Assembly: GCA_963720415.1 (NCBI GenBank)
Contig: CAVRFQ010000011.1
Location: 16,169-80,168 of the forward strand
Source of the DNA: an uncultured Solirubrobacteraceae bacterium
GTDB lineage: Bacteria > Actinomycetota > Thermoleophilia > Solirubrobacterales > Solirubrobacteraceae
DNA length: 64,000 nt
Reading direction: 5' to 3'
The notes below the pieces were generated by a model. That model was not told the origin of the DNA. It saw only the letters and a program-made list of their open reading frames with translations, and did not search any database. The translations under genes and the position numbers were made by a program. Positions within the stretch are counted from its first letter, which is position 1. Each line of letters opens with the position of its first letter. This document shows positions 1 to 64,000 of the stretch, piece after piece.

Positions 1-879
1 CGGCAGCAGCGAGCGGTCGGTGTGCAGGACGGCCTCGTTGGGCTGGTACGGGAACGCGCCGAGGATCTCGTGCTCGCGGTCGGTCGGGTCGGCGAGCATG
101 CCGAGCGCCTGGTCGGCGTGGGCGGCGACGATCACGTGGTCGAACCGCTCGCCGTCGACCGTCACGTGGTCCTCGTGCCGCGCGATCTCGCGGACCGGCG
201 TCCCGAGCCGCAGGCGGTCGGCGAACGGCCGGGTGAGCGCCTCGACGTAGCGCTGGGAGCCGCCGCGGACGGTGCGCCACTGCGGGCGGCCGCGGAAGCC
301 GAGCATCCCGTGGTTGTCGAAGAACTCGGCCAGGAAGCGGGCGGGGAAGCTCCCCATCTGGGCGGGGTCGGCCGACCACACCGCCGCTGCCTGCGGGACG
401 ATCAGGCGGTCGACGAAGGCGGTCGAGTAGCCGCGGTCCTCGAGCCAGCCGCGAAGCGACGGATCCTCGCGCGAGGCGAGCAGCCGGCGGGCGTCCTGGT
501 TGAAGCGCACGAGGTCGGCCACCATGCGGTGGAACCAGGGCGTGACGAGGTGCGCGCGCTTGGCGAAGAGGCCGTTCGGCGACGAGCCGTTGTACTCGAA
601 GTCGCCGTGCTCGTCGGCCACCGAGAACGTCATGCTCGAGGGCTGCGAGGCCACTTTGACGCGCTCGAGCAGGCGCTCGAAGCGCGGGTAGTTGCGGTCG
701 TTGAAGACGATGAAGCCCGTGTCCACTTGGTGGACGCCGGTCTCGGTCTCGACCGTGACGGTGTTCGTGTGGCCGCCCGCGTACGTGCCGGCCTCGAACA
801 CCGTGACCTCGTGGGTGCGATGGAGGAGATGGGCGGCGACGAGGCCTGAGACGCCGGCGCCGGCGATGGCGATCCTCAT
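1..879 (-). CDS. FAD/NAD(P)-binding amine-oxidase-like oxidoreductase (3' end outside window)
   Basis: Absent from ORF track because it runs off the left edge. Reverse-strand translation from ATG 879..877 reads MRIAIAGAGVSGLVAAHLL..VTVFEAG.YAGGHTNT (Rossmann GxGxxG N-terminus). The 22..849 + ORF is its antisense shadow. Confidence 0.75.
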   Translation of the reverse strand, partial: MRIAIAGAGVSGLVAAHLLHRTHEVTVFEAGTYAGGHTNTVTVETETGVHQVDTGFIVFNDRNYPRFERLLERVKVASQPSSMTFSVADEHGDFEYNGSSPNGLFAKRAHLVTPWFHRMVADLVRFNQDARRLLASREDPSLRGWLEDRGYSTAFVDRLIVPQAAAVWSADPAQMGSFPARFLAEFFDNHGMLGFRGRPQWRTVRGGSQRYVEALTRPFADRLRLGTPVREIARHEDHVTVDGERFDHVIVAAHADQALGMLADPTDREHEILGAFPYQPNEAVLHTDRSLLP

Positions 880-907
880 GTGCATCTTCTTCGATCCTCG
901 GGGCCGC

Positions 908-924
908 GCGGATCACTGATCCGC
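908..924. promoter_or_regulatory. 17-bp perfect palindrome GCGGATCA-C-TGATCCGC in divergent intergenic region (possible operator)
   Basis: Read directly. Lies between minus-strand ATG at 879 and plus-strand ATG at 951. Confidence 0.3.
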
Positions 925-950
925 CCCGGCGCGCTGCGCGTAGAGGGGAT

Positions 951-1319
951 ATGAGCCGGATCGCGGCGTACGCCGTCCTGTCGTTGCGCGTCGCCTATGG
1001 CGCGGCGCTGCTGGTCGCCCCCGGGCGCGTCACGCGCACGTGGCTGGGCCCGGCCGGCGGCGACCCGCCCGCCGCGGTCCCGCTGCGCGGGCTCGGCGCC
1101 CGGGAGGTCGTGATCCACGGCGCCGCGCTGGCCGTCGCCGCGCGCGGCGGCGCGCTGCGACCATGGCTGGCGATGAGCATCGCCGGCGATCTCGCGGACA
1201 TCGCCTCGACGGTCGCCGGGCGCCACGGGCTCCCCGACCGCTCGCCGGCCGCGACCGCGGTCGTCGCCGGCACGTCCGCGGCGATCAGCGCGGCCGTCGC
1301 GGCGGCGGTGGACCGCTGA
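951..1319 (+). CDS. hypothetical small hydrophobic protein
   Basis: 122-aa ATG-initiated ORF with hydrophobic stretches (AYAVLSLRVAYGAALLVAP, VVIHGAALAVAA, AVVAGTSAAISAAVAAAV). No domain recognised. Confidence 0.45.
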   Translation: MSRIAAYAVLSLRVAYGAALLVAPGRVTRTWLGPAGGDPPAAVPLRGLGAREVVIHGAALAVAARGGALRPWLAMSIAGDLADIASTVAGRHGLPDRSPAATAVVAGTSAAISAAVAAAVDR

Positions 1320-2023
1320 TCGTCCTCCTGCACACGCTCGGCACCGACCATCGCATGTGGGACCCGGTGCTGCCGCTGCTGGACGACGCGATCGCGCTCG
1401 ACCTCCCCGGGCACGGCTCGGCGCCGATGGTCGCGGACGCCTCGCCGGCCGGGCTGGCGGCCGCGATCGCGGCGCAGCTCGCCGAGCGGGGCATCGCGGA
1501 AGCGCACGTGGCCGGGAACTCGCTCGGCGGCTGGGTCGCGCTCGAGCTCGGGCTGTCGGGCGCCGCCGCGTCGGTCACCGCGATCGCGCCCGCCGGGCTG
1601 TGGGCCGAGCCGCTCGTGCCCAAGCGCTCGTCGGCGCGCGCCGTCGCGCGCGGGCTCCTGCCGGCGCTCGGGCCGCTGCTGCGCGCGGATCGCTTCCGGC
1701 GGCTGGTGCTCGCGACGAACGCCGCGCATCCGGAGCGGATCCCGCCCGACGCCGCCCGCCGCCTCGTCCGCGCCTACGCGACGGCGCCCGGCTTCCAGCC
1801 GATCAACGACGCGATGCGCGCCGGCCGCTTCACCCGGCTCGCCGACGTCCGCGTGCCGGTGACGCTCGCGTGGCCGGATCGCGACCGGCTCGTGGCGCGG
1901 CCGCGCTCGCTCCCGCCCGGCGTGCGCAGCGTCGTGCTGCGCGACTGCGGGCACCTGCCGACGTGGGACGACCCCGAGCAGGTGGCGCGCGTGCTGCTCG
2001 AGGGCAGCGCCGCTCAGGTCTGA
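1316..2023 (+). CDS. alpha/beta-fold hydrolase (start uncertain)
   Basis: Tail of ORF 1040..2023: PLIVLLHTLGTDHRMWDPVLPLL, nucleophile elbow GNSLGG, C-terminal DCGHLPTWDDPE. In-frame upstream sequence is Arg-rich junk and no ATG/GTG lies near the fold start. CTG 1316 overlaps the TGA (1317-1319) of the preceding ORF. Confidence 0.75.
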   Translation: MIVLLHTLGTDHRMWDPVLPLLDDAIALDLPGHGSAPMVADASPAGLAAAIAAQLAERGIAEAHVAGNSLGGWVALELGLSGAAASVTAIAPAGLWAEPLVPKRSSARAVARGLLPALGPLLRADRFRRLVLATNAAHPERIPPDAARRLVRAYATAPGFQPINDAMRAGRFTRLADVRVPVTLAWPDRDRLVARPRSLPPGVRSVVLRDCGHLPTWDDPEQVARVLLEGSAAQV

Positions 2024-2268
2024 GCGGGGCGCAGCATGCGCCAGTGCGTCGGGCCGTCCGGCAGCAGCCGCGCGGCGGCCTCGATGACCTCGAAGCCGTG
2101 CCGCTCGTACAGCCGCGTCGCGCTCGGTGTCGGTCTCGAGGTAGCAGGGGCCGTCATGCCGCGCGGGTCCGGCCACAGCGAGAGGCTCGCCGGGTCCTCC
2201 GCGAAGGCCCGCGCGAGCGTGTCCGCCGCTTCTCCGAGCCGGCGGAGCTCGAGCCCGGCGACGGTCAT
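2014..2268 (-). pseudogene. GNAT N-acetyltransferase remnant (internal deletion plus local frame scrambling)
   Basis: 84-codon ORF. N-term MTVAGLELRRLGEAADTLARAFAEDPASLSLWPDPR and C-term RLYERHGFEVIEAAARLL are GNAT-like, but the acetyl-CoA-binding core is missing. The expected ..GPCYLETDTERD.. motif is readable only in another frame (about 2117-2150). ATG 2268 overlaps the aldolase stop (ATGA). Confidence 0.5.
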
Positions 2269-3032
2269 TCCGTGTCTCGGAGCGCCTTCGCCGCGGCGGC
2301 CGACGCCGTCGCCAGGACCGCGCTCTCGAACGTGCACGAGAGCATCGTGAAGCCGAGCTCGCGGAAGCCCGCGGCCTGGTCCGGCCGGCCCATGTGGAGC
2401 GCGGCGGTCCTGCCGTGGCGCGCCGCCGCGTCGGCGATCCGGCGCGCGGCGTCCTGGAGCGGCGCGCCGGCGAGGTCGAGCTCGACGCCGAGGTCGGCGG
2501 ACAGGTCGGCCGGGCCCATGAGCAGGGCGTCGACGTCGTCGAGCGCGGCGATCGCGTCGACCTGCTCGAGCGCGCTCGCCCGCTCGATCTGGATGATGCA
2601 GCCGAGCGCGGCGTCGGCGTCGGGGCGGAAGGCCGGCCCGGCGCCGCCGAAGCGGTTCCCGCGCGAGAACGGCGAGATCCCGCGCGTGCCCGCGTAGCGG
2701 ACGCCGGCGGCGACTCGCTCGGCCTCGGCGGTCCCGGCGACCTGCGGGACGATCACGCCGGACGCGCCCGCGTCGAGCATCCGCCCGGCCTGCGCCGGCC
2801 CGTCGGGCACGCGCACGACGACCGCGGCGTGCGCGCCCGCGGCGGCGATCTGCGCGCGGGCCGCCGCCTCGTCCCCGGCGCCGTGCTCGAGGTCGACGAC
2901 GACCACGTCGAAGCCGCTCATCGCGGTGACCTCGGCGCTGACCGGGGAGCCGAGATCGAGGAACGCGACGGCCAGCGGATCGCGCCGCCGGAGCCGCTCG
3001 CGGAGGCCGGTGAAGGTCACGCCGTGCATCAT
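2265..3032 (-). CDS. HpcH/HpaI-family aldolase / citrate-lyase-beta-like
   Basis: MMHGVTFTGLRERLRRRDPLAVAFLDLGSPVSAEVTAMSGFDVVVVDLEHGAGD..IIQIERASALEQVDAIAALDDVDALLMGPADLS. Start set at ATG 3032, because the upstream part of ORF 2265..3203 is low complexity. Confidence 0.85.
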   Translation of the reverse strand: MMHGVTFTGLRERLRRRDPLAVAFLDLGSPVSAEVTAMSGFDVVVVDLEHGAGDEAAARAQIAAAGAHAAVVVRVPDGPAQAGRMLDAGASGVIVPQVAGTAEAERVAAGVRYAGTRGISPFSRGNRFGGAGPAFRPDADAALGCIIQIERASALEQVDAIAALDDVDALLMGPADLSADLGVELDLAGAPLQDAARRIADAAARHGRTAALHMGRPDQAAGFRELGFTMLSCTFESAVLATASAAAAKALRDTE

Positions 3033-4179
3033 GTCGGACGTGGTCGCCTCCCGCCTCGCCGGCTTCGGCACGACGATCTTCACCGAGATGTCCGCTCTCG
3101 CCGAGCGGACGGGCTCGATCAACCTCGGCCAGGGCTTCCCCGACGAGGACGGCCCGGCCGAGGTGCTCGAGGCCGCGGCCGCCGCGATGCGCGCGGGCCA
3201 CAACCAGTACGCGCCGCTCGCCGGCGTGCCAGCGCTGCGGAACGCGATCGCCGAGCACCAGAAGCGGTTCTACGGGCTCGACGTGGAGGACGTCCAGGTG
3301 ACGTTCGGGGCCACCGAGGCGATCGCCTCGGCGATGCTCGGGCTGCTCGAGCCCGGCGACGAGGTCGTGGTCTTCGAGCCGCTGTACGACTCGTACGCCG
3401 CGTGCATCGAGATGGCCGGCGCCCGCCGGCGGGTGGTCACGCTGCGCCCGCCGGACTGGGCGGTCGACCCGGACGAGCTCCGGGCGGCGATCGGGCCCCG
3501 CGCGCGGCTCGTGCTGCTGAACACGCCGCACAACCCGACGGGCAAGGTGTTCTCGCGCGACGAGCTGACGCTGATCGCCTCGCTCTGCGTCGAGCACGAC
3601 CTGATCGCGGTCTCGGACGAGGTCTACGAGCACCTCGTCTACGACGGCGAGCACCTCCCGCTCGCGGGGTTCGACGGGATGGCGGCGCGGACGATCACGA
3701 TCTCCTCGCTCGGCAAGACGTTCTCCGTCACCGGGTGGAAGACGGGCTGGGCGACCGGGCCGCCGGCGCTGGTCGGCGCCGTCCGGGCGGCGAAGCAGTA
3801 CCTCTCGTTCGCGGGCGGGACGCCGTTCCAGCACGCGGGCGCGCTCGCCCTCGGCCTCGGCGACGCGTTCTACGCGAGGCTGACCGCGGACTTCACCGCC
3901 AAGCGCGACCAGCTCTGCGCGGGGCTCGAGGCCGCCGGCCTGCAGCCGCTGCGGCCGGCGGGGACGTACTTCGTCAACGCCCGGGTGGAGGGCGACGCCG
4001 CCGCGTTCTGCCGCGACCTGCCGGCGCTGGCCGGGGTCGTGGCGATCCCCACGTCGGTGTTCTACGACTCGGACGCCGGCGACTCGCTCGTGCGGTTCGC
4101 GTTCTGCAAGCGGGAGAGCGTGATCGCGGACGCGTCTGCGCGGCTGGCCCGCCTGAGGACGTCAGCCCCGGCTGGGTAG
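3031..4179 (+). CDS. PLP-dependent aminotransferase, class I/II
   Basis: MSDVVASRLAGFGTTIFTEMSALAERTGSINLGQGFPDEDGP..LLNTPHNPTGKVF..ISSLGKTFSVTGWKTGW (PLP-lysine region). ATG 3031 chosen inside ORF 2926..4179. Confidence 0.9.
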   Translation: MSDVVASRLAGFGTTIFTEMSALAERTGSINLGQGFPDEDGPAEVLEAAAAAMRAGHNQYAPLAGVPALRNAIAEHQKRFYGLDVEDVQVTFGATEAIASAMLGLLEPGDEVVVFEPLYDSYAACIEMAGARRRVVTLRPPDWAVDPDELRAAIGPRARLVLLNTPHNPTGKVFSRDELTLIASLCVEHDLIAVSDEVYEHLVYDGEHLPLAGFDGMAARTITISSLGKTFSVTGWKTGWATGPPALVGAVRAAKQYLSFAGGTPFQHAGALALGLGDAFYARLTADFTAKRDQLCAGLEAAGLQPLRPAGTYFVNARVEGDAAAFCRDLPALAGVVAIPTSVFYDSDAGDSLVRFAFCKRESVIADASARLARLRTSAPAG

Positions 4180-4183
4180 TGAG

Positions 4184-4203
4184 CCGGCCGCGCCGGCGGC
4201 CGG
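4184..4203 (+). terminator. GC hairpin after aminotransferase stop (CCGGCCGC-gccg-GCGGCCGG)
   Basis: 8-bp perfect stem and 4-nt loop, 5 nt after TAG 4177-4179. No T-tract. Confidence 0.35.
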
Positions 4204-4230
4204 CGCTCCCGCTTCCTTACGCAGCCGCAG

Positions 4231-4259
4231 TTGACGTTCGAGAACCGCCCGCCTAAGGT
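4231..4259 (+). promoter_or_regulatory. sigma-70/SigA-like promoter: -35 TTGACG, 17-nt spacer, -10 TAAGGT
   Basis: Read directly. The -10 ends 8 nt before GTG 4268, implying a leaderless or near-leaderless mRNA for the Gfo/Idh/MocA operon. Confidence 0.5.
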
Positions 4260-4267
4260 CCCGCCTC

Positions 4268-4283
4268 GTGGCAAACGTTTACC
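4268..4283. promoter_or_regulatory. LacI-family operator candidate GTGGCAAACGTTTACC
   Basis: Imperfect palindrome around a central CG (AAACGTTT core). 15/16 identical to the site at 8168. Overlaps the predicted +1/start codon. Confidence 0.6.
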
Positions 4284-5395
4284 GAGTGGGCGTCGTGATG
4301 AACGGCGTGACCGGGCGGATGGGGACGAACCAGCACCTCGTGCGCTCGATCCTGGCCATCCGCGAGCAGGGCGGCGTGGACGGCATCCTCCCCGAGCCGC
4401 TGCTCGTCGGGCGCGACGAGGAGAAGCTGCGCGCGCTCGCCGAGCCGCACGGGCTCCCCTACACGACCGACCTCGACGCGGCGCTCGCCGACGACGCGTA
4501 CGAGGTCTACTTCGACGCCCAGGTGACGAGCCGCCGCGAGGCGGCGGTGCGCAAGGCGATCGCGGCCGGGCGCCACGTCTACTGCGAGAAGCCGATCACC
4601 GAGGACCTCGCGTCGGCGCTCGCGCTCGCCGAGCTGGCCGAGGCGGCCGGCATCAAGCACGGCGTCGTGCAGGACAAGCTGTTCCTGCCGGGCCTGCGGA
4701 CGCTCAAGCGCGTGCTCGACGGCGGCGGGCTCGGCCGCGTGCTGTCGGTGCGCGGGGAGTTCGGCTACTGGGTCTTCCCCGGCCCGGACCCGGCGCCGCA
4801 GCGGCCGTCCTGGAACTACCGGGCGGAGGACGGCGGGGGCATCGTCGGCGACATGTTCTCCCACTGGCGGTACGTGCTCGACGAGCTGTTCGGCTCGGTC
4901 CGCGGCGTGTACGCGCTCGGGGCGATCCACCTGCCGGACCGCTACGACGAGCGGGGCGAGCACTACGCCGCGACCGCCGAGGACGCCGCGTACGCGATCT
5001 TCGAGCTCCAGGACGGCGTGATCGCGCAGCTGAACTCCTCGTGGTGCGTGCGGGTGGACCGCGGCGAGCTGTTCGAGCTGCAGGTCGACGGCACCGAGGG
5101 CACGGCCGTCGCCGGGCTGCGCGAGTGCCGCGTGCAGTCCGCCGCCGACACGCCGCGCGCGGTGTGGAACCCCGACCTGGCGGACCCGATCGACCACCGC
5201 GCGGCGTGGTCTCCGGTCCCACCCGGCGAGCCGGACAACGCGTTCAAGGTCCAGTGGGAGCACTACCTGCGCCACGTGGCGCGCGACGAGCCGTTCCCGT
5301 GGGACTTCCGCGCCGCCGCCCGTGGCGTGCAGCTGTCCGAGCTGGGCATGCGGTCGTGGCGCGAGAAGCGCTTCGTCGAGGTCCCGCCGCTGTGA
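4268..5395 (+). CDS. Gfo/Idh/MocA-family oxidoreductase
   Basis: MANVYRVGVVMNGVTGRMGTNQHLVRSILAIREQGG.. (Rossmann N-terminus), ..HVYCEKPIT.. GTG start. Stop overlaps next start (GTGA 5392-5395). Confidence 0.9.
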   Translation: MANVYRVGVVMNGVTGRMGTNQHLVRSILAIREQGGVDGILPEPLLVGRDEEKLRALAEPHGLPYTTDLDAALADDAYEVYFDAQVTSRREAAVRKAIAAGRHVYCEKPITEDLASALALAELAEAAGIKHGVVQDKLFLPGLRTLKRVLDGGGLGRVLSVRGEFGYWVFPGPDPAPQRPSWNYRAEDGGGIVGDMFSHWRYVLDELFGSVRGVYALGAIHLPDRYDERGEHYAATAEDAAYAIFELQDGVIAQLNSSWCVRVDRGELFELQVDGTEGTAVAGLRECRVQSAADTPRAVWNPDLADPIDHRAAWSPVPPGEPDNAFKVQWEHYLRHVARDEPFPWDFRAAARGVQLSELGMRSWREKRFVEVPPL

Positions 5396-6397
5396 TCACG
5401 AGCCGCGTGGCGTTCGCGGCGGCCCACGTGGTCGCGGACCTCGAGGGCGGCATCGACTGGGAGGCGACGCTCGCCTTCCGCCGCCACCTGTGGGAGCACG
5501 ACCTTGGCGTGGCCGAGGCGATGGACACCGCCCAGCGCGGCATGGGCCTCGACTGGCCGGCCGCGCGCGAGCTGATCCGCCGCACGGCCGCCGAGGGCGG
5601 CGGCAGGCTGGCGGCCGGCGCGGCCACCGACCACGCCGAGCCCGCCACGCTCGACGAGGTCCGCGCCGCCTACGAGCACCAGTGCGAGTTCGTCGAGGGC
5701 GAGGGCGCCCAGGTGGTCCTGATGGCCAGCCGCGCGATGGCGGCGATCGCCGCGGGCGCCGACGACTACCGCGAGGTCTACGGCGCCGTCCTCGGCCGGC
5801 TCGAGCGCCCGGCGATCCTGCACTGGCTCGGCGACATGTTCGACCCCGCGCTCGCCGGATACTGGGGGACGTCCGACCTCGACGAGGCGACGGAGACGCT
5901 TCTCGGCATCGTCACGCGACAACGCCGGCAAGGTCGACGGCGTGAAGGTCTCGCTGCTCGACGCCGAGCGCGAGGTCGACATCCGCGCCCGCCTGCCGGA
6001 GGGCGTCCGCCTCTACACCGGCGACGACTTCAACTACCCGGAGCTGATCGCGAGCGGGAGCGACGCGCTGCTCGGCGTGTTCGACGCGATCGCGCCCGCG
6101 GCCTCGGCCGCGCTGCACGCGCTCGACGCCGGCGACCGCGACGGGTACGACCGCATCCTCGCCCCGACGGTCCCGCTCGCCCGCCACCTGTTCGAGGCGC
6201 CGACCTTCAACTACAAGACCGGCATCGTGTTCCTCGCCTGGCTCAACGGCCACCAGGAGCACTTCCGGCTGCTCGGCGGCCTCGAGACCGCCCGGTCGAA
6301 GGACCACCTCGCCGACGTGTTCGTGCTCGCCGACCGCGCCGGGCTCCTGCGCGACCCCGAGCTGGCCCTCGCGCGCATGCGGCAGGCGCTCGCGTGA
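5392..6397 (+). pseudogene. DUF993-like (DapA-like TIM barrel) protein with apparent +1 frameshift near 5917
   Basis: The N-terminal part is in the frame of ORF 4231..7167 (VITSRVAFAAAHVVADLEGGIDWEATLAFRRHLWEHDLGVAEAMDTAQRGMGLDW..LLGIVT). The remainder is in ORF 5942..6397 extended upstream (DNAGKVDGVKVSLLDAEREVDIRARLPEGVRLYTGDDFNYPELI..). Joining requires skipping 1 nt at about 5917. Confidence 0.7.
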
Positions 6398-7167
6398 CCG
6401 CCCTCGCGCGCCTCAGCCTCAACCTCATCACCGTCGACCACTGGAGCCTGCCCGAGGCGGTCGAGCGCTGCGCCGCGGCGGGGATCGCGACCGTCGCGCC
6501 CTGGCGCCACCAGCTCGACGAGGACAGCGCGCGGCGGATCGAGGAGGCCGGCCTCGCGGTCTCCAGCCTCTGCCGCGGCGGCTTCTTCACGGCGCCGGGC
6601 GCCGACGACGACAACCGCCGCGCCGTCGAGCAGGCGGCCGAGCTCGGCGCGCCCGTGCTCGTGCTCGTCTGCGGCCCGCCGGAGGCCGCCGACCTGCGCG
6701 CCGCCCGCGCCACGATCGCGGCCGGGATCGAGCGCCTGCTCCCCTTCGCCGCCGACCACGGCGTCCGCCTCGGCATCGAGCCGCTGCACCCGATGATGGT
6801 CGGCGAGCGCTCGGCCATCGTCACGCTCGGCGAGGCGCTCGCCCTCGCGCGGACGTTCGACGATCCCCACGCGGGCGTGGTGGTCGACGCCTACCACGTG
6901 TTCTGGGACCCGCGGCTCGAGGACGAGCTGGCCGCGGCCGACGGCCTCGTCGCGGGCTACCACGTGTCCGACTGGCTCGTGCCCACGACGAGCCTGCTCG
7001 CGGGCCGGGGCCTGATGGGCGACGGGATCATCGACCTCCCGCGGCTCCAGGCGCTCGTCGACGCGACGGGCTACGACGGGCCGGTCGAGGTCGAGGTCAT
7101 CAACCCCGCCCTCGCCCGGACGCCGCCCGCCGAGCTGCTCGCGGACATCAAGGCGCGCTTCGCGTAG
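6394..7167 (+). CDS. sugar phosphate isomerase/epimerase (xylose-isomerase-like TIM barrel)
   Basis: VTALARLSLNLITVDHWSLPEAVERCAAAGIATVAPWRHQL..LGIEPLHPMM..VVDAYHVFWDP. GTG 6394 overlaps upstream TGA (GTGA). Confidence 0.9.
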   Translation: MTALARLSLNLITVDHWSLPEAVERCAAAGIATVAPWRHQLDEDSARRIEEAGLAVSSLCRGGFFTAPGADDDNRRAVEQAAELGAPVLVLVCGPPEAADLRAARATIAAGIERLLPFAADHGVRLGIEPLHPMMVGERSAIVTLGEALALARTFDDPHAGVVVDAYHVFWDPRLEDELAAADGLVAGYHVSDWLVPTTSLLAGRGLMGDGIIDLPRLQALVDATGYDGPVEVEVINPALARTPPAELLADIKARFA

Positions 7168-8122
7168 TCGCGCGCGGCACGAGCCGGTGGGCCAGCACCA
7201 CGTCGCCGCCGGCGCCCTCGAGGATCACGCGCGCGGCGGTCTCCCCCAGCTCGTGGAGCGGGAGCGAGACGGTGGTGAGGTCGACGAGCCGCGCCGCCCG
7301 GGTGTCGTCGATCCCCGCCACGGAGACGCGGCCGGGGACGTCCACGCCGGCGCGGCGGAGGCGGGTGAGCAGCCCGATCGCGACCTCGTCGTTGACGGCG
7401 AGGACGGCGTCGGGGAGCTCGCCGGCGAGCAGGTCGTCGGCGGCCGCCGCGCCGGCCTCGAACTCGAAGCCGCCGGGCAGGACGAGCGGGTCGGCGGCCC
7501 CCATGGCCTCGCGGAACCCCTCGAGCCGGTGCGCGCTCGTGTGCAGGCCGGGCGGCCCCTCGACGAACGCGATGCGGCGGTGACCGAGCCCGAGCAGGTG
7601 CTCGGTGGCGTCGCGCGCAGCGGCGCGGTTGTCGACCAGCACGCTCGGGCAGTCGAGGTCGCGCGCCGCGAGCGCGACCACGACCGAGCCGCCGGACTGG
7701 AGCTCGGCCACCGCAGCGCGCAGCGACGGCTCCGGATGCTCGTAGCCGCTGCCCGCGAAGATGACGCCGGCCGCGTGGTAGTCGCGCAGCACGCCGAGAT
7801 GACCGAGCTCGGCCGCCGGGCGCCGGTCGGTGTTGCAGACCATCGTCAGGTGCCCGGCCGCCGCCGCGACGTCCTCCACCCCGCGCGCGATCTCCGCGAA
7901 GTACGGGTCGACGATGTCGCCCACGATCACGCCGATGAAGCGGCTCGTGCGCTTCACGAGCGCACGCGCCAGCTCGCTGGGCCGGTAGCCGAGCTCGTCC
8001 GCGGCCGCCAGCACCCGCCCGCGCGTCACTTCCGAGACCGGATGGGTCGAGCCGTTGAGGACGCGCGAAGCCGTGGCGATCGACACGCCCGCGTGGCGGC
8101 TGACGTCGGCGAGAGAGGCCAT
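7148..8122 (-). CDS. LacI-family transcriptional regulator
   Basis: MASLADVSRHAGVSIATASRVLNGSTHPVSEVTRGRVLAAADELGYRPSELARAL (HTH) followed by a periplasmic-binding-protein-like core. Start set at ATG 8122 within ORF 7148..8185. Confidence 0.9.
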   Translation of the reverse strand: MASLADVSRHAGVSIATASRVLNGSTHPVSEVTRGRVLAAADELGYRPSELARALVKRTSRFIGVIVGDIVDPYFAEIARGVEDVAAAAGHLTMVCNTDRRPAAELGHLGVLRDYHAAGVIFAGSGYEHPEPSLRAAVAELQSGGSVVVALAARDLDCPSVLVDNRAAARDATEHLLGLGHRRIAFVEGPPGLHTSAHRLEGFREAMGAADPLVLPGGFEFEAGAAAADDLLAGELPDAVLAVNDEVAIGLLTRLRRAGVDVPGRVSVAGIDDTRAARLVDLTTVSLPLHELGETAARVILEGAGGDVVLAHRLVPRATTRSAP

Positions 8123-8139
8123 CGAGGGGAGCGCGCACC

Positions 8140-8169
8140 TTGACAGAGCGCGCGGTGCGAGGCTAGCGT
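8140..8169 (+). promoter_or_regulatory. sigma-70/SigA-like promoter: -35 TTGACA, 18-nt spacer, -10 TAGCGT
   Basis: Read directly in the 76-nt divergent region between the LacI gene and the aldehyde dehydrogenase gene. The -10 overlaps the operator. Confidence 0.5.
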
Positions 8170-8185
8170 GGCAAACGATTACCAC
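8168..8185. promoter_or_regulatory. LacI-family operator candidate GTGGCAAACGATTACCAC
   Basis: 18-nt imperfect palindrome (GTGG.AA.CG.TT.CCAC). Its first 16 nt differ at one position from the site at 4268. Confidence 0.65.
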
Positions 8186-8198
8186 GGAGGAGAGGGCG

Positions 8199-9614
8199 AT
8201 GGCAGCTGGGACATCGGAGCGAGCGACGCTCGCCGTGCTGGAGAAGGCGACGGGAGCGCCGATGGGGGAGGTCGACGTCGCCTCGGTGCAGGACGTCGAC
8301 GCCGCCGTCGAGGCGGCGGTCGCGGCGCAGGCCGAGTGGGCCGCGACGCCCTATGACGTGCGCGCCGGCGTGCTGCGCGCCGCCGCGGCGGCGCTGACCG
8401 CGCGGGCGGCCGAGATCACCGACCTGATCGTGCGCGAGACCGGCTCGATCGCCGGCAAGGCCGAGTACGAGGTCGGCGGCGCCGCCAACGAGCTGTACGA
8501 GGCGGCGGGGCTGACCTCGCGCGCCGTCGGCGAGATCCTCCCGTCGCACAGCCCCGGCCGCTTCAGCCTCGCCCAGCGCATCCCGGTCGGCGTCGTCGCG
8601 GCGATCACGCCGTGGAACTTCCCGCTCATCCTCGGCATGCGCGTGACGGCTCCGGCGCTCGCGCTCGGCAACGCCGTCGTCCTCAAGCCCTCGCCCGAGA
8701 CGCCGCTCTCCGGCGGCATGGTCATCGCCGAGGTGCTGGCCGAGGCGGGGCTGCCCGAGGGCCTGTTCGCCGTCGTCCCCGGCGACCAGGACGTCGGTGA
8801 GCGGCTCGTCGAGCATCCCGGCACCTCGATGATCCACTTCACCGGCTCGAGCGCCGTCGGCGCGCGCATCGCCGCGACCGCCGGCGGCCGGCTCAAGCGC
8901 GTGTCGCTCGAGCTCGGCGGCAACAACGCGCTCGTCGTCCTCGACGACGCCGACCTCGAGCAGGCCGTGATGATCGGCGCCTGGTCGGCCTACCACTACC
9001 AGGGCCAGACCTGCATCACGGCGGGCCGCCACCTCGTCGCCCGCCCGCTCTACGACGCCTATGTGAGCTCGCTCGCCGAGCACGCCGCGGCCATCACGCT
9101 CGGCGACCCGGCGCGCGAGGAGGTCGGCCTCGGGCCGATGATCAACGAGCGCCAGCGCGACCGCGCGCACGGCTTCCTGACGACCTCGGTCGAGCAGGGC
9201 GCGACCGTGGTCGAGGGCGGCACCTACGACGGCCTCTTCTACCGCCCGACGGTGGTCACCGGCGTCGACACCGCGATGCCGCTCTGGAGCGAGGAGATCT
9301 TCGCCCCGATCGCGCCCGTCCTGGCGTTCGACTCCGAGGACGAGGCCGTGCGCCTGGTGAACGACACGCGCTACGGGCTCGTGAACGGCGTGCTCAGCGG
9401 GGACCCCGACCGCGGCCTCCGCCTCGCCGGCCGGTTGCGCTCGGGCATGGTCCACGTCAACGACGCGACCTGCCTCGACGAGGCGCACGTGCCGTTCGGC
9501 GGGCTCGGCGCCTCCGGCCTCGGCGGGCGCGCGGGCGGCGACGCGAACCTCGAGGAGTTCACCGAGCGCCGGTGGGTCTCGCTCCAGCGCGACAGGGCGG
9601 AGTACCCCTACTGA
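8199..9614 (+). CDS. NAD(P)-dependent aldehyde dehydrogenase
   Basis: MAAGTSERATLAVLEKATG.., ITPWNFPL, LELGGNN, catalytic-Cys region YQGQTCIT, EEIFAPI. SD GGAGGAGAGGG just upstream of ATG 8199. Confidence 0.9.
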   Translation: MAAGTSERATLAVLEKATGAPMGEVDVASVQDVDAAVEAAVAAQAEWAATPYDVRAGVLRAAAAALTARAAEITDLIVRETGSIAGKAEYEVGGAANELYEAAGLTSRAVGEILPSHSPGRFSLAQRIPVGVVAAITPWNFPLILGMRVTAPALALGNAVVLKPSPETPLSGGMVIAEVLAEAGLPEGLFAVVPGDQDVGERLVEHPGTSMIHFTGSSAVGARIAATAGGRLKRVSLELGGNNALVVLDDADLEQAVMIGAWSAYHYQGQTCITAGRHLVARPLYDAYVSSLAEHAAAITLGDPAREEVGLGPMINERQRDRAHGFLTTSVEQGATVVEGGTYDGLFYRPTVVTGVDTAMPLWSEEIFAPIAPVLAFDSEDEAVRLVNDTRYGLVNGVLSGDPDRGLRLAGRLRSGMVHVNDATCLDEAHVPFGGLGASGLGGRAGGDANLEEFTERRWVSLQRDRAEYPY

Positions 9615-11203
9615 TGGACCCCGACGTCCTCATCATCGGCGCCGGCCCGTCGGGGGCCGTCACCGCCCTGCGGCTCGCGCAGGACGGCTTCAAGGTCACT
9701 GTGCTGGAGCAGGGCGACTGGCCGGACTACTCGAAGGCGAAGGTCGCCGAGCCGGAGTTCGCCGTGACCGCCGATCGCGACTGGGGCTGGGATCCCAACA
9801 TGCGCGCGGCGCCCGGCGACTACCCCATCGACGAGTCCGAGTCCGACATCACGGCGCTGATGTGGAACGGCGTCGGCGGCGGCACCGTCGTCTACGCGGC
9901 CCAGTGGCAGCGCAACATGCCGTCGGACTTCCGCGTGAAGAGCCTCGACGGCGTCGCCGACGACTGGCCGTTCACGTACGACGACCTCGAGCCCTACTAC
10001 GTCCGCGTGGAGCGCGACTTCGGCGTCTCCGGCCTGGCCGGAGACACCGCGTTCCCGCCCGGCGCCGGCCCGCCGCTGCCGCCGGTCCCGCTCGGCGCGA
10101 TGGGCCGCAAGGTCGCCAAGGCCCACAACGAGCTCGGCTGGCACTGGTGGCCGGCCCCGCTGGCCATCGCCACGCGCCCGTACGGCGCGCTCAACCCGTG
10201 CGTCCAGCGCGCCACCTGCCTCAACGCGTGCGCCGACGGCGCCAAGGCCAGCGTGGACCGCACGCACTGGCCGCGCGCGCTCGACCTCGGCGTCAACCTC
10301 ATCACGGGCGCGCGCGTCCGCACGCTCACCGAGCGGCCCGACGGCCTGGTCGGCGGCGCGATCTACCTCGACGCGGACGGCGCCGAGCACGAGATCAGCG
10401 CCCCGGTCACCGTGCTCGCCGCGAACGGCATCGGCACCCCGCGGCTGCTGCTCATCTCGGGCCTGGCGAACTCCTCGGGCCTGGTCGGCAAGCGGCTCAT
10501 GATGCATCCGTTCGGCACCGTCGTGGGGCTGTTCGAGGACGACCTCGGCTCGACGCAGGGCCCGTGGGGCCAGCACCTGCACTCGCTCGAGTTCTACGAG
10601 ACGGGCGCCGACCGCGGCTTCGTGCGCGGGGCCAAGTGGGGCCTGCAGCCGACCGGCGGCCCGCTGAAGATGACCACCGCGTACCCCTGGGGCGCCGAGA
10701 ACTCGATCTGGGGCCCGGGCTTCCACGAGAACGTGCGCAAGCGCCTCGGCCACTCGGCGATGTGGGGGATCATCGCCGAGGACCTCCCGGAGGAGCACAA
10801 CCGGGTGGAGCTGGACCCGGTGAGCACCGACCGCCAGGGCGTCCCGGCGGCCAAGATCGTCTACCGGATGAACCAGAACTCCTACGACCTCATGCACTTC
10901 CACGAGGCGCGGGCGAAGGAGTCGCTGGAGGCCGCGGGCGCCTACGAGACGGTGATCGCGCCGTTCATCCGCTCCACCGGCTGGCACCTGCTCGGCACGT
11001 GCCGGATGGGCGACGACCCCGCCACGTCCGTGGTCGACGGCTACGGCCGCAGCCACGACGTCCCGAACCTCTTCGTGGTCGACGGCAGCACCTGGCCGAC
11101 CTCCTCCGGCATGAATCCGACGGCGACGATCGCGGCGATGGCGCTGCGCTCGGCCGAGCACCTGATCGAGACCCGCTCCACGATGAAGGCGGCCGCGGCA
11201 TGA
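9614..11203 (+). CDS. GMC-family FAD oxidoreductase
   Basis: MDPDVLIIGAGPSGAVTALRLAQDGFKVTVLEQG (FAD fold). C-terminal HLLGTCRMGDDPATSVVD..VPNLFVVDGSTWPT. ATG 9614 overlaps upstream TGA (TGATG). Confidence 0.9.
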   Translation: MDPDVLIIGAGPSGAVTALRLAQDGFKVTVLEQGDWPDYSKAKVAEPEFAVTADRDWGWDPNMRAAPGDYPIDESESDITALMWNGVGGGTVVYAAQWQRNMPSDFRVKSLDGVADDWPFTYDDLEPYYVRVERDFGVSGLAGDTAFPPGAGPPLPPVPLGAMGRKVAKAHNELGWHWWPAPLAIATRPYGALNPCVQRATCLNACADGAKASVDRTHWPRALDLGVNLITGARVRTLTERPDGLVGGAIYLDADGAEHEISAPVTVLAANGIGTPRLLLISGLANSSGLVGKRLMMHPFGTVVGLFEDDLGSTQGPWGQHLHSLEFYETGADRGFVRGAKWGLQPTGGPLKMTTAYPWGAENSIWGPGFHENVRKRLGHSAMWGIIAEDLPEEHNRVELDPVSTDRQGVPAAKIVYRMNQNSYDLMHFHEARAKESLEAAGAYETVIAPFIRSTGWHLLGTCRMGDDPATSVVDGYGRSHDVPNLFVVDGSTWPTSSGMNPTATIAAMALRSAEHLIETRSTMKAAAA

Positions 11204-11565
11204 AGCACCTCGACGCCCTCGCCGACCAGCTGATCCCGGCCGCGGACGGCATGCCGTCGGCGAGCGAGGCGGGCGCCACCGGGCGCTGGCTCGACGCCGT
11301 GCTCGAGGCGCGCCCCGACCTGCGGGCGCCGCTCGAGGCGCTCGAGGCGTGCCGCGACGAGTCGATCGCCGCGCTGCCCGAGCGCGACCCGGCGGGCTGG
11401 GCGGCGCTCACGTCCGCCGTCGTCGCCGCGTACTACTTCAACCCGGAGGTGTGCGAGCGGATCGGGTACGAAGGCCAGCGCGCGCTGCCGCTGGGCCCGC
11501 CGGATCACGAGGAGCTGCTGGTGTCCGTGGCCTCCCGGGGTCCGGTGTATCGTCCGGCCCCTTGA
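11200..11565 (+). CDS. gluconate 2-dehydrogenase subunit-3-like small subunit
   Basis: MKHLDALADQLIPAADGMPSASEAGATGRWLDAVLEARPDL.. resembles the small partner subunit of GMC dehydrogenases. ATGA overlap with the GMC stop. Confidence 0.7.
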   Translation: MKHLDALADQLIPAADGMPSASEAGATGRWLDAVLEARPDLRAPLEALEACRDESIAALPERDPAGWAALTSAVVAAYYFNPEVCERIGYEGQRALPLGPPDHEELLVSVASRGPVYRPAP

Positions 11566-12578
11566 CGTTCCGCCTCGCGGACCCTGAGAGCCGGTACGCC
11601 GCGGTCCGGCTGAGCTCGGACCTCCCGCTCTCGGACGAGGAGCGCTCGTTCACGCGCGCCGGCGACGAGTGGGTGCTCGAGATCGACCTGCCGCACCTCG
11701 CCCGGCTGGAGTACGAGCTGCAGGTGATCGGCGCCGACGGGGCGAGCGAGCACGTCCTCGACCCGGCGAACCCGCACCGCGCGCCCGGCGCCTTCGGTGA
11801 GAGGTCGGTCGTGCTCGCGCCCGGGTACGAGGCCCCGGCCTGGCTCTCCGCCCCGGTCGTCGAGGGCGCGTACTCCGAGTTCGCGATCCGCGGCCGCGGC
11901 CTCGGCGCCGCGGTGCACGGGTGGCTCTGGAGCCCGGTCGACGCGCCGCCCGAGCAGCCGCTCCCGCTGCTCGTGGCCCACGACGGCCCCGAGTACGACA
12001 AGCTCGCCGGGCTCACGCGCTACGCCGCCGGGCAGATCGCGGCCGGCACGCTGCCGCCGCACCGCGTCGCGCTGCTCGACCCCGGCCTGCGCAACGAGTG
12101 GTACTCGGCCTCCGCGCTCTACTCGCGGGCGCTCTATGTCGACGTGATCCCCGGCCTCAAGGAGGCGGTCGCCGTCGCGGGCCGCCCGGTCGGCATGGGC
12201 GCGAGCCTCGGCGCGCTCGCCATGCTCGTCGTCCAGCGCCGCGCGCCAGGCACCTTCGCCGGGCTGTTCCTGCAGTCGGGCAGCTTCTTCATCCCGCGCT
12301 TCGACTCCCAGGAGTCCGCCTTCCCGCGCTACGCGCGGATCGTGCGCGTGGTGCGGCGGATCCTGCGCGCCGGCGAGCATCCCGAGCCGCTGCCCGTCGC
12401 GCTGACGTGCGGCACCGCCGAGGAGAACGTGTTCAACAACCGCGTCATGGCCCGCGCGCTCGCCGGCCAGGGCTACGACGCGCGGCTCGACGAGGTCCCC
12501 GACATGCACAACTACACCGGCTGGCGCGACGCGTTCGATCCGCACCTGACGCGGCTTCTCGCAAGGATGTGGACATGA
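11562..12578 (+). CDS. esterase-family protein (enterochelin-esterase-like)
   Basis: Tail of ORF 11349..12578. N-terminal beta-domain, then PLLVAHDGPEY..GMGASLGALAM (GxSxG). TTG 11562 overlaps upstream TGA. Confidence 0.8.
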   Translation: MTFRLADPESRYAAVRLSSDLPLSDEERSFTRAGDEWVLEIDLPHLARLEYELQVIGADGASEHVLDPANPHRAPGAFGERSVVLAPGYEAPAWLSAPVVEGAYSEFAIRGRGLGAAVHGWLWSPVDAPPEQPLPLLVAHDGPEYDKLAGLTRYAAGQIAAGTLPPHRVALLDPGLRNEWYSASALYSRALYVDVIPGLKEAVAVAGRPVGMGASLGALAMLVVQRRAPGTFAGLFLQSGSFFIPRFDSQESAFPRYARIVRVVRRILRAGEHPEPLPVALTCGTAEENVFNNRVMARALAGQGYDARLDEVPDMHNYTGWRDAFDPHLTRLLARMWT

Positions 12579-13312
12579 CCCGGCACGCCGAGCTCTTCTC
12601 GCCCGCCATCGGGGCGTCGGGCAACGTGGTCGTCCACGGCCACTACGGCCGCCCCGTGCTCGCCTTCCCCGCCGAGGGCGGCAGCGCCTGGGACTACGAC
12701 CACGAGGGGATGGTCGCCGCCGTCCGCGAGCTGATCGAGGGCGGCCGCCTCAAGCTCTACTGCGTCGACGCGTTCGACGCCGCGACGTGGTCGAACCGCG
12801 CGCTGCCGCTGGAGGAGCGCGCCCGCACCCACGGCCGCTACGAGTCGTGGATCCTCGACCAGGTCGTCCCGTTCATCCAGGAGGACTCCTCCACGCACGA
12901 GGTCATCACGACCGGCGCGAGCCTCGGCGCGTACCACGCGGTGAACTTCGCGCTCAAGCGCGCCGATCTGTTCCCGGTTGCGATCGGGCTATCCGGAAAC
13001 TACGACCCTGCGACCTGGGACGCGTGGGGAGAGCGCGGAGAGGCCGTCTACTTCAACAACCCGATGGACTACGTCACCCACCTGCACGGCGATCACCTGG
13101 ACTGGCTGCGCTCGCGGCTCAGCCTGCTGCTGGTCTGCGGCCAGGGCATGTGGGAGGACACCACGGGATCGCTGGACGGCACCAAGCGCCTTGCCGCGCT
13201 GCTCGGGGAGAAGGGCATCCGGCACGAGCTCGACCTCTGGGGCCACGACGTCCCGCACGACTGGCCGTCGTGGCGCGCCCAGATGGCCCATCATCTCCCC
13301 CGGTTCTGCTGA
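12575..13312 (+). CDS. esterase-family protein
   Basis: MTRHAELFSPAIGASGNVVVHGHYGRPVLAFPAEGG..TTGASLGAYHAVNFALK (GxSxG). ATGA overlap with upstream stop. Confidence 0.8.
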   Translation: MTRHAELFSPAIGASGNVVVHGHYGRPVLAFPAEGGSAWDYDHEGMVAAVRELIEGGRLKLYCVDAFDAATWSNRALPLEERARTHGRYESWILDQVVPFIQEDSSTHEVITTGASLGAYHAVNFALKRADLFPVAIGLSGNYDPATWDAWGERGEAVYFNNPMDYVTHLHGDHLDWLRSRLSLLLVCGQGMWEDTTGSLDGTKRLAALLGEKGIRHELDLWGHDVPHDWPSWRAQMAHHLPRFC

Positions 13313-14559
13313 TGAGCGACACGCGACACCTGATCGGGCTCCTGCTCGGCACCGAGGAGGACTGGCCGCGCGCCTTCGAGACGCTGCTGGACCGCGTCGG
13401 CCCGGTCAAGGACGCGTCCGGCACCACGCATCGCGTCGACGTCGAGCGGATCACCATCGAGCCCTTCGACCTGCGCGACAAGCCGCGCTACGACCTCGTG
13501 GTCGACCGCCTCGCCTACTGGTACTTCGTCCCGCGCGAGTGGCTGAAGAAGGTCTCGCTGATGGACGACGTGTACCTGCTCAACAGCCCGTTCACGTTCC
13601 AGTCGATGGAGAAGCACGCCGCGTACTGCGCGATGCTGCGGCTCGGGCTCAAGGTCCCGCAGACCGTGCTGATCCCGCAGAAGGTCCCGCCCGACAACGA
13701 GCGCTTCGCGTACACCGCGGCCAAGTACAACCAGCCGTTCGACCTCGAGGAGATCGCCGCCCGGATCGGCTACCCGCTGTTCATGAAGCCCTATGACGGC
13801 GGCCAGTGGGTCGGCGTGACCCACATCTCCGGGCCCGAGGAGCTCAAGCGCGCGTACGACGAGTCCGGCCAGCGGCTCATGCACCTGCAGGCGGCGGTCG
13901 ACGGCTTCGACGTCTTCGCCCGCTCGCTCTCGATCGGCGCCGAGACGATGGTCATGAAGTTCCGCCCCGACCTCCCGATGCACGACCGCTACGCGGTCTC
14001 GCACGACTTCCTCACGCCGGAGACGGGCGAAGAGGTGCTGACGATCAGCCGCCTCATCAACGCGTTCTTCCGCTGGGAGTTCAACTCGTGCGAGACGCTC
14101 GTGCGCGGGACCGAGGCGCACCCGATCGACTACGCCAACGCGTCGCCCGACGTGGCGGTCACCAGCCTGCACTACTACTTCCCGTGGGCGATGTCGGCGC
14201 TCCTGCGCTGGTGCATCTTCTGCGTCGTCACCGGCCGCGAGCCGCGGATGGACCTCGACACCCGGCACTACTTCGAGATCGGCGACCGCGAGGACCTCAC
14301 CTACGAGGAGAAGCTCGCTGCCTATCGCAAGCTCGCCGACGAGTACTTCGAGGTCGAGCGCTATCAGGACTTCTGCGACAGCCGGCTGCCGCACGTCGAC
14401 GAGCTGGTCTATGAATGGGTCTCATCCGCCGACTTCGACAACCTCCTCCTCGAGACGGTCACGAGCACCTACCCCAGGCATGAGCAGGAGCAGTTCATCG
14501 CACACTTCCGAGGCCTGATCGGGCAGTGGGTGCGCGAGCGGCAGCCGACGCCTGGGTGA
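13312..14559 (+). CDS. ATP-grasp-like protein of unknown function
   Basis: MSDTRHLIGLLLGTEEDWPRAFE..IGYPLFMKPYDGGQWVGVTHISGPEELKRAYDESG..MHLQAAV.. with a long C-terminal extension. TGATG overlap with upstream stop. Confidence 0.8.
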   Translation: MSDTRHLIGLLLGTEEDWPRAFETLLDRVGPVKDASGTTHRVDVERITIEPFDLRDKPRYDLVVDRLAYWYFVPREWLKKVSLMDDVYLLNSPFTFQSMEKHAAYCAMLRLGLKVPQTVLIPQKVPPDNERFAYTAAKYNQPFDLEEIAARIGYPLFMKPYDGGQWVGVTHISGPEELKRAYDESGQRLMHLQAAVDGFDVFARSLSIGAETMVMKFRPDLPMHDRYAVSHDFLTPETGEEVLTISRLINAFFRWEFNSCETLVRGTEAHPIDYANASPDVAVTSLHYYFPWAMSALLRWCIFCVVTGREPRMDLDTRHYFEIGDREDLTYEEKLAAYRKLADEYFEVERYQDFCDSRLPHVDELVYEWVSSADFDNLLLETVTSTYPRHEQEQFIAHFRGLIGQWVRERQPTPG

Positions 14560-15354
14560 CCGGCAGCACCGTCCAGTCCGGGTGGCCGGGCATCGGCGGC
14601 GTCGTCGTCCCGTAGACCCACGCCCGCAGGAACGAGCGCAGGTCGCGACCGGAGACCTTCGAGGCGAGCGCGATGAAGTCGCCGGTCGAGGCCGACTCGC
14701 CCTCGTAGCGCCGCAGCCACTCGTGCTCGACGCGGTCGAACGCGCGCTGACCGATCTTCTGGCGCAGCGCGTAGAGCACGAGCGCCCCGCCTGGATAGAC
14801 GTTCCGGCGGGCACGTCGAGCGCGAAGGAGAACGTCGCCTTGTCGCTCGGGTGGTCGTTGGACGGGAAGATGTCGTGCGCGAGGTCCGGCTGCGCCGACA
14901 TGGCGGTGCCGTCCGGCGTCACGAAGAACGCCACGCTGACGTCGGCGTCGGTCGGCACCGCGGTGAAGCGCGCGCGGACCACGAAGACCTCGTGGTCGCG
15001 CAGCGCCCGCCCGGGCGTGACGACCAGCTCCTCGCCGGCGCGGGTCCAGCTCGCGGCGCGTCCGTCGACCGTGACGCCGGCGACGCTCTCGCCGGCGAAG
15101 TCGAGGTTGAAGCGTGAGAGGGCCTGCGTCGCGCGCGCGACGATGGTGACCCTCCCGTCGATGGGCTGCGCCGGCGCGCTGGTCGCGTAGCGCAGGTCGA
15201 GGTGGTAGTGGAGGGCGTCGTAGCCCCCGTTCCCCAGGCCGGGGAAGAGCCGGTCGTCCACGCTCGCGGCGCCGGGCGTCGGCCGCTGCGAGGCGGCGGC
15301 CGGCGTGACGGATACGGCGAGGAGGACGGCGGCGAGCACGATGGCGTACCGCAT
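14495..15354 (-). pseudogene. M1-family metallopeptidase with catalytic core deleted
   Basis: Signal peptide MRYAIVLAAVLLAVSVTPAAAS, then the M1 N-terminal domain (DRLFPGLGNGGYDALHYHLDLRY..ATFSFALDVPAG). The frame then changes and continues as the M1 C-terminal region (NVYPGGALVLYALRQKIGQRAFDRVEHEWLRRYEGESASTGDFIAL..MPGHPDW, ORF 14495..15367). No GxMEN/HExxH segment lies between them. Junction at about 14800-14806. Confidence 0.65.
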
Positions 15355-15370
15355 CGGCCGACGCCAACCG

Positions 15371-15400
15371 GCCGCCGCCCCTCCGGTGAAGGGCGGCGGC
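15371..15400 (-). terminator. GC hairpin after M14 gene (GCCGCCGCCC-10 nt-GGGCGGCGGC)
   Basis: 10-bp perfect stem located 22 nt after the M14 stop (15422-15424) on the minus strand. No U-tract. Confidence 0.4.
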
Positions 15401-15421
15401 ACGATTCCGGACCCCGATTAC

Positions 15422-17782
15422 TCAGTCGGCCCGAACGCAGGAGTCGCGCAGGTCCAGCTCGCGGCGCTCGCCGCGGGCGACGGCCACCTGGCGGGCCGAG
15501 CGGATGGTGCCGTCGGCGTCCTCGCAGAACAGCGTCCAGGTCTCCGCCCGGGCCGGCTGGAACGCCTCCGGGCCCTCGAAGGTCACGCTGCCGGTCCACG
15601 GCTCCGCGCCCGCGAAGTTGACCACCCGGACGACGTACTCGCCGGGCCGCGGATCGCCGAGCACGACCTGCTCGAAGCTCGTCGTGCCCTGGGCCGAGCT
15701 GCCGACCTCGACGCCGTCGCGCAGCACGCGGACGTCGTAGTCGCTGACGGGCGAGGGCCACTCCACGCGGATCGTGGCCCGCGCGTTGTCGATCCCCTCA
15801 CCGGCCGGGACCGTGATCACGTGGTCTTCGTAACACGTCTCCGGCGGGTCGTCGAAGTTCGCGCACGGGGTCGACTCGCCGCGCGGGGCGAACGACGCCG
15901 GCGGGCTCGGGTCGCCCGTCGCCTCGCGGCCGCGCTCCTGCGCCACCAGCGGGCGGGTCGACTGGTTCACGTGCCACTCGAACGCCCCGTCCTCGCCGGC
16001 CTGCATCGTGCTGTCGAGCGTGTCGGTGAACGTCGTGTCCTGCGACGTCGGGGTCTCGAACGTCTTGCGCAGGCGCAGCACCGCGCCCGCGGGCGCCGTG
16101 CCCGTGAGGACCGCGTGCTTGGACGCGTCGGCCGTGCTCTCCTGCGCGAGGAAGTACGCGGCCCGGTTGCCGCCCTCGTACTCGGCGACCGTCTCCGCGA
16201 ACGGCGGGTGGAAGTGCTCCGGCCCGATCTCGAACGTGAAGCCGAGGCCGCCGGTGGCGTAGTAGCTCCAGTCCTCGGTCGTGCCGGTGGTGTCGTAGAG
16301 CTGGTAGCTGAGCTGGCTCGCGTAGCCGTTCTCGGCGGCCATCGCGTCGCCCAGCGCCTTGTAGATCGGCTCGTCCGGCGTGAGGCCCTGGGCCTGGATC
16401 CCGGGCGGGCGCAGCACGAGGTTGGAGAACGTGTGGTTGGTGATCAGCGTGGTCACCTGGCGCGACGCGACCAGGTCGCGCACGTTCCGGGTCTCCGGCT
16501 CGGAGAACGGACCGGTGCCCCAGTAGGTCTCGTTGGTCGGGTCGCCGGACGCGCCGGCGCCGCCCCAGAAGCCGCCGTAGTTGCGGTTGGGGTCCACGCC
16601 CGCGCTGGCGAGGCCGAACGCCGGCTGCAGGCAGCTGCCGGCCGCTTCGCCGGTGACCAGGCGGCAGTTCTTGCGCCGGTACTCGTTCGGGTGGGTGAGG
16701 ATGTTGATGGTCTCCTCGTCCGCGGTGCCGCCACGCCCGTCGCCGGCGCCGTAGAGCTCGCCGGCCTCGCGCGAGGCGTTGAAGCCGTCGGGGTTCACGA
16801 CCGGGACGACGATCGTGCGCGTCGTCTCGACCAGCCGCCGCGTCCTGGCGTCGCCGCGGCGATGGCCGAGGATCAGCTCGTACGCCCACTCGATCGCGTG
16901 CTCGGCCGACGGCCACTCGCGCGCGTGGTGCGCGCCCATCTGCAGGAACACCGGCTTGCCGTCACGCGCGCCCGGGTTCGTCGTGATCTCGATGCCCTCG
17001 ACCGGGCGCCCCTCGTACGTCGCGTGGTTGAGCGTGATCGGCTTGACGAGGTCCGGGTGCTCGCGCGCGAGGCGCTTCATGTCCTCGCCGTAGTCGAACA
17101 GCCGGCGGTACGTCGTGCGCCCGCTGGGAAGCTCGGAAGCGGTCGTCGTGGCGTCGAACGCCGCGTCGGCCCGGCGGTCGCGGCGGCCCTGCGCCGTGAG
17201 GTCCGCGATCCGCGTCGTGAAGGAGAAGCCCGCGGCGCGCAGCCTCTGCGCGTCCGCCGCGCCGTGCAGCACCACGTCGAGGAAGCCGTCGCCGCCGTGC
17301 TCCGTGACGTCGAGCCCCGAGCTCGCGAGCTGCTGGGCGCGCTCGCGCGTCGGCGTGGCCACGCGCACGAGCGAGGCCGGCTCGGCGCTGCCGGCCCGCA
17401 CGCGCTCGGTGGCGACGTCGAGCGACGCGCTGCCGGCGCCGCCGGAGAGCCGGCACGCCTGCACGGTCAGCGTCGCGGCGCCGGTCACGAAGCCCTGCGC
17501 GAGCTCGCGGCCGCCGCGGTAGGCCGAGCCCGCGACCAGCCGGCCGGTCAGCGTGTCGAACACGGCCAGGTCCCAGTCTCCGGCGCCGCCGTCGAGCCGG
17601 GCGGTGACCGTGCCCGCGCCGGCGGCGAGGATCGTCCGTTGCGCGTACCCGCCGCCGGCGCGCAAGAGCTTCGCCGTGCAGCTGCGCTCGACCGCCGTGG
17701 GCACCGTCACCGTCGCGGCGCTCGCGGGCGCCGCGCAGACCAGCGCCGCCGCCACGGCCGCCGGGAAGAGGAGTCGTCTCAT
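15422..17782 (-). CDS. secreted M14-family zinc carboxypeptidase with N-terminal PPC-like domain
   Basis: Signal peptide MRRLLFPAAVAAALVCAAPASA. M14 motifs QMGAHHAREWPS and IVVPVVNPDGF. 786 aa. Confidence 0.9.
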   Translation of the reverse strand: MRRLLFPAAVAAALVCAAPASAATVTVPTAVERSCTAKLLRAGGGYAQRTILAAGAGTVTARLDGGAGDWDLAVFDTLTGRLVAGSAYRGGRELAQGFVTGAATLTVQACRLSGGAGSASLDVATERVRAGSAEPASLVRVATPTRERAQQLASSGLDVTEHGGDGFLDVVLHGAADAQRLRAAGFSFTTRIADLTAQGRRDRRADAAFDATTTASELPSGRTTYRRLFDYGEDMKRLAREHPDLVKPITLNHATYEGRPVEGIEITTNPGARDGKPVFLQMGAHHAREWPSAEHAIEWAYELILGHRRGDARTRRLVETTRTIVVPVVNPDGFNASREAGELYGAGDGRGGTADEETINILTHPNEYRRKNCRLVTGEAAGSCLQPAFGLASAGVDPNRNYGGFWGGAGASGDPTNETYWGTGPFSEPETRNVRDLVASRQVTTLITNHTFSNLVLRPPGIQAQGLTPDEPIYKALGDAMAAENGYASQLSYQLYDTTGTTEDWSYYATGGLGFTFEIGPEHFHPPFAETVAEYEGGNRAAYFLAQESTADASKHAVLTGTAPAGAVLRLRKTFETPTSQDTTFTDTLDSTMQAGEDGAFEWHVNQSTRPLVAQERGREATGDPSPPASFAPRGESTPCANFDDPPETCYEDHVITVPAGEGIDNARATIRVEWPSPVSDYDVRVLRDGVEVGSSAQGTTSFEQVVLGDPRPGEYVVRVVNFAGAEPWTGSVTFEGPEAFQPARAETWTLFCEDADGTIRSARQVAVARGERRELDLRDSCVRAD

Positions 17783-17818
17783 GCCCGCGGGAACGCGCGC
17801 GGGCGCGGAAACTGGCGC

Positions 17819-20248
17819 TCAGCGGCCGATGCGCAGCGCCGAGTCCTCGATCGTCGCGAGCCCGTCCATGCCGCCGAGGGCGGTCTCGGGCCCGAGGCCG
17901 CCCTCCGATCCGAGGAAGACCACCGCCGCGTCGTCGAGGCTCACCGGCTCCGCGACGCCGACCACGAGGTCGAGGATGCGGTCGCCGTTCACGTCGAGCA
18001 GCGACAGCGACTCGCCGAAGGCCGCGCCCTTCGCGGCGTCGTGCTCGAGCGTCAGCGTGTCGGCCTTGCCCTCGATCGAGCGCGCGCCGTGGATGACGGC
18101 GACCGCGCCCGCGGCGCCGGAGTAGCGCGCGCCGACGATCACGTCCCCCAGCCCGTCGCCGTTCGTGTCGCCGGCCTCGACCGCGTGCCCGAACTCGGTG
18201 CCGCCCTCGACCGGCAGGCCGGCGAGGTCCTCCGTGACGACGATCGGCTCGGCCACCGGCCCGTCCTCGCCGGCGCCCCACAGCCGCACCTCGCCCTCGC
18301 GCGCGGTCTCGCCGTCCCACGGCGCCTGGTCGCCCTGGACGACCTCCAGGTACCGGTCCCCGTTGAGGTTGCCGATGGCGAGCGCCGAGGTCCCCCAGCC
18401 GCCGGAGTCCGGGAACTCGGTGCAGGCGGTCGGTCCGTCGGGTGTCCCGGGGCAGTACGCGATGTGGCCGATGAGCTCGTTGTCGGGCTCGCCCATCGTG
18501 CCCTCGACGAGGTCGAGGTTGCCGTCGCGGTCGACGTCCCCGACCTCGAGGAAGCGCCCGAAGCCGACCGTCTCGTTCTCCGGGGGCTCGAGTCGCCGCG
18601 CGCGGTCGGCCGCCAGGCCGTCGGCGCCGCCGAAGAAGACGTGCACGGCGCCGTCGAGGTCGTTGCGCCGGTCCGCCGGCGATCCGGGGGTGCCGACCAC
18701 GAGGTCCGCGAAGCCGTCGCGGTCCAGGTCGCCGGCCGTCAGCGCGAACCCGAACGCCTCCGCCTGCGGCGGGGCCGACAGGAGGGTCGGCCGCAGCGGC
18801 GCGCCCCGGCGGGCCGGCGCCGACTCGTCCCCGTAGAGGAGCGCAACGATGTTGCGGCCGGGCGCGCCGATGGCCAGGTCCTGCTCGCCGTCGTCGTCGA
18901 AGTCGGCGCTCGCCAGCGCGGCGCCGTAGCGGTCGCCGCGTCGTCCGGCGCCCAGGCCTGCCGCCTCGGAGCTGATCAGCGAGGCCTCCCCGTTGTCGGG
19001 GCCGGGGTGGACGAGGACCATCCCGGCGCGCTCCGTGCCGCCTTCCGGCGAGCCGCCGGAGGCGCCCAGCACCACCTGCTGGCTGCCGTCGCGGTTGAAG
19101 TCGTACGGCGCGAACCGCTCGTCGTCCCCGCCGCCGCCGGCCAGCACGACCACGCCGGCCGCGACGGCGGCCACGGCAGCGGCCGCGCCGGCGGCCGCCA
19201 CCGCCGGGCGGCGCCACCATGGCGCAGGAGGCGGAGGTCGAGGCGGTGGTGGCGGAGGCGGGTCGCGCTTGCCGAGCGCCTCGCGCGCCGCCGCCTTCAC
19301 CGAGTCGCTGTCGTCGCGCGCCAGGCCCTCGAGCGTGTCGCGCGCGAGCGCCGCGAGCCCCGGCGCGCCCGAGCCCATGAGCGCGGCCAGCTCGCTCACC
19401 GCTCCCAGGCGGATCCCGGCCAGGTTGCTGCGCACCGCCGTGCCGAGCTCCGGCGGCAGCTTGACCCGGCGCGTGCTGTGGGCGATCACGATGTCGCCGC
19501 TCACCTCGCCGCTCATCCGCGGCGTCTGGTGCGCCGAGATCTCGCGCACCCGCGAGCGCGCGTAGTCGTAGAGGTCGTCGACCGAGATCGCGCCGTCGTC
19601 GTCGGTGTCCGCCTCGCCGGTGCGCAGGCCCTCGATCAGCACGCGGGTGAACAGCGACCCCGGCTCGGCGGCGTCCAGCTCGTTGATCCCGGTGGCGGGG
19701 TCGGACTCCTCGAACGCGTACTCGAGCTCGCTCGACGCCGTCAGCGTCACCCGCCCGTGGCCGTCGAAGCGATGCTCGACGTCGACGCTCAGCGCGCTCT
19801 TGGGCACGAGCCCCTTGCCGAACGCCCCGCTGTGGCAGCAGTCGAGCACCACGACGATCGACCTGGCGCGGCTGGAGTCCATCGCCTCGTTGACGAAGCG
19901 GTCCTCGATGGCGGTCGTCCGCACCCACTCGAGCTCGGTGCTCGCCGTCGCGAAGTAGAAGCGCCGGTCCTGCGACAGCACGCCGTGGCCGGAGAAGTAG
20001 AAGAGCAGCAGGTCGTTGCGCGCGCTGTCGCGGAAGAACTCCTCGATCCGCTTCTTGATCGTGTCGGTGGGCTCGTCGACGAGCTGCTGGACGTCGAAGC
20101 CGCCGATCGCCGGGTCGCCGAGCACGCCGGCGAGCGCCGCGACGTCACCGGTCGGCGCCCGCAGCGAGGCCAGGCCGGGATCGCCGTAGGTGCCGCTGGC
20201 GATCAGCAGCGCGCGGCGCGAGCGTCCCGGCGCGTCATCCGCCGCCAT
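17819..20248 (-). CDS. caspase-like (peptidase C14) - HEAT repeat - TM - 7x FG-GAP beta-propeller protein
   Basis: N-terminal RRALLIASGTY..LLLFYFSGHG (His)..VVVLDCCHSG (Cys). HEAT-like LAGIRLGAVSELAALM..SVKAAAREALGK. Poly-Pro linker, then TM WWRRPAVAAAGAAAAVAAVAAGVVVLAG. Seven FG..gD.d.DG..DL.vG repeats (e.g. FGFALTAGDLDRDGFADLVVGTPG). Confidence 0.9.
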   Translation of the reverse strand: MAADDAPGRSRRALLIASGTYGDPGLASLRAPTGDVAALAGVLGDPAIGGFDVQQLVDEPTDTIKKRIEEFFRDSARNDLLLFYFSGHGVLSQDRRFYFATASTELEWVRTTAIEDRFVNEAMDSSRARSIVVVLDCCHSGAFGKGLVPKSALSVDVEHRFDGHGRVTLTASSELEYAFEESDPATGINELDAAEPGSLFTRVLIEGLRTGEADTDDDGAISVDDLYDYARSRVREISAHQTPRMSGEVSGDIVIAHSTRRVKLPPELGTAVRSNLAGIRLGAVSELAALMGSGAPGLAALARDTLEGLARDDSDSVKAAAREALGKRDPPPPPPPRPPPPAPWWRRPAVAAAGAAAAVAAVAAGVVVLAGGGGDDERFAPYDFNRDGSQQVVLGASGGSPEGGTERAGMVLVHPGPDNGEASLISSEAAGLGAGRRGDRYGAALASADFDDDGEQDLAIGAPGRNIVALLYGDESAPARRGAPLRPTLLSAPPQAEAFGFALTAGDLDRDGFADLVVGTPGSPADRRNDLDGAVHVFFGGADGLAADRARRLEPPENETVGFGRFLEVGDVDRDGNLDLVEGTMGEPDNELIGHIAYCPGTPDGPTACTEFPDSGGWGTSALAIGNLNGDRYLEVVQGDQAPWDGETAREGEVRLWGAGEDGPVAEPIVVTEDLAGLPVEGGTEFGHAVEAGDTNGDGLGDVIVGARYSGAAGAVAVIHGARSIEGKADTLTLEHDAAKGAAFGESLSLLDVNGDRILDLVVGVAEPVSLDDAAVVFLGSEGGLGPETALGGMDGLATIEDSALRIGR

Positions 20249-20594
20249 GGCGCGCCAGGAACGTCTCGACGAGCCGCCGCTGGTCGGCGTCGGACGCGTT
20301 CTCGACCGTGAGCTTGTCGCCGTCGATCTCGAGCGTGACCGCGGCCTTCGGGTGGCGCTCGAGCCACGCCTGGAGGGCCATGATCATCGGCGGCACGGTG
20401 CCGACGAGCGTCACCACCAGCTGCGCCCATTCGACGGCGCCGCCCTTGGCGCCGGCGGGCGCCGGCATCGACGGGTGCGACACGTCGTCCACGCCGCGGT
20501 CGAGCATCTCCTCCCGCAGGCGCCAGGCGAGATCCGCTCGCTCCTCGTCGTCGCTGTCCGGAAAGCCCACGACCTGCAGGCGGATCTCGGTCAT
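20235..20594 (-). CDS. small EACC1-like protein (effector-associated constant component; assignment from memory)
   Basis: Start set at ATG 20594 (GGAG 7 nt upstream): MTEIRLQVVGFPDSDDEERADLAWRLREEML..PAGAKGGAVEWAQLVVTLVGTVPPMIMALQAWLERHP..VTLEIDGDKLTVENASDADQRRLVETFL. 119 aa. Its stop lies 14 nt inside the caspase gene. Confidence 0.65.
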   Translation of the reverse strand: MTEIRLQVVGFPDSDDEERADLAWRLREEMLDRGVDDVSHPSMPAPAGAKGGAVEWAQLVVTLVGTVPPMIMALQAWLERHPKAAVTLEIDGDKLTVENASDADQRRLVETFLARHGGG

Positions 20595-20697
20595 GACAGC
20601 TCCGACCGTAACCCCTTTCGTCAGCCGCGCGCAAGCGCGCGCCGCTCCGCGGCGCGCAGCCACGAGCCGCGCACCATCCCGCTGCCGGGGCGGACGA

Positions 20698-20877
20698 CGA
20701 GCCAAGTAGCGGGCGGGCGATCCGCAGCGAGCGCAGCCCGAGCAGGACCGTGGCGAGGCGCATCTCGGCGACCGTCACCGCGCGGGCGGCCGCCAGGGCG
20801 GCCTCGGGCGAGGCGGCGACGGCGCGCTCGTGCCGGTCCCGCCAGTCGGGATCGGGCAGGACGTCGTCGAGCGTCAT
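20698..20877 (-). pseudogene. possible 5' fragment of an SRPBCC-like/hypothetical gene
   Basis: The first ~60 codons of ORF 20203..20877 (MTLDDVLPDPDWRDRHERAVAASPEAALAAARAVTVAEMRLATVLLGLRSLRIARPLL) look protein-like. The rest is junk and runs into the EACC1-like gene. Confidence 0.3.
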
Positions 20878-20894
20878 GAACGGATGATCGCGGT

Positions 20895-20922
20895 GGAGGG
20901 GCCGCCGGGCGGCGGCCCCTCC
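20895..20922 (-). terminator. GC hairpin after large M14 gene (GGAGGGGCCGCC-gggc-GGCGGCCCCTCC)
   Basis: 12-bp perfect stem and 4-nt loop, 13 nt after the stop at 20935-20937 on the minus strand. No U-tract. Confidence 0.45.
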
Positions 20923-20934
20923 CCGCGAGCGTGC

Positions 20935-23900
20935 TCAGTCGAGCAGGTGGCGCACGGTGCGGCGCATCACCGCGTTGCGCTCGGCCTGCGTCGCGATCCC
21001 CTCGAACCCGAAGCCGAAGAGCAGCGAGTCCGGGGTGCTGATCGTGGCGCCGACCGGGAACCCGGAGTCGTCCGTCCGGATCCAGTTGTTGGCGTTCGCC
21101 CCGCTGGACGCGGGCTGGGCGGGAGTCCAGCCGTCGAACCCGGCCTCGAACGACGTGGTGCTGCCGTCCGGCAGCACGAAGTCGTCGAGGAAGACGCCGA
21201 GGTTCTGGACGGACCAGTCGCTGACGTAGGCGATCGAGATCTCGACCGTCTCGCCGGCGTAGCCGTCCAGGTCGATGCTCCACTGCTGCCAGCCGGCGGA
21301 GTTGCCGGAGGCGCCGTTCCACACGCCGGTCGAGCCCGTCGACGTGCACGTGTCCGGCGGGCCGGGCACGAACGTCGCGTAGTGGTCGATCTGCGGGTGG
21401 ATGTCCCGGAGCGCGGCGTCGCAGCTGTCACCGGGGTCGGTGTTGGTGTGCCCGTTGGCGTCCGGCAGCGTCGTCCAGTCGTCGCCGCCCGGCGTGCGGG
21501 CCTCCACGAACAGGTGGTCCCAGTCCGGCTCGGTGTCGTACGAGGTCCAGAACGTGAAGTCGCCGCCGCCCGCGGGCACGGCGATCTCGCGCGTCAGGCG
21601 CTTGTACGTCACGTCGGCGATCTGGGAGTACACGTACTGCGTGCCCGTGCGCGGCGAGAACGGCCCGCCGGGCTTGTCCCACCGGGACGACGGCCAGCTG
21701 TTGAACTGCGGGAACTGGCTCCGCGGCAGGATGCCGCTCGTCGAGACGAACGACGCGCTCATGCCCTGGTTGTCGGCGCTCTCCGGGCCGCCGAAGCCCC
21801 ACGTCAGGCCCGCGAACGGATCGTCGAGCCCGGCGATGTCGAACTGGTTGCCCTCCTCGTCGAAACCGTCGCCCGGCGCTATCGCGTACGCGCCGAACCA
21901 GTACTCGAGCACGTCCCCGACGAGGTCGCTCTGCGGCGCCCCGAAGAGCCCGAGGCAGCGCCGGGGCTCGAACGCCGGGTTCGGCTCCCCGTCGATGAAG
22001 CACGGGCCCTCGCCCTTCGGGTCGTAGAACTGCTGGCCCACCGCGCCGCCGGACACGAACTGGTGGCCGGCGAAGGCGCCGGTGTAGAGCACCCTGCCGC
22101 CCTCGTTCATGTACGAGCGGAACTCGAGGATCTCGTCGAGCGCGAGCCGGTCCGCGTTGCCCGCGCCCCAGCCCGTGCGACGGGTGACGGCGTCGTCGCC
22201 CGTGTACCAGATGACCGCGTCGTAGTGGCTGAGCACGCCGAGGTGGTCCGGCGCCGTGCGCCCGCGGGCGTCGACGTCGTACACGTCGGCCTTCACGCCG
22301 TTGGCCCGGAGCGCGTCGAGGTAGTAGTCGAGGTAGTGCGGACCGGGCGTCTGCACGGGCGAGGCGCCCGTGTAGTCCTCGGCCGCCACCACGAGCACCT
22401 TGCGGTTCGAGTCGGACACGACCTCGTAGGTGAACGAGTCGGAGCGGTACTCCCTGCGCCCCTCGTCGCCCTCGAACCAGACCTTGACCCGGTCGCCGGG
22501 GTCGCCGCCCTTCACCACGCCGCGCAGCTCGTGGTAGTAGACGGCGGCCGGCTTGTACTTCTCGCCGCCGCGCCACTCCTTGGTGCTCGCGCTCTGCGTC
22601 CGGCCGTTGTTGATCCGGTACTTGAGCGTGACGTTCCCGAGGCTCCGCTTGGCCAGCACGTGCACCGGCTGCGGGTCGCCATAGGAGTAGTCGAACGAGA
22701 AGTTCGCGCCCGGGATGCCGCCCTTGTACGGGTCGTCGCTCTCGAGGTAGAACGGCTTGGTCTCGATGCCCAGCGACGAGTCCGGGTCGTCCGGGTCGTC
22801 CGCGGACTCGACCACCGACTTCGCGAACGGCAGGTTGCGCTCGAACTCGGCCTGCACCAGCGCCTCGTCGTCGGGGAACACGAAGCCGCAGCCCTCGCAG
22901 CCCTCGGACAGCTCGGGCGTCCACGCGAGCGCGCCGCGCTCGGCGTGGGCGTAGTCCGTCGTCTCGCCGTTGGTGACGTAGAGGACGTCGGAGCTCAGGC
23001 CCGGATGGAAGTCCGGGATCGCCGGCTCGTCGAGGTTGCCCGACAGGGCGTAGTAGATCGGGTCGTCGGCGGTCGCCGTGCCGATCTGCCAGCCCTCGGC
23101 GTAGAGCAGCCACTGCCCGGCCGAGTGCCAGTTGACGTGGAAGCGGAAGTCGAGGTCGTCGAGCAGGCCCTTCAGGGCCTTGGTCTCGCGCTCGGAGCCG
23201 GCGCTCGGCCCGCGGTAGGTCTCGCTCGAGAAGATCGAGGACGAGCCCTCCTCGTCGTACTTCCAGTGCGCGGGCCAGTTGCGGTTCGGGTCGACGCCGT
23301 CGCCGATGTTGACGATGCCGTCGCCGTTGTTGTCGCGCAGGTTCTTGCGCCACAGCCGCTCGCCCTCGAACGTGTACTGATAGCCGTCCGGGTTGGCGCT
23401 CAGCACGAACCACAGCTCGGTCTCGCCGAGCAGGTCGCGGACGTGCCGGTTGCCCGAGTTGTAGCGGTCGATGTAGTAGTGCATGAGCCGCCGGTTGACC
23501 TCCGGCGTGATCCACTCGCGGGCGTGCTGGTTGGAGCTGAAGAGCACGGCGTCCCGCTTTCCGTCCTTCACGGAGCGGGCGTCCTTGGTGACCTTCAGCG
23601 CGAGGATCTCGCGCCCGTTGAGCGTGGTCCCGAGCTTCACCAGCTTGGTGAGCTTCGGGTTCTCGCGCGCGGTCTCGCGCAGCTCGTCGCGGAGGCCGCC
23701 GGGCTCGTCCCACGAGCGCCACACGTTGAAGCCGTTGGCCGCCTGGCGAGCGGCGAACTGCTGCACGGTCAGCCCACCCTTCACGCGCGTGAGCTGCGCG
23801 TTCACGCCGTCCGCGGCGAGCTTGTCGCGCTGGTCGGCGGTCATGATCAGGTCGACCTCGGTCCCGCCGCGCACCTTCCTCGCGCCCTCGAGATCGAAGC

Positions 23901-24042
23901 CCGAGGCGGTCACGGCCGCCAGCCCGCGCGCGTCGACGATCGCCGTGTAGGCGTCGAGGCGATCGCGCGCGGCGGCGCCTGCAGGCGCGGCCACGACCAG
24001 GAGGGCAGCCGCAACCGCGGCAGCCAGCAAGCACCTACGCAT
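20935..24042 (-). CDS. large secreted M14-family carboxypeptidase with ~600-aa C-terminal extension
   Basis: Start set at ATG 24042 (GGGGAGGGG SD upstream). Signal peptide MRRCLLAAAVAAALLVVAAPAGAA. Motifs SSNQHAREWITPE, VLSANPDGYQY, DPNRNW, WHSAGQWLLY. 1035 aa. Confidence 0.9.
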   Translation of the reverse strand: MRRCLLAAAVAAALLVVAAPAGAAARDRLDAYTAIVDARGLAAVTASGFDLEGARKVRGGTEVDLIMTADQRDKLAADGVNAQLTRVKGGLTVQQFAARQAANGFNVWRSWDEPGGLRDELRETARENPKLTKLVKLGTTLNGREILALKVTKDARSVKDGKRDAVLFSSNQHAREWITPEVNRRLMHYYIDRYNSGNRHVRDLLGETELWFVLSANPDGYQYTFEGERLWRKNLRDNNGDGIVNIGDGVDPNRNWPAHWKYDEEGSSSIFSSETYRGPSAGSERETKALKGLLDDLDFRFHVNWHSAGQWLLYAEGWQIGTATADDPIYYALSGNLDEPAIPDFHPGLSSDVLYVTNGETTDYAHAERGALAWTPELSEGCEGCGFVFPDDEALVQAEFERNLPFAKSVVESADDPDDPDSSLGIETKPFYLESDDPYKGGIPGANFSFDYSYGDPQPVHVLAKRSLGNVTLKYRINNGRTQSASTKEWRGGEKYKPAAVYYHELRGVVKGGDPGDRVKVWFEGDEGRREYRSDSFTYEVVSDSNRKVLVVAAEDYTGASPVQTPGPHYLDYYLDALRANGVKADVYDVDARGRTAPDHLGVLSHYDAVIWYTGDDAVTRRTGWGAGNADRLALDEILEFRSYMNEGGRVLYTGAFAGHQFVSGGAVGQQFYDPKGEGPCFIDGEPNPAFEPRRCLGLFGAPQSDLVGDVLEYWFGAYAIAPGDGFDEEGNQFDIAGLDDPFAGLTWGFGGPESADNQGMSASFVSTSGILPRSQFPQFNSWPSSRWDKPGGPFSPRTGTQYVYSQIADVTYKRLTREIAVPAGGGDFTFWTSYDTEPDWDHLFVEARTPGGDDWTTLPDANGHTNTDPGDSCDAALRDIHPQIDHYATFVPGPPDTCTSTGSTGVWNGASGNSAGWQQWSIDLDGYAGETVEISIAYVSDWSVQNLGVFLDDFVLPDGSTTSFEAGFDGWTPAQPASSGANANNWIRTDDSGFPVGATISTPDSLLFGFGFEGIATQAERNAVMRRTVRHLLD

Positions 24043-24086
24043 ATGTGTCCCCTCCCCACTGGAAATGGAGTAGGCGGTGAAGCCTT

Positions 24087-25352
24087 TCACTCGGTCGCGC
24101 CGTGCGCAACTTCCTGATAGCGCGAGTCGTACGACCACAGGCGCGGCATCGCCGCCGTCAGCGCGGCGATGCCGCCCACGCAGACCACGCCGCCCGCCAC
24201 CACCGAGGCCCGCAGGCCGAGCAGCGCGGCCGCGGCGCCCGCCTCGGCGTTGCCGAGCAGCGGCCCCGAGGACCACGAGATCATCTCCAGGCCGGCGAGC
24301 CGCCCGCGCAGGCGGTCGGGGATCGTCTCGTTCCAGATCGTCGCCCGGAACACGCCGGAGATCGCGTCCGCCCCGCCGGCCAGCGCCAGGAAGAACAGCG
24401 CGAGCCACAGCTCATGGGCGAGCCCGAACGCCGCGATCGCGACGCCCCAGCCGCACGCGGCCAGAACCACGGCGCGCCCGTGGCGGTGCACCCGCGCGGT
24501 CCAGCCGCTCGCGGCCAGGACGATCACCGCGCCGGCCGACGGCGCCGCGTAGAGCAGGCCGACCACCGCCCCGCCGCCGTAGTCGGCGGCCAGCGCCGGG
24601 AAGAGCGCCATCGGCATGGCGAAGAACATGGCGACCATGTCGACGAGGTAGGTGCCGAGCAGCTCCTGCCGCGAGCGGGCGAACTGCAGGCCCTCGACGA
24701 TCGCCTTCAGCCCGAGCGGCTGGCGCTCGGTCGGCGGCGGCGTGCGCATGGCGGCCAGCGCGGCGAGCGAGATCACGAACGTCGCGAGGTCGACGGCGTA
24801 CGTGACGCCGTAGCCGGCCGACGCGATCAGCACGCCCGCGACCGCCGGCCCGGCCAGCGATGCGAGGTTCGAGACCCCCCAGCTGAGCGCGCTCGCGGCC
24901 TTCAGCTCGTCGCGCTCCACGAGCCGCGGCAGCATGGCGTCGAGCGGCGGCCGGCGGATGGCCGAGAAGCCCGCGATCAGCGCCGCGGCCACGTAGAGGA
25001 ACCAGACGTGGGGATCCTCGAGCGTCGCGTTGAGCACCAGCCCGCCGACCGCCACGATGGCACCGACCTCGGCGAGCATGACGAGCCGCCGGCGGTCGAA
25101 CGCGTCGGCCAGCGCGCCGCCGACCAGCGCGAGCACGAGGATCGGCACGAACTCGGCGATCCCGAGCAGCCCGACGGCGACGGTCGAGCCGGTGAGCTCG
25201 TAGACCTGCACCGGGACCGCGACCAGCGTGATCATCGAGCCGAGCAGCGAGGTCGCCTGCCCGAAGATGAGCAGGCGCAGCTCCCGCCGCCGGCGCAGGA
25301 GGTCCGCGTCGACGGCGAGCGCGCGCAGGATCCGCGCGAGGCGCTGCCTCAC
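24087..25352 (-). CDS. MFS transporter
   Basis: 421 aa, multi-TM profile (LIFGQATSLLGSMITLVAVPVQVYELTGS.. EntS-like). GTG 25352 overlaps upstream TGA (GTGA). Confidence 0.9.
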   Translation of the reverse strand: MRQRLARILRALAVDADLLRRRRELRLLIFGQATSLLGSMITLVAVPVQVYELTGSTVAVGLLGIAEFVPILVLALVGGALADAFDRRRLVMLAEVGAIVAVGGLVLNATLEDPHVWFLYVAAALIAGFSAIRRPPLDAMLPRLVERDELKAASALSWGVSNLASLAGPAVAGVLIASAGYGVTYAVDLATFVISLAALAAMRTPPPTERQPLGLKAIVEGLQFARSRQELLGTYLVDMVAMFFAMPMALFPALAADYGGGAVVGLLYAAPSAGAVIVLAASGWTARVHRHGRAVVLAACGWGVAIAAFGLAHELWLALFFLALAGGADAISGVFRATIWNETIPDRLRGRLAGLEMISWSSGPLLGNAEAGAAAALLGLRASVVAGGVVCVGGIAALTAAMPRLWSYDSRYQEVAHGATE

Positions 25353-26368
25353 TTCAGGCTGACGGAGCGGCCGCTCTCGGCGGCCTCGTACAGCGCTTCG
25401 ATGGCACGGGCCTGGCCGACGGCGTCCCCGCGGCCGAGCATCGGGGCGCGCCCTTCGCGGATCGCGGCCGAGAAGTCCTCGAGCTCGCGCCCGTAGGGAT
25501 CGGTCGCCTCGACCGGCACGTCCTCGCCGTCGCGCGTGACGCGGGGTCTGCCGCCGTGCCAGGGGTCGTACGAGACCAGCGTGCCGCCCTCGCCCACGAC
25601 CTCGATCATGCCGCGCGGCGGCACGTCGAAGCCGCAGTCGAAGACGCCGAGCACGTCACCGTCGAACCGCAGGTTCCCCGTGAAGCGGAAGTCGACCCCG
25701 CCGCCGCCCTCGACCGCCTCGCCGCTCACGCGCAGCGGCTCGCCCGCGAGCAGCCGCAGCGCGCTCACGCAGTAGCAGCCGACGTCCATCAGCGACCCGC
25801 CCTCGAGCTCGCTCTGCCAGCGCACGTTGGCGGGATCGTCGGGGAGCGGGAAGCCGAACGCGGCGCGGACCACGCGCAGCGGCGCGATCTCCCGCGCGAG
25901 GCTGGCGAGCAGCTCCGTCTGCGGGTGGTAGCGCCACATGAACGCCTCCATCAGCAGCCGCCCGGAGCTCTCGGCCGCGTCGAACGCCGCCTCCACGTCG
26001 GCCGCGCGCCGGCTCAGGGGCTTCTCGCACAGCACGTGCTTCCCCGCCTCGACCGCCTTGATCGACCACGGCACGTGCAGCGAGTTGGGCAGCGGGATGT
26101 AGACGGCCTCGACGTCGTCGTCGGCCAGCAGCTCCTCGTAGGAGCCGTGCACGCGGCCGATGCCGTGCTCGGCCGCGAACGCCTCGCCGCGCCCACGATC
26201 GCGCGAGCCCACAGCGACGATCTCCACGTTCGCGGCCGTCCCCGCACCCACCAGCACCTTCTCGGCGATGTGCGCGGTGGAGAGGATGCCCCACCGCACC
26301 GTACCGCCCGGGGGTATGTCCCCCAGGGACATACCCCCAGAGGAGTCGCCCTCCGGGCGACGCCTCAT
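25349..26368 (-). CDS. Gfo/Idh/MocA-family oxidoreductase
   Basis: Tail of ORF 25349..27520: ..TVRWGILSTAHIAEKVLVGAG..VAVGSRD..HVLCEKPLS... ATG 26368 overlaps the permease stop (ATGA). An alternative ATG at 26332 is buried in a hairpin. Confidence 0.85.
   Translation of the reverse strand: MRRRPEGDSSGGMSLGDIPPGGTVRWGILSTAHIAEKVLVGAGTAANVEIVAVGSRDRGRGEAFAAEHGIGRVHGSYEELLADDDVEAVYIPLPNSLHVPWSIKAVEAGKHVLCEKPLSRRAADVEAAFDAAESSGRLLMEAFMWRYHPQTELLASLAREIAPLRVVRAAFGFPLPDDPANVRWQSELEGGSLMDVGCYCVSALRLLAGEPLRVSGEAVEGGGGVDFRFTGNLRFDGDVLGVFDCGFDVPPRGMIEVVGEGGTLVSYDPWHGGRPRVTRDGEDVPVEATDPYGRELEDFSAAIREGRAPMLGRGDAVGQARAIEALYEAAESGRSVSLK
26310..26338. repeat. perfect hairpin GGGGGTATGTCCC-cca-GGGACATACCCCC
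   Basis: 13-bp perfect inverted repeat with a 3-nt loop, read directly. On the minus strand it contains the AUG at 26332. Confidence 0.9.
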
Positions 26369-27603
26369 GCTCGTCCCGACTGCGCGCGCCCGCGCCGCGA
26401 GATCGAGTCCACGGTCACCGCGAGCAGCAGCACGCCGCCGGTGAGCACGAACTTGGTCCCGGACGAGAGGCCGAGCAGGCCGAGCCCGTTGTCGATCGAG
26501 AGCATCACCAGCGCGCCGAGGATCGCGGCCTTCATCGTGCCGCGGCCGCCGAACAGCGAGGTGCCGCCGATGACCGCGGCGGCGATCGGGTACAGCAGCG
26601 CCTGGCCGCCGCCGGTGTTGGTGTCGACCGACCGCAGGCGCGAGGCGAGCACGATGCCGCCCAGCACCGCCATGAACGAGCAGAAGGCGAAGCAGGCGAT
26701 CTTCACGCGGTCGACGTCGATGCCCGCGCGCCGCGCCGCCTCGGCGTTGCCGCCGACGGCGTAGACGTGGCGCCCGAACTTGGTCCGGTTGAGCACGTAG
26801 GTCCAGAACAGGAACAGGCCGCCGACCAGCACGGCCGCGTACGGGATCCCGCGGTCCTGGTTGGCGATCGCGACGACGAGCAGCAGCGCGGCCGCGACGC
26901 CGCCGATGCGCAGCCCCACGATCAGCATCGGATCGTTCTGCAGCCCGGCCTTGGCCCGCGAGCGGTAGCGCACGAGCTGCACGACCGCGTAGATCGCGGA
27001 GAGCACGATCGCGAACACCCACGCGGCGCCCGGCGCGAGGAAGTCGTTGGCGAGCCCGATGACGAAGTCGTTCTGGAGGATGACCGTGCCCTTGCTGCCG
27101 ATCAGCAGCAGCACGACGCCGTTCCAGGCCAGCAGGCCCGCGAGCGTGACCACGAACGACGGGACGCCGACCTTGGTGATGATCAGCCCGTGCAGCGTGC
27201 CGATGCTCAGGCCCGCGCCGAGCACGATGGCGAGCACGACGACGGTCGGCAGCTCGTTGCCGTCCGGCGTGAGCAGGATCGCGGTGAGCACGCCGCCGAC
27301 GCCCGACACGAAGCCGATCGAGAGGTCGATCTCCCCGAGCAGGAGGGCGAACGTGACGCCCATGGCGATGACCGCGTACGGCGCCGTCTGGACGAGCAGG
27401 TTGACGAAGTTGCCCGCCGTCAGGAACCGGTCGTTCTGCGTCTGGAAGACGAGGCAGATGATGATCAGGCCGATGAAGATCGGCAGCGAGCCGAGGTCGC
27501 CGGACCTGACGCCGACCCACCAGCGGCGGGCGTAGGCGGCGACGGTCTGCGTGCCGCCGCCGCCGGACTCGGCGGCGGGCGGCGGGGCGGCCACGGTGCT
27601 CAC
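26365..27603 (-). CDS. sugar ABC transporter permease (XylH/RbsC-type)
   Basis: Tail of ORF 26365..28227: ..LPIFIGLIIICLVFQTQNDRFLTAGNFVNLLVQTAPYAVIAMGVTFALLLGEIDLSIG..GGTSLFGGRG... GTG 27603 overlaps the ATPase stop (GTGA). Confidence 0.9.
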   Translation of the reverse strand: MSTVAAPPPAAESGGGGTQTVAAYARRWWVGVRSGDLGSLPIFIGLIIICLVFQTQNDRFLTAGNFVNLLVQTAPYAVIAMGVTFALLLGEIDLSIGFVSGVGGVLTAILLTPDGNELPTVVVLAIVLGAGLSIGTLHGLIITKVGVPSFVVTLAGLLAWNGVVLLLIGSKGTVILQNDFVIGLANDFLAPGAAWVFAIVLSAIYAVVQLVRYRSRAKAGLQNDPMLIVGLRIGGVAAALLLVVAIANQDRGIPYAAVLVGGLFLFWTYVLNRTKFGRHVYAVGGNAEAARRAGIDVDRVKIACFAFCSFMAVLGGIVLASRLRSVDTNTGGGQALLYPIAAAVIGGTSLFGGRGTMKAAILGALVMLSIDNGLGLLGLSSGTKFVLTGGVLLLAVTVDSISRRGRAQSGRA

Positions 27604-28379
27604 GCGAGCACCTCGGCTTCCTGGCCGGGCACCTTGGACAGCTTGCCGGCGGTGATCGCCTGGACGACCTCCTGCTGGTTGGTCTCGGTGCGCTTGAACT
27701 CGGCCACGTTCTGGCCGAGGCGCAGGACGGTGATCGTGTCGGCCACCTCGAAGATGTCGTGCAGGTTGTGCGAGATGAGGATGACCGCGAGGCCCTGCTC
27801 GCCGAGCCGCTTGACGAGGTCGAGCACCTGGCGCGTCTGCGCCACGCCGAGCGCCGCCGTCGGCTCGTCGAGGATCACCACGCGCGAGTTCCACATCACG
27901 GCCTTGGCGACCGCGACCGACTGCCGCTGGCCGCCGGACAGCCCGGCCACGGTCTGGCGGACCGAGGCGAGCGTGGTCACGGAGAGGCTCTTGAGCGTCT
28001 CCTGCGCCTTGGCCTCCATGGTCGTCTCGTCGAGCCGGCGGGCGCCGTCGATGAGCTCGCGGCCGAGGTACATGTTCTGCACCACGTCGAGGTTGTCGGC
28101 CAGCGCGAGGTCCTGGTAGACGATCTCGATCCCGAGCTTCGCCGAGTCCTTCGGGCCGTGGATGCTGACCGGCTCGCCGTCGAAGACGACGTCGCCCTCG
28201 TCGAACGGGTAGATGCCGGCGATGCACTTGATGAGCGTGGACTTGCCCGCGCCGTTGTCGCCGACCAGGGCCATGACCTCGCCCGGGGCTACGTGGAAGT
28301 CCACCTGGTAGAGGGCCTGGACGGCGCCGAAGCTCTTGGAGACTCCGCGCAGCTCGAGGACCGGGACAGCGTCGTTCAA
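27600..28379 (-). CDS. sugar ABC transporter ATP-binding protein
   Basis: LNDAVPVLELRGVSKSFG..Walker A GDNGAGKST, signature LSGGQRQ, Walker B VVILDEPTAAL. TTG 28379 with GGAGGAG SD 8 nt upstream. Confidence 0.9.
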   Translation of the reverse strand: MNDAVPVLELRGVSKSFGAVQALYQVDFHVAPGEVMALVGDNGAGKSTLIKCIAGIYPFDEGDVVFDGEPVSIHGPKDSAKLGIEIVYQDLALADNLDVVQNMYLGRELIDGARRLDETTMEAKAQETLKSLSVTTLASVRQTVAGLSGGQRQSVAVAKAVMWNSRVVILDEPTAALGVAQTRQVLDLVKRLGEQGLAVILISHNLHDIFEVADTITVLRLGQNVAEFKRTETNQQEVVQAITAGKLSKVPGQEAEVLA

Positions 28380-28443
28380 ATCAGCTTCTCCTCCGGGCGA
28401 GGTGGCGACCCGCCCGCACGAGCGGGCGGGTCTCCATTCTTCA

Positions 28444-29557
28444 CTAGATCCCGAGCTCCTCGCACTTCGCGGCGAGGTCACCGGCGCAGATCTCCTCCTT
28501 CTTCGGGAAGTCCGGCTCCCCGAGGTACTCGCCGATGTTGTCCTTCGTCACCGAGACCGGCTTGAGCAGCACGGACGGGACGTCGATGCTGCCGTTGTTG
28601 ATCGGCACCGTCTCGGCCGTGGGCTCCTCGCCCTTGGCGAGCGCGATCGCGAGCTCGGCGGCAGCGTCGGCCTCGCCCTTGATCGCCTTGTAGACGGTCA
28701 TGCACTGATCGCCGTTGACGATGTTCTGGATGCCCTGCAGCGTGGCGTCCTGACCCGTCACCGGGATCTGGTCGAGCTTGCGCTGCTTGATGGCCGAGAT
28801 CGCCGCGTTGCCGAGGCCGTCGTTGGCCGCGAGCACGCCGTCGATGTTGTTGTCGGCCTTCTGCAGCATCTGCTCGAAGATCGTCAGCGCCCGCTGGTTG
28901 TCCCAGTCCGGCACGGACTCGTCGGCGACCTCGGTCCAGTCACCCGAGTCGAACAGCGGGTTGATGATCGAGTCGTAGCCGTTCTTGAACAGCGTCGCGT
29001 TGTTGTCCGTCGGCGAGCCGTTGAGCACCGCGATCTGCGGATCCTGGGTGCCGGCGGCCTCGATGCAGTCCACGAGGCCCTGGCCCTGGAGCTTGCCGAC
29101 CTCCTCGTTGTCGAACGAGACGTAGTAGCTCGTCGCGTCCGTGTCGAGCGTCAGGCGGTCGTAGTCGATGACCTTGACGTCCTGCGACTTGCGCGTTGGC
29201 CGCGATGGCCGCGCCCGAGCCGGAGTCGAGGTTCACCAGCAGGAGCACGGTCGCCCCGTTGGTGATCGCCTGCTCGGCCTGCTGCTGCTGGGTGGCCTTG
29301 TCGCCCTCCGCGTTCTGGATCTCCGCCTCGACGCCGGCAGCCTCGAACGCCTGCTGGAGGAACGGCCGGTCGACCGTCTCCCAGCGCACCGACGACTTGG
29401 AGTCCGGGAGCAGGACGGCGACCTTGCCGGCCTCCTCGCTACCGCTGGAGGCGCCGCCGCCGCCGCCGGCGTCCTCGTCGTCGTCGCCGCAGCCGGCGAA
29501 CACGAGCGCTCCTGCTGCGGCCATCACCACCGCGATCCGCCATGCCTTGTTCCGCAT
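28444..29557 (-). pseudogene. sugar ABC substrate-binding lipoprotein with apparent frameshift at ~29191-29194
   Basis: N-terminal half in ORF 28940..29557 (lipobox MRNKAWRIAVVMAAAGALVFAGC..KVAVLLPDSKSSVRWE..LLLVNLDSGSGAAIAANA). The remainder is in another frame (..SQDVKVIDYDRLTLDTDATSYYVSFDNEEVGKLQ.. continuing into ORF 28444..29073). Removing 1 nt in GCGC restores the frame. Confidence 0.75.
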
Positions 29558-29600
29558 GGATGTTCCTCCTCCTGGGGGGTTTTGCCTCGATTGGGGTCAT

Positions 29601-30811
29601 TCAGGTCGCCTCTGCCGCGAGGCGGGTCGGGAACGCGCGATCGGCCTCTGAGACCACGAGGGCGATCGCGCCCAGCACCTGTGCCCGCTCCCCGAGCACG
29701 CCCGCCACGACGCCGGCCGCATCCGCGGCCGGAGGCAGCGCGGCGCGCGCGATCGACTCGCGCACGCCGTCCAGCAGCAGGTCACCGGCCGCCGCGAGGT
29801 CGCCGCCGACGACGAGCAGCTCCGGGTTGAGCACGTTGAGCAGCATCGAGACCGCCTGGTCCCGATGGCTCGTCCGGCGTCGGCGATCACCCGCCGGCAG
29901 CCGAGGTCGCCCGCGTGGGCCAGCTCCAGCATCCGTGCAACGCTCACGTCCGCGCCGTGGCTGCGCCGGAGCAGCTCGACCAGCGCGCCGGTGGCCGCCA
30001 GCGTCTCCAGGCACCCGCGGTTGCCGCACCGGCACACGAGGCCCTCGGGGTCCACGAGCAGGTGCCCGAGCTCGCCGGCGAGCCCGGTGCTTCCGCGGTA
30101 CAGGCGCCCGTTGAGGATCAGGCCGGCGCCGATCCCCGAGGCCACCTTGAGGTACACCATGTCGCTCGCGTCGCGAGCGGCGCCGAACGCCGCCTCGGCG
30201 AGGGCGCCGAGGTTCGCGTCGTTGTCGACGAGGATCGGCATGTCGAGCCGGCTGCGCATGGCGGCCACCGCCGGCACGCCGACCCACCCGGGCAGGATCG
30301 CGCCCGAGCCCACCACGCCGTCCTCCTGCCGGATCGGGCCCGGCAGGCCCATCCCGGCTCCGATGACCTGGTTCTCGTCGATGCCCGCCTCGGCGAGCAG
30401 CTCGACGACCAGGTCGGCCGCCGCGTCGAGCCCTTCCTCCGCGGCGTGGTCCGTGTCCAGCGGCACCGCGCGCTCGGCCAGGATCCGCGACGAGAGATCC
30501 GAGACCGCGACGCGCAGGTGGCTGTGGCCGAAGTCGATGCCGACCGCGGCGCCCGCCGACGAGTCGAAGGACAGCAGGATCGGCGGCCGGCCGCCCTGCG
30601 TGCCGTGAGCCGCGCCGAGCTCCGCGCGCTCGACCACCAGGCCGTCGGCCTGAAGGTCGGACACGAGGCTCGACACCGTCGAGCGCGACAGACCCGTCTG
30701 CCGCGCGATCTCGGCGCGCGAGATCAGCCCCTGGTCGCGCAGCACGTGGATCACGCGCAGGCGGTTGAGGCGGCGAAGCGATTCGAGAGATCCGGCACGG
30801 GCCGAGGCCAT
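29601..30811 (-). pseudogene. ROK-family transcriptional regulator with apparent frameshift at ~29859-29863
   Basis: Start ATG 30811: MASARAGSLESLRRLNRLRVIHVLRDQGLISRAEIARQTGLSRSTVSSLVSDL (wHTH), ROK core ..VDNDANLGALAE..CRCGNRGCLET.. up to RVIADAGRAIG. The C-terminus (QAVSMLLNVLNPELLVVGGDLAAAG..) is in the frame of ORF 29601..30287. Confidence 0.75.
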
Positions 30812-30949
30812 GGCGCGGGCATCAGACCTTATGCGGACTTGTTTGTCAAGACTTCGAACGAACTTGGCGGTTCCTAACCGGTATTCGGCGAGAATCCGCC
30901 TTCGTTTGTCTCCCGGCCGAATAAACACCCGTTCCGTCCGGAGCCGGGC

Positions 30950-31075
30950 GTAGCTTGCCGCTCCCCCTGATACCGGGGCGTGGGATGTCAGCGAAGTCCG
31001 GTGAGAGCCCGGCGCTGTGCCGCAACGGTGAAGCCCTCTCGGAGGGATGAGCCCGGTCGACTGCTCCCGCGCGTT
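30950..31075 (+). promoter_or_regulatory. cobalamin (B12) riboswitch upstream of nrdB-nrdA
   Basis: GCGAAGTCCGGTGAGAGCCCGGCGCTGTGCCGCAACGGTGAAG matches the conserved B12-riboswitch core. A CCCTC-tcg-GAGGG hairpin follows, then the B12-box-like GAGCCCGGTCGACTGC. Boundaries are approximate. Confidence 0.7.
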
Positions 31076-31104
31076 GTGTGTCGTCCTCGAGCGAAGGACC
31101 AGCA

Positions 31105-32190
31105 ATGCAGAAGAGCTACACCGTCGGGCACCGCACCTTCGTGCTCGACCAGGCCAAGGCCGAGGCCGCGCTGTCGGCCAAGCGGGTCGTCGGCGGTCGC
31201 GAGACCATGACCTTCAACCTGCTCCCGCTGCGGTACCGGTGGGCGTACGACCTCTACCGGACCATGAAGGCCAACCACTGGGAGCCGGAGGACGTGCCGA
31301 TGCAGCGCGACGTGGAGCAGTGGCGCTCCGCCGGCGCGCTGTCGGACATCGACCGCTGGATCGTCCGCATGGGCATCGGCTACTTCTCCGCCGCCGAGGG
31401 GATCGTCGGCGACAACGTGATCCACGTGGTCCGCGAGCTCGTCACCGCGAGCGAGCTCAAGCTCGTGCTCGGCCGCCACGCGCACGAGGAGAACATCCAC
31501 GCCGACTCGCTGCTCTACATGATCTCCTCGCTGGGGATCGACCCGCACGAGTGCGAGGCGATGTTCGACGGCATCCCGACGATCGTCGCCAAGAACCGCT
31601 TCGTGACCGACGTGTCGCACGCCCTGCGGCGCGACCTGGACATGGACGACCTCGACGCCCGGCGGCTGCTGGCCCGCAACGTGTTCGTCTTCGGCCAGTG
31701 CATGGAGGGCACGCAGTTCTACGGCCTGTTCGGGATGATCCTCTCGCTCTACCGGCAGGGGAAGCTGCCGGGCATCGGGACGATGTTCCGCTACACGCTG
31801 CGGGACGAGTCCAACCACATCGAGCTGTTCCGCCGGCTCCTGCGCGAGCTGGTCGCCGAGACGCCCGGGCTCTGGACCGAGGACTTCCGCGAGGAGCTGC
31901 GGGACCTGATGCGCGAGGCCGTCGCGCTCGAGCACGCGTTCATCGAGGACTGCCTGCCGGTCGAGGCCGTCGGGCTCTCGCGCGAGGACTTCTCGCGGTA
32001 CATCGACTACATCGCCGACCGCCGGCTCGACGCCGCCGGCCTCGAGCCGCTGCACGGCGGCATCGAGAACCCGCTGCCGTGGCTGGCCGAGCTGATGGAC
32101 GTCCGGCGCGAGCAGAACTTCTTCGAGGGGCGGGTCACCGAGTACCAGCAGGCCGCCGCCCTCGCCGCCGTCGCCGACGAGGAGCTCTAG
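31105..32190 (+). CDS. nrdB: ribonucleoside-diphosphate reductase beta subunit (R2, class I)
   Basis: MQKSYTVGHRTFVLDQ..NHWEPEDV..AAEGIVGDN..HEENIHADS..CMEGTQFY..RDESNHIELF (di-iron ligand pattern). AAGGA SD upstream of ATG 31105. Confidence 0.9.
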   Translation: MQKSYTVGHRTFVLDQAKAEAALSAKRVVGGRETMTFNLLPLRYRWAYDLYRTMKANHWEPEDVPMQRDVEQWRSAGALSDIDRWIVRMGIGYFSAAEGIVGDNVIHVVRELVTASELKLVLGRHAHEENIHADSLLYMISSLGIDPHECEAMFDGIPTIVAKNRFVTDVSHALRRDLDMDDLDARRLLARNVFVFGQCMEGTQFYGLFGMILSLYRQGKLPGIGTMFRYTLRDESNHIELFRRLLRELVAETPGLWTEDFREELRDLMREAVALEHAFIEDCLPVEAVGLSREDFSRYIDYIADRRLDAAGLEPLHGGIENPLPWLAELMDVRREQNFFEGRVTEYQQAAALAAVADEEL

Positions 32191-32301
32191 CCATGCTCGT
32201 GGATCGCGCCGAGGTCGTGTTCGACGCCGAGCTCAAGCGCGCCGCCCTGGCGCGCGGGCCGCTGCCGGTGGGCGACGCCGCCCGCCCTCGTCGCCGACGC
32301 C

Positions 32302-35112
32302 GTGGCCACGCTGGCCGACGCGCTCGGCGAGCCCGTGGACGCCGTCTCGGTGGCCGTGCAGAGCACGGCCGGCGTCGAGGCGGCGCTGATCGCCGAGGGG
32401 CGCTTCGACGTCGCGAAGGCGCTCGTCATGCGGCGGACGGTGATGCTCCCCGACGGCCCGCCGGTGCTCGGCTCGCCGCGGCTGATCCGCCGCTCGGGTC
32501 AGGTCGTGCGCTGGAACGCCACCAAGATCGAGGCGGCCATCCGCAAGGCCTTCCTCTCGCTCGGCGCCGACCCGTCGCCGGCCGAGGCGGTCGCCGACCG
32601 CGTGGACGAGCGGGCCCACGCGCTCGGCCTCGCGTACGTCCCGATCGAGGTCGTCCAGGACCTCGTGCAGGAGGAGCTCGTCCTCGGCGGGCACATGCGG
32701 GCCGCCGAGCGCTACATCCTCTACCGCGCCGAGCGCACCGCGCTGCGGGCGGGCGGCACGGCGCAGGAGCTGCGCGCGCGGATCGAGCTCGCGTCGATCG
32801 GCCTCGAGCTCGACCTCGGCGTCGACGAGCTCGAGCGCGAGCTCTCGCGCTCGCTGCGCCCGGGCGAGGACGTCCGGCGGCTCGTGGTGCTGAACGCCCG
32901 CTCGCTGGTCGAGCGCGACTCCGACTACATGCGCTTCGCCGGCCGGATCCTGCTCTCGTACGTCTACGAGGAGACGCTCGGCTGGGACATCGTGCGCGAC
33001 GGGATCGGCGGGCTCGCCGCCGCCCACCGCCGCGCGCTGCGGCCGATGGTCGAGCGCGGCGTCGCGATCGGGCGGATCGATCCGCAGCTGCTCGGCTACG
33101 ACCTCGAGGCGCTGGCCGCGGCGCTCGACCCGACCGCCGACCTGGACTTCGACTTCCTCGGGATCCAGACGCTCTACGACCGCTACCTGATCTGCGACAA
33201 GACGGGCGCCGAGATCGTGCGGATCGAGTCGCCGCAGCTGTTCTGGATGCGCGTGGCGATGGGTGTCTGCCTGGCCGAGGGAGAGGACCGCGAGGCGCGC
33301 GTGCTGGAGCTGTACGCCGCCTACAAGGAGCGGCGCTTCTGCTCCTCCACGCCGACGCTGTTCAACGCCGGGACGCCGCACTCGCAGCTCTCCAGTTGCT
33401 ACCTCTACGTCGTCGACGACTCGCTCGAGTCGATCATGCGCCGCGGCATCGCCGAGAACGCGATGTGCTCGAAGTGGGCGGGCGGGCTCGGCGGATCGTG
33501 GACGGCGGTGCGCGGCACCGGGTCGCACATCGCCGGCACCAACGGCGCCAGCCAGGGCGTGGTGCCGTTCCTCAAGCTGCACAACGACCAGCTCGTGGCC
33601 GTCAACCAGGGCGGCCGCCGCGCGGGCTCCGGCTGCGCGTACCTCGAGGTCTGGCACAACGACATCCGCGAGTTCCTCGAGCTGCGCCGCGGCACCGGCG
33701 ACGAGCGCCGCCGCACCCACGACATGAACACCGCGTGCTGGGTGCCGGACCTGTTCATGAAGCGCGTCGAGGCGCGCGAGCCGTGGACGCTCTTCCGCTC
33801 GTCCGACGTGCCCGACCTGCACGAGCTCTACGGGCACGCGTTCGAGGAGCGTTACACGGAGTACGAGCGGCGCGTCGCGGCCGGCGAGCTGTTCGGCGAG
33901 ACGATCCCGGCGCTCGACCTGTGGAAGCAGATGCTGCGGATGCTCTTCGAGACCGGGCACCCGTGGATCACCTTCAAGGACGCGTGCAACGTGCGCAGCC
34001 CGCAGGACCACGCGGGCGTCATCCACTCGAGCAACCTCTGCACCGAGATCACGCTCAACACGAGCGCGGAGGAGACCGCGGTCTGCAACCTCGGCTCGAT
34101 CGTGATCGACCGTCACCTGACGGCCGAGGGCGAGCTCGACCACGAGGCGCTGCGGGCGACCGTGCGCGTGGCCGTGCGCGCGCTCGACGACGTGATCGAC
34201 GTCAACTTCTACCCCACCGAGGCCGCGCGGACGGCGAACCTGCGCCACCGCCCGGTCGGCCTCGGGGTGATGGGGCTGCAGTATGCCCTCTACCGCTGCG
34301 GGATCGCGTTCGACTCGCCGGAGGCCGCCGAGTTCGGCGACCGCATGATGGAGGCGATCGCCCACTACGCGTACGAGGCGTCGAGCGACCTCGCCGCCGA
34401 GCGCGGCGCGTACGAGTCCTACGCGGGCTCCAAGTGGGAGCGCGGGCTGCTGCCGCAGGACACGCTCGAGCTGCTCTCCGCCGCCCGCGGCGAGCCGCTG
34501 GCCGTCGACCCGGGCGGCGCGCTGGACTGGGCGCCGCTGCGCGAGAAGATCGCCCGCCAGGGCATGCGGAACTCGAACGTGCTCGCGATCGCGCCGACGG
34601 CCACGATCGCGAACATCATGGGCACGTCGCCGTGCATCGAGCCGATGTACAAGAACCTGTTCGCCAAGTCGAACCTGTCGGGCGACTTCGTGATCCTCAA
34701 CCCGTTCCTCGTGCGCGACCTCAAGGCGGCCGGGCTGTGGAACGCGGCGCTCGCCTCGCGGCTCAAGCTCGTGGAGGGCGACCTCGCCGAGCTGCCCGAG
34801 GTGCCGGCGGAGATCCGCGAGCGCTACCGGACGGCGTTCCAGATCGCGCCAGAGGCGCTGATCGACGCCGCGGCGCGACGGCAGAAGTGGATCGACCAGT
34901 CGCAGTCGCTGAACCTGTTCCTCGCCTCACCGGACATGAAGGCGATGAGCCACATGTACCGCCGCGCGTGGCGCGCGGGGCTCAAGACGACGTACTACCT
35001 GCGGACGCTCGGCGCGTCGGCGATCGAGAAGGCCACGGTGGCCGCCCCGGCCGCCGCGGCGTGCTCCATCGAGGCGGCCCGCAACGGCGAGGACTGCGAG
35101 GCCTGCCAGTGA
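32302..35112 (+). CDS. nrdA: ribonucleoside-diphosphate reductase alpha subunit (R1, class Ia, ATP-cone)
   Basis: ATP-cone RLIRRSGQVVRWNATKIEAAIRKAF..RYILYRAE. Catalytic region ..STPTLFNAGT..SSCYL..NLCTEI..CNLGS.. and C-terminal ..KTTYYLR. GTG 32302 is the first in-frame start, and a longer N-terminus may exist (see findings). Confidence 0.9.
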   Translation: MATLADALGEPVDAVSVAVQSTAGVEAALIAEGRFDVAKALVMRRTVMLPDGPPVLGSPRLIRRSGQVVRWNATKIEAAIRKAFLSLGADPSPAEAVADRVDERAHALGLAYVPIEVVQDLVQEELVLGGHMRAAERYILYRAERTALRAGGTAQELRARIELASIGLELDLGVDELERELSRSLRPGEDVRRLVVLNARSLVERDSDYMRFAGRILLSYVYEETLGWDIVRDGIGGLAAAHRRALRPMVERGVAIGRIDPQLLGYDLEALAAALDPTADLDFDFLGIQTLYDRYLICDKTGAEIVRIESPQLFWMRVAMGVCLAEGEDREARVLELYAAYKERRFCSSTPTLFNAGTPHSQLSSCYLYVVDDSLESIMRRGIAENAMCSKWAGGLGGSWTAVRGTGSHIAGTNGASQGVVPFLKLHNDQLVAVNQGGRRAGSGCAYLEVWHNDIREFLELRRGTGDERRRTHDMNTACWVPDLFMKRVEAREPWTLFRSSDVPDLHELYGHAFEERYTEYERRVAAGELFGETIPALDLWKQMLRMLFETGHPWITFKDACNVRSPQDHAGVIHSSNLCTEITLNTSAEETAVCNLGSIVIDRHLTAEGELDHEALRATVRVAVRALDDVIDVNFYPTEAARTANLRHRPVGLGVMGLQYALYRCGIAFDSPEAAEFGDRMMEAIAHYAYEASSDLAAERGAYESYAGSKWERGLLPQDTLELLSAARGEPLAVDPGGALDWAPLREKIARQGMRNSNVLAIAPTATIANIMGTSPCIEPMYKNLFAKSNLSGDFVILNPFLVRDLKAAGLWNAALASRLKLVEGDLAELPEVPAEIRERYRTAFQIAPEALIDAAARRQKWIDQSQSLNLFLASPDMKAMSHMYRRAWRAGLKTTYYLRTLGASAIEKATVAAPAAAACSIEAARNGEDCEACQ

Positions 35113-35113
35113 C

Positions 35114-36064
35114 CTAGGCCTTCGGCTCGTAGCGATGGTGGAGGATGAGCACGTTGCCGTCCGGGTCGAGGATGAAGGCCATGTGGCAGACGCCCGTGTC
35201 CACCGTGTCACCGATCAGCTCCACGCCTTCGGAGGCGAGCCGCGCGCGGGCGGCTTCGACGTCGGGCACGGCGAGCGCGATGCCCGCCGGGTTCGGCGCG
35301 AACGTCTCGCCGTCGGACTCCGGCTGCCACAGGGCGAGCGTCACGTTCGCCGTCTCGAACTCGTCCGGGGTCGTGGAGCTGGCAGCGAGCCCGAGGGTCT
35401 CGCCGTAGAAGGCGCGTGCCCGCTCGACGTCGCGCGTGGGCACCGATACGTAGTCCACGCGCTCGATGGCGTCGAGCGCGGTGCCGCCCTGCGCCCCCGC
35501 CATGAGGTCGTCGACGTCCACGCCCGTCACCGCCTCCTCGGCGATGTCGTCGAGCCGATACTCACCGGACTCGAAGAACTTCCGGCTCCCGCTGAGCTCG
35601 TCGTAGGCCAGGATGCGGATCCGCAGGTACGCCATCTCGTTGGCGAGCAACGTCTCGAGATCCACGTGGCGGTCGCGCGTGGGGCTGACCCCCACGGCCT
35701 GCAGGAGCCCGGGGTGCGCGAGCTTCCAGTTCGCCTCGCGCAGATCGAGCCGGACGACGCGGTTCCCCTTCGGCGCCACCCGCATGATCTTGTCGCCGAC
35801 GGCGGTGAAGAGATGGAGCGACACGGTGCCGCCGACCTTGGGGAAGAACACGCGGACGTCCAGGGACAGGTCGATGATGCCGCGTCGCCGGCTCGCGTTG
35901 TCGATCTTGAAGCGGTACGTCGGGTGTCCGTGCTCCACGCGCTTGCTGATCGACTTGCTGAAGCGCAGATCGGGGGTGATGAGCCTGAACTGCACCCACC
36001 AGACGACGATCGACACGACGAGGCCGAGCACGGCCCCGAGTCCCAGGGCGACGTAGTCGTCCAT
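35114..36064 (-). CDS. TM-anchored unknown domain fused in frame to a VOC/glyoxalase-like domain
   Basis: 316-aa ORF. N-terminal TM ALGLGAVLGLVVSIVVWWVQF plus a ~160-aa unrecognised domain. C-terminal IERVDYVSVPTRDVERARAFYGETLGL..CHMAFILDPDGNVLILHH is the VOC fold. A possible internal start (MAGAQGG, ~35500) would give a stand-alone VOC protein. Confidence 0.7.
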   Translation of the reverse strand: MDDYVALGLGAVLGLVVSIVVWWVQFRLITPDLRFSKSISKRVEHGHPTYRFKIDNASRRRGIIDLSLDVRVFFPKVGGTVSLHLFTAVGDKIMRVAPKGNRVVRLDLREANWKLAHPGLLQAVGVSPTRDRHVDLETLLANEMAYLRIRILAYDELSGSRKFFESGEYRLDDIAEEAVTGVDVDDLMAGAQGGTALDAIERVDYVSVPTRDVERARAFYGETLGLAASSTTPDEFETANVTLALWQPESDGETFAPNPAGIALAVPDVEAARARLASEGVELIGDTVDTGVCHMAFILDPDGNVLILHHRYEPKA

Positions 36065-36170
36065 GCTCGAATCATCCGACCGGGGTCAAGGGGCGTAGGA
36101 CCTGGGGCGGAGGCTAAGCGGGTGCTAGCCCCAGTGATGAGTTTCGAGTGCGTTGGGAGTCTTAGGTGCA

Positions 36171-37151
36171 ATGACTCCCCTTGCCATCGAGGCCTCAGGC
36201 CTCGTCAAGACGTTCGGTGAGGTCCGCGCCGTCGACGGCGTGGACCTCGCGGTCCGCAGCGGATCGGTGTACGGCGTCCTCGGCCCCAACGGCGCCGGGA
36301 AGACCACCACGATCCGCATGCTCGCCACGCTGCTCAAGCCCGACGGCGGCAGCGCGCAGGTGCTCGGCCACGACGTCGTGCGCGAGGCCGACGCGGTGCG
36401 CGGCCTCGTCAGCCTCACCGGCCAGATGGCCTCGGTCGACGAGGACCTGACCGGCCGCGAGAACCTGATCCTCCTCGGCCGGCTGCTCGGCCTCAAGCGC
36501 GGCGGCGCTAAATCGCGAGCAACCGAGTTGCTGGAGGCCTTCGACCTCACAGACGCCGCCGGGCGGCTGGTCAAGCAGTACTCCGGCGGCATGCGCCGGC
36601 GGCTCGACATCGCCGCCAGCCTCGTGGTCACGCCCGAGCTGCTGTTCCTCGACGAGCCGACCACCGGCCTGGACCCGCGCTCGCGCAACCAGGTGTGGGA
36701 CATCATCCGCTCGCTGGCCGGCGCCGGCACGACGATCCTGCTCTGCACGCAGTACCTCGACGAGGCCGACCAGCTCGCCGAGGGCATCGCGGTCATCGAC
36801 CACGGCCGCGTGATCGCGGAGGGCACGCCGGCGCAGCTCAAGGCGTCGGTCGGCTCCGGCGCGCTGCAGGTGCGGCTGCTCGATCCCGACCAGCGCCCTG
36901 AGGCCGAGCAGATCCTCGCCCGGGAGCTCGGCTCGGTCCACCTCGAGCCCGACCCCGCGGCGCTCTCGGTCTCCTGCGCGGACGCCGACCGCGGCGCCGA
37001 GGTCATCGCCGAGCTCGCGCGCTCCGGCGTCCGGATCGCCGGATTCACGCTCGGCCAGCCGAGCCTCGACGAGGTCTTCCTCGCGCTCACCGGCCACCCG
37101 GCCGAGGACCAGGCGCCCGGCGACGACGTGATCACGGAGGAGGCGGCATGA
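36171..37151 (+). CDS. ABC transporter ATP-binding protein (DrrA-like)
   Basis: [16 protein letters not shown].. Walker [10 protein letters not shown], signature YSGGMRRRL, Walker [13 protein letters not shown]. Confidence 0.9.
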
Positions 37152-37966
37152 GCACGGTCACCCAGGAGGCCGCGCTGCAGAAGGCGCTCGCGTCGACCCC
37201 GCGCCCGCCCCGCCCGAGCGCGATGAGCGCCGCGTTCGCGTTCGGCTGGCGCGGCATGCTCAAGGTCAAGCACGTGCCCGAGCAGCTCGTCGACGTGACG
37301 ATCACGCCGGTGATGTTCGTGCTCATGTTCACCTACCTGTTCGGCGGCGCCATCGCCGGCTCGACGGGCGCGTACCTCGACTACATCCTCCCCGGCATCC
37401 TCGTGATGTCCGTGCTGTTCACGACCGTGTACTCGGGCGTCTCGCTCAACACCGACCTCACCAAGGGCGTGGTGGACCGCTTCCTCACGCTGCCGATCTG
37501 GCGGCCGGCGCCGCTCGTCGGCGCCCTGCTGGGCGACAGCGTGCGCTACCTCGTGGCCGGCACGGTGATCACGGTGCTCGGCGTCATCCTCGGCTTCCGG
37601 CCCGAGGCCGGCGTGCCGGGCGTGCTCGCCGCGCTCGCGCTGGTGATCGTGTTCGCGTTCGGCCTCTCGTGGGTGTTCACGACGCTCGGGCTGCTCCTGC
37701 GGTCGCCCAACGCGGTGATGAACGCGGGGTTCATGGCGATCTTCCCGCTGACCTTCCTCAGCAACGTGTTCGTGGACCCGACGACGCTGCCGGCCGCGCT
37801 CGAGTGGTTCGTGGGCGTGAACCCGATCTCGATCCTCGCCGACGCCTCGCGCGGGCTGATGGACGGCAACGCCGACTCGAGTGACATCCTGATCTCGTTG
37901 GGCGTCGCCGCCGCCATCACCGCGATCTTCATGCCGATCACCACGAGGCTCTACCGCAGCCGCTGA
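37148..37966 (+). CDS. ABC-2 type transporter permease
   Basis: 272 aa, six hydrophobic segments. ATGA overlap with the ATPase stop. Confidence 0.9.
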
Positions 37967-38316
37967 TGGCGTCGTACGCGATCAACGATCGCGCGGTGGA
38001 GCGGGCCCGCGGGCTGATCGACGCACGCCAGTACGTGCTCGACAGCGACTGGGGCGACGTCCAGCCCCGGGCCGCCCAGGAGAACGCGTACCTCGACTCC
38101 CACACGTGGGAGGAGTACGCCGAGTGGCACCTCGGGCTGACCGAGGGCGCCACCGACGAGACCAAGGCGAGGTACGCGTTCGTGTACGGCGACTTCCGGC
38201 GCATACACCGCGCCGGCCTGATCGCGTGCGTGTACCGCGCGGCCGAGTGGCGCCACAAGGCGATCGAGCTGGCGGCGCACGACCTGCTGCAGCACCTGGA
38301 CGCCACGAGTGGCTGA
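37966..38316 (+). CDS. hypothetical protein
   Basis: 116-aa ORF with balanced composition ([34 protein letters not shown]..). ATG overlaps upstream TGA (TGATG). Confidence 0.65.
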   Translation: MASYAINDRAVERARGLIDARQYVLDSDWGDVQPRAAQENAYLDSHTWEEYAEWHLGLTEGATDETKARYAFVYGDFRRIHRAGLIACVYRAAEWRHKAIELAAHDLLQHLDATSG

Positions 38317-39079
38317 GCTCGAGCTCGCGTTCGACGAGCGGTTCGAGGGCGACGCGCTCGACGCGTCGCGCTGGCTCCCGTACTACCTGCCGCAGTGGAG
38401 CTCGCGCGAGCGCGCCGCGGCGCGCTACACGGTCGGCGGCGGCGAGCTGCGGCTGCGGATCGACGCCGGCCAGCAGCCGTGGTGCCCCGAGTGGGACGGC
38501 GAGCTGCGCGTCTCGTCGCTGCAGACCGGGGTCTTCTCCGGGCCGCTCGGCAGCGACCGCGGCCAGCAGCGCTTCAACCCCGAGGCGGTCGTGCGCGAGG
38601 AGCAGGAGCCGCGGGCGCTCTACCTCCAGCACCACGGCCGGATCGAGACGCGCTTCAAGGCCCTCGCCGACCCGCGGGCGATGGTCGCGCTGTGGATGGT
38701 GGGCTTCGAGGACGAGCCCGGGAGGTCGGGCGAGATCTGCGTGGCCGAGATCTTCGGGCGCGACGTGGTCGAGGGCGAGTCGGCCGCGGTCGGCATGGGC
38801 ATCCACCCGGTCGGCGATCCCGGCCTGCGCGAGGAGTTCGCCCGCGAGCCGCTGGACATCGACGTCCGCGACTTCCACACCTACGCCGCCGAGTGGACGC
38901 CGGACGGGGTCGCGTTCTCCGTCGACGGCGAGCACGTGAAGTCGGTGGGCCAGTCGCCGGCCTACCCGATGCAGCTGATGCTCGGCGTCTACGAGTTCCC
39001 CGACTGGCCGGGCGACGACGCCGCGCGCCACCCGAAGGAGTTCGTGGTCGACTTCGTGCGCGGATCTAGACTGGTCTAG
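38309..39079 (+). CDS. concanavalin-like / GH16-like protein
   Basis: ..WCPEWDGELRVSSLQTG..SGEICVAEIFG..FHTYAAEWTPDGVAFSVDGEHV.. The GH16 ExDxxE motif position reads EICVAE (middle Asp replaced by Cys), so activity is uncertain. Confidence 0.7.
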   Translation: MAELELAFDERFEGDALDASRWLPYYLPQWSSRERAAARYTVGGGELRLRIDAGQQPWCPEWDGELRVSSLQTGVFSGPLGSDRGQQRFNPEAVVREEQEPRALYLQHHGRIETRFKALADPRAMVALWMVGFEDEPGRSGEICVAEIFGRDVVEGESAAVGMGIHPVGDPGLREEFAREPLDIDVRDFHTYAAEWTPDGVAFSVDGEHVKSVGQSPAYPMQLMLGVYEFPDWPGDDAARHPKEFVVDFVRGSRLV

Positions 39080-39313
39080 GTGATCCCCGAGCACTACGAG
39101 GAGCGGCGCTCCCGGTCCGACCGCCTCGCCACCGGGACGATCGCCTGCCCGGCGTGCGACGCGCCGGTGGCACTCCCGCGCGGGCACGCCTCGCCGGCCG
39201 ATCTGCTCGGCTGCCCGTACTGCGACCACGTCGCCGCGGTCCGCGACTTCCTGTCGCTCGCCTCGCCCTCGCGCCCCGCCCGGGTCGTCGTGCGGGTCAT
39301 CGTGCGCGCGTAG
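39080..39313 (+). CDS. small zinc-ribbon-like protein
   Basis: 77-aa GTG-initiated ORF with two CxxC pairs (CPAC..CPYC). Confidence 0.45.
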   Translation: MIPEHYEERRSRSDRLATGTIACPACDAPVALPRGHASPADLLGCPYCDHVAAVRDFLSLASPSRPARVVVRVIVRA

Positions 39314-39333
39314 CGCCTGCGAAGGTACCGGTC

Positions 39334-40401
39334 GTGCATCGCTGGACGGTGATCGTGCCGGTGGTCGCCGCCCTGGTGCTGGCCGCGACCTGGGGCAGCA
39401 AGCCCGGCACCCTCGTGCTCGTGATCGTCGGGCTCTTCCTGGCGGGCTCCGTGCTGGCCGCGGTGCACCACGCGGAGGTCGTCGCGCACCGGGTCGGCGA
39501 GCCCTACGGGTCGCTCGTGCTCGCCGTCGCGGTGACGGTGATCGAGGTCGGCCTGATCGTCACGCTGATGGTGTCGACGTCCTCCGACACGTCGACGCTG
39601 GCGCGCGACACGGTGTTCGCGGCCGTGATGATCACGTGCAACGGCATCCTCGGGCTCTCCGTGCTCGTCGGCGCGCTCCACAAGCGCTTCGCCACGTTCA
39701 ACGCCGAGGGCAGCGCGACCGCGCTGGCGACGGTCTTCACACTCGCATCGCTCACGCTCGTCCTCCCCACCTTCACGACGAGCGCTCCAGGCCCCGAGTT
39801 CTCCGGCGCGCAGCTCACGTTCGCCGCCGTCGCCTCGCTGGCGCTCTACCTGCTCTTCGTCTTCGTCCAGACCGTCCGCCACCGCGACTACTTCCTCCCC
39901 GAGGGCCACGACGCAGACGGCGACGGCCACGCCGATCCCCCGTCGGACCGGCAGGCGGTGATCAGCCTCGGCCTGCTCGCGCTCGCCCTCGTGGCGGTCG
40001 TCGGCCTGGCCAAGACCGAGACGCCCGCGATCGAGGACGCCGTCGACTGGATGGGCGCGCCCGCCTCGGCCGTCGGCGTGATCATCGCCCTCCTCGTGCT
40101 CCTCCCGGAGTCGCTCGCCGCCTACCGCAACGCGCGCCGCGGCCGCGTGCAGACCAGCTTCAACCTCGCGTTCGGGTCCTCGGTGGCGAGCATCGGCCTG
40201 ACGATCCCGGCGATCGCGGTGGCCTCGATCTGGATCGACGGTCCGCTCGTCCTCGGCCTCGGCTCGACCCAGATGGTGCTCCTCTTCATCACCGTCGTGG
40301 TCGCGTCGCTCACCGTGCTGCCAGGCCGCGCGACCCTGATGGAGGGCGGCGTGCACCTCGTGCTCTTCGCCGCGTTCGTGTTCCTGGCGATCAATCCGTG
40401 A
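39334..40401 (+). CDS. Ca2+/H+ (CaCA-family) antiporter
   Basis: GTG 39334 (GAAGG upstream): VHRWTVIVPVVAAL..GEPYGSLVLAVAVTVIEVGLIV.. and second repeat ..LLPESLAAYRNARRGRVQTSFNLAFGSSVASIGLTIP. Confidence 0.85.
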   Translation: MHRWTVIVPVVAALVLAATWGSKPGTLVLVIVGLFLAGSVLAAVHHAEVVAHRVGEPYGSLVLAVAVTVIEVGLIVTLMVSTSSDTSTLARDTVFAAVMITCNGILGLSVLVGALHKRFATFNAEGSATALATVFTLASLTLVLPTFTTSAPGPEFSGAQLTFAAVASLALYLLFVFVQTVRHRDYFLPEGHDADGDGHADPPSDRQAVISLGLLALALVAVVGLAKTETPAIEDAVDWMGAPASAVGVIIALLVLLPESLAAYRNARRGRVQTSFNLAFGSSVASIGLTIPAIAVASIWIDGPLVLGLGSTQMVLLFITVVVASLTVLPGRATLMEGGVHLVLFAAFVFLAINP

Positions 40402-41350
40402 TCGCCACCGGCGCGCCCTTGGCCGCCGACTCCACCGCCGCGTGGCACATGGCGAGGCTGCGGACGTTGCCGTGGCAGTCGCCGGAGGGGATCCGGCCGG
40501 TCCGCAGCGCGTCCACGAAGTCGGCGAGCGAGGCCTCGAGGCCGAGGAAGCGCTCAGGGTCGGCCTCACCGGTCTCCTCGCCGTCCCACGTGGCGATGCC
40601 GTGCTCCCCCATCGCGTGCCAGCGGCCCGTCCAGGAGGTCTCGTCCGTCGGCGCGGCCCAGTTGCCGATGAACGTGAAGCGCGACCCGTCGGTCATCTCG
40701 AACACCGCGGTCGCGGCCGCCGGCCCCGCGAACCAGCTCCACGGCGGGTCGAACGACTCGCAGTAGACGGAGACCGGATCGGCGCCCGTGATGGCGCGGG
40801 CGCCGTCGAAGAGGTGGATGGCCATGTCGAGCAGCAGCGGCTGCGGGAACGTGAGGAGGAACTCGGCGCGCGGCTCCCGGTGGTGGCGGAAGAACTCGCA
40901 CGTGAGGCCGGAGAGCGGGCCCAGCGCCGCGACCTGGATGCGGTATGCCTCGAGCTCGGGCATGAAGCGGCGGTTCTGGCTGACCACGAACAGCCGCTCG
41001 GCGCGGTCGGCCGCCTCGATCATCTCGTACGCCTCCGCCATCGAGGTCGCCATCGGCTTCTCGCTCAGCACGGCGGCGCCGTGCGCGAGCGCGGAGAGCG
41101 TGACCGCGTGGTGCGCGCCCGGCGGCGTGACGTTGACGACGAAGTCCGGCTCCAGCTCCTGCACGAGCGGGCCGATCGCGGCGCCGGTCGGCAGGCCGTC
41201 CAGGCCCGCCTCCTCGGCGGCGGCGCGAGCGCGCTCCACGTCGAGGTCGGCCCACCCGACGAGCTCCGTGTCCGGTCCGAGGATCACCTCGCGGGCCCAG
41301 AACGGCCCGAGGTCGCCGGCGCCCGCCATGACCACCCTCAGCGGCTTCAC
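40391..41350 (-). CDS. Gfo/Idh/MocA-family oxidoreductase
   Basis: VKPLRVVMAGAGDLGPFWAREV..AVLSEKPMA... GTG 41350 overlaps the ThuA stop (GTGA). Confidence 0.85.
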   Translation of the reverse strand: MKPLRVVMAGAGDLGPFWAREVILGPDTELVGWADLDVERARAAAEEAGLDGLPTGAAIGPLVQELEPDFVVNVTPPGAHHAVTLSALAHGAAVLSEKPMATSMAEAYEMIEAADRAERLFVVSQNRRFMPELEAYRIQVAALGPLSGLTCEFFRHHREPRAEFLLTFPQPLLLDMAIHLFDGARAITGADPVSVYCESFDPPWSWFAGPAAATAVFEMTDGSRFTFIGNWAAPTDETSWTGRWHAMGEHGIATWDGEETGEADPERFLGLEASLADFVDALRTGRIPSGDCHGNVRSLAMCHAAVESAAKGAPVAITD

Positions 41351-42060
41351 TCGAACCACCCGAGCGGCGACTCCGGCGCCTCCGGCAAGGCCTGCCGGCC
41401 GCCGGCCGGCGCGGCCCAGCGCACGGCGTTGGCGATCACGCGCCGGACGTCGGGATGGTGGTAGACCGGGTAGTCCTGGTCGCCGGGGCTGAAGTAGAAG
41501 ATCCGCCCGCGCCCGCGGCGGAAGCAGCAGCCGCCGCGGAACACCTCGCCGCCCGCGAACGAGCTCACGAAGACGAGCTCGTCGGGCGCCGGGATGTCGA
41601 AGTGCTCGCCGTACATCTCCTGCGCATCGATGACGATCGGCTGCGGCACGCCGGCGGCGATCGGATGCGACGGGTCCACCGTCCACACCAGCTCGCGCTC
41701 GCCCTCGTTGCGCCAGCGCAGGCTGCACGACGTCCCGAGCAGCCGCTTGAAGACCTTCGCGAAGTGGCCGGAGTGGAGCACCACGAGGCCCATCCCGCCG
41801 AGCACGGCCGCGTGGACGCGATCGACCACCGCGTCGTCGACGTCGTCGTGCGCCGCGTGGCCCCACCACGTCAGGACGTCGGTCCGGTCCAGCACCGCGG
41901 GCGGCAGGCCGTGGCCGGGCTGCTCGAGCGTCGCGGTCGTCACGTCGCCCACCCCGGCCAGCGCGGAGGCCAGCGCGCCGTGGATCCCGTCGGGGTAGTG
42001 CGCGCGGACGTGCTCCTCCGTGCGCTCGTGCACGTTCTCGTTCCAGATCGTGACGTTCAT
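41347..42060 (-). CDS. ThuA-domain protein (trehalose-utilisation-like)
   Basis: MNVTIWNENVHERTEEHVRAHYPDGIHGALA..VLTWWGHAAHDDV..VVLHSGHFAK.. Confidence 0.9.
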   Translation of the reverse strand: MNVTIWNENVHERTEEHVRAHYPDGIHGALASALAGVGDVTTATLEQPGHGLPPAVLDRTDVLTWWGHAAHDDVDDAVVDRVHAAVLGGMGLVVLHSGHFAKVFKRLLGTSCSLRWRNEGERELVWTVDPSHPIAAGVPQPIVIDAQEMYGEHFDIPAPDELVFVSSFAGGEVFRGGCCFRRGRGRIFYFSPGDQDYPVYHHPDVRRVIANAVRWAAPAGGRQALPEAPESPLGWFE

Positions 42061-42102
42061 GGCCTCCAGGATGTCCGGTTCACGCGGGCGGTAGCACCCG
42101 GC

Positions 42103-43344
42103 TCACGCTGATCCCGCTCGGCGGCGCTCCAGCGCGGCCCGCTCCGGCTCGTTCGCGGTGAGCGCGATCGCCCGCTCGTAGGCGGCGCCGGCGCCCGCGG
42201 CGTCGCCGGAGCGCCGCAGCAGGTCGGCGCGCGCCGCGTGCAGCGGCGCGTAGCCGGCGAGCCGCTCGTCGGCCGCGGCCTCGTCGAGCGCCGCCAGGCC
42301 GGCTTCCCAGCCGCTCGCGAAGCCCACGGCGACGGCGCGGTTGACCGCGACCACGGGCGAGGGCTCGCGCCTGGCCAGCTCGCCGTAGAGCGCGACGATC
42401 TGCGGCCAGTCGGTCTCCTCCAGGCTCGGCGCCTCGGCGTGCAGCGCCGCGATCGCCGCCTGGACCGCGTACGGCCCCGGCGCCGGGAGCCGCAGCGCCC
42501 GCTCGAGCGCGCCCGTGCCCTCCTCGATCCGCGCCGCGTCCCAGCGCGTGCGGTCCTGGTCCTCCAGCGCGACGTAGGCGCCGCTCCCGTCCACCCGCGC
42601 GGCGCGCCGCGCGTCGGTGAGCAGGAGCAGCGCGAGCAGGCCGTGGGTCTCGGCGTCGTCGGGCATCAGCCGCACGAGCAGCCGGGCCAGGCGGATCGCC
42701 TCCTCGCACAGGTCGCCGCGCAGCGGCGCCTCGCCGGCCGTCGGCGTGTGGCCCTCGTTGAAGATCAGGTACACGACGAGCAGCACGCCGGCGAGCCGCT
42801 CGGGCAGCAGCTCGTCGGGCGGGACGCGGTAGGGGATCCGGGCGTCGGCGACCTTGCGCCGCGCCCGCCCCAGCCGGCGCTCCATCGCGCTGTCGCTCGT
42901 GAGGAACGCGCGCGCGATCTCCGCCACGGTCAGCCCGCCCACGCTGCGCAGCGTCAGCGCCATGCGGGCGTGGACGGCCAGGGCGGGATGGCAGCAGGCG
43001 AACAGCATCCGCAGGCGATCGTCGGCGAGCGAGGACTCGTCGAGGTCGGGGAGCTCGTCCTCGGTGGACATGGGCTCGAGAAGGAAGGGCAGGCGCGCGG
43101 TCAGGGCGCGGTCGCGGCGCACGCGATCGATCGCCTTGCGCCAGGCCGTCGTGGTCAGCCACGCGCCCGGGCGGTCCGGCACGCCGCGGCGGTCCCACTC
43201 GACCGCCGCGGCGAGCACGGCGTCCTGGACGGCGTCCTCGGCAAGCGCGAGGTTGCCGTCCAGGCGGCGCGTGATCGTCGCCAGGACCGCCGCGCGCTCG
43301 TCGCGGTAGGCCCGCTCGAGCGCCGCCGCCGCCGCTTCCGTCAC
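42103..43344 (-). CDS. ECF-type RNA polymerase sigma factor with long C-terminal domain
   Basis: GTG 43344 overlaps the YCII stop. Region 2 ..AEDAVQDAVLAAAVEW..AWLTTTAWRKAIDRVRR, region 4 LTLRSVGGLTVAEIARAFLTSDSAMERRLGRARRKV. Confidence 0.85.
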   Translation of the reverse strand: MTEAAAAALERAYRDERAAVLATITRRLDGNLALAEDAVQDAVLAAAVEWDRRGVPDRPGAWLTTTAWRKAIDRVRRDRALTARLPFLLEPMSTEDELPDLDESSLADDRLRMLFACCHPALAVHARMALTLRSVGGLTVAEIARAFLTSDSAMERRLGRARRKVADARIPYRVPPDELLPERLAGVLLVVYLIFNEGHTPTAGEAPLRGDLCEEAIRLARLLVRLMPDDAETHGLLALLLLTDARRAARVDGSGAYVALEDQDRTRWDAARIEEGTGALERALRLPAPGPYAVQAAIAALHAEAPSLEETDWPQIVALYGELARREPSPVVAVNRAVAVGFASGWEAGLAALDEAAADERLAGYAPLHAARADLLRRSGDAAGAGAAYERAIALTANEPERAALERRRAGSA

Positions 43345-43697
43345 GCCGGCTCGTATCCCACGGTCGCCCGGATCTCGACGGCGCCGTACTTCGCGACCGG
43401 CGTCTTCGCGGCCCACGCGATCGCGGCGTCGAGGTCCTCGACGTCGATGATGTAGAAGGAGAAGAGGACCTCCTTCGTCTCGGCGAACGGGCCGTCGGTG
43501 AGCACCGGGTCGCCGCCGGGCGCGCGCAGCGTCGTGGCCGAGTCGGGCAGCTGGAGACCCGAGGCGATGACGTAGACGCCAGCCTGCTTCATCTCCTCGT
43601 TGAGCGCGCCCCAGCGGGCCATCTCGGTGTCGTACTCGGGCGTGCCCTCCTGCGGGCCGTCGGCGAGATCGGTGGTGAGCAGCAGCATGTACTTCAT
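43341..43697 (-). CDS. YCII-related (DGPF) domain protein
   Basis: MKYMLLLTTD..DGPFAETKEVLFSFYIIDVEDLDAAIAWAAK.. Confidence 0.9.
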   Translation of the reverse strand: MKYMLLLTTDLADGPQEGTPEYDTEMARWGALNEEMKQAGVYVIASGLQLPDSATTLRAPGGDPVLTDGPFAETKEVLFSFYIIDVEDLDAAIAWAAKTPVAKYGAVEIRATVGYEPA

Positions 43698-43833
43698 GGT
43701 GGAACGTCCTCCGTTCTTGGTGGCCTGTCACCGGTACGACGAACGGGAACGGCCGAACCGGACACTGGCAGCTTCGGCCCATGACCCTGACGACGGATGT
43801 TCCGAACCCGTACCGTCGGGTAACGGAAGCCGA

Positions 43834-44388
43834 ATGTGGCGTGCCCCGGCCATCCTCCTGACGACCGCCCTCCTGGCCATCGGCTGCGGCGGCGGCGACG
43901 AGCCCAGCGGCTTCAAGGGCACCTCCGAGGCGAGCCGGCCGTGCCCTGAGGGCACGCAGTTCGTGCGCGCGAAGGACATGATCGGCGATCCCCCGAAGGG
44001 CTACCGCGTCGCCAAGGGGGACCAGCCGCTCCTGAAGACGATCGCCGACCAGTTCGGCGCGGGCCTCGGGACCAGCGCGCGAGGGCACGACGCGCGGGTG
44101 CTCGTCAAGCGCGACGCCGTCAACGGCGCCGCCGTCATCGTGGTCAACGCCAGCGAGCGGACCGGCGACTCCGAGAACCTCATCGCGGGCGCGAAGGCCG
44201 CCGAGAAGAACACCGGGGTCGACGGCGAGCTGCTGGAGATCGCCGGCAAGGACGGCTACATCGTCCAGGCGGTCGACGGCGGCTACATCGCCATGGCGCC
44301 CGCGGGCGCGTGCTCGATCGTCGTGCTGGTCGCGGACACGGAGAAGCTCGTCCGGGCCGCGGCGGGGTATCTCAAGCCGGTCGTGTAG
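43834..44388 (+). CDS. putative lipoprotein
   Basis: ATG 43834 within ORF 43600..44388: MWRAPAILLTTALLAIGCGGGDE (lipobox LAIGC). 184 aa, no domain recognised. Confidence 0.65.
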   Translation: MWRAPAILLTTALLAIGCGGGDEPSGFKGTSEASRPCPEGTQFVRAKDMIGDPPKGYRVAKGDQPLLKTIADQFGAGLGTSARGHDARVLVKRDAVNGAAVIVVNASERTGDSENLIAGAKAAEKNTGVDGELLEIAGKDGYIVQAVDGGYIAMAPAGACSIVVLVADTEKLVRAAAGYLKPVV

Positions 44389-44408
44389 CGCGGCGCGAAC
44401 TTCAACTG

Positions 44409-44610
44409 CGGCATTGAGGGAGGCGGGTCAGGCCGCCTGATTCCACGATGCGCAACGATCGCGCCTCGGCGAGGGCTCGCGCGGCTTCGCGCGGTCGGGT
44501 GTGCTGACTTAGGGGCGCATAGCGCGGCTAAGTCAGCACACCCGCACAGCGGTGGCGCGACAGGTTCCACGATGCGAAAATCCCCGGCCGATCCCGCTCC
44601 CTCAATGCCG
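44409..44610. repeat. ~200-bp nested inverted-repeat element (MITE/REP-like or structured RNA)
   Basis: Outer arms cGGCATTGAGGGAG(G)CGGG (44409-44427) and CCCGCTCCCTCAATGCCg (44593-44610). 12-nt direct repeat TTCCACGATGCG at 44441 and 44565. Central 17-bp perfect hairpin. Confidence 0.8.
44496..44544. repeat. 17-bp perfect hairpin CGGGTGTGCTGACTTAG-15 nt-CTAAGTCAGCACACCCG
   Basis: Read directly. The loop itself contains GCGC-ata-GCGC. Confidence 0.9.
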
Positions 44611-44632
44611 GGGTCGACGTTCGCCCGGGGAC

Positions 44633-45073
44633 CTACAACTCCCAGCCGAAGCAGGTCGAGCGCCAGCTCGGCGCCTCGCGCTCGTAGAACCGATGGGCGT
44701 CGGTCCGCGCCTCGCCCGAGTCGAGCTCGAGGTGCGTCGCGCCGCGGTCGCGGCCCCAGTCCTTCGCCGCGTCGAGCAGCGCCTTCCCGTGGCCGGCCGA
44801 GCGGTGCTCGGGGTCGACGGCGAGGTCCTCGACCCACGCGCGGCTGCCGAAGCGGACGGACTCGATGTCGAGGTAGACGGTGCAGATGCCGACGACGGCG
44901 CCGTCGGACTCCGCCACCAGCACGGCGGACATGTCCTCCGTGGCGGCGTCGCGCAGCCGCTCGGAGGCGCGCCCGGCGTCCCACTGCCAGGGCTGCGCGC
45001 CCGGAGGCGCGAACAGCCACTCGTAGGTGCCGGCGAGGCGCTCGGCCTCGCCGGGCGAAGCCTCCCGGATCAC
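44633..45073 (-). CDS. GNAT-family N-acetyltransferase
   Basis: ..VVGICTVYLD..AWVEDLAVDPEHRSAGHGKALLDAAKDWGRDRGATHLELDS..AHRFYERE. GTG 45073 overlaps the MoaD-like stop (GTGA). Confidence 0.85.
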   Translation of the reverse strand: MIREASPGEAERLAGTYEWLFAPPGAQPWQWDAGRASERLRDAATEDMSAVLVAESDGAVVGICTVYLDIESVRFGSRAWVEDLAVDPEHRSAGHGKALLDAAKDWGRDRGATHLELDSGEARTDAHRFYEREAPSWRSTCFGWEL

Positions 45074-45342
45074 CCGCCGGCCATGGCCGGCAGGATCACC
45101 AGCGTGTCGGACTCGCCGACGCCGGTCTCGAGCCCTTCGAGGACCCGGACGTCTTCGTCGTTGAGATAGACGTTGACGTAGCGGTTGAGCGACCCGTCGG
45201 GGCCGAACAGCTGCGACTGCGTCGCGGGATGCTGCTCGGCGAGGTCGTTGAGCACGGCGCCGACCGTGTCGCCGGACGCCGAGACCTCCTTCTCGCCGCC
45301 CACGGACGGTCGCAGCACCGGGGGAACCTTGATCGTGGCCAT
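45070..45342 (-). CDS. MoaD/ThiS-family sulfur-carrier protein (C-terminal GG)
   Basis: 90 aa, MATIKVPPVLRPSVGGEKEVSASGDTVGAVLNDLAEQHP..VYLNDEDV..DTLVILPAMAGG. Confidence 0.85.
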   Translation of the reverse strand: MATIKVPPVLRPSVGGEKEVSASGDTVGAVLNDLAEQHPATQSQLFGPDGSLNRYVNVYLNDEDVRVLEGLETGVGESDTLVILPAMAGG

Positions 45343-45352
45343 CGAGCTCAGG

Positions 45353-46537
45353 CTATCCGGCGGCGGCGCAGAACGCCTCGTAGTCCGGGAAGACCCCCAT
45401 CTCGTCGTCGGAGATCTCCGACGGGTCCTTGGAGCAGATCGGGCACTCGGGGTCGCGCCGGACCTTGAGCTCGGTGAACGTCGCACCCAGCGCCTCGTAC
45501 AGGAGCAGGCGGCCGACGAGCGGCTCGCCGGCGCCGGTCACGAGCTTGACGACCTCGGTCGCCTGCAGCAGGCCCATCGTGCCCGGGAGCACGCCGAGCA
45601 CGCCGTTCGCGCCGCAGGAGGGCGCGAGCTCGGCCGGCGGCGGCACCGGGTACAGGCAGCGGTAGCACGGCCCGTCGTGGGGCTTGAAGACCGAGAGCTG
45701 GCCGTCGAAGCCGAGGATCGAGGCCGAGACGACCGGGATGTCCAGCCGCACCGTGGCGTCGTTGAGCAGGTACCGGGTCGGGAAGTTGTCGACCCCGTCG
45801 ACGATCACGTCGTAGCCCTCGATGATCTCCATGATGTTGGACGCGTCGAGGCGCGTCCGGTACTTGACGACGTTCACGTCGGGGTTGATGGCCTTGATCG
45901 AGATCTCGGCCGAGTCGACCTTCGGAGTGCCGATGCGGTCGGTCGTGTGGATGACCTGGCGCTGCAGGTTCGAGAGGTCCACGTCGTCGTCGTCGACCAC
46001 GCCGAGCGTGCCGACGCCGGCCGCGGCCAGGTACAGCGCGGTCGGCGAGCCGAGCCCGCCGGCGCCCAGCAGCAGCACCTTGGCCTCGAGCAGCTTGGTC
46101 TGCCCCTCGAGCCCGATCTCCGGCACGAGCAGGTGGCGCGAGTAGCGCTCGCGCTGCTCGGCGCTCAGGGACTTCGGGACCTCGACCTTGTAGCCGCGGT
46201 CCTTCCACAGCGTGATCCCGCCGGTCATCGACTTCACGTTCTCGTAGCCCAGGAGGTCCGAGAGCGTGTGCGCGGCCAGCGCCGAGCGCTGACCCGAGGC
46301 GCAGTAGAGGACGATCTCCTGCGAGCGGTCGCTGCCCGCGACGCCCTCGATGCGCGACTCCAGGTAGCCGCGCGGGACGTGCTTGGCGCCGGGGATGTGC
46401 CCCGCGTCCCACTCGGTGCTCTCACGGACGTCGACCAGGACGATCCCGTTGCCCAGGTGCTCGCTCACCTGAGCCGGGTCGACCTCTTCGACCTGGCTCT
46501 TGATCTGGCGGATGACCTCCGCCCCACTCGGGCTCAT
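45353..46537 (-). CDS. rhodanese + ThiF/MoeB-type adenylyltransferase/sulfurtransferase
   Basis: N-terminal rhodanese (VLVDVRESTEWDAGHIPGA..IVLYCASGQRS). ThiF core (RYSRHLLVPEIGLEGQTKLLEAKVLLLGAGGLGSP..). Zn motifs CYRC..CPIC. Confidence 0.9.
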   Translation of the reverse strand: MSPSGAEVIRQIKSQVEEVDPAQVSEHLGNGIVLVDVRESTEWDAGHIPGAKHVPRGYLESRIEGVAGSDRSQEIVLYCASGQRSALAAHTLSDLLGYENVKSMTGGITLWKDRGYKVEVPKSLSAEQRERYSRHLLVPEIGLEGQTKLLEAKVLLLGAGGLGSPTALYLAAAGVGTLGVVDDDDVDLSNLQRQVIHTTDRIGTPKVDSAEISIKAINPDVNVVKYRTRLDASNIMEIIEGYDVIVDGVDNFPTRYLLNDATVRLDIPVVSASILGFDGQLSVFKPHDGPCYRCLYPVPPPAELAPSCGANGVLGVLPGTMGLLQATEVVKLVTGAGEPLVGRLLLYEALGATFTELKVRRDPECPICSKDPSEISDDEMGVFPDYEAFCAAAG

Positions 46538-46646
46538 ACGAAAAGTCCTCGAACTCGGTCGGGTTTCAATGCTTCACAAAGGATAGCGCCCATGGGGTGC
46601 CCCCACTATCAGCCCGGACAGGCGAGATGCCGATGTAGCCGGGGAG

Positions 46647-47612
46647 ATGCGCTCGGCAAAGCTGCTCACCCAGGTCCTCGCGGTCAATACGTTGCTGGTG
46701 GCGCTCACGGCGTTCGTCGCAGCCATCGTCGCACGCGACCGCTTCACGGACGCGACGAGCAACGAGGGACTGCTGCTGATCGCGCTCGCCGTCTCCGGCG
46801 TGGTGCTGCTCAACTCGATCCTGCTCCGCCGCCGGCTGGAGCCGATGGAGCGCCTGGTCGAGACGATGAGCAGCGTCGACCTCGCCTCGCCGGGCAAGCG
46901 CGCGAACGTCACGCGCGGCGCCGCGGACGAGGTCCGCCGCCTGTCCTCGGACTTCAACCGCATGCTGGAGCGCCTCGAGGCCGAGCGCCGCGAGTCCGGC
47001 CGCGCGGTGATCCGCGCCCAGGAGGTCGAGCGCTCGCGGATCGCCCAGGACCTGCACGACGAGGTCAACCAGGCGCTGACCGCGATCCTCCTGCGCCTCC
47101 AGGCGACGGTCCACAGCGCGCCGCCGGGCCTGCAGGAGGAGCTGCGCGAGAGCCAGCAGCTCGTGACCCAGGCGATGGAGGAGCTCCTCACGCTCGCGCG
47201 CCAGCTGCGGCCGACCGCGCTCGACGACCATGGCCTGATCCCCGCGCTCGCGTCGCAGGTGGCCGACTTCGGCGACCGCACGGGCATCCGCTCGACCTTC
47301 CGCCGCCACGGCTCCGTGCCGCCGCTGAGCGACGAGGAGCAGCTGGTCATCTACCGCGTCACGCAGGAGAGCCTGTCCAACGTCGCGCAGCACGCGGGCG
47401 CGCGGCACGTCGACGTGGAGCTCTCGTTCGTCGGCCGCACCGTCCTGCGCGTGCGTGACGACGGGCGCGGCTTCAAGACGGTGCCCAACGGCCGCTCGCG
47501 CCTCGGCGTGTCCGGCATGCGCGAACGCGCGCTGCTGGTCGGCGGGAACCTCGCGATCTTCTCCGAGCCCGGTGACGGGACGACCATCGAACTGACCATG
47601 GGAGCTACATGA
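46647..47612 (+). CDS. sensor histidine kinase (HisKA_3 type)
   Basis: Two N-terminal TM segments, HAMP-like region, H-box RIAQDLHDEVNQAL, ATPase ..GVSGMRERALLVGGNLAIFSEPGDGTTIE. Confidence 0.9.
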   Translation: MRSAKLLTQVLAVNTLLVALTAFVAAIVARDRFTDATSNEGLLLIALAVSGVVLLNSILLRRRLEPMERLVETMSSVDLASPGKRANVTRGAADEVRRLSSDFNRMLERLEAERRESGRAVIRAQEVERSRIAQDLHDEVNQALTAILLRLQATVHSAPPGLQEELRESQQLVTQAMEELLTLARQLRPTALDDHGLIPALASQVADFGDRTGIRSTFRRHGSVPPLSDEEQLVIYRVTQESLSNVAQHAGARHVDVELSFVGRTVLRVRDDGRGFKTVPNGRSRLGVSGMRERALLVGGNLAIFSEPGDGTTIELTMGAT

Positions 47613-48241
47613 GGATCCTCATCGCCGACGACCACGGGATCGTCCGGGGCGGTCTCAAGCTGCTGATCGAGCGCCAGCCGGACATGCAGGTCGTCGCCGA
47701 GGCGGAGGACGGCGTCATCGCCTTCGAGCAGGCGCTGGCCACCAAGCCCGACCTCTGCGTGCTGGACGTCTCGATGCCGCGCATGACGGGCCTGCAGGCC
47801 GCGCGGCAGATCCGCGCGCACCTGCCCGAGACCCAGGTGCTCGCCCTGTCGATGCACGACGACGAGCGCTACGTGTTCGACGCGCTGAAGGCCGGCGCCT
47901 CCGGCTACGTGCTCAAGCGCGAGGTCGACCAGGCGCTGCTCAGCGCGATCCGCGCCGTCCACCGCGGCGACGCCTTCCTGACCAACGCGGTCGAGCGCTC
48001 GCTGATCCGCGAGTGGATGTCCGACGCCTCGAGCGGGCCGGAGGAGCCGCTCTCGCCGCGCGAGCAGGAGGTGCTGAAGCTGATCGCCGAGGCTCACACC
48101 AACAAGCAGATCGCCGAGATCCTGCACCTCGCCGAGAAGACGGTCGAGTCGCACCGGGCGAACCTGCTGCGCAAGCTCGGGATGCGCGACCGCGTCGAGC
48201 TGGTCCGGTACGCGATCCGGCGGGGCCTCACGGAAGCCTAA
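47609..48241 (+). CDS. LuxR/NarL-family response regulator
   Basis: MRILIADDHGIVRGGLK..CVLDVSMP.. receiver domain. LSPREQEVLKLIAEAHTNKQIAEILHLAEKTVESH HTH. ATGA overlap. Confidence 0.9.
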   Translation: MRILIADDHGIVRGGLKLLIERQPDMQVVAEAEDGVIAFEQALATKPDLCVLDVSMPRMTGLQAARQIRAHLPETQVLALSMHDDERYVFDALKAGASGYVLKREVDQALLSAIRAVHRGDAFLTNAVERSLIREWMSDASSGPEEPLSPREQEVLKLIAEAHTNKQIAEILHLAEKTVESHRANLLRKLGMRDRVELVRYAIRRGLTEA

Positions 48242-48250
48242 GCTGCCCGT

Positions 48251-48844
48251 GTGCTCCCGACCCGAGTGCTGCTGGCCCTCGTCACGCTGTGCGCCTGTGC
48301 GGCCGCGGCGGTGCTCGGCGTGTGGCTGGCCGAGCGCGGGACCGAGGCGCCGGCCGCGACCGGCTGGGAGGGCGCGACCCGGCCGCAGGGAGCGCGACTG
48401 CCCGACTTCGAGCTCGCGAGCCAGGACGGCGAGCCGGTGACCGCCGCGAGCCTCCTCGGCGAGGAGCCCGTCGTGGTCACGTTCCTCTACTCGACGTGCG
48501 AGGACACGTGCCCCGTGCAGGTGCAGAGCATCCGCGGGGCGCTCGACGACCTCGGCCGCGACGTGCCGGTCATCGGCGTCTCCGTCGACCCGGCCAACGA
48601 CACTCCCGCGCGTGCTCGCGCGTTCCTGCTCGAGCAGTCGATGACGGGCCGCATGCAGTTCCTGCTCGGCACCCGCGAGGAGCTCGAGCCGGTGTGGAAG
48701 GCGTTCGGCATCGCCCCGCAGGAGAAGGGGCTCGAGCACTCCGCCTACACCGTGATCGTCGACGGGGAGGGCCGCCAGCGGCTCGGGTTCCCCGCCTCCG
48801 AGCTCACCCCGCGCCGCCTCGCGCACGACCTCGCCCGCCTGTGA
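48251..48844 (+). CDS. SCO1/SenC-family thioredoxin-like protein
   Basis: Signal anchor, then ..PVVVTFLYSTCEDTCPVQ (CxxxC)..HSAYTVIVDGEG.. Confidence 0.85.
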   Translation: MLPTRVLLALVTLCACAAAAVLGVWLAERGTEAPAATGWEGATRPQGARLPDFELASQDGEPVTAASLLGEEPVVVTFLYSTCEDTCPVQVQSIRGALDDLGRDVPVIGVSVDPANDTPARARAFLLEQSMTGRMQFLLGTREELEPVWKAFGIAPQEKGLEHSAYTVIVDGEGRQRLGFPASELTPRRLAHDLARL

Positions 48845-51773
48845 CCGCGACGATGCTGCCCGGGCTCTTCGACGAGCTGCGGTTCGGAGGGAGCTGGCGC
48901 CGCTACCAGCAGGCGGCGTTCGCGGCGTTCGAGCGCGACCGCGAGAACGGCCGGCGGCGGACCCACATCGTCGCCCCGCCCGGCTCGGGCAAGACGCTGC
49001 TCGGCGTGGAGCTGGTGCGCCGGATCGGCCGCCGCGCGCTGGTGCTCACCCCCAACAGCGCGGTGCAGATGCAGTGGCCGCGGTCGCTGCGGCAGTTCGG
49101 CGCGCCCGCCGACGTCGGCCGCGTCGCCGGGCCCGAGCCCGCGTTCCCGATCGCGTGCATGACCTACCAGTCGCTGTGCCAGCTCGAGGATCCCGAGATC
49201 GCCCTCGGCCGCGTGGCGGCCGCGCGCTGGGAGGCCGAGCGGGCGGCCGCGACGGGCATGGAGATCGAGGAGGTCCGCAAGGAGCGCTACGAGGGCGCCG
49301 CGGCCGAGCGGCGCGTCGCGCGAGATCGGGCGCATCACCGCGGCCGTCAAGCGCGAGATCGCGCGCGGCGAGCACGCGGGGGTCGAGCTCGCCGACCTGC
49401 TCTCCGCCACCGCCAAGGCGCGCGTGGCGGCGCTCCAGGCCGGCCGCGTCGGCGTCGTGGTGCTCGACGAGTGCCACCACCTCGCCTCGATGTGGGGCTA
49501 TGTCGTGCGCGCGGTGCTCGACGAGCTGGGCGGCGAGGACGTGCACGTGATCGGCCTCACCGCCACGCCGCCTTCGGGCCTGACCGGCGACGAGACCGAG
49601 CTCTACTCCGAGCTGCTCGGCCCGGTCGACTTCACCGTCCCGACGCCCGCCGTGGTCCGCGACGGCCACCTCGCCCCGTACCAGGAGCTGGCGTGGCTGA
49701 CCGAGCCGCTCGCCTCCGAGCGCGCGTGGCTGGCCGAGCACGACACGCGCTTCAAGGAGCTCGTGACCACGCTCCACGACGACGTGGAGTCCGACCACTC
49801 GTTCCCCGCGTGGGTGATCACCCGCGTGCGGGAGCGCCGCCGCTCGGCCGACGACGAGACGCAGGTGCCGTGGGAGGAGTTCCAGCGCGCGCGGCCGGGC
49901 CTGGCCCGGGCGGGTGTCCGCTTCCTCGCCTCCGCCGGGCTGACGCTGCCGGACGGCGCGCCGCGCGGCGAGGCCTACCGGCGCGCGCCCGACCTCGACG
50001 ACTGGCTCGTGCTGCTCGAGGACTACGCGCTGCGCTGCCTGCACGCGTCCTCGGCGCCGGAGGCGCACGAGCGCTACGAGGCCGTGGCCGCGGCGCTGTC
50101 CGAGCTCGGCTTCCGGCTCACCCGCCAGGGCGTCCGGCGCGGGACGTCGGAGGTCGACAGGCTGCTGACCAGCTCGCAGGCCAAGGCGCTCGGCGCCGTC
50201 GAGGTGCTCGCCGCCGAGATGGAGTCGCGCGGCGACGACGCTGCGGGCGCTCGTCCTGTGCGACACCGAGCTGGCCGAGGCCAAGCCCGACGTCCTGCTG
50301 GCCGGGGTGCTCGATCCCGCATCGGGGAGCGCGCGCCACGCGCTGATGGCCCTCGGCGCCGACTCGCGCACCGCGCCGCTGCGCCCGCTGGTGGTCTCCG
50401 GCCGGGGCCTGCGCTGCCTGCCCGCCGACGCCGACGTGCTGCTCGCCGCGCTCGTCGAGCAGGCGGAGGAGCACCTCTCGCTGCCCGACTGGGAGGCCGT
50501 GCCCGACGGCGTGCTGATCTCGCTGCGCTCGTCCGGCGCGGAGTGGGTGCCGCGCGCGTGGGTGGAGGTGGCCACGCGGGTGCTGGAGAGCGGCGTCGCG
50601 GGAACGCTGATCGGCACGCGGGCGCTGCTCGGCGAGGGCTGGGACTGCCCGGCCGTCAACGTGCTGGTCGACCTCACCGTCGCGGCCACCGGCGTGTCGG
50701 TGCAGCAGATGCGCGGCCGGTCGCTGCGGCTGGACCCCGACGACCCGCACAAGCTCGCCTCCAACTGGGACGTCGTCTGCGTCGCGCCCGACCTCGTGCG
50801 CGGCAGCGCCGACTACGAGCGCTTCGTGCGCAAGCACCTGCACCTCTACGCGCCGGCCGACGACGGCGAGATCGAGGCCGGGCCGTCGCACGTGCACCCC
50901 GAGCTCAGCCCGTTCGCCCCGCCCCCGGCCTCGCACTTCTCCGAGGTCAACCGGAGCATGCTCGCCCGCGCCGCCGACCGCGAGGCGGCGCGCGAGCGCT
51001 GGCAGCTCGGCAGGCCGTACCGCGGCGCGGACCTCCAAACCCTCGTCGTACGGCCGAGAACCGCAGGGGTCAGACCCCTTGAGTCACAGCCGCTCAAGGG
51101 GTCAGACCCCCCTCCGATCTCGCAGCGCAGCGCGGTTTCCGTGGCTGCCGGCGGTGCGGTGGTGGCCGCCGTCGCGACCCCGCTCGCCGGGCTCGTGGGC
51201 CTGGCCGGGCTGGTGCTGGTCGTCGCCGGCCTCGCGTGGGCGGCGCTGCGGCTGCGGCAGGCCGGCGCTCGGCTCCCGCTCGTGCTGCCGCTCGACCGCA
51301 GCGCGCGCGCCGTCGTCGAGGCCTACCGCGAGCTCGGCGAGCTCACCGATGCCGCGGCCGGATCGCTGCTGATCGAGCCGCGCACGTCCGGCTACCTGCG
51401 CTGCGTCCTCACCGAGGCCACGCCGGAGGAGAGCCGCCGCTTCGCGGCCGCGCTCGACGAGCTGGCCGGCGTGTCCGACGCCCCGCGCTACCTCGTCACC
51501 CGTCCGCTCCCGGATCCCGAGGCCGGCGCGCTCACGCTGCTCGGCCGCGTGCTCCTCCGCCGGCCGCCGTTCCCGGTCCGCCATCACCCGGTGCCCGCCG
51601 ACCTGGCCCGCAACAAGGAGCGCGCCGAGGCGTTCTGCCGCGCCTGGTGCCGGCAGTACGGGCCGGCCGAGCTGGTCTTCACGCAGCGCTCGGACGAGGG
51701 CCGCCGCGCGCGGGCCGAGGCTGCCGCCGACGACGGTGGCTACGAGACGCTCGTGCGCGACGTCTGGCTCTGA
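48841..51773 (+). pseudogene. SF2 (DEAD/DEAH, ResIII-like) helicase with C-terminal TM region; two apparent +1 frameshifts (~49321, ~50240)
   Basis: Three frames join into one protein. (1) ..WRRYQQAAF..IVAPPGSGKT (motif I)..AAERRVA. (2) REIGRITAAVKREIA..VVVLDECHH (motif II)..GLTATP (III)..EMESRGDD. (3) LRALVLCDTE..IGTRALLGEGWDCP..QQMRGRSLR (VI)..TM AVVAAVATPLAGLVGLAGLVLVVAGLAWAAL..DVWL. GTG 48841 overlaps the SCO stop, with an alternative ATG at 48853. Confidence 0.75.
51066..51110. repeat. 45-nt palindrome inside helicase ORF: GGGGTCAGACCCCTTGAG-9 nt-CTCAAGGGGTCAGACCCC
   Basis: 18-nt arms with 17/18 complementary. The unit GGGGTCAGACCCC occurs twice. Length is a multiple of 3 and it translates as GVRPLESQPLKGSDP. 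Confidence 0.9.
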
Positions 51774-51997
51774 GCCAGCGTGTCCTGCGCCGCGTCGGCG
51801 CGATCCTGCGCCGCGCGGTAGACCGCGTACGTGTCGCCGGCGGGGAGCGAGTGCCAGAGGGCATAGGCGTCGGCCGCCTCGTCCTGGGCGTCGCGCCACG
51901 CGTCGTGGTCGGCGCTCCACGTGCGCGCACGGCGCAGCACGATCTCGCGCGTGTCGGCGACCTGGTCCAGCAGCGTCTTGAGATCGTGGCTGCTCAC
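51740..51997 (-). CDS. small hypothetical protein (paralog A)
   Basis: 85 aa. GTG 51997 with AAGGAG SD 7 nt upstream. Shares W..A...A..A..W....GD.YAVYRAA.DRADAA motif with ORF 52098..52292. Confidence 0.55.
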   Translation of the reverse strand: MSSHDLKTLLDQVADTREIVLRRARTWSADHDAWRDAQDEAADAYALWHSLPAGDTYAVYRAAQDRADAAQDTLAQSQTSRTSVS

Positions 51998-52097
51998 TCG
52001 TGGCTCCTTAGCGGTGGTGGATTCCCGCTTGGCACCACCTTTTACGCATCAGGTCACCAGACGGTTGCATGGTGACGCGACGGAACTTCCCCGCAGG

Positions 52098-52292
52098 TCA
52101 GGCGGCGAGCGCCGGGCACGCGGCGCCGGCGAGCGCGAACTCGGCCGCGTCGGCCCGGTCCTCGGCCGCGCGATAGACCGCGTACGCGTCGCCGTTGCGA
52201 CGGGCGCACCATGCCTCGTAGGCGAGGTTCGCCTCGGCGCGCGCGGCACTCCAGATGGTGAAGTGCTCGTCGTGACGCTGGGCGGCGGTCAT
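52098..52292 (-). CDS. small hypothetical protein (paralog B)
   Basis: 64 aa: ..FTIWSAARAEANLAYEAWCARRNGDAYAVYRAAEDRADAAEFALAG. Paralogous to 51740..51997. Confidence 0.5.
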   Translation of the reverse strand: MTAAQRHDEHFTIWSAARAEANLAYEAWCARRNGDAYAVYRAAEDRADAAEFALAGAACPALAA

Positions 52293-52326
52293 CGTGCCGC
52301 GCGAGATACCCCGCGAGGTCGCGCCG

Positions 52327-52479
52327 TCAAACCACCGGATCGCCGCCGCTGTCGCCCTGCTTGTCGCGGAAGCGCTTCTCGCGGTACTTCCCGACCAGCA
52401 GCAGCCCCACCATGATCAGCAGCGGGAGCGCGTAGAGCATGTCGACGAGGACGTGGCCGGCGTGGGCGAAGACGATCAC
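52327..52479 (-). CDS. small membrane protein
   Basis: Tail of ORF 52327..53817: VIVFAHAGHVLVDMLYALPLLIMVGLLLVGKYREKRFRDKQG.. (one TM plus basic tail). GTG 52479 overlaps upstream TGA (GTGA). Confidence 0.4.
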   Translation of the reverse strand: MIVFAHAGHVLVDMLYALPLLIMVGLLLVGKYREKRFRDKQGDSGGDPVV

Positions 52480-53873
52480 AGGTTCAGCGCCGCCGACAGC
52501 AGCCACAGGCCGAGGAGCGTGAACAGCACCATCACCCCAAGCATGACGAACTGCGAGCGCGCGGCGGCCCGGGCGCTGCCGTAGACGGTCAGCGCGCGGT
52601 CGTGCGCGAGGACGAGGGCGGCGACGTGGCCCACCACCAGCGCGCCGATCTGCACGTACCAGATGGCGGTCGCGGAGACGATCGAGTAGTCGATCCCGGA
52701 AGCGGCCCCGCCGAACAGGTCGGAGCCGTCGCCGAGCGGATCGTTGGCCAGGCCCCACAGCTGCTGGCCGCTGTACGCCAGCAGCGAGAAGTAGTGCGCG
52801 ACGAGGTAGGCGGCGGCGATCGGGATCAGCGTGTGGGCGAAGCGCCGCCCGAGCTGGCGCCGCGAGAGCCGCTCGCGCGGCATGCCCAGCACGCACACGG
52901 ACCAGATCGCCGTCACGGCGGCCACCGCGATCACGAGGCCCACGACGAAGGAGAGCTCGAGCGACAGGCCGAGCGACAGGCCGAGGCCGGAGAACGCGTC
53001 CTGCAGCGTGCCGAAGAGGTCGTTGAAGAGCGGCCCCTCCTTGGCCCCGTCGAACGCCGTGCTGCCGATGCCGGTGAGCAGGATGCCCGTCGTGCCGGCG
53101 ACGGCGACCAGCGAGGTAGCGCCGACGACCGGCGGGCGCAGGAAGAGCCGGCCGTCGCCCCGGCGGCCGAGCACGGCGAGGCGCGCGAGGAGCCCGAACC
53201 AGACGCCGAACGCGTCGGCGTTGCGCGTCCACGGCTCCACGCCGTAGAGGCTCATCCCGACGAGCTGGATCGCCAGGTAGACGAGCATGAGGATCGCCAG
53301 CGGCCCGGGCTCGCGGCCCGTCGCCCAGCACAGCTCGCAGATCGCGAACGCGAAGAGGCCGGCCACCGCCGGCCACTGGCCGAGCCGGGCCGGGTACGCC
53401 AGCGGCTCGGGCGGCGCGAACCGCCCCGTGACCCAGCCCGCCGCCCGGCCGATCGCCCTCCACGGGCTCAGCAGCCGGAAGACGTTGCCGAAGAGCAGCG
53501 ACGCGAACGGCACGCCGACCCAGAAGCCGACGTAGACCGCGGTCGGCGCGAGGTTGTCGGCCTGACTCTCGGTGCCGGCGAGCCCCGCGTACACGGTGAC
53601 GCCGAACACGAGCACGCCGATCGCGCCGAGCAGCGCCTCGACCGCGAGCGGGATCCGCACCAGCGGCCGGACCGCGGGGTGCTCGAGGCGCGGGCGCGTC
53701 CAGCCCGCCGCCAGCGCGGCGAAGGAGACGACGAGCACCGCGGCCGCGGCGGCCGCGAACCAGAGGACCGGGATCGGCAGGTCGGCGCGGCCGACGATCC
53801 CGTGCGCGAAGAGCCACACGGCGGAGCAGTCTAGGAACGACGAGGGCCCCGCCGGAGCGGGGCCCTCGGTCAA
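52476..53873 (-). CDS. polytopic integral membrane protein of unknown function
   Basis: 465 aa with ~10-12 hydrophobic segments. N-terminal HGIVGRADLPIPVLWF motif. The overlapping ORF 52327..53817 is an out-of-frame shadow. Confidence 0.8.
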   Translation of the reverse strand: MTEGPAPAGPSSFLDCSAVWLFAHGIVGRADLPIPVLWFAAAAAAVLVVSFAALAAGWTRPRLEHPAVRPLVRIPLAVEALLGAIGVLVFGVTVYAGLAGTESQADNLAPTAVYVGFWVGVPFASLLFGNVFRLLSPWRAIGRAAGWVTGRFAPPEPLAYPARLGQWPAVAGLFAFAICELCWATGREPGPLAILMLVYLAIQLVGMSLYGVEPWTRNADAFGVWFGLLARLAVLGRRGDGRLFLRPPVVGATSLVAVAGTTGILLTGIGSTAFDGAKEGPLFNDLFGTLQDAFSGLGLSLGLSLELSFVVGLVIAVAAVTAIWSVCVLGMPRERLSRRQLGRRFAHTLIPIAAAYLVAHYFSLLAYSGQQLWGLANDPLGDGSDLFGGAASGIDYSIVSATAIWYVQIGALVVGHVAALVLAHDRALTVYGSARAAARSQFVMLGVMVLFTLLGLWLLSAALNL

Positions 53874-53895
53874 ACGGTGCGCTGTGAAGCGCCGC

Positions 53896-54612
53896 TTACT
53901 TCTTGCAGCTGGTCGACGCGGAGGTCGAGCGCGTGCCGCCCACCGGGTCGAAGCCGTTCGGGACGAACGTCAGCACGGCGCTGAACGGGTGCTTCTTGTT
54001 CTTGCAGCCGTTCGTGGAGCCGAGGTAGTTCTTCTTCTTCTTGGCCTCCAGCGTGGTCTCCAGCGCGATCAGGCCGGCGAACGTGCCGGGCACCGGCTGC
54101 TGGGCGGCCGCGGGGACCTCGATGGTGAGCTTGCGGCCGCTGATGTGGCCGGGCGCGAGCACGTTGATCGGCAGCTCCTTGGCGGCCAGGTAGAAGCCGA
54201 TCTCCTTGGCGCCCATGACGACGGGGGTGACGACGAAGTTCAGCAGCGTCTGCTCCGACGGGGGCTTGCCGACGCCGAGGGCGGCGCTGGCCGTGCCCTT
54301 GCCGACGCGGGAGGCCTTCGGGCACGCGGACGGGCCGCTGGCCTCGAGCGTGGCCTCGGAGCACGTGGCGAGGCCCTTGCCGGAGAACTTGAACGTCTTC
54401 GCCGTCGTGATCGTGAGCTTGCTCATCGTTCGATTCGTCTCGAAGTTCTCGATCGAGAGCTTGATCTCCGAGTTCTTCGGCTTGCTCTTCTTGCCGGCCT
54501 TCTTCGGGGTGATGCTCACGCTCATGTCTGGGGTGGTCGTCTGTGCAACGGCCACCGACGTGAAGGTGAGAGCAGTCATCGCCGCTGCAGCGACGATCAG
54601 GTACTTACGCAA
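53896..54612 (-). CDS. secreted Lys-rich beta-type protein of unknown function
   Basis: TTG 54612 with GGAGGG SD: LRKYLIVAAAAMTALTFTSVAVAQ signal peptide. Lys-rich (KKAGKKSKPK, EAKKKKNY, CKNKKHP, ends CKK), 4 Cys. Visibly lower G+C than its neighbours. Confidence 0.7.
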   Translation of the reverse strand: MRKYLIVAAAAMTALTFTSVAVAQTTTPDMSVSITPKKAGKKSKPKNSEIKLSIENFETNRTMSKLTITTAKTFKFSGKGLATCSEATLEASGPSACPKASRVGKGTASAALGVGKPPSEQTLLNFVVTPVVMGAKEIGFYLAAKELPINVLAPGHISGRKLTIEVPAAAQQPVPGTFAGLIALETTLEAKKKKNYLGSTNGCKNKKHPFSAVLTFVPNGFDPVGGTRSTSASTSCKK

Positions 54613-54709
54613 GGGGGACCCTCCGGTAACTCGGATTGACTGACGAATCAACCCCGAAGCCTCTTAGAAGTTTCGCCTCGCGCGCACTCGAACGTGCGTC
54701 CACTGACCT

Positions 54710-55330
54710 TCAGCGGGCGCAGAGGCGCTCCACGCCGTCCAGCAGCGTCCAGTTCGCGCGCAGGACGCGCTCGGCCTCGGCCACCATCGAGTCCTCGTCG
54801 GCGCCGTCCAGATGCTCGGCGATCAGCGCCCGCGACTCGGCCGCGTGCTCCACGTCGCGCACGGCGTGAAGCTCGAAGTAGGCGGTCGCCGGACCGGGCT
54901 CGAAGCCGTAGTGCTCACGCAGGCCGTCGGCCTTCACGCGGGAGACCGCCGGCTGGGCCGACTCGATGGCGAACAGCGCCACGAGGTGGCCGACGAGATC
55001 GCGGCCGGCGCCCGCCCAGGCGTCGGCGCACTCGGCCGTCTCCGGCTCGGCCGGCTGCGGTCCCTCGGCGCCGGCCGCCTCGGCGAACGCGTCCCAGAGG
55101 GCGACGTGCGCCGCCTCCTCGCCGGCGTGGACCGCCAGGTCGACCCGTGACGTCGCCATCGCCGCTCCTCCCGCCGCCTCGGCCAGCGCCACGACGGCGT
55201 GGCGGTACTGCCCGGCGTAGAGGACGAGGTCGTCCCGGGAGAGCTCTCCGCCGGCCCAGCGCCGGTAGAACGGATGCTCCAGGACGTTCCAGCGGGCGTG
55301 CACGTCAGCCAGGCGCGACCAGAGGTCCAC
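54710..55330 (-). CDS. heme-oxygenase-like (TenA/PqqC-type) iron-containing redox enzyme family protein
   Basis: MDLWSRLADVHARWNVLEHPFYRRWAGGELSRDDLVLYAGQYRHAV..HAGEEAAHVALWDAF.. Confidence 0.75.
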   Translation of the reverse strand: MDLWSRLADVHARWNVLEHPFYRRWAGGELSRDDLVLYAGQYRHAVVALAEAAGGAAMATSRVDLAVHAGEEAAHVALWDAFAEAAGAEGPQPAEPETAECADAWAGAGRDLVGHLVALFAIESAQPAVSRVKADGLREHYGFEPGPATAYFELHAVRDVEHAAESRALIAEHLDGADEDSMVAEAERVLRANWTLLDGVERLCAR

Positions 55331-55366
55331 GCAAGCCTCCTCAGGTGGGTTCCGAGCCGAGGCGCG

Positions 55367-56134
55367 ATGCTACCGTGGCCGCCGGTGCGGGCCCAGCCAG
55401 ACACCATCCCGGCTCCCCCGTTCCCGCGCGACCTTCCCTGGATCAACGTCGCGTCGCTGCGGATGGACAAGCAGCGCGGCCGCCCCGTCCTGGTCGAGTT
55501 CTGGGACTTCTGCCGCGTCAACTCGCTGCGCACGCTGCCGTACCTGAAGGCGTGGCACGAGCGGTACGCGGACGCCGGGCTGCGGGTGATCGGCGTCCAC
55601 GCGGGCGGCTTCCTGCCCGCGCGCGATGAGGCGAACGTGCGCCGCGCGGTGGACCGGCTCGGGATCGCCTACCCGGTGGTCATCGACGGCCGGCTCGAGC
55701 TGTGGGACATGTACGGCAACAAGGGCTGGCCCGGGCGCTACCTGTGGGACCAGCGGGGCGCGCTGTTCTCGATGCACTACGGCGAGGGCGCGTACGAGGA
55801 GACCGAGCGCGAGATCCAGGAGCTGCTCGGGATCGAGCGCGAGCCGGTGCCGCCGGTGCGGCCCGAGGACGCGCCGGGCGTGCTCCTGCCCGCCCAGACC
55901 GAGGACCAGCCGGGCGCGTACAGCGGCCCGTACGAGGCGGGCGGCGTCTACGCGGTGCTCGAGGGCGAGGGCGAGGTCGTCGCCGACGGTCGCGCGATCG
56001 CCGTCTCCGAGCCCGGCTGCTTCGAGCTGGTCTCGCACCCGCACCACACGGCCGCCGTGCTCGACCTGTGGGTGGGCCCCGGCGTCACCTGCCACGCGAC
56101 GTGCTTCACGGCAGCGCTTCCAGCACCCGGATGA
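55367..56134 (+). CDS. thioredoxin-fold (redoxin/DipZ C-terminal-like) protein
   Basis: ATG 55367 within ORF 55199..56134: ..RGRPVLVEFWDFCRVNSLRTLPYLKAWHERYADAGLRVIGVH..GWPGRYLWD... Only one Cys where CxxC is expected. Confidence 0.8.
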   Translation: MLPWPPVRAQPDTIPAPPFPRDLPWINVASLRMDKQRGRPVLVEFWDFCRVNSLRTLPYLKAWHERYADAGLRVIGVHAGGFLPARDEANVRRAVDRLGIAYPVVIDGRLELWDMYGNKGWPGRYLWDQRGALFSMHYGEGAYEETEREIQELLGIEREPVPPVRPEDAPGVLLPAQTEDQPGAYSGPYEAGGVYAVLEGEGEVVADGRAIAVSEPGCFELVSHPHHTAAVLDLWVGPGVTCHATCFTAALPAPG

Positions 56135-57218
56135 GCCGAGGCGGATCCGCGTCCTCGATGAGGATCGCGTTGCCCGGCCAGTAGGGCGACCGGGTCGGCT
56201 CGCCGGTGAGGAAGTGCGGCTGGTAGACCCACGAGCCGGTGTTGTGCAGCCGGCCGCCGGCGCGGGTCGTCCACTCGGCGACGTCGTCGCCCGGCCACGG
56301 GCCCGAGCGGTGCGAGTGCCCGCAGATCACGTGCGGCGCGGTCACGCCGAGGCGGCGCAGCATCTCGACGAAGCCGCGAAGGTAGCCGCGGCGCAGGCCG
56401 GGACCCGTGAGGTCGCGCTCGACGGGCCCGATGCCGAGCCGGTTGACGATCGCGACCGCCGTCGCGAAGCCCGCGCGCAGCGCCGCGGTCGACGGCCGCA
56501 GCCGCCGACCGCTGCCGCCGAGCGCGACCCACGCGCGCGAGGACGCTCCGGCGCCGGCGCTGACCATCGCGTGGTCGGAGCGCTGGGTGAGGGCGTGCAT
56601 CCACGCATAGAGCGGCGAGAGCACCGCCTCGTAGTCGTCGGGAGTCGCGCCCTCCTCCGGGAGCGAGACCGCCCAGCGCGCCATCGCCCCGGCGGCGAGG
56701 CGCTCGAAGGTCGGGATCGTGGCGTGCAGGTCCGAGTAGTGGCCGTGGATGGCGTAGACGTCGTCGCGCAGCCACACGCCCGGGTAGACGACCTGCACGC
56801 GCGCCGGCGCGGCGCACTCCGCCAGCGCCGCGGCGAGCACGCCGCTCTCGCGCGGCTCGATCCGCTGCTCGAGCTCGAGGAAGCCGGACGGCTCGGTCAT
56901 CAGCCGGCCGTCGATCCAGCCCGCGACCAGGCCGTGGTCGTGGTTGCCGGCCGCGAGCAGCAGCTCGCCGTCCGGGCCGAGCGCGCGCCCCATCGCCTCG
57001 AAGAACGGCCCGGCGACCTCCACCGCGTCGCGGTGCGGCCCGTCGCGCAGCTCGAGCCCGTCGCCGAGGATCACGAGCCGGTCGGCGCCGCGCACCGCCT
57101 CGGCGAGCGTGTCGCGCACCTCCGCGCGGCGCAGGAGGTCGGTCTGCGAGCTCGCGCCGATGTGCAGGTCGGAGATCACCAGGGTCCGCACGACGGGCAC
57201 TAGTCTGCCGGTCCGCAT
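56106..57218 (-). CDS. metallophosphoesterase
   Basis: ..TLVISDLHIG..LVILGDGLE..LAAGNHDH..ICGHSH... ATG 57218, with an alternative GTG at 57191. Confidence 0.85.
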   Translation of the reverse strand: MRTGRLVPVVRTLVISDLHIGASSQTDLLRRAEVRDTLAEAVRGADRLVILGDGLELRDGPHRDAVEVAGPFFEAMGRALGPDGELLLAAGNHDHGLVAGWIDGRLMTEPSGFLELEQRIEPRESGVLAAALAECAAPARVQVVYPGVWLRDDVYAIHGHYSDLHATIPTFERLAAGAMARWAVSLPEEGATPDDYEAVLSPLYAWMHALTQRSDHAMVSAGAGASSRAWVALGGSGRRLRPSTAALRAGFATAVAIVNRLGIGPVERDLTGPGLRRGYLRGFVEMLRRLGVTAPHVICGHSHRSGPWPGDDVAEWTTRAGGRLHNTGSWVYQPHFLTGEPTRSPYWPGNAILIEDADPPRLIRVLEALP

Positions 57219-58368
57219 GTCCGGACCGCTCGAAGGCCTGATCGTCGCCGACTTCTCCCGCGTCCTCGCAGGCCCCTACGCGTCGATGCTGCTCGGCGAC
57301 CTCGGAGCCGACGTGATCAAGGTCGAGCGGCCCGACGGCGGCGACGACACGCGGGCGTGGGGCCCCCCGTGGCGCGACGGCGAGAGCACCTACTACCTCG
57401 GGCTCAACCGCAACAAGCGGTCGGTCGCGCTCGACCTCGCCGACGACGGCGATCGCGAGCTCGCGCGCCGCCTCGGCGAGCGGGCCGACGTGCTGCTGGA
57501 GTCCTTCCGCCCCGGGCTGATGGCCTCCTGGGGCCTCGACGGCGAGTCGCTGCGCGCGGCCAACCCGCGGCTCGTCTCCTGCTCGGTCACCGCGTTCGGC
57601 TCGGGCGAGGCGGCGGCCGGGATGCCCGGCTACGACTTCCTGCTGCAGGCCATGGGCGGGCTGATGAGCGTGACCGGCGAGCCGGACGGGCGGCCGCTGA
57701 AGGTGGGCGCCGCGCTGATCGACCTCGTGTGCGGGCTGCTGGCGGCCAACGGGATCCAGGCCGCGCTGGCCGAGCGCGAGCGCACCGGCCGCGGCCGCCA
57801 CGTCGAGGTGTCGCTCATGGACTCGGCGCTGGCGTCGCTGCTCAACCAGGGCTCGGCCTGGGTGTCGGGCGGCGCGGTCCCCGGCCCGCGCGGCAACCGC
57901 CACCCGAGCATCGTCCCCTACGAGACCTACGAGGCCGCCGACCGGCCGTTCGCGGTGGCGGTCGGCAACGACCGGCTGTTCGCGCGCCTGTGCGAGGCCG
58001 TCGGCCTGCCAGAGCTGGCCGCCGACGAGCGCTTCGCGACCAACGAGGCGCGGGTGGCCAACGTCGACGCGCTGGCGGAGCGGTTCCAGACCGTCTTCGC
58101 GCTCGAGCCGGCGTCGCACTGGGTCGCCGCGCTCCGCGCCGCGAGCGTGCCCGTCGGCCTCATCAACCGGGTGGACGAGGCGTTCGACCTGGCCGCCGGG
58201 CTCGGGCTCGAGCCGGTCGACGACAGCCAGGGGACGCCTCTTTTGGCCCCGCCGCTACGGCTCGACGGCGAGCGCCCGCCGATCCGGCTCGCCCCTCCCC
58301 GCCTCGATCAGCACGGCGACGAGCTGAGGGCGTGGCTCGAGGAGCGTCGCGAGCAGGGCTCTCGGTGA
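57217..58368 (+). CDS. family III CoA-transferase (CaiB/BaiF)
   Basis: MSGPLEGLIVADFSRVLAGPYASMLLGDLGADVIKVERPDGGDDTRAWGPP.. ATG 57217 within ORF 56944..58368. Confidence 0.9.
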   Translation: MSGPLEGLIVADFSRVLAGPYASMLLGDLGADVIKVERPDGGDDTRAWGPPWRDGESTYYLGLNRNKRSVALDLADDGDRELARRLGERADVLLESFRPGLMASWGLDGESLRAANPRLVSCSVTAFGSGEAAAGMPGYDFLLQAMGGLMSVTGEPDGRPLKVGAALIDLVCGLLAANGIQAALAERERTGRGRHVEVSLMDSALASLLNQGSAWVSGGAVPGPRGNRHPSIVPYETYEAADRPFAVAVGNDRLFARLCEAVGLPELAADERFATNEARVANVDALAERFQTVFALEPASHWVAALRAASVPVGLINRVDEAFDLAAGLGLEPVDDSQGTPLLAPPLRLDGERPPIRLAPPRLDQHGDELRAWLEERREQGSR

Positions 58369-58452
58369 CGGAGAGGGAGATCATCCGATCGGTGGATGCG
58401 GGGCCGCTGAACAGGCGATGTGCGGGCGCGGGAGCGATCCGATACTCGCTCC

Positions 58453-59358
58453 ATGGCAGTCATCGAGGTCGACAACCTCCACAAGCGCTACGGCGAGCGG
58501 GTCGCCGCCGACAGCGTCTCCTTCGCCGTCGAGACGGGCGAGATCTTCGCCATCCTCGGCCCGAACGGGGCGGGCAAGACCACCACTGTTGAGTCGATCG
58601 CCGGCCTGCGCCGGCCGGACTCGGGCTCGATCTCCGTGCTCGGGCTGCACCCGCGGCGCGACCGGGCGCAGCTGCGCCGGCGCGTCGGGGTCCAGCTGCA
58701 GGAGAGCGCGCTGCCGCCGAAGCTGCGGGTCGGCGAGGCGCTCGGCCTCTACGCCTCGTTCTACGAGGCGCCGGCCGACGGCGACGCGCTGCTCGACGAG
58801 CTCGGGCTGGCCGACAGCCGCCACACGCCGTACGGCAAGCTCTCCGGCGGCCAGCAGCAGCGGCTGTCGATCGCCCTCGCGCTGATCGGCGATCCCGAGA
58901 TCGCGATCCTCGACGAACTGACCACGGGACTGGACCCGCAGGCGCGGCGCGACACCTGGGGGCTGATCGAGCGCATCCGCGACCGCGGCGTGACCGTGCT
59001 GCTGGTGACCCACTTCATGGACGAGGCCGAGCGCCTCGCCGACCGCGTCGCGCTGATCGACGACGGCCGCCTCGTCGCGCTCGACACGCCGGCCGGCCTT
59101 GCCGCGCGCGCCGGTGACGCGCAGCGGATCCGCTTCCGCCCGGCCTCCCCGTTCGACCTCACGATCCTCAGCGGGCTCCCGCACGTGACCGCGGTGACGA
59201 GCGAGGGCTCGCAGATCGAGGTGTCCGGCGGGGGCAACCTGCTGACCGACGTCATCGGCGCGCTGGCGCGCCACGGCGTCGCGGCGCAGGAGCTCCAGTA
59301 CGACCGCCCCGGGCTCGAGGACGCGTTCGTGGCGCTGACCCGGAAGGAGGCGGCATGA
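58453..59358 (+). CDS. ABC transporter ATP-binding protein
   Basis: MAVIEVDNLHKRYG.. Walker [10 protein letters not shown], signature LSGGQQQRL, Walker B IAILDELTTGLD. Confidence 0.9.
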   Translation: MAVIEVDNLHKRYGERVAADSVSFAVETGEIFAILGPNGAGKTTTVESIAGLRRPDSGSISVLGLHPRRDRAQLRRRVGVQLQESALPPKLRVGEALGLYASFYEAPADGDALLDELGLADSRHTPYGKLSGGQQQRLSIALALIGDPEIAILDELTTGLDPQARRDTWGLIERIRDRGVTVLLVTHFMDEAERLADRVALIDDGRLVALDTPAGLAARAGDAQRIRFRPASPFDLTILSGLPHVTAVTSEGSQIEVSGGGNLLTDVIGALARHGVAAQELQYDRPGLEDAFVALTRKEAA

Positions 59359-60089
59359 AGGCTCTCACCGCGATGGAGGCGCGCCTGTACCTGCGCGACC
59401 CGATGGTGCTGCCGTTCGCGCTGGCGCTCCCGCTCGTGCTCCTGCTCGTGTTCGGGCTGCCGGAGTCGAGCAGCAGGCCGAGCGAGGACTTCGGCGGCCA
59501 GGTGCCGCTCGACACGGTGCTGCCCTCGCTGGCGCTCTCGCTGTCGTTCGCCATGCTCGGCGCCTACATGCTCCCCGCGTTCCTCACCGAGTACCGCGTC
59601 CGCGGCGTGCTGCGGCGCCTCTCCACCACGCCGATGTCGCCGAAGGCGATGCTCGTCGCGCACCTGGCGATCAACCTCGCCGTGGCGCTCGTCGCGGTGG
59701 TCATGACCCTGCTCGTGGGCGGTATCGGGCTCGGCATGGCGATGCCGGAGAACGTGCCCGGCCTGATCCTCGTGCTCGCGCTGGGGGCGGCCTCGCTGTT
59801 CTCGCTCGGGCTCCTGATCGCGGCCATGGCGCGCGACGCGCCGGCCGCCTACGTCCTCGGCGCGCTGCTCTTCTTCCCGTCGCTGTTCTTCGCCGGGATC
59901 TGGCTCCCGAAGGAGCAGATGCCGTCTACGCTCAGCCGCATCGGCGACTTCACCCCCCTCGGCGCCTTCCGCGAATCGCTGGAGGCCACCTGGACCGGCG
60001 GCGCGCCGGACCCGGCGATGCTCGCCGCGATGGCCGGCATCGCCCTGGTGGCCGGCGCCGTGGCGGCGAGGACCTTCCGCTGGGAATGA
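59355..60089 (+). CDS. ABC-2 type transporter permease
   Basis: 244 aa, six hydrophobic segments. ATGA overlap with the ATPase stop. Confidence 0.85.
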   Translation: MKALTAMEARLYLRDPMVLPFALALPLVLLLVFGLPESSSRPSEDFGGQVPLDTVLPSLALSLSFAMLGAYMLPAFLTEYRVRGVLRRLSTTPMSPKAMLVAHLAINLAVALVAVVMTLLVGGIGLGMAMPENVPGLILVLALGAASLFSLGLLIAAMARDAPAAYVLGALLFFPSLFFAGIWLPKEQMPSTLSRIGDFTPLGAFRESLEATWTGGAPDPAMLAAMAGIALVAGAVAARTFRWE

Positions 60090-61216
60090 CCGAGCAGATG
60101 GACGCCTGGGAGCGACGGGAGGGCGCGGTCTTCCGCGCCATCCCGTACTTCATGCTCGTGGCGTCGACGGTCTTCGCGATCGCCTTCATGTCCGAGGACT
60201 GGGCGCCGACGGTGGCGCTCGCCGGCGTCGCCGCGGTCTGGCTGGCGATCACGCAGCGGCACGGGCCGCGCACGCTGCACGCCGCCGGGTTGTACGTGCT
60301 CATCCCGGTGCTCATCGTCCACAACCCGCTGTTCGGCTTCTTCGGCTTCAGCGGCTATCTGATCGCCGACACGCTCCCCGGCCGCTGGATCTACGCGGCC
60401 GTCGTCTGGACCGCGTTCTGGGTCGGCTCGTCGCAGGTCGGCGGCCTCCCGCTGCCCGACGACGTTCCCGTCCTGGCGTGGGTCGCCGTGGTCGCGGTGA
60501 ACATCGTCGTCGCGTCGCTGCTGATGAAGTACGGGACCGCGGTCGAGGCGCGCAACCGGCAGCTCAAGGCGGCCCTGGCGGAGAACCAGGCGCTCGCCCG
60601 CGAGGCCGGCATCCAGGAGGAGCGCCGCCGGATGGCGGGCGAGATCCACGACACGCTCGCGCAGGGGCTGACCGGGATCGTCGCCCAGCTCGAGGCGCTC
60701 GACCACGCCCACAGCCGCGGCGGCGACTGGCGCCGCCACCTCGACACCGCCGCCCAGCTCGCCCGCGAGAGCCTCAGCGAGGCGCGCCGGTCGGTGCGGG
60801 CCGTCGGCCCCGAGGCGCTGGAGGACGCCCGGCTGCCCGAGGCCATCGCCGACGTCGCGCGGCGCTGGTCGCAGATCAACGGCGTCGAAGCCGAGGTCGT
60901 CACCACCGGCACGGCGCGTCCGATGCACCCCGACGTCGAGGTCACGCTGCTTCGCACGGCGCAGGAGGCGCTGGCCAACGTCGGCCGCCACGCGCACGCC
61001 AGCCGCGTCGGCCTCACGCTCTCCTACATGGAGGACGTCGTGACGCTCGACGTCCGCGACGACGGCGTCGGCTTCACGCCGAACGGCTCCGCCGGCTTCG
61101 GCCTGACCGCCATGCGCCAGCGCGTGCAGCGGCTCGAAGGGCGCCTCGAGGTCGAGTCCGAGCCCGGCGCCGGGACCGCGATCTCGGCGAGCCTGCCCGC
61201 GCGGGAGGCCGCGTGA
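60086..61216 (+). CDS. sensor histidine kinase (HisKA_3 type)
   Basis: Multi-TM N-terminus, H-box RMAGEIHDTLAQGL, ATPase ..FGLTAMRQRVQRLEGRLEVESEPGAGT. ATGA overlap upstream. Confidence 0.9.
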   Translation: MTEQMDAWERREGAVFRAIPYFMLVASTVFAIAFMSEDWAPTVALAGVAAVWLAITQRHGPRTLHAAGLYVLIPVLIVHNPLFGFFGFSGYLIADTLPGRWIYAAVVWTAFWVGSSQVGGLPLPDDVPVLAWVAVVAVNIVVASLLMKYGTAVEARNRQLKAALAENQALAREAGIQEERRRMAGEIHDTLAQGLTGIVAQLEALDHAHSRGGDWRRHLDTAAQLARESLSEARRSVRAVGPEALEDARLPEAIADVARRWSQINGVEAEVVTTGTARPMHPDVEVTLLRTAQEALANVGRHAHASRVGLTLSYMEDVVTLDVRDDGVGFTPNGSAGFGLTAMRQRVQRLEGRLEVESEPGAGTAISASLPAREAA

Positions 61217-61838
61217 TCTCGCTGCTGATCGTCGACGACCACCCGGTGGTGCGCGACGGGCTGCGCGCGCTGTTCACCGGCGACGACGAGTTCGAGGTCG
61301 TCGGCGAGGCCGGCGACGGCCCGCGCGCCGTGGCGATGGCCGAGGCGCGCCGGCCCGACGTCGTGCTCATGGACCTCCGGATGCCGGGCGGCGACGGGGT
61401 GACGGCGATCCGCGAGCTGGCCGAGCGCCTGCCGCAGGTCCGCGTGCTCGTCCTCACCACGTTCGACACGGACAGCGACGTGCTGCCGGCCATCGAGGCC
61501 GGCGCCACCGGCTTCCTGCTCAAGGACGCGCCGCGCGACGAGCTGATCCGCGCCGTCCGCGCCGCCGCGGCGGGAGAGGCGGTGCTCGCGCCCTCGGTCG
61601 CCACGCGGCTGATCGGCCAGGTGCGCGCCCCCGCCGAGGAGCCGCTGAGCGCCCGCGAGCTCGACGTGCTGCGCCTGATCGCACGCGGCGCGACCAACCG
61701 CGAGGCCGCCGCCAGGCTGTTCATCAGCGAGGCCACGGTCAAGACCCACCTGCTGCACATCTACGCCAAGCTCGGCGTCAACGACCGGGCGGCCGCCGTC
61801 GCGCAGGCGTACGAGACCGGCCTGCTCGTGCCCGGCGG

Positions 61839-61842
<4 letters not shown>
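61213..61842 (+). CDS. LuxR/NarL-family response regulator
   Basis: VISLLIVDDHPVVRDGLR..VLMDLRMP.. and LSARELDVLRLIARGATNREAAARLFISEATVKTH. GTG 61213 overlaps the kinase stop (GTGA). Confidence 0.9.
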
Positions 61843-62788
<946 letters not shown>

Positions 62789-62792
<4 letters not shown>

Positions 62793-63676
62793 TTCTTGAA
62801 GTCTAGGAGCATCTGCGTGACCGTCTCGCCCGCCAGGTCGAGCGAGCGCTCCGAGACCGCGGTCATGTCGTCGCAGGTCTTGTGCCAGCACTCGAACGTG
62901 AAGTCGATCAGGTCGATGGCGGGCACGCCGCGGCGCAGGAACGGCGTGTGGTCGTCCAGGATCGGTTGCGCGACGTCGTCGGGGAACACCCGGAGGGCGC
63001 CCACCTTGCGCGCCGCCGCGCGCAGCCGCGCCCACAGCTCGATGTCCGACGAGGCCTCGCGCGGGATCCGCATGGCGCCCTTCTCGGCGATGAAGTCGAG
63101 CAGGACCATCGCGCGCAGCTCCTTCGCGTTCTTGCGCGCGTACGGGCGCGAGCCGCGCAGGCCGCTGGAGTAGAAGTCCTGCGAGTCGTCCGGGCTCTCC
63201 TCGCCGTCGAAGAGCACGAAGCGGATCGGCGGCGCCGTGGCGGGGCGCTTGGCCTTCTCCAGCACGCGGGCGATCTCCAGCACCGCGGCCGTGCCGCCCG
63301 CCCCGTCGTTGGCGCCCACGAAGCCGGGGATGTCCTTGCTGTCGTAGTGGGCGGCGAGCAGGATCGGCTTCCCGCGGCCGGGGATGCTCCCGACCACGTT
63401 GTTCACGCCGCCCGCCTCGGGCCGGATGCGCCCGCGGGGCAGCCGGTCGCGCAGCCACTCCGCCAGCTCGCGCGCCGTCTCGGAGCCCGTCGGCCGCGGG
63501 CCGAGCTCGACCTGGTGGCGCAGGTCGGCGAACGCGCGGGCGCCGTCGAACCGGTTGGTCTTCGCCGCGGCGCCGGCCGAGCCGTCATCGCCGTCGAACG
63601 CGCCGGTCACGGCGGCGACGACCAGCCCGGCGCCCGCGACGACGAGCACGACGGACAGCACGGCGAAGCGGCGCAT
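62789..63676 (-). CDS. M28-family peptidase / glutaminyl-cyclase-like
   Basis: Signal anchor MRRFAVLSVVLVVAGAGLVV. ..ILLAAHYDSKD..GANDGAGGTAAVLEIARVL..RFVLFDGEE..DDHTPF.. Confidence 0.85.
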
Positions 63677-63680
63677 CGTC

Positions 63681-64000
63681 CTAGTCGTTCGAGGTCACCG
63701 CTTCGAGCAGGTCGGCGAACCGCTCGCGCGCCGCCTCCCGCCGGGTCGGCACGTGCTCCGACGGCACGCCGCCGGCCGGCGCCTCGTACCCGCGCAGGAT
63801 CTGGCGCGCCACGCTCTGGCGGTGCACCTCGTCGGGTCCGTCGTAGAGCCGCGCCGCGCGGGCGAAGCGGTACATCTGCTCGAGCGGGACGTCGGTCGAG
63901 TAGCCGAGCGAGCCGTGCGCCTGCAGCGCGCGGTCCACCACGTCGTGCAGCACCTGGGCGCCGTAGAACTTGATCAGCGCGATCTCCTGCCGCGCCGCCG
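63681..64000 (-). CDS. acyl-CoA dehydrogenase, C-terminal part (5' end outside window)
   Basis: ..QEIALIKFYGAQVLHDVVDRALQAHGSLGYSTDVPLEQMYRFARAARLYDGPDEVHRQSVARQIL.. The frame is open to the window edge. Confidence 0.8.
   Translation of the reverse strand, partial: AARQEIALIKFYGAQVLHDVVDRALQAHGSLGYSTDVPLEQMYRFARAARLYDGPDEVHRQSVARQILRGYEAPAGGVPSEHVPTRREAARERFADLLEAVTSND

Follow-up and report, generated by a model that had tools for sequence, protein, structure and literature searches.

The window, by which we mean the whole 64,000-nucleotide stretch of DNA analysed here, comes from an uncultured Solirubrobacteraceae bacterium. Three consecutive open reading frames on its minus strand encode a small EACC1 protein, a caspase followed by a predicted transmembrane helix and an FG-GAP propeller, and an M14 carboxypeptidase. 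The features of the locus, all on the minus strand and in the order of transcription, are as follows.

20888-20928, minus strand: GC-rich hairpin after the upstream M14 gene (dG -43.1 kcal/mol, z -6.0; more stable than all 200 shuffles).
20603-20634, minus strand: promoter-like element TTGC-N18-GGTTACGGTCG with a -10-like TACGGT, its end 10 nt upstream of the EACC1 ATG.
20594 to 20235, minus strand: EACC1 gene, 119 aa, a predicted latent pore-forming effector.
20424-20483, minus strand: EACC1 linker, residues 38-57, VSHPSMPAPAGAKGGAVEWA, with a predicted cleavage site after E55, right before the hydrophobic helix.
20248 to 17819, minus strand: gene for a predicted caspase-TM-FG-GAP receptor protease, 809 aa, its start overlapping the EACC1 stop.
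19478-20218, minus strand: caspase (C14) domain, predicted to be cytoplasmic, residues 11-257 (NF047832, PF00656).
19985-19987, minus strand: codon of His88, in FYFSGHG.
19835-19837, minus strand: codon of Cys138, in LDCCHSG (Cys137/138).
19571-19609, minus strand: helix-flanked EF-hand-type loop DTDDDGAISVDDL, residues 214-226, in the caspase domain.
19277-19453, minus strand: HEAT-like segment of four helices, residues 266-324, lying between the caspase domain and the membrane (helices 266-272, 277-291, 296-309 and 315-324).
19124-19207, minus strand: single predicted transmembrane helix, residues 348-375, after a proline-rich stretch (KD19 2.33).
17822-19111, minus strand: seven-bladed FG-GAP (integrin-alpha-like) beta-propeller with DxDxDG-type loops, the predicted extracellular sensor.
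17782 to 15422, minus strand: gene for a carboxypeptidase T-like M14 peptidase, 786 aa, predicted to be secreted (PF00246).
15366-15406, minus strand: GC-rich hairpin, 15 nt downstream of the M14 stop (dG -37.3 kcal/mol, z -3.1; 0 of 200 shuffles as good).

Coordinates and folding agree with the layout given in the original prediction: the three genes lie on the same strand, the EACC1 stop and the caspase start overlap by 14 nt, a gap of 36 nt separates the caspase and M14 genes, and a hairpin stands at either end. The profile matches to all four protein families are likewise solid. Residues 14-110 of EACC1 match PF19953 at E 2.1e-10 and 41 bits, where the cutoff is 23.6, and the same profile is found in all of its homologues (n = 192); the caspase scores 166.5 bits over residues 11-236 with NCBIfam NF047832 ('caspase, EACC1-associated type'; cutoff 140) and also matches Peptidase_C14 (E 8e-16); the propeller matches FG-GAP in Pfam (E 9e-34), and the third protein Peptidase_M14 (E 4e-49). 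A TTG at 20705 was rejected as the EACC1 start in favour of the ATG at 20594, because the homologues are almost all 118-119 aa long and align from residue 1.

Upstream of EACC1 lies a gene for another M14 peptidase (20935-24042), and the M14 gene of the locus is followed by a broken M1 peptidase gene (14422-15354). The hairpin at 20888-20928 is likely the terminator of the upstream M14 gene and the upstream boundary of the module, and that at 15366-15406 is likely a terminator as well; neither carries a T-tract, and a terminator consensus scan gave terminator-like matches no more often than chance. An ORF fragment in the upstream spacer (20707-20877), with the look of a gene remnant, has no Pfam match, and related loci contain nothing equivalent to its N-terminal part. 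An Rfam scan of 14000-25500 gave no match at E <= 0.1.

To place the locus in context we compared 79 loci, of which 17 are Solirubrobacteraceae loci with this architecture (FG-GAP loci) and 62 are other EACC1-type loci. The EACC1-caspase pair is kept in all 17 FG-GAP loci, with EACC1 directly upstream of the caspase gene and overlapping its start in 16 and directly downstream in one. Across the 79 loci EACC1 lies directly upstream of 61 of the 84 caspase genes; several unpaired caspase genes sit in arrays of two to four caspase genes with one EACC1 between them, and nine loci gave no EACC1 match. In one homologue (P0105) the gene call joins EACC1 and caspase in a fusion, and in another (P0109) a caspase domain 62% identical to that of the window is joined to a TIR domain in place of the TM-propeller. 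The nearest full-length relatives are only 59-62% identical, which is saturated for dN/dS on the ectodomain. Five apparently 'caspase-only' close homologues (P0095, P0100, P0102, P0104 and P0107) were rejected as sensor swaps, being frameshifted MAG gene calls with Arg-rich, out-of-frame tails. Judged from these neighbourhoods, the functional unit is the EACC1-caspase pair, that is, two genes and not three. Its predicted start is marked by the conserved promoter-like motif just upstream of EACC1. The TTGC-N18 element is the sole conserved block amid otherwise unalignable upstream DNA and occurs in 15 of the 17 FG-GAP loci and in none of 144 other loci, once per locus and always directly before EACC1. 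Comparative alignment alone brought it to light, and a scan for the sigma-70 consensus found no promoter. The element, a putative promoter of the unit's own, would imply a near-leaderless mRNA.

The surroundings of the locus are stable. Synteny with transporter, esterase and ATP-grasp genes is conserved, and the locus keeps its position beside transport and metabolic genes across the whole family-level clade. We found no other defence genes near it in the neighbourhood comparison, and a PADLOC-DB v2 scan returned a generic caspase match and recognised no system. Conserved synteny with neither defence genes nor a PADLOC system is less typical of mobile anti-phage islands. A search of phage genomes found no relatives; related caspases do occur on plasmids. 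Metagenome contigs anchored on the ATP-grasp gene (70-81% identity, at least 5 kb downstream) held no EACC1-caspase pair, and the few closer contigs were of insufficient length or ambiguous (L081, L108).

By its sequence the module is a member of the 'EACC1 two-gene conflict system' described by Kaur et al. 2020, in which a 5' EACC1 gene precedes a 3' gene for a caspase with a variable C-terminus, with the sensor in this case predicted to be extracellular. It shares with that system the gene order, the variable C-terminus, the actinobacterial host and the presence of TM helices, which are found in the caspase proteins of 33% of the members, some of which continue from TM helices into an extracellular domain (PBP). 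The family is statistically associated with conflict-type architectures. FG-GAP is not named in the main text of Kaur et al. 2020 or in one supplementary file, and a literature search on caspases or metacaspases with FG-GAP in bacteria found nothing relevant. The original prediction had stated that no experimental work existed; this holds for the TM/FG-GAP architecture but not for the EACC1-caspase pair, which has been studied in Ktedonobacter racemifer (Evans et al. 2025 preprint, bioRxiv 10.1101/2025.11.14.688446). In that work the KrAvs12 caspase cleaves KrEACC1, a latent pore-forming toxin, at a putative site, Asp49, placed from a model; the C-terminal KrEACC1 fragment alone is toxic, and the cleaved protein permeabilises liposomes.

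Similar to the window, the Ktedonobacter locus has a small EACC1 gene and, directly 3' of it, a gene whose product starts with a caspase-like domain, and the G-H-G and D-C-C motifs of the two caspases align, with C138 opposite the experimentally mutated catalytic C152 of KrAvs12 and H88 opposite H101. H88, C137 and C138 are invariant across 21 orthologues, and the intact C14 His/Cys dyad noted in the original prediction is thereby upheld. Together with the profile matches and the alignment to the Ktedonobacter pair, it also bears out the assignment to a conflict-type module of EACC1 and a C14 caspase. The two systems differ in several respects: identity to the window homologue is only about 21%, KrAvs12 senses a phage tail-connector protein through a cytoplasmic STAND/Avs ATPase whereas the window protein has one TM helix and a predicted extracellular FG-GAP propeller, and the KrAvs12 caspase lacks the EF-hand-type loop. 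In the window this loop lies between helices 199-210 and 223-237 of the AF2 model, and a PROSITE-like EF-hand pattern is found in 84 of 88 caspase copies from the fetched loci; it is a possible Ca2+ site, with binding predicted from the motif. Two further caspase-domain loops, residues 140-153 and 173-194, are conserved but disordered in the model. A search of the caspase domain against PDB sequences gave only a marginal match to metacaspase MCA2 (E 0.007).

The window EACC1 aligns with KrEACC1 over 108 residues and places E55 opposite the putative cleavage residue. The two proteins belong to the same length class and share a layout of b-a / flexible linker / b-a-b-b-a (AF2 model for the window protein), in which the hydrophobic helix begins at a Trp preceded by an acidic residue. 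Position 55 is D or E in 26 of 26 orthologues, the P1 residue being Asp in KrEACC1 and, by prediction, Glu in the window. The linker is the least confident segment of the model (pLDDT 59-68), and the helix that follows is conserved and rich in small residues (KD 1.62). Cleavage after E55 would yield fragments of 6.0 and 7.0 kDa, compared with 5.7 and 7.1 kDa for KrEACC1. An invariant Lys50, five residues upstream of the predicted site, offers an alternative, metacaspase-like cleavage site. The EACC1 model has no significant match in a PDB fold search, and a PII/ferredoxin-like resemblance is weak (E 7e-3). EACC1 is probably, by analogy with KrEACC1, a caspase substrate that is cut into a pore-forming toxin; both cleavage and pore formation are predictions carried over from a distant homologue on the alignment, the acidic residue, the linker and the fragment sizes. 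The original prediction had cast EACC1 as a regulator or adaptor, a role that gives way here, since the characterised homologue is a protease substrate and pore-forming death effector with which the window protein aligns, cleavage position included.

For the receptor, the AF2 model follows the order caspase, helices, TM helix and propeller. Taken by itself, the helical segment reaches 18.2 bits with HEAT_2 (E 0.003), below the cutoff of 27.7, and no match is obtained with the whole protein at E <= 0.01. The TM helix, at residues 350-370 in the model, has an Arg on its N-side and four acidic residues on its C-side, which predicts an N-in orientation. The propeller is modelled with a pLDDT of about 90 over residues 392-807 and matches integrin alpha propellers in Foldseek (E 8e-15, TM 0.63-0.66). 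It has seven D/N-x-D/N-x-D motifs and, judging from these, probably binds Ca2+. The Cys599/Cys609 pair of the ectodomain is invariant, and the remaining Cys are found only at the active site. The proposal of a cytoplasmic caspase and an extracellular propeller is therefore sustained by the topology prediction, the model and the integrin-like fold match.

Related propellers, 35-38% identical over about 90% of the ectodomain, occur on Ser/Thr kinases and on one histidine kinase (P0250, P0252, P0254 and P0324), to which a TM helix joins them. These kinases share the receptor design, and P0252 also has the C-x9-C pair in its propeller; they differ in having a kinase output instead of a caspase and in lacking an EACC1 partner. 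The Ser/Thr kinases have the same order of cytoplasmic enzyme, TM and propeller, whereas P0324, the histidine kinase, has its propeller at the N-terminus and its kinase at the C-terminus. Mean identity is 41% for the ectodomain against 74% for the caspase part, and at locus L009, where two receptor paralogues flank one EACC1, the ectodomains are 38% and the caspase parts 75% identical. The kinase fusions, the divergence and the L009 paralogues all speak for a sensor role of the propeller, although the fast divergence of the ectodomain could reflect weak constraint alone.

The explanation that we favour, with moderate confidence, is a two-gene cell-suicide or defence module in which an extracellular sensor governs a caspase that frees the EACC1 pore-former, the M14 peptidase being most likely a mere neighbour. 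The caspase protein would be a membrane-seated receptor protease with the propeller outside, one crossing helix, and a HEAT-like stalk and the caspase in the cytoplasm. An extracellular or envelope cue would bind the propeller and cause the receptors to gather or to change conformation, which would switch on the cytoplasmic caspase; we infer that the trigger lies outside the cell, and likewise what kind of cue it is. The caspase would then cut the co-translated EACC1 within the exposed linker, with E55/W56 as the likeliest place, and release the inhibitory N-terminal piece of 6 kDa. The C-terminal piece of 7 kDa (hydrophobic helix, two strands and one helix) may oligomerise and perforate the membrane, so that the cell is depolarised or killed, and the outcome would be abortive infection or programmed death. 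Similar logic is found in bacterial gasdermins with an adjacent protease and in animal caspase/gasdermin pyroptosis, where a protease strips an inhibitory segment from a latent pore-former that then oligomerises in the membrane, but gasdermins have no sequence or fold relationship to EACC1.

The original prediction had joined all three genes in one unit, with M14 processing an extracellular ligand of the propeller, the caspase as effector and EACC1 as regulator or adaptor. The shared strand and the strong hairpins that bracket the whole stretch speak for such a unit. Co-transcription of M14 with the caspase is possible in the window genome, because of the 36-nt spacing without a significant intervening hairpin (a short one in the spacer is no better than chance against shuffles, z -0.36). 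M14 also follows the caspase gene in four of the 17 orthologous FG-GAP loci (L001, L007, L014 and L017), which share a conserved short motif, CGCCAGTTTC, after the caspase stop. Against this, 12 of the 17 have no M14 gene within 10 kb, and it is missing from all of the 62 other EACC1-type loci, so that of the proposed triad only the EACC1-caspase pair is conserved between genomes. Its slot is elsewhere taken by unrelated metabolic genes, for an acetyltransferase, an aldolase or an oxidoreductase, or is empty, and in L007, L014 and L017 an 80-nt spacer and a Shine-Dalgarno sequence of its own precede M14. The protein itself is a generic carboxypeptidase T-like enzyme (E 3e-36 to carboxypeptidase T, 1obr), with a predicted N-terminal hydrophobic export signal (MRRLL...ASA) and an HxxE motif (HAREW) in its translation. 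EACC1, for its part, serves in the characterised system as the substrate and the executioner and not as an adaptor. We therefore regard the three-gene unit as very improbable; M14 is probably, from its distribution, a lineage-specific, ordinary secreted peptidase in a variable slot and not part of the module. The model put forward for the family by Kaur et al. 2020, in which a membrane-inserted EACC1 is the sensor that activates the caspase and self-cleavage frees the C-terminal variable domain (here the propeller) as effector, would suit the conserved, small-residue-rich hydrophobic helix of EACC1, and the disordered caspase loops could be autoprocessing sites. It differs from the later experiments on a homologue, which show the reverse, with the caspase cutting EACC1 and the EACC1 fragment as the toxin; in addition, a propeller of Ca2+-binding type has no obvious effector activity, and in the kinases the related ectodomain is an input domain. 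We consider this model improbable.

The module could also serve non-lethal, housekeeping envelope signalling, in which a cell-wall or environmental cue leads to limited EACC1 processing that modulates membrane physiology or development. The stable synteny beside transport and metabolic genes, the strictly conserved, dedicated promoter-like motif, the lack of a PADLOC system call and the related ectodomains of ordinary receptor kinases all fit such a role, as does the observation by Evans et al. 2025 that EACC1 modules are also found fused to DnaK, EccC and the like, which are not defence components. However, the sole tested EACC1 is a strong toxin once cleaved, the family is statistically tied to conflict-type architectures, and the tandem receptor duplication with diverged ectodomains and the plasmid-borne related caspases resemble features of an arms race. 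On balance, we hold housekeeping signalling to be unlikely, and return to the two-gene suicide or defence module, for which outside-in death signalling by a receptor caspase is plausible on the modelled architecture.

In the extrinsic apoptosis of animals, an extracellular ligand acts on a membrane death receptor, which leads to caspase activation and cell death. The window module is alike in logic only, as an analogy, with the caspase forming part of the receptor polypeptide; it has no death domains, and its ectodomain is not homologous. Tentatively, as a reading that we think possible rather than probable, it may be a bacterial 'death receptor', whose polymorphic, integrin-like ectodomain senses something outside the cell, be it a non-kin neighbour, damage to the envelope, or a phage particle or receptor-binding protein at the surface, and whose own caspase frees a pore-forming executioner. 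To our knowledge, nearly all characterised bacterial suicide or defence sensors detect intracellular cues. If the death-receptor reading is true, a pathway like extrinsic apoptosis would exist in a non-mycelial actinobacterial lineage, and the diverging ectodomains and the receptor arrays with one EACC1 would reflect diversification of recognition specificity. For annotation, EACC1 should be described as effector and substrate, and M14 should not be labelled as part of the system. The module would be a compact system in which to test bacterial outside-in death signalling and the use of one executioner in common by several diverging receptors.

The window, with a G+C content of about 73%, carries three consecutive minus-strand open reading frames at the coordinates claimed in the original prediction, which had joined them into an EACC1/caspase/M14 carboxypeptidase module for sensing or conflict. 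The EACC1 stop lies 14 nt within the caspase gene, and a gap of 36 nt separates the caspase and M14 genes.

Features of the locus and its immediate neighbours, in window coordinates
20935-24042, minus strand: upstream gene, encoding another secreted M14 peptidase, which has an InhA-like MAM domain
20888-20928: hairpin, -43.1 kcal/mol, z -6.0 against shuffled sequence
20603-20634, minus strand: TTGC-N16-19-GGTTACGGTCG, non-coding, ending 9-10 nt ahead of the start codon of EACC1
20594 to 20235, minus strand: EACC1 gene, 119 aa
20248 to 17819, minus strand: caspase gene (central protein), 809 aa
19571-19609, minus strand: canonical EF-hand-type loop DTDDDGAISVDDL, caspase residues 214-226, with a helix of the caspase domain on either side
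17783-17818, minus strand: motif CGCCAGTTTC, immediately following the stop codon of the caspase gene, at the caspase/M14 junction
17782 to 15422, minus strand: M14 gene, 786 aa
15366-15406: hairpin, -37.3 kcal/mol, z -3.1 against shuffled sequence
14422-15354, minus strand: downstream gene, M1 metallopeptidase remnant with signal peptide

Both flanking hairpins that had been proposed are far more stable than shuffled sequence, and neither has a T-tract. A TTG at 20705 was considered as the EACC1 start and ruled out, because homologues are nearly all 118-119 aa long and align from residue 1, so the ATG at 20594 is correct.

Profile searches returned the families expected for each gene, with the EACC1 protein matching EACC1 (PF19953, E 2e-10, above cutoff), the caspase protein matching Peptidase_C14 (E 8e-16) and FG-GAP (E 9e-34) in Pfam and NF047832, 'caspase, EACC1-associated type', in NCBIfam (166.5 bits, cutoff 140), and the M14 protein matching Peptidase_M14 (E 4e-49). 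A HEAT_2 match in the caspase protein was below threshold, and PADLOC, the suggested check for a defence system, gave a generic caspase match alone and called no system. Across 21 aligned orthologues neither His88 nor Cys137/Cys138 varies, and the His/Cys dyad is intact as had been read, with His88 and Cys138 aligning with H101 and C152 of KrAvs12, the caspase-bearing homologue from Ktedonobacter racemifer. The same alignment shows an invariant Cys599/Cys609 pair in the C-terminal half; the protein has no cysteines other than these two and Cys137 and Cys138. A single strong hydrophobic segment (residues 348-375) is flanked by Arg residues on the N-side and by four acidic residues on the C-side; from this the caspase is predicted to be cytoplasmic and the C-terminal half extracellular. 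This is the topology claimed earlier, and the domain order in an AlphaFold2 model built on the orthologue alignment (mean pLDDT 81) agrees with it.

Domain order of the caspase protein in the AlphaFold2 model
Residues 11-257: caspase fold
Residues 266-324: four helices
Between the four helices and the transmembrane helix: disordered proline-rich stretch
Residues 350-370: transmembrane helix
Residues 392-807: beta-propeller, pLDDT about 90

The propeller has seven blades, each marked by a D/N-x-D/N-x-D loop, and in Foldseek it resembles the propellers of integrin alpha-subunits (E 8e-15, TM 0.63-0.66).

To define which genes belong together we scanned one genome per species and obtained 79 loci, of which L001-L017 are the closest relatives of the window, share its synteny and are mostly labelled as Solirubrobacteraceae MAGs. 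A propeller match was found by tblastn in 14 of these 17 FG-GAP loci, the other copies being at contig ends or frameshifted. EACC1 lies directly upstream of the caspase gene and overlaps its start in 16 of the 17, and directly downstream in L004. Over all 79 loci an iterated EACC1 HMM placed EACC1 directly upstream of 61 of 84 caspase genes and gave no EACC1 match in nine loci; several of the caspase genes that do not directly follow an EACC1 are members of arrays of two to four caspase genes that share one. The M14 gene directly follows the caspase gene only in L001, L007, L014 and L017 and is absent at all other loci; elsewhere the variable slot that it occupies holds an LbH acetyltransferase and another gene, an aldolase and an oxidoreductase, or nothing. 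The pair is thus kept across loci and M14 is not, so the conserved unit is the EACC1-caspase pair; the M14 gene is a lineage-specific neighbour, and the triad of the original prediction does not hold.

Several variants of the pair were observed. Arrays of two to four caspase-sensor genes with a single EACC1 occur in L009 (7209-12502), L028, L035, L053, L054 and L072, and in L004 (10001-12831) the order is reversed, with EACC1 39 nt downstream of the caspase gene. One homologue, P0105 (886 aa, NCBI/JGI), is called as a single polypeptide with EACC1 in frame with the caspase-TM-FG-GAP part, which reflects either natural fusion or the merging of two genes at annotation. Five close homologues annotated as shorter 'caspase only' proteins (P0095, P0100, P0102, P0104 and P0107) were rejected because they are frameshifted calls whose tails are Arg-rich and out of frame; three of them were matched to genome loci (L009, L012 and L014) by length and start coordinate, and such calls caution against indel errors in assemblies of this kind.

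The neighbouring peptidase genes vary as well. The M14 protein has a predicted signal peptide, and among solved structures it is closest to carboxypeptidase T (E 3e-36). The CGCCAGTTTC motif is conserved at all five M14-carrying loci (the window, L001, L007, L014 and L017). In L007, L014 and L017 the spacer at the junction is 80 nt long and M14 is preceded by a Shine-Dalgarno sequence, which is lacking at the M14 start in the window and in L001. The small hairpin between the caspase and M14 genes of the window is no more stable than chance (z -0.36). The upstream M14 gene, about 27% identical to the downstream one, probably starts at ATG 24042 and not at GTG 24408, since the former has GGAGG upstream and gives a signal peptide; the gene is kept at that position in L001 and L011 only. 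The M1 remnant has its N-terminal domain and the end of its catalytic domain in two frames, lacks about 660 nt that the intact L005 copy (8020-9508) retains, and is likely a pseudogene.

The DNA upstream of EACC1 is unalignable among relatives apart from the TTGC-N16-19-GGTTACGGTCG block. This block is strictly conserved: 15 of the 17 FG-GAP loci (L001-L014 and L017) have a single copy each, always before EACC1, and the remaining 144 of the 159 loci in total have none; in L004 the relocated EACC1 is preceded by its own copy. To judge from its sequence the block is probably a promoter, with TTGC as the -35 and TACGGT, of the TANNNT type, as the -10 element, or else the operator of some regulator. 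As a promoter, its -10 element lies so close to the EACC1 ATG that the mRNA would be nearly leaderless, and we infer that the unit starts about 40 nt upstream of EACC1, rather than at the hairpin 290 nt away. The spacer of about 250 nt between hairpin and block (20635-20887, minus strand) is missing in L001 and L011, which have a gap of about 90-110 nt instead. Within the spacer lies an ORF fragment with an ATG at 20877 that begins MTLDDVLPDPDWRDRHERAV, has no Pfam match and no counterpart in relatives, and may be a gene remnant.

The locus belongs to a known and recently characterised kind of EACC1-caspase system, in which a 5' EACC1 gene is paired with a 3' caspase gene whose C-terminal domain is one of over 50 alternatives; TM helices are present in a third of the caspase proteins and are in some cases followed by an extracellular PBP domain (Kaur et al. 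2020). In tests of a Ktedonobacter member, KrEACC1 was cut by the KrAvs12 caspase domain, with a putative cleavage site at Asp49 placed by a model; only the C-terminal fragment is toxic, cleaved EACC1 makes liposomes permeable, and the effect is lost when C152 is mutated (Evans et al. 2025, bioRxiv 10.1101/2025.11.14.688446, November 2025). The architecture, the pairing, the dyad and the predicted topology are features of the window locus itself. When its EACC1 is aligned with KrEACC1 (108 residues, E 3e-4; Kr sequences from the supplement of Evans et al. 2025), Asp49 pairs with E55, the residue just ahead of the Trp at the start of the hydrophobic helix, and all 26 of 26 orthologues have Asp or Glu here. 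Our AlphaFold2 model of the window EACC1 (pLDDT 84) consists of a strand and helix, a low-confidence linker (residues 40-57), and a strand-helix-strand-strand-helix part, and a cut after E55 is predicted to give fragments of 6.0 and 7.0 kDa, compared with 5.7 and 7.1 kDa in Kr. For the window locus, cleavage of EACC1 and pore formation are predicted from a distant homologue. The family and the topology of the earlier interpretation stand, but the role of EACC1 as regulator or adaptor does not, as the Kr homologue is cut by the caspase and its fragment is toxic. A pattern matching the EF-hand-type loop is shared by 84 of the 88 EACC1-type caspase copies in the fetched loci, which come from several phyla, and KrAvs12 lacks it; the loop suggests, speculatively, control by Ca2+.

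The regional synteny consists of ABC/PBP genes, MFS, the EACC1-caspase pair, the variable slot, ATP-grasp, two esterases and LacI. The syntenic chromosomal position, the metabolic neighbours without other defence genes nearby, and the lack of relatives in phages all disfavour a classical mobile defence island, although plasmids of actinobacteria and cyanobacteria do carry related caspase domains. An esterase, a second esterase and an ATP-grasp-like gene (11349-14559, plus strand) form a trio next to the module that many soil metagenome contigs also keep (among L080-L159), with ATP-grasp proteins 70-88% identical. The trio is widespread among these 80 contigs anchored on the ATP-grasp gene, the pair is absent from all of the about 23 more distant loci having at least 5 kb downstream, and the trio is independent of the caspase pair.

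The searchable text of Kaur et al. 2020 and Evans et al. 2025 makes no mention of FG-GAP or propeller sensors, literature searches for a caspase combined with FG-GAP found nothing, and the extracellular integrin-like sensor of this locus is without discussion in the searchable literature. A search with the ectodomain only found related propellers joined via a TM helix to N-terminal Ser/Thr kinases (P0250, P0252 and P0254; 35-38% identity across about 90% of the ectodomain, with the C-x9-C pair present in P0252), and others joined to a histidine kinase (P0324) and to trypsin (P0271). Mean pairwise identity among orthologues is 41% for the ectodomain versus 74% for the caspase domain, and in L009 two caspase-TM-FG-GAP paralogues on either side of one EACC1 are 75% identical in their caspase parts and 38% in their ectodomains. 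These comparisons support a sensor role for the propeller, and the fusions show a receptor ectodomain that domain shuffling has coupled to different outputs. For the trigger and outcome of the module we infer, as the most likely mechanism, that an extracellular or envelope cue acts upon the propeller and the cytoplasmic caspase of the receptor is switched on, probably through induced proximity; the activated caspase would then cut EACC1 within its exposed linker, and the C-terminal fragment would build pores in the membrane.

Follow-up and report, generated by a model that had tools for sequence, protein, structure and literature searches.

What might a caspase-like protease do in a bacterium when it shares a polypeptide with an integrin-like propeller that appears to lie on the other side of a membrane? 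The question is raised by a reverse-strand gene in the 64,000-nt window, that is, the whole stretch of DNA that was analyzed. The reading frame at 17819–20248 starts with ATG, encodes 809 amino acids plus a stop, has a codon-position GC content (0.75/0.55/0.96) of the pattern seen in real genes of a 73% GC genome, and agrees with 30–80 homologues in where it starts. It is a genuine gene, in which a caspase-like protease is joined via one membrane helix to an integrin-like propeller. From the N to the C terminus the protein comprises a caspase domain, a four-helix module, a Pro-rich linker, one hydrophobic helix, and a seven-bladed FG-GAP propeller (table 1). Profile searches and an AlphaFold2 model bear out this order, which a preliminary description had proposed from the letters of the sequence, and the poly-Pro run, the WWRRP motif, the hydrophobic segment, and the GGGDDE stretch named there are all found exactly as given. 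The same description saw no signal peptide, rightly: a Tat or Sec signal suggested by the Tat-like N-terminal "SRRALLIASG" was rejected, because these residues form strand beta-1 of the caspase fold (residues 11–17, pLDDT 94) and align with "RALFIGINY" of Trypanosoma brucei MCA2. A promoter and terminator scan of 15300–21100, of little weight in a 73% GC actinobacterium, yielded no sigma-70-like promoter and two weak terminator-like matches, both within coding sequence, and Rfam gave zero matches across the window.

Table 1. Features of the EACC1–caspase locus (positions in the window; residue numbers refer to the encoded proteins)
Feature	Position	Strand	Evidence
Caspase-TM-FG-GAP gene, 809 aa plus stop	17819..20248	-	ORF, Pfam/NCBIfam profiles, codon GC
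Predicted extracytoplasmic seven-bladed FG-GAP beta-propeller, aa 376–809	17822..19123	-	Pfam, AF2, Foldseek
Conserved Cys599–Cys609 loop	18422–18454	-	Invariant among homologues
Single predicted transmembrane segment, aa 349–371	19136..19204	-	Kyte–Doolittle 2.33
Pro-rich predicted-cytoplasmic tether ending in WWRRP, aa 331–348	19205..19258	-	Sequence
Four-helix (HEAT-like) module, aa 261–330	19259..19468	-	AF2 helices, co-conserved with caspase
Caspase domain, EACC1-associated type, aa 11–260, predicted cytoplasmic	19469..20218	-	NF047832, PF00656
EF-hand-type loop GEADTDDDGAISVDDLYDY, aa 211–229, within caspase domain	19562..19618	-	Family conservation, model
Catalytic Cys138 codon	19835–19837	-	Conservation, T. 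brucei MCA2 alignment
Predicted S1-pocket Asp136 codon	19841–19843	-	T. brucei MCA2 alignment
Catalytic His88 codon	19985–19987	-	Conservation, T. brucei MCA2 alignment
Predicted S1-pocket Asp35 codon	20144–20146	-	T. brucei MCA2 alignment
EACC1/caspase gene overlap, 14 nt (EACC1 stop, caspase start)	20235..20248	-	Read from sequence
EACC1 gene, 119 aa; predicted latent pore-forming effector and caspase substrate	20235..20594	-	PF19953
EACC1 motif P46-A-G-A-K50-G51, predicted scissile K50/G51	20442..20459	-	Conservation, fragment sizes

Protease, Membrane Segment, and Propeller

The caspase domain matches Pfam Peptidase_C14 (PF00656) over residues 11–246 (E 8.1e-16, 58.8 bits against a cut-off of 21.4) and the NCBIfam model "caspase, EACC1-associated type" (NF047832) over residues 11–236 (166.5 bits against a curated cut-off of 140). 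Its His88/Cys138 dyad is intact, and both residues together with D35 and D136 are invariant across 81 homologues and present in 77–78 of 78 EACC1-type caspases. An alignment to T. brucei MCA2 (PDB 4afr) of marginal similarity (E 0.004) pairs D35 with D95, S86 with S156, H88 with H158, D136 with D211, and C138 with C213, the Cys motif "DCCHSG" being identical in the two proteins; D35, S86, and D136 are kept in 75–78 of the 78 family members. With a His–Cys dyad in SGHG and DxCHSG motifs and acidic S1 residues, the domain resembles the metacaspases and orthocaspases (MEROPS C14B), although it has neither the prodomain of type I nor the linker of type II metacaspases. Acidic S1 residues at the D95 and D211 positions give metacaspases their Arg/Lys specificity, and the equivalent pocket formed by D35 and D136 predicts the same P1 preference here. 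The loop following Cys138 (residues 140–157, "AFGK145-G146...PK150") is disordered in the AlphaFold2 model; F143, G146, and P149 never vary among the 81 homologues, G144 and K150 hardly do, and K145 is kept in <90%.

Ca2+ dependence is typical of metacaspases, whose Ca2+ site is an Asp cluster, whereas the putative Ca2+ site of the present caspase is a canonical EF-hand loop. This loop is strongly conserved among the 78 EACC1-type caspases (D214 78/78, D/N216 75/78, D218 76/78, G219 78/78, I/V221 78/78, and E/D225 77/78) and is modelled by AlphaFold2 as a helix-loop-helix (199–210 and 223–237, pLDDT 84–95), with weak matches to Pfam EF-hand_8 (E 0.13) and the polcalcin 2opo (E 0.54). Ca2+ dependence through the EF-hand loop is therefore a prediction from its conserved residues. 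Neither the acidic S1 pocket nor the EF-hand loop appears in Kaur (2020) or Evans et al. (2025).

The helices behind the caspase domain (residues 266–272, 277–291, 296–309, and 315–324) form helical hairpins in the model. The module has a mean pairwise identity of 60%, and tblastn matches in Chloroflexota, Acidobacteriota, and Planctomycetota extend to about residues 325–340. The "HEAT-like repeats" of the preliminary description hold as far as the four modelled helices go, but the Pfam HEAT_2 profile stays below threshold (E 0.082, 13.6 bits against a cut-off of 27.7), as it does in the fusion protein P0105 (23.7 bits). The tether that follows varies from 17 to 80 residues across homologues, is 40% Pro, and has a pLDDT <50. 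A disordered tether of such uneven length and high Pro content favors regulation through clustering or proximity, as had been guessed earlier, over rigid conformational coupling.

The membrane segment comprises 23 hydrophobic, Ala/Gly-rich residues, the sole such segment in the protein, with a mean Kyte–Doolittle value of 2.33 over 19 residues. One strong hydrophobic segment occurs in 81/81 homologues at just 36% sequence identity; its flanks carry a mean net charge of +2.95 on the N-terminal and −1.53 on the C-terminal side, and the positive-inside rule is obeyed by 76 of the 81. Apart from the active site, the only invariant cysteines in these homologues are C599 and C609 of the propeller, and the stand-alone propeller relatives P0136 and P0212 have a signal peptide directly before the same "PYDFDGDG" first blade. 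We infer from the charge bias, the exported paralogues, the Cys pair, and the receptor-kinase paralogues described below that the topology is N-in/C-out, with the caspase in the cytoplasm and the propeller outside, consistent with the receptor-like layout first suggested for this protein. It is barely credible that the segment is something other than a membrane helix, with the two domains on the same side. Such a reading could draw on the AlphaFold2 model, which has no helix and low confidence (pLDDT <50) at residues 340–376, and on the Ala/Gly-rich composition, but it conflicts with the hydropathy, with the persistence of the feature despite low identity, and with the same charge, export, and cysteine evidence.

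The propeller passes the Pfam thresholds for FG-GAP (PF01839, E 8.8e-34, 115.3 bits against 22.1, with five stretches called by the HMM) and for PF13517 (59.7 bits against 26.9). Seven repeats are visible, at residues 383, 449, 507, 571, 627, 694, and 752 (spacing 56–67 residues), and the AlphaFold2 model counts seven blades of four strands (28 + 2 strands, pLDDT about 93–98), in agreement with the seven Ca-binding-type repeats reported previously. Foldseek aligned about 450–475 columns to seven-bladed integrin alpha propellers over the full length, the best match being 9ind_A (E 5.9e-14, TM 0.65 on the target). There are four canonical DxDxDGxxD hairpins (449, 507, 571, and 694) and three variants, and the acidic ligands of the predicted Ca2+ loops in blades 2–4 are kept in at least 78 of the 81 homologues. 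The caspase averages 0.75 in pairwise identity and the propeller 0.41, a constant protease with a variable ectodomain; weaker constraint could by itself account for the lower propeller value. The propeller lies only about 9–23 residues from the membrane surface and would thus sample the zone between membrane and wall.

The EACC1 Partner and Its Predicted Cleavage

The preliminary description overlooked the gene immediately upstream. It encodes EACC1, the defining member of the system and probable substrate of the protease. Its product matches PF19953 (E 3.4e-10, 40.3 bits against a cut-off of 23.6) and is similar in length to 192 homologues, and GGAG sits 5 nt ahead of its ATG. Judging from the overlap of the two reading frames, EACC1 and the caspase are translationally coupled. 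The AlphaFold2 model of EACC1 (pLDDT 86.4, pTM 0.81) has an alpha+beta fold with a flexible loop at residues 33–51, so that the precleavage form appears as a soluble rather than a transmembrane protein; Foldseek found no significant match to it in the PDB, the best being ferredoxin-like (E 0.03).

Within this low-confidence loop the motif around K50–G51 is the most conserved feature, with P46 in 46/47, G48 in 43/47, K/R50 in 46/47, and G51 in 40/47 EACC1 proteins from several phyla. Given an acidic S1 pocket like that of metacaspases, the caspase is predicted to cleave EACC1 at the conserved PxGAK/G, after Lys50. Such a cut would yield fragments of 5.6 and 7.4 kDa, and those of the Ktedonobacter EACC1 measured 5.7 and 7.1 kDa (Evans et al. 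2025, bioRxiv 10.1101/2025.11.14.688446); a related defense caspase cuts at R/G. Against a Lys cut here counts the putative cut of the Ktedonobacter protein at Asp49, which comes from an AlphaFold3 model (Evans et al. 2025). Asp36/Asp37 was also considered (D/E36 in 43/47) and ranked below K50/G51, because the S1 pocket is acidic and the fragments, at 4.3 and 8.8 kDa, fit the published values less well.

Relatives and Known Systems

EACC1 adjoins the caspase in the five related loci L001–L005, each with the same 14–17 nt overlap. Single-sequence tblastn placed EACC1 just upstream of the caspase in 51/84 related loci, including all Solirubrobacteraceae loci except L009, where no EACC1 lies upstream and the sole match is downstream; P0105 is a natural in-frame EACC1–caspase–FG-GAP fusion. 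In the scans run, the full caspase-TM-FG-GAP architecture occurs only in Solirubrobacteraceae, in >100 protein clusters, while the caspase and helical module (residue 1 to about 330) recur in other phyla with other C termini. The gene order ROK-PBP-ABC-permease-GFO-MFS-EACC1-caspase is conserved between orthologues that are only 47–59% identical. A defense-island context was rejected, the neighbors being sugar transport, oxidoreductase, and MFS genes and PADLOC returning a generic caspase model only and nothing for EACC1; with a fixed chromosomal site and no recognizable defense island, a long-held housekeeping or regulated-death role fits at least as well as phage defense. A phage origin was likewise set aside, with three caspase-module relatives in 2.9 million viral contigs, none carrying the propeller. 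Two secreted M14 carboxypeptidases lie on either side of the pair in the window and in L001, an arrangement not shared by L002–L005, and a functional link to them was dismissed as a conserved trait. L001–L005 showed no further conserved partner gene.

Kaur (2020, PMC7159879 section 33) defined a two-gene EACC1–caspase system (System 4). At the present locus the 5′ gene encodes EACC1, the 3′ gene has the N-terminal EACC1-associated caspase, the genes are adjacent and codirectional with the pairing kept in relatives, and a variable C terminus stands behind a constant caspase. The locus is therefore a member of this described cell-death system, with a predicted extracellular FG-GAP sensor as its specific feature. 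In the Ktedonobacter racemifer pair of EACC1 and caspase-Avs12, the one homologue examined, EACC1 is cleaved in a caspase-dependent manner, and its C-terminal fragment is toxic, makes liposomes leak, and acts as a pore former (Evans et al. 2025), pore formation and toxicity being the only demonstrated activity of EACC1. That pair resembles ours in its 5′ EACC1, 3′ N-terminal caspase of the same subfamily, and tight overlap. Unlike caspase-Avs12, with its cytosolic STAND/Avs ATPase, the present protease carries a predicted extracytoplasmic FG-GAP domain behind one transmembrane helix and no NTPase, and the gene pair sits at a syntenic chromosomal site with the restricted distribution described above.

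The domain combination had been thought undescribed, and this holds only in a narrow sense. EACC1–caspase systems join a constant protease to variable C termini, about a third of members having transmembrane helices; caspases of this type with transmembrane helices and an extracellular PBP have been described in silico (Kaur 2020), as have CHASE2 sensor domains in EACC2 systems (PMC8195603). Moreover, >100 database clusters carry Peptidase_C14 and FG-GAP, some of them labelled "Caspase domain/FG-GAP repeat." The FG-GAP variant is unnamed in the main texts of Kaur (2020) and Evans et al. (2025), neither FG-GAP nor EACC1 occurs in one supplement of Kaur (2020), and a literature search found no description of a prokaryotic caspase with FG-GAP repeats. 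As this covers one supplement only, the source data of Kaur (2020) may list the architecture.

With integrin alpha the protein shares the fold, the blade number, FG-GAP repeats, DxDxDGxxD loops, and an extracellular position on a single-pass protein. Identity is only 15–20%, and the protein is type II rather than type I, without thigh or calf legs and with a cytoplasmic enzyme; no beta-subunit-like gene was found in L001–L005. It is not an alpha/beta heterodimeric, type I integrin, and the likeness is one of fold only. Closer are the Solirubrobacteraceae receptor Ser/Thr kinases P0131–P0133, which have in common with it a cytoplasmic N-terminal enzyme, an Arg-rich stop-transfer sequence, one transmembrane helix, the "PYDFDGDG" first blade, and the CxxxxGPxxC loop. 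The ectodomain is collinear with theirs over seven blades (38% identity; E 7e-61 for P0132), but their output is a Hanks kinase and an EACC1 partner is not expected. Analogies in function only are offered by caspase–gasdermin pyroptosis and bacterial gasdermin–protease pairs, in which a protease frees a pore former from an autoinhibitory segment, and by death-receptor (extrinsic) apoptosis, in which an outside cue activates a caspase through induced proximity. EACC1 differs from gasdermins in having no detectable fold similarity to them (best Foldseek E 0.03), and the present protein differs from the death-receptor pathway in combining receptor and caspase in one polypeptide without death-fold adaptors.

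A Candidate Death Module Read from Outside

We regard it as fairly probable that the two genes form an EACC1–caspase cell-death (conflict) module and that its protease takes the form of a single-pass type II membrane receptor. A ligand or envelope event at the propeller would cluster receptors, and the tethered caspase domains would meet and become active, possibly helped by Ca2+ on the EF-hand loop. The protease would then cut cytoplasmic EACC1 in its flexible loop at the predicted site, and the released C-terminal fragment would oligomerize and form membrane pores, killing or arresting the cell; for the present pair, cleavage and pore formation are proposed by analogy, the pore step from the experiments on the Ktedonobacter homologue (Evans et al. 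2025). In biological terms this would be abortive defense or a regulated cell death set off by an extracytoplasmic trigger. A more elaborate version is tentative: a bacterial "extrinsic" pathway of two genes, in which an integrin-like, Ca2+-loaded propeller between membrane and wall detects something outside the cell or in its envelope (candidates are phage tail tips or ejection proteins, damage by lytic enzymes, and molecules from kin or competitors) and, by clustering, activates the membrane-tethered metacaspase-like protease, and Ca2+ entering through the first pores after the PxGAK/G cut feeds forward on the EF-hand to give all-or-none commitment.

Other readings differ in what the propeller or EACC1 does. 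The propeller could be an anchor that binds a wall or membrane-proximal glycopolymer and so keeps the caspase at the envelope or septum, with a trigger that is cytoplasmic or membrane-borne (Ca2+ via the EF-hand loop, or membrane stress via EACC1). The EF-hand loop is indeed kept in 76–78 of 78 EACC1-type caspases regardless of C terminus, FG-GAP relatives are fused to M23 peptidoglycan endopeptidases (P0175, P0184, and P0199), a further Foldseek match (9oee_A) is the Streptomyces griseus UmbA4–teichuronic acid complex, and the propeller lies close to the membrane. We nonetheless think an anchor unlikely, given that the collinear ectodomain sits on Hanks-type kinases in a receptor-kinase layout, the usual signature of signal input, and that the protease-fused domain of the characterized Ktedonobacter homologue is a sensor (Evans et al. 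2025).

A nonlethal receptor that processes EACC1 or other substrates for envelope homeostasis or development, in parallel to the kinases, seems quite improbable. Vertical descent at one syntenic site throughout a bacterial family, the near-absence from viral contigs, and the existence of the kinase paralogues would suit it, but it sits poorly with the pore-forming toxicity of EACC1 (Evans et al. 2025) and the lack of another conserved partner gene in L001–L005. Less plausible still is the model proposed by Kaur (2020, PMC7159879 section 33), by which membrane-inserted EACC1 senses and activates the caspase, and autoproteolysis frees the C-terminal domain of the caspase as the effector. The disordered loop after Cys138, with its conserved F143, G146, and P149, could be an autoprocessing site; yet a cytoplasmic protease could not reach an extracytoplasmic propeller, this nonenzymatic domain offers no evident effector activity, the EACC1 model is soluble, and the homologue experiments make EACC1 both substrate and toxic effector (Evans et al. 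2025).

Under the favored reading of a membrane-receptor death module, the family needs just two genes, with about 930 codons in all, and makes definite predictions: N-in/C-out topology, the K50/G51 cut, Ca2+ dependence, and activation by forced dimerization. The collinear ectodomain on the kinases provides a route toward the ligand. If the EF-hand and basic P1 hold family-wide, they would refine the published EACC1 model, which puts the putative cut at Asp. To our knowledge, all protease–effector death modules so far characterized in bacteria, the tested EACC1 system among them, take their trigger from cytosolic sensors. A caspase coupled to a propeller outside the cytoplasm would reveal how death modules register signals arising there, and the receptor would be a one-polypeptide analogue of death-receptor signaling; the "extrinsic" pathway, if true, would allow sensing before, or independent of, cytoplasmic infection signals.

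The EACC1-caspase gene pair

The window has a GC content of 70-76% over its full length, and the caspase-FG-GAP reading frame has codon-position GC values of 0.75, 0.55 and 0.96 (1st, 2nd and 3rd), the signature of a real gene at such genomic GC. Pfam placed Peptidase_C14 at aa 11-246 of the 809-aa protein (E 8.1e-16), with FG-GAP and FG-GAP_3 well over their gathering cut-offs. The protease scored 166.5 bits against NCBIfam NF047832, "caspase, EACC1-associated type" (curated cut-off 140), and the ORF directly upstream on the same strand, missed by the preliminary description, is Pfam EACC1 (40.3 bits, cut-off 23.6). The end of the EACC1 gene and the start of the caspase gene share 14 nt, and in three orthologous contigs a gene for an EACC1 of 118-120 aa shares 14-17 nt with the caspase-FG-GAP gene; nearly all database homologues of EACC1 are 118-119 aa long. 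Single-sequence tblastn found EACC1 in 52 of 84 related loci, just upstream of the caspase in 51, among which are all Solirubrobacteraceae loci but one.

That exception, L009 (Solirubrobacteraceae MAG contig DATDKF010000339.1, 3001-5840), has no EACC1 detected upstream of its caspase-FG-GAP gene; its EACC1 gene instead sits immediately downstream (5481-5840), and after that comes an apparent degenerate caspase start (MAPDDGSAGRR...). This order is possibly a rearrangement, a tandem remnant or a mis-assembly. Directly upstream of the L009 caspase is a peptide (VTLDDPIPDPHWRSRHERV...) similar to the start (MTLDDVLPDPDWRDRHERAVAASPEAAL...) of a short ORF within the 340 bp that separate the M14 and EACC1 genes of the window; this ORF then continues out of frame across EACC1, has no Pfam match and is possibly a gene remnant. 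The database protein P0105 (886 aa, NCBI/JGI) reads in frame as EACC1-caspase-TM-FG-GAP with EACC1 at the N-terminus; this fusion may be natural or may reflect a frameshift or annotation artefact.

In the system described by Kaur et al. (2020; PMC7159879), an EACC1 gene lies 5' of a caspase gene whose product can carry any of up to 50 alternative C-terminal domains. TM helices occur in at least 33% of these caspases, and in some they are followed by an extracellular periplasmic-binding-protein domain; FG-GAP is absent from the paper's main text. Analogous EACC2-caspases carry extracellular CHASE2 domains (Kaur et al. 2021; PMC8195603). Evans et al. (2025; bioRxiv 10.1101/2025.11.14.688446) studied a Ktedonobacter EACC1 with caspase-Avs12 and reported that EACC1 and the catalytic Cys were both required for toxicity, that the protease cut EACC1 into an N-terminal fragment of 5.7 kDa and a C-terminal one of 7.1 kDa with toxicity confined to the latter, and that only cleaved EACC1 caused liposome leakage; the preprint refers neither to an extracellular sensor nor to FG-GAP or calcium. 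The caspase-FG-GAP gene is a member of this described system, and the EACC1 next door is the most probable substrate and effector of its caspase. Cleavage and pore formation come from the Ktedonobacter pair, and by analogy with this one homologue the EACC1 of the window would be cut and form pores.

Features of the EACC1-caspase locus and its surroundings (window coordinates)
Feature	Position	Strand	Details
Caspase-FG-GAP ORF	17819-20248	-	ATG start, 809 codons
EACC1 gene	20235-20594	-	119 aa; ATG at 20594, GGAG 5 nt before
EACC1 PxG[AST]K↓G motif	20442-20459	-	aa 46-51; predicted cut after Lys50
EF-hand loop in caspase	19562-19618	-	aa 211-229; D214-x-D-x-D-G-x-I-x-x-x-D/E
Loop past catalytic Cys	~19778-19831	-	aa 140-157; FGK145-G146-L-x-P-K150
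Short ORF	20689-20877	-	M14-EACC1 gap
Secreted M14 zinc carboxypeptidase	15422-17782	-	786 aa; flanks pair
Secreted M14 zinc carboxypeptidase	20935-24408	-	1157 aa; flanks pair; InhA-like MAM domain
ARAGORN tRNA-Thr(GGT) call	16598-16691	-	94 nt; inside M14 CDS
Peripla_BP_4 sugar-binding protein gene	28444-29557	-	upstream ABC operon; overlapping ORFs 28940-29557 and 28444-29073, different frames

Probable membrane topology and predicted structure

The poly-Pro run, WWRRP, hydrophobic segment and GGGDDE noted in the preliminary description all read in the translation. The Ala/Val/Gly segment between WWRRP and GGGDDE (aa 349-371) is 23 residues long, averages 2.33 on the Kyte-Doolittle scale, and is the sole strongly hydrophobic stretch of the protein. 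Exactly one strong hydrophobic segment occupies the same place in 81 of 81 aligned homologues, with its sequence 36% conserved. The mean net charge of these homologues is +2.95 over the 15 residues before the segment and -1.53 over the 15 after it, the positive-inside rule being obeyed in 76. C599 and C609, in a propeller loop, are the only invariant cysteines besides the active-site CC, and two stand-alone propeller relatives (P0136 and P0212) have a typical signal peptide leading directly into a "PYDFDGDG" first blade and retain the Cys-Cys loop. The N-terminus is not a signal, in line with the preliminary description, "RRALLIASG" being caspase-fold strand beta-1 in the model and the MCA2 alignment. 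From this indirect evidence taken together, the proposed N-in/C-out orientation is very likely.

An AlphaFold2 model built with 81 homologues (mean pLDDT 86.4) has seven four-stranded blades and two closing strands in the C-terminal 430 residues (pLDDT ~93-98), in agreement with the seven repeats counted previously. Units start at aa 383, 449, 507, 571, 627, 694 and 752, with four canonical and three variant hairpin loops of DxDxDGxxD type. Nearly all of the best 50 Foldseek matches in the PDB are integrin alpha seven-bladed propellers (top match 9ind_A, E 5.9e-14, 467 aligned columns, 440-residue target, TM 0.65), and "integrin-like" therefore holds as a statement about the fold. At the "HEAT-like" repeats of the preliminary description, four helices are modelled (aa 266-324) and HEAT_2 was sub-threshold in Pfam (E 0.082). 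The pLDDT falls below 50 at the tether and TM segment (aa 340-376) and in two loops past the catalytic Cys (aa 140-157 and 174-192).

EF-hand loop, predicted protease specificity and predicted EACC1 cut site

By sequence, the caspase domain is closest in the PDB to the Trypanosoma brucei metacaspase MCA2 (E 0.004), in which "DCCHSG" is identical and D95, S156, H158, D211 and C213 align with caspase D35, S86, H88, D136 and C138. Acidic residues there form the S1 pocket of metacaspases and paracaspases (C14B) and confer Arg/Lys specificity. Among 78 distinct EACC1-type caspases from Actinomycetota, Chloroflexota, Acidobacteriota and others, D35 is conserved in 77, and D136, H88 and C138 in all.

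The EACC1 model (AF2; pLDDT 86.4, pTM 0.81) shows a compact alpha+beta fold in which aa 33-51 form one poorly ordered loop. Conservation within this loop is highest for P46-x-G48-[AST]-K50-G51 (K/R50 in 46 and G51 in 40 of 47 sequences). A cut between K50 and G51 would give computed fragments of 5.6 and 7.4 kDa, close to the published 5.7 and 7.1 kDa; after D36 they would be 4.3 and 8.8 kDa. Because of the acidic S1 residues, the conserved loop motif, the fragment sizes and the precedent of R↓G sites given for another defence caspase (Evans et al. 2025), we predict K50↓G51 as the scissile bond, in contrast to the putative Asp49 cut that Evans et al. derived from an AF3 model of the Ktedonobacter homologue. 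Since a second K↓G occurs in the disordered caspase loop at aa 140-157, this loop, which lies where caspases have their intersubunit linker, is a candidate autoprocessing site. F143, G146 and P149 are invariant there and G144 and K150 nearly so, with K145 present in <90% of homologues.

Within the caspase domain, two helices that AlphaFold2 models with confidence flank a canonical EF-hand loop, which is conserved in 75-78 of the 78 EACC1-type caspases across several phyla and is not mentioned by Kaur et al. (2020) or Evans et al. (2025). Its presence suggests that Ca2+ may control the protease.

Distribution and proposed signal input

With one genome per species scanned, every full-length relative belonged to a Solirubrobacteraceae MAG (Thermoleophilia, Actinomycetota). 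In Anaerolineales/Chloroflexota, Acidobacteriota, Planctomycetota and other lineages, the caspase and helical module (aa 1 to ~330) is joined to different C-termini. Both Pfam domains co-occur in >100 protein-database clusters of 750-870 aa, some already labelled "Caspase domain/FG-GAP repeat". Among 2.9 million viral contigs there were three caspase-module matches, none of which carried the propeller; these IMG/VR relatives (L085-L087) match aa ~10-325 at 30-43% identity and may be true phage genes or host carry-over. The order ROK regulator, sugar ABC transporter, GFO/IDH oxidoreductase, MFS, EACC1, caspase is common to the window and to orthologues of only 47-55% identity, and this fixed chromosomal place therefore indicates long vertical inheritance. 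No defence island was recognisable in the neighbourhood, and PADLOC recognised a generic caspase only. M14 genes flank the pair in the closest relative (L001) as well, but not in L002-L005. The tRNA-Thr call is probably a false positive because Rfam has no match there, and the split Peripla_BP_4 gene is a frameshift, a pseudogene or a sequencing error.

Mean pairwise identity within the caspase family is 0.75 for the protease versus 0.41 for the propeller, despite which the Ca2+-type loops of blades 2-4 are almost invariant. In the homologues, the cytoplasmic tether varies from 17 to 80 residues (median 38), consists of 40% proline and is unmodelled, and the propeller starts 9-23 residues past the TM core. 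Because the tether is floppy, we infer activation through proximity or clustering and not through a conformational change passed along the chain; with so short an outer stalk, the propeller would sample the membrane-proximal zone beneath the wall. The propeller could conceivably be an anchor rather than a sensor, as M23 peptidoglycan hydrolases are also fused to FG-GAP relatives and one of the best 50 Foldseek matches is the S. griseus UmbA4 complex with teichuronic acid. Against an anchor stand Ser/Thr kinases among the closest non-caspase relatives of the ectodomain (P0127, P0131-P0133, P0165, P0169 and P0181; P0131 from Solirubrobacteraceae), laid out as kinase, Arg-rich stretch, TM and propeller, and having the first-blade "PYDFDGDG" and Cys-Cys loop in common with the caspase receptor. 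P0132 is collinear with the ectodomain over all seven blades (38% identity, E 7e-61). These proteins make up a receptor family paralogous to the caspase one but differing in output. Within one bacterial family, a collinear ectodomain thus feeds two kinds of cytoplasmic output, which is the strongest argument that the ectodomain serves as signal input. The observation of the preliminary description is confirmed, and its receptor-like reading is a reasonable one that has gained support from the kinase fusions and topology. The FG-GAP ectodomain variant and its kinase paralogues are new elements in this EACC1-caspase system, as are the EF-hand loop and the predicted K↓G site.

Follow-up and report, generated by a model that had tools for sequence, protein, structure and literature searches.

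The small gene at 20235..20594 (minus strand) of the window, by which we mean the whole 64,000-nucleotide stretch of DNA that was analysed, encodes a true member of the described EACC1 family. Judged by sequence, this gene and the caspase gene that adjoins it make up 'System 4' of the comparative survey in which the EACC1-caspase two-gene conflict system was described (Kaur, Burroughs, Iyer & Aravind 2020, eLife, PMC7159879). We consider it probable that the 119-amino-acid product is the constant small component of such a system and acts as a latent pore former that would be released by its partner protease.

The initial annotation had pointed to a likeness to EACC1 proteins, and the hmmsearch that it proposed bears this out. 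The Pfam EACC1 model (PF19953) aligns residues 14-110 with profile positions 4-101 of 107 (E 2.1e-10, 41 bits; gathering cut-off 23.6), and a six-frame search of the genome with the same model returns the same single match. The protein has 192 homologues; PF19953 is present in all of the 120 listed, most of which are 119 amino acids long with an M-T-E start. A profile search yielded 2340 cluster representatives. None of the NCBIfam models matches the EACC1 protein itself, nor do any of the PADLOC models. As in the family at large, the protein is small and standalone, with its hydrophobic maximum at residues 56-78 and a small-residue patch, columns 64-66 and 68-69 being mostly A, G, S, T or P across 122 family representatives. 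Short alpha+beta extensions flank the hydrophobic segment on both sides in the AlphaFold2 (AF2) model.

The reading frame, taken from direct reading of the sequence and its translation, starts with an ATG at 20594 and ends with a TGA (20235-20237) inside the caspase gene, whose own ATG lies at 20248. We interpret the resulting 14-nt overlap (20235..20248, minus strand) as translational coupling, with the pair co-translated. A Shine-Dalgarno sequence, GGAG, stands 5 nt 5' of the EACC1 ATG (20600..20603, minus strand). In these respects the initial annotation was exact, from the coordinates and the ribosome-binding site to the overlap and the quoted sequence stretches, all of which are found in the translation; the strand, which it left unstated, is minus. 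A 156-amino-acid version starting from TTG at 20705 finds no support in the lengths of the homologues and is rejected. In DNA of 73% G+C, an open frame arising by chance, or a start codon called wrongly, has to be considered: the region holds many overlapping spurious ORFs on both strands, and the GC3 of the EACC1 frame (0.94) is equalled by that of the antisense frame. This reading retains practically no probability and is already refuted by the HMM match, the homologues of matching length and the conserved overlap. The large set of cluster representatives, the gene order kept across loci and the confident fold prediction also stand against it.

The initial annotation had asked whether homologues always stand immediately upstream of C14 genes. 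In 24 of 26 related loci the caspase gene lies directly downstream of EACC1, and these 24 span the genus itself, other Actinomycetota, Anaerolineales and archaea of the Nitrososphaeraceae; the homologues are not scattered among unrelated contexts. In one of the remaining two loci the caspase is adjacent but divergent, and in the other it has been lost. The arrangement is found in 13 of the 14 orthologous loci of the genus, in one paralogous locus and in three Anaerolineales, two Nitrososphaeraceae and five other Actinomycetota loci, and every one of the 11 same-genus loci whose caspase gene is full-length retains a start/stop overlap of 14-23 nt. EACC1 proteins had been expected to precede caspase or trypsin effectors. 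The caspase part of that expectation stands and the trypsin part does not: published EACC1 partners are caspases, or a cNMP cyclase displacing the caspase, and trypsin is the partner in the NucA and Pepco/Trypco systems (PMC7159879; 10.1101/2025.11.14.688446).

Of 24 genomes of the genus, 18 have the pair at the same conserved site in the chromosome, and in most of the genus the module sits between ATP-grasp and MFS genes. Elsewhere in the phylum the family is sporadic (3 of 300 other genomes sampled). Genome G005 has, at locus L029, an intact EACC1 gene with no adjacent caspase and no caspase remnant within the 16-kb locus. Several MAGs have a truncated caspase frame (457 and 497 amino acids) or one without a start codon, which may reflect assembly errors. 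An M14 carboxypeptidase gene 36 nt past the caspase stop was considered as a third component and rejected, being adjacent in 4 of the 13 caspase-bearing loci of the genus; an upstream M14 gene is present in 2 of the 14 genus loci.

The partner gene (17819..20248, minus strand) encodes an 809-amino-acid protein that matches the NCBIfam model NF047832, 'caspase, EACC1-associated type' (166.5 bits; cut-off 140), as well as Pfam Peptidase_C14, FG-GAP and FG-GAP_3. Its parts follow one another as caspase domain, Pro-rich linker, one transmembrane (TM) helix and FG-GAP propeller. The caspase (C14) domain, placed at residues 11-246 (19511..20218, minus strand) by Pfam, NCBIfam and alignment to 4afr, has an intact catalytic dyad of H88 and C138; H88, C137 and C138 do not vary among 11 orthologues. 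The sole solved structure matched by sequence is Trypanosoma brucei MCA2 (TbMCA2, 4afr), and the match is weak (E 0.004). In this alignment D35, S86 and D136, again invariant in the 11 orthologues, correspond to Asp95, Ser156 and Asp211 of TbMCA2, which together make up the pocket that accepts basic P1 residues (PMC4357240, PMC6426788). D35 and D136 are the aligned equivalents of the acidic S1-pocket residues Asp95 and Asp211, whose role is taken from these papers.

The single TM helix, at residues about 348-375 (19124..19207, minus strand; up to 2.33 in a 19-residue Kyte-Doolittle window), has the Pro-rich linker and WWRR on its N-terminal side and GGGGDDE on its C-terminal side. Among 11 aligned orthologues, basic residues come before the TM stretch in all, and acidic or Gly-rich residues come after it in most. 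We infer a cytoplasmic caspase domain and an outward-facing propeller. The FG-GAP repeat region (residues 376-809; 17822..19123, minus strand) matches the Pfam FG-GAP model in five stretches (E 8.8e-34), and FG-GAP_3 too, and is predicted to form an extracytoplasmic beta-propeller. Mean pairwise identity among orthologues is 43% for the ectodomain, 74% for the caspase domain and 65% for EACC1. On these identities the ectodomain evolves much faster than the caspase domain, and given this difference it is presumed to be the sensor. The partner C-termini of relatives, arranged around a constant caspase, comprise FG-GAP, WD40, CBM_4_9, FGE-sulfatase, TPR, pentapeptide plus TPR, and TIR.

AF2 models EACC1 as a soluble alpha+beta fold (pLDDT 85.2). 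A strand (residues 3-10) and a helix (16-32) lead into a low-confidence Gly/Pro loop (33-51); then come a short strand (58-62) and a helix (67-80) packed in the soluble fold, a hairpin (85-98) of strands 85-90 and 93-98, and a helix at 102-117. The layout guessed from the letters, an N-terminal strand, a helix, a Gly-rich segment and a C-terminal part, agrees with this model. The 'hydrophobic helix' of the same guess survives in part: helix 67-80 is present, but segment 56-78 as a whole is modelled as strand 58-62 plus helix 67-80. The maximum of that segment in a 19-residue Kyte-Doolittle window is 1.62, a marginal value for a TM helix. A Foldseek search of the model against the PDB gave no match at E <= 0.001, and the best hit in a VIA-align wide search (Z 6.8) was to generic ferredoxin-like sandwiches, within the noise level; the absence of a solved relative among these PDB matches does not show that the fold is new.

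Both AF2 pLDDT and conservation draw attention to the loop, whose codons (20442..20498, minus strand) are predicted to specify a flexible, protease-accessible linker. Its block 41-50 has a pLDDT of about 59. Within the motif P46-x-G48-[AST]-[KR]50, position 50 is K or R in 98% of the 122 representatives; other polar loop positions are far less conserved (D/E in 66% at 36 and in 25% at 37). K50 (codon 20445-20447, minus strand) is invariant in 11 orthologues, and a cut after it would give fragments computed at 5.6 and 7.4 kDa.

Building on what is established for this pair (its family membership and gene linkage, the intact His-Cys dyad, the modelled fold and the pattern of conserved residues), we propose that EACC1 would start out as a soluble alpha+beta monomer that does the cell no harm, its hydrophobic C-terminal part being covered by the N-terminal strand and helix (residues 1-32). 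The variable region, here the fast-evolving extracytoplasmic propeller, would sense a signal and so activate the caspase domain, which would then cut EACC1 within the flexible loop, predicted to be at the bond between K50 and the following G in P-x-G-A-K-G. The freed C-terminal fragment of ~7.4 kDa may oligomerise into membrane pores and bring about death or arrest, as in abortive-infection-type immunity. Cleavage after K50 is predicted because both acidic S1-pocket residues of metacaspases are kept in the caspase. The combination of an exposed, low-pLDDT loop carrying K/R with an acidic S1 pocket lends indirect support to the putative role of a protease-activated pore former.

Precedent for such a mechanism comes from EACC1-KrAvs12 of Ktedonobacter racemifer, in which the partner caspase cleaves EACC1 into fragments of 5.7 and 7.1 kDa, the C-terminal fragment is toxic, liposomes leak after cleavage only, and a putative cut at Asp49 was proposed from a structural model (Evans et al. 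2025, 10.1101/2025.11.14.688446). By analogy, we infer the same processing for the pair described here, and read its cut site, membrane topology and the nature of its trigger in the same conditional way. Here K50 is the predicted site, favoured both by conservation and by the metacaspase-type S1 pocket, and it may conflict with Asp49.

Other readings of the pair deserve weight. Kaur et al. (2020) regarded EACC1 as a single-pass membrane sensor or adaptor that activates the caspase, with the caspase then freeing its own C-terminal variable domain as the effector by autoproteolysis. Segment 56-78 is indeed hydrophobic with a small-residue patch, as they describe (PMC7159879), and the partner is membrane-anchored, so that both proteins could meet in the membrane. 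Even so, we regard this model as quite unlikely for the present pair. AF2 has a strand and a helix inside a confident soluble fold, and the hydropathy is borderline beside that of the caspase TM helix (1.62 versus 2.33). Further, the variable domain here is an extracytoplasmic FG-GAP region with no obvious toxicity, which a cytoplasmic protease cannot release, and the cleaved toxic effector in K. racemifer is EACC1 itself (10.1101/2025.11.14.688446).

Alternatively, the same biochemistry could serve an outside-in death or signalling switch that is not directed at phage and is set off by damage to the envelope, contact between cells or a neighbour signal, akin to programmed cell death in soil Solirubrobacteraceae, whether developmental or kin-related. 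Consistent with this are a chromosomal position that most of the genus keeps, with ATP-grasp and MFS genes on either side, as opposed to a mobile island, and a sensor predicted to face outward; Kaur et al. tie the system to a multicellular habit (PMC7159879), and EACC1-DnaK fusions suggest stress responses (10.1101/2025.11.14.688446). We think this unlikely: the fast-evolving ectodomain is what an arms race against a parasite from outside would produce, for example against phage as they adsorb, phage proteins elicit the response of characterised relatives (10.1101/2025.11.14.688446), and the family is sporadic in the phylum. Returning to the reading of EACC1 as a protease-released pore former, several observations run against it. 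The mechanism has been studied in a single preprint, and the homologue examined there is distant, its caspase being joined to a cytoplasmic STAND (Avs12) sensor in place of a TM helix and ectodomain. The conserved position looks more vertically inherited (housekeeping or developmental) than like a mobile defence island. The EACC1 gene without a caspase at L029, the shortened caspase frames and the lack of a PADLOC match are further such points. A more specific form of the pore-former reading is one that we advance tentatively and with some doubt. A surface integrin-like FG-GAP region would sense a ligand, such as a phage receptor-binding protein, an envelope cue or a neighbour cue, and signal through the single TM helix, bringing about dimerisation and activation of a cytoplasmic metacaspase-type protease, which would cut the pore former after the family-wide K/R50. 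If true, this would amount to a route in bacteria from surface receptor to pyroptosis, operating at the step of phage adsorption or earlier, with the cut after K/R50 instead of the Asp proposed for the one studied homologue.

Comparison with known systems places the pair closest to 'System 4', with which it shares a small 5' EACC1 gene followed by an N-terminal-caspase gene with a variable C-terminus, an actinobacterial host and a hydrophobic segment with a small-residue patch; both HMMs score above cut-off here. The TM helix of the partner has its counterpart in at least 33% of the partners surveyed there (PMC7159879). The FG-GAP extracytoplasmic variable domain is absent from the main text of PMC7159879, whose example is a TM helix plus a periplasmic-binding-protein domain. 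EACC1-KrAvs12 likewise combines an EACC1 protein of comparable size (about 13 kDa) with a caspase-like protease, the predicted architecture of an N-terminal autoinhibitory strand and helix on C-terminal strands is the same, and the predicted fragment sizes match. The sensor there, however, is a cytoplasmic STAND ATPase for phage tail-connector proteins, in place of a TM helix and FG-GAP ectodomain. Gasdermin pairs (bGSDM and mammalian caspase-gasdermin) follow the same logic, in which a self-inhibited pore former is freed by a neighbouring caspase-like protease, but have no sequence or fold relation to EACC1, which is modelled as a small ferredoxin-like alpha+beta sandwich; their inhibitory piece is C-terminal, whereas in EACC1 it would be N-terminal. 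With metacaspases and orthocaspases (T. brucei MCA2), the caspase shares the D-C-C-H-S-G and S-G-H-G motifs along with the three S1 equivalents, and has Pro at the Cys92 position, all within the weak match noted above.

The finding itself is ordinary, since the gene fits Pfam and NCBIfam models, the 2020 comparative genomics and the 2025 preprint. Its discovery value is low because the family already has models, a description and a mechanistic preprint. What the present analysis adds, from sequence and modelling, is a predicted fold with a floppy loop, the conserved K/R, the candidate S1-pocket residues and the contrast in rate between ectodomain and caspase domain. The conserved loop K/R and the metacaspase-type acidic S1 pocket together make a testable prediction of the scissile bond, unlike the Asp proposed in the preprint. 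The caspase-TM-FG-GAP form, with a surface-exposed fast-evolving domain joined to a cytoplasmic death protease, is abundant in soil Solirubrobacteraceae and is a good case for asking what ectodomain sensors detect. Caspase plus FG-GAP is very common in soil metagenomes, where it makes up the majority of the best 120 clusters, and EACC1-caspase pairs reach Nitrososphaeraceae archaea too.

The window's EACC1-caspase pair adds one more example to a known system that is defined by HMMs and has been characterised in part. The initial annotation had proposed an EACC1-like partner for the caspase, and profile comparisons support this. Nearly the full length of the Pfam EACC1 model (PF19953) aligns to the EACC1 protein (E 2.1e-10, 41 bits, cut-off 23.6), and its 809-aa partner scores 166.5 bits (cut-off 140) with NCBIfam NF047832, 'caspase, EACC1-associated type'. 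PF19953 has no other match in this 4.24-Mb, 59% complete genome. In the partner, Pfam places Peptidase_C14 at residues 11-246 and five FG-GAP stretches plus FG-GAP_3 at residues ~449 to 800.

G+C content is 72.9% across the window, and the EACC1 frame (GC1/2/3 of 0.77/0.44/0.94) resembles the adjoining caspase gene. Given that spurious ORFs are plentiful on both strands around the gene, composition alone is weak support for it, and it is sequence homology that settles its reality. A protein search found 192 homologous proteins; PF19953 is present in all 120 of those listed, most of them exactly 119 aa with an identical start. A profile search of 1.84 billion cluster representatives gave 2340 matches at E <= 0.001, 1005 of them at E <= 1e-10. 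The observations made from sequence on the 119-aa gene are confirmed: translation gives a 119-residue minus-strand ORF at window 20235-20594, GGAG (20600-20603) lies 5 nt 5' of the ATG at 20594, and the TGA stop (20235-20237) falls inside the caspase gene (minus strand, ATG at 20248), a 14 nt overlap. A longer 156-aa reading from TTG 20705 was unsupported.

Relatives of this EACC1 occur in uncultured soil Solirubrobacteraceae (Actinomycetota). Of 24 further genomes from this genus, 18 have the gene, and the window query did not find it in 16 genomes from elsewhere in the order, all belonging to other families. We compared 14 orthologous loci, each as a 16-kb stretch. EACC1 lies directly 5' of the caspase/FG-GAP gene in 13. 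Eleven loci have a full-length caspase gene, and in each its start and the EACC1 stop overlap, by 14-23 nt. Elsewhere no start codon was found in the caspase frame (L024), or the frame is truncated, to 457 and 497 aa (L027 and L034), which may reflect decay or assembly error. ATP-grasp and MFS transporter genes flank the locus in most genomes. Two large M14 zinc carboxypeptidase genes, both minus-strand, flank the module in the window, one downstream (15422-17782) and one, with an InhA-like MAM domain, upstream (20935-24408). The downstream gene adjoins the caspase in only 4 of the 13 caspase-bearing loci and the upstream gene is present in 2 of 14. Because of this irregular presence we do not count them as module parts, and regard the ATP-grasp to MFS stretch as a variable region.

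The published systems provide a frame for interpretation. Kaur et al. described a constant 5' EACC1 gene followed by a caspase gene whose product ends in one of about 50 alternative domains, reported TM helices in a third of the partner caspases, and proposed EACC1 as a TM sensor activating the caspase (PMC7159879). In the Ktedonobacter racemifer EACC1-KrAvs12 pair studied by Evans et al. 2025, the caspase cuts EACC1 into 5.7 and 7.1 kDa fragments; toxicity resides in the C-terminal fragment only, and liposomes are made permeable by EACC1 only once it has been cleaved. The N-terminal piece was modelled as an autoinhibitory strand on two C-terminal strands, and an AlphaFold3 complex placed the catalytic Cys beside a 'putative' Asp49 site; toxicity survived a shifted cut (bioRxiv 10.1101/2025.11.14.688446). 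The main texts of both papers leave FG-GAP unmentioned. The remaining value of the window pair lies in a cut-site prediction and an ectodomain-sensor variant.

Our AF2 model of EACC1, built from a 49-sequence alignment (mean pLDDT 85.2, pTM 0.79), comprises strand 3-10, helix 16-32, strand 58-62, helix 67-80, hairpin 85-98 and helix 102-117, with a low-confidence loop at 33-51. Given this arrangement, the 'TM helix' is modelled as part of a soluble ferredoxin-like sandwich, in agreement with a latent monomer. PDB searches with the model returned generic alpha+beta matches only (Foldseek E >= 0.037, VIA Z <= 6.8).

Among 122 EACC1 representatives (50% identity level), the loop carries the motif P46(89%)-x-G48(85%)-[AST]49-[K/R]50(98%)-G51-[D/E]52(59%). 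By contrast, D/E occupies position 36 in 66% and position 37 in 25%; K50 is unchanged across genus orthologues. The sole solved-structure match to the caspase domain sequence is T. brucei metacaspase MCA2, at a weak E of 0.004. This alignment sets D35, S86 and D136, unchanged in all caspase orthologues compared, opposite MCA2 Asp95, Ser156 and Asp211, pocket residues that take basic P1 side chains (PMC4357240, PMC6426788). A cut after K50 would give computed fragments of 5.6 + 7.4 kDa, near the 5.7 and 7.1 kDa of K. racemifer. Based on the conserved K/R50, the retained acidic pocket residues and these sizes, we predict that cleavage falls at the K50|G51 bond. The family-consensus Asp two residues past K50 could be what the homologue's AlphaFold3 model pointed at.

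In the caspase partner, a strongly hydrophobic segment at 348-375 (up to 2.33 in a Kyte-Doolittle window) has a poly-Pro linker and WWRR on its N-terminal side and GGGGDDE on its C-terminal side. By the positive-inside rule, the caspase domain should be cytoplasmic and the FG-GAP propeller outside. The dyad, H88 and C137/C138, is unchanged in 11 of 11 full-length orthologues, among which mean pairwise identity is 74% for the caspase domain, 65% for EACC1 and 61% for linker 251-325, compared to 41% for the Pro-rich/TM segment and 43% for the FG-GAP ectodomain. The protease and effector stay constant and the surface domain joined to them changes fast, a pattern that fits diversifying pressure on a sensor; relaxed constraint is a possible alternative cause of the rapid ectodomain change. 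Most of the best 120 clusters nearest the caspase domain share the caspase+FG-GAP architecture, indicating that soil metagenomes are rich in this variant.

At more distantly related loci, EACC1 again pairs with caspases. In two paralogous genus loci, the partner is caspase-CBM_4_9 (L036, 4-nt overlap) or caspase-WD40 (L037:6875-10554, G017:C6); the latter, with EACC1 on the minus and caspase on the plus strand ~110 nt apart, is the only divergent pair seen. In three Anaerolineales loci the partner is caspase-FGE-sulfatase or caspase-TPR, and a caspase domain is directly 3' of EACC1 in 5 of 5 loci from three other Actinomycetota genomes. Pairs in Nitrososphaeraceae MAGs, one an intact EACC1 + caspase-pentapeptide-TPR (L058:1809-4226) and one that looks fragmented (L059:5613-7181), indicate that the system crosses the bacteria/archaea divide. 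With the best 15 candidates per genome scored, the family was found in at least 3 of 300 other genomes evenly sampled from the phylum. Set against 18 of 24 within the genus, this lower bound describes a family whose distribution is sporadic on the large scale but stable inside the genus.

Several individual loci depart from these patterns. Genome G005 has an intact 119-aa EACC1 orthologue (L029:7990-8360, G005:C1, minus) with an M14 carboxypeptidase gene ~35 nt 3'. Searches with tblastn (E up to 10) found no caspase gene or remnant in this locus, and an EACC1-type caspase is present on another contig of the genome; this EACC1 is an orphan, predicted latent effector. At L031:9868-10788 (G010:C12), the pair is directly preceded by a further EACC1-type caspase domain, which is 65% identical and for which no EACC1 of its own was detected. 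At L026:5302-5574 (G023:C16), just 3' of the full caspase gene, is a ~90-residue fragment, 72% identical to the caspase N-terminus and scoring 63 bits against NF047832 in a genome search, probably a duplication remnant. A histidine kinase gene directly follows EACC1 in L037, and the Nitrososphaeraceae (ammonia-oxidising archaea) MAGs are 35-37% G+C. Two overlapping ORFs of 326 and 290 aa in different frames (window 14422-15402, minus) resemble a single gene that has been frameshifted or degraded. Unreported by the Pfam EACC1 model at E <= 1e-4, EACC1-like domains were recognised by profile at the C-termini of a ParA-like (CbiA) + NB-ARC + TPR protein (P0232, 1377 aa) and a sigma-70 region 2 + TPR protein (P0141, 442 aa).
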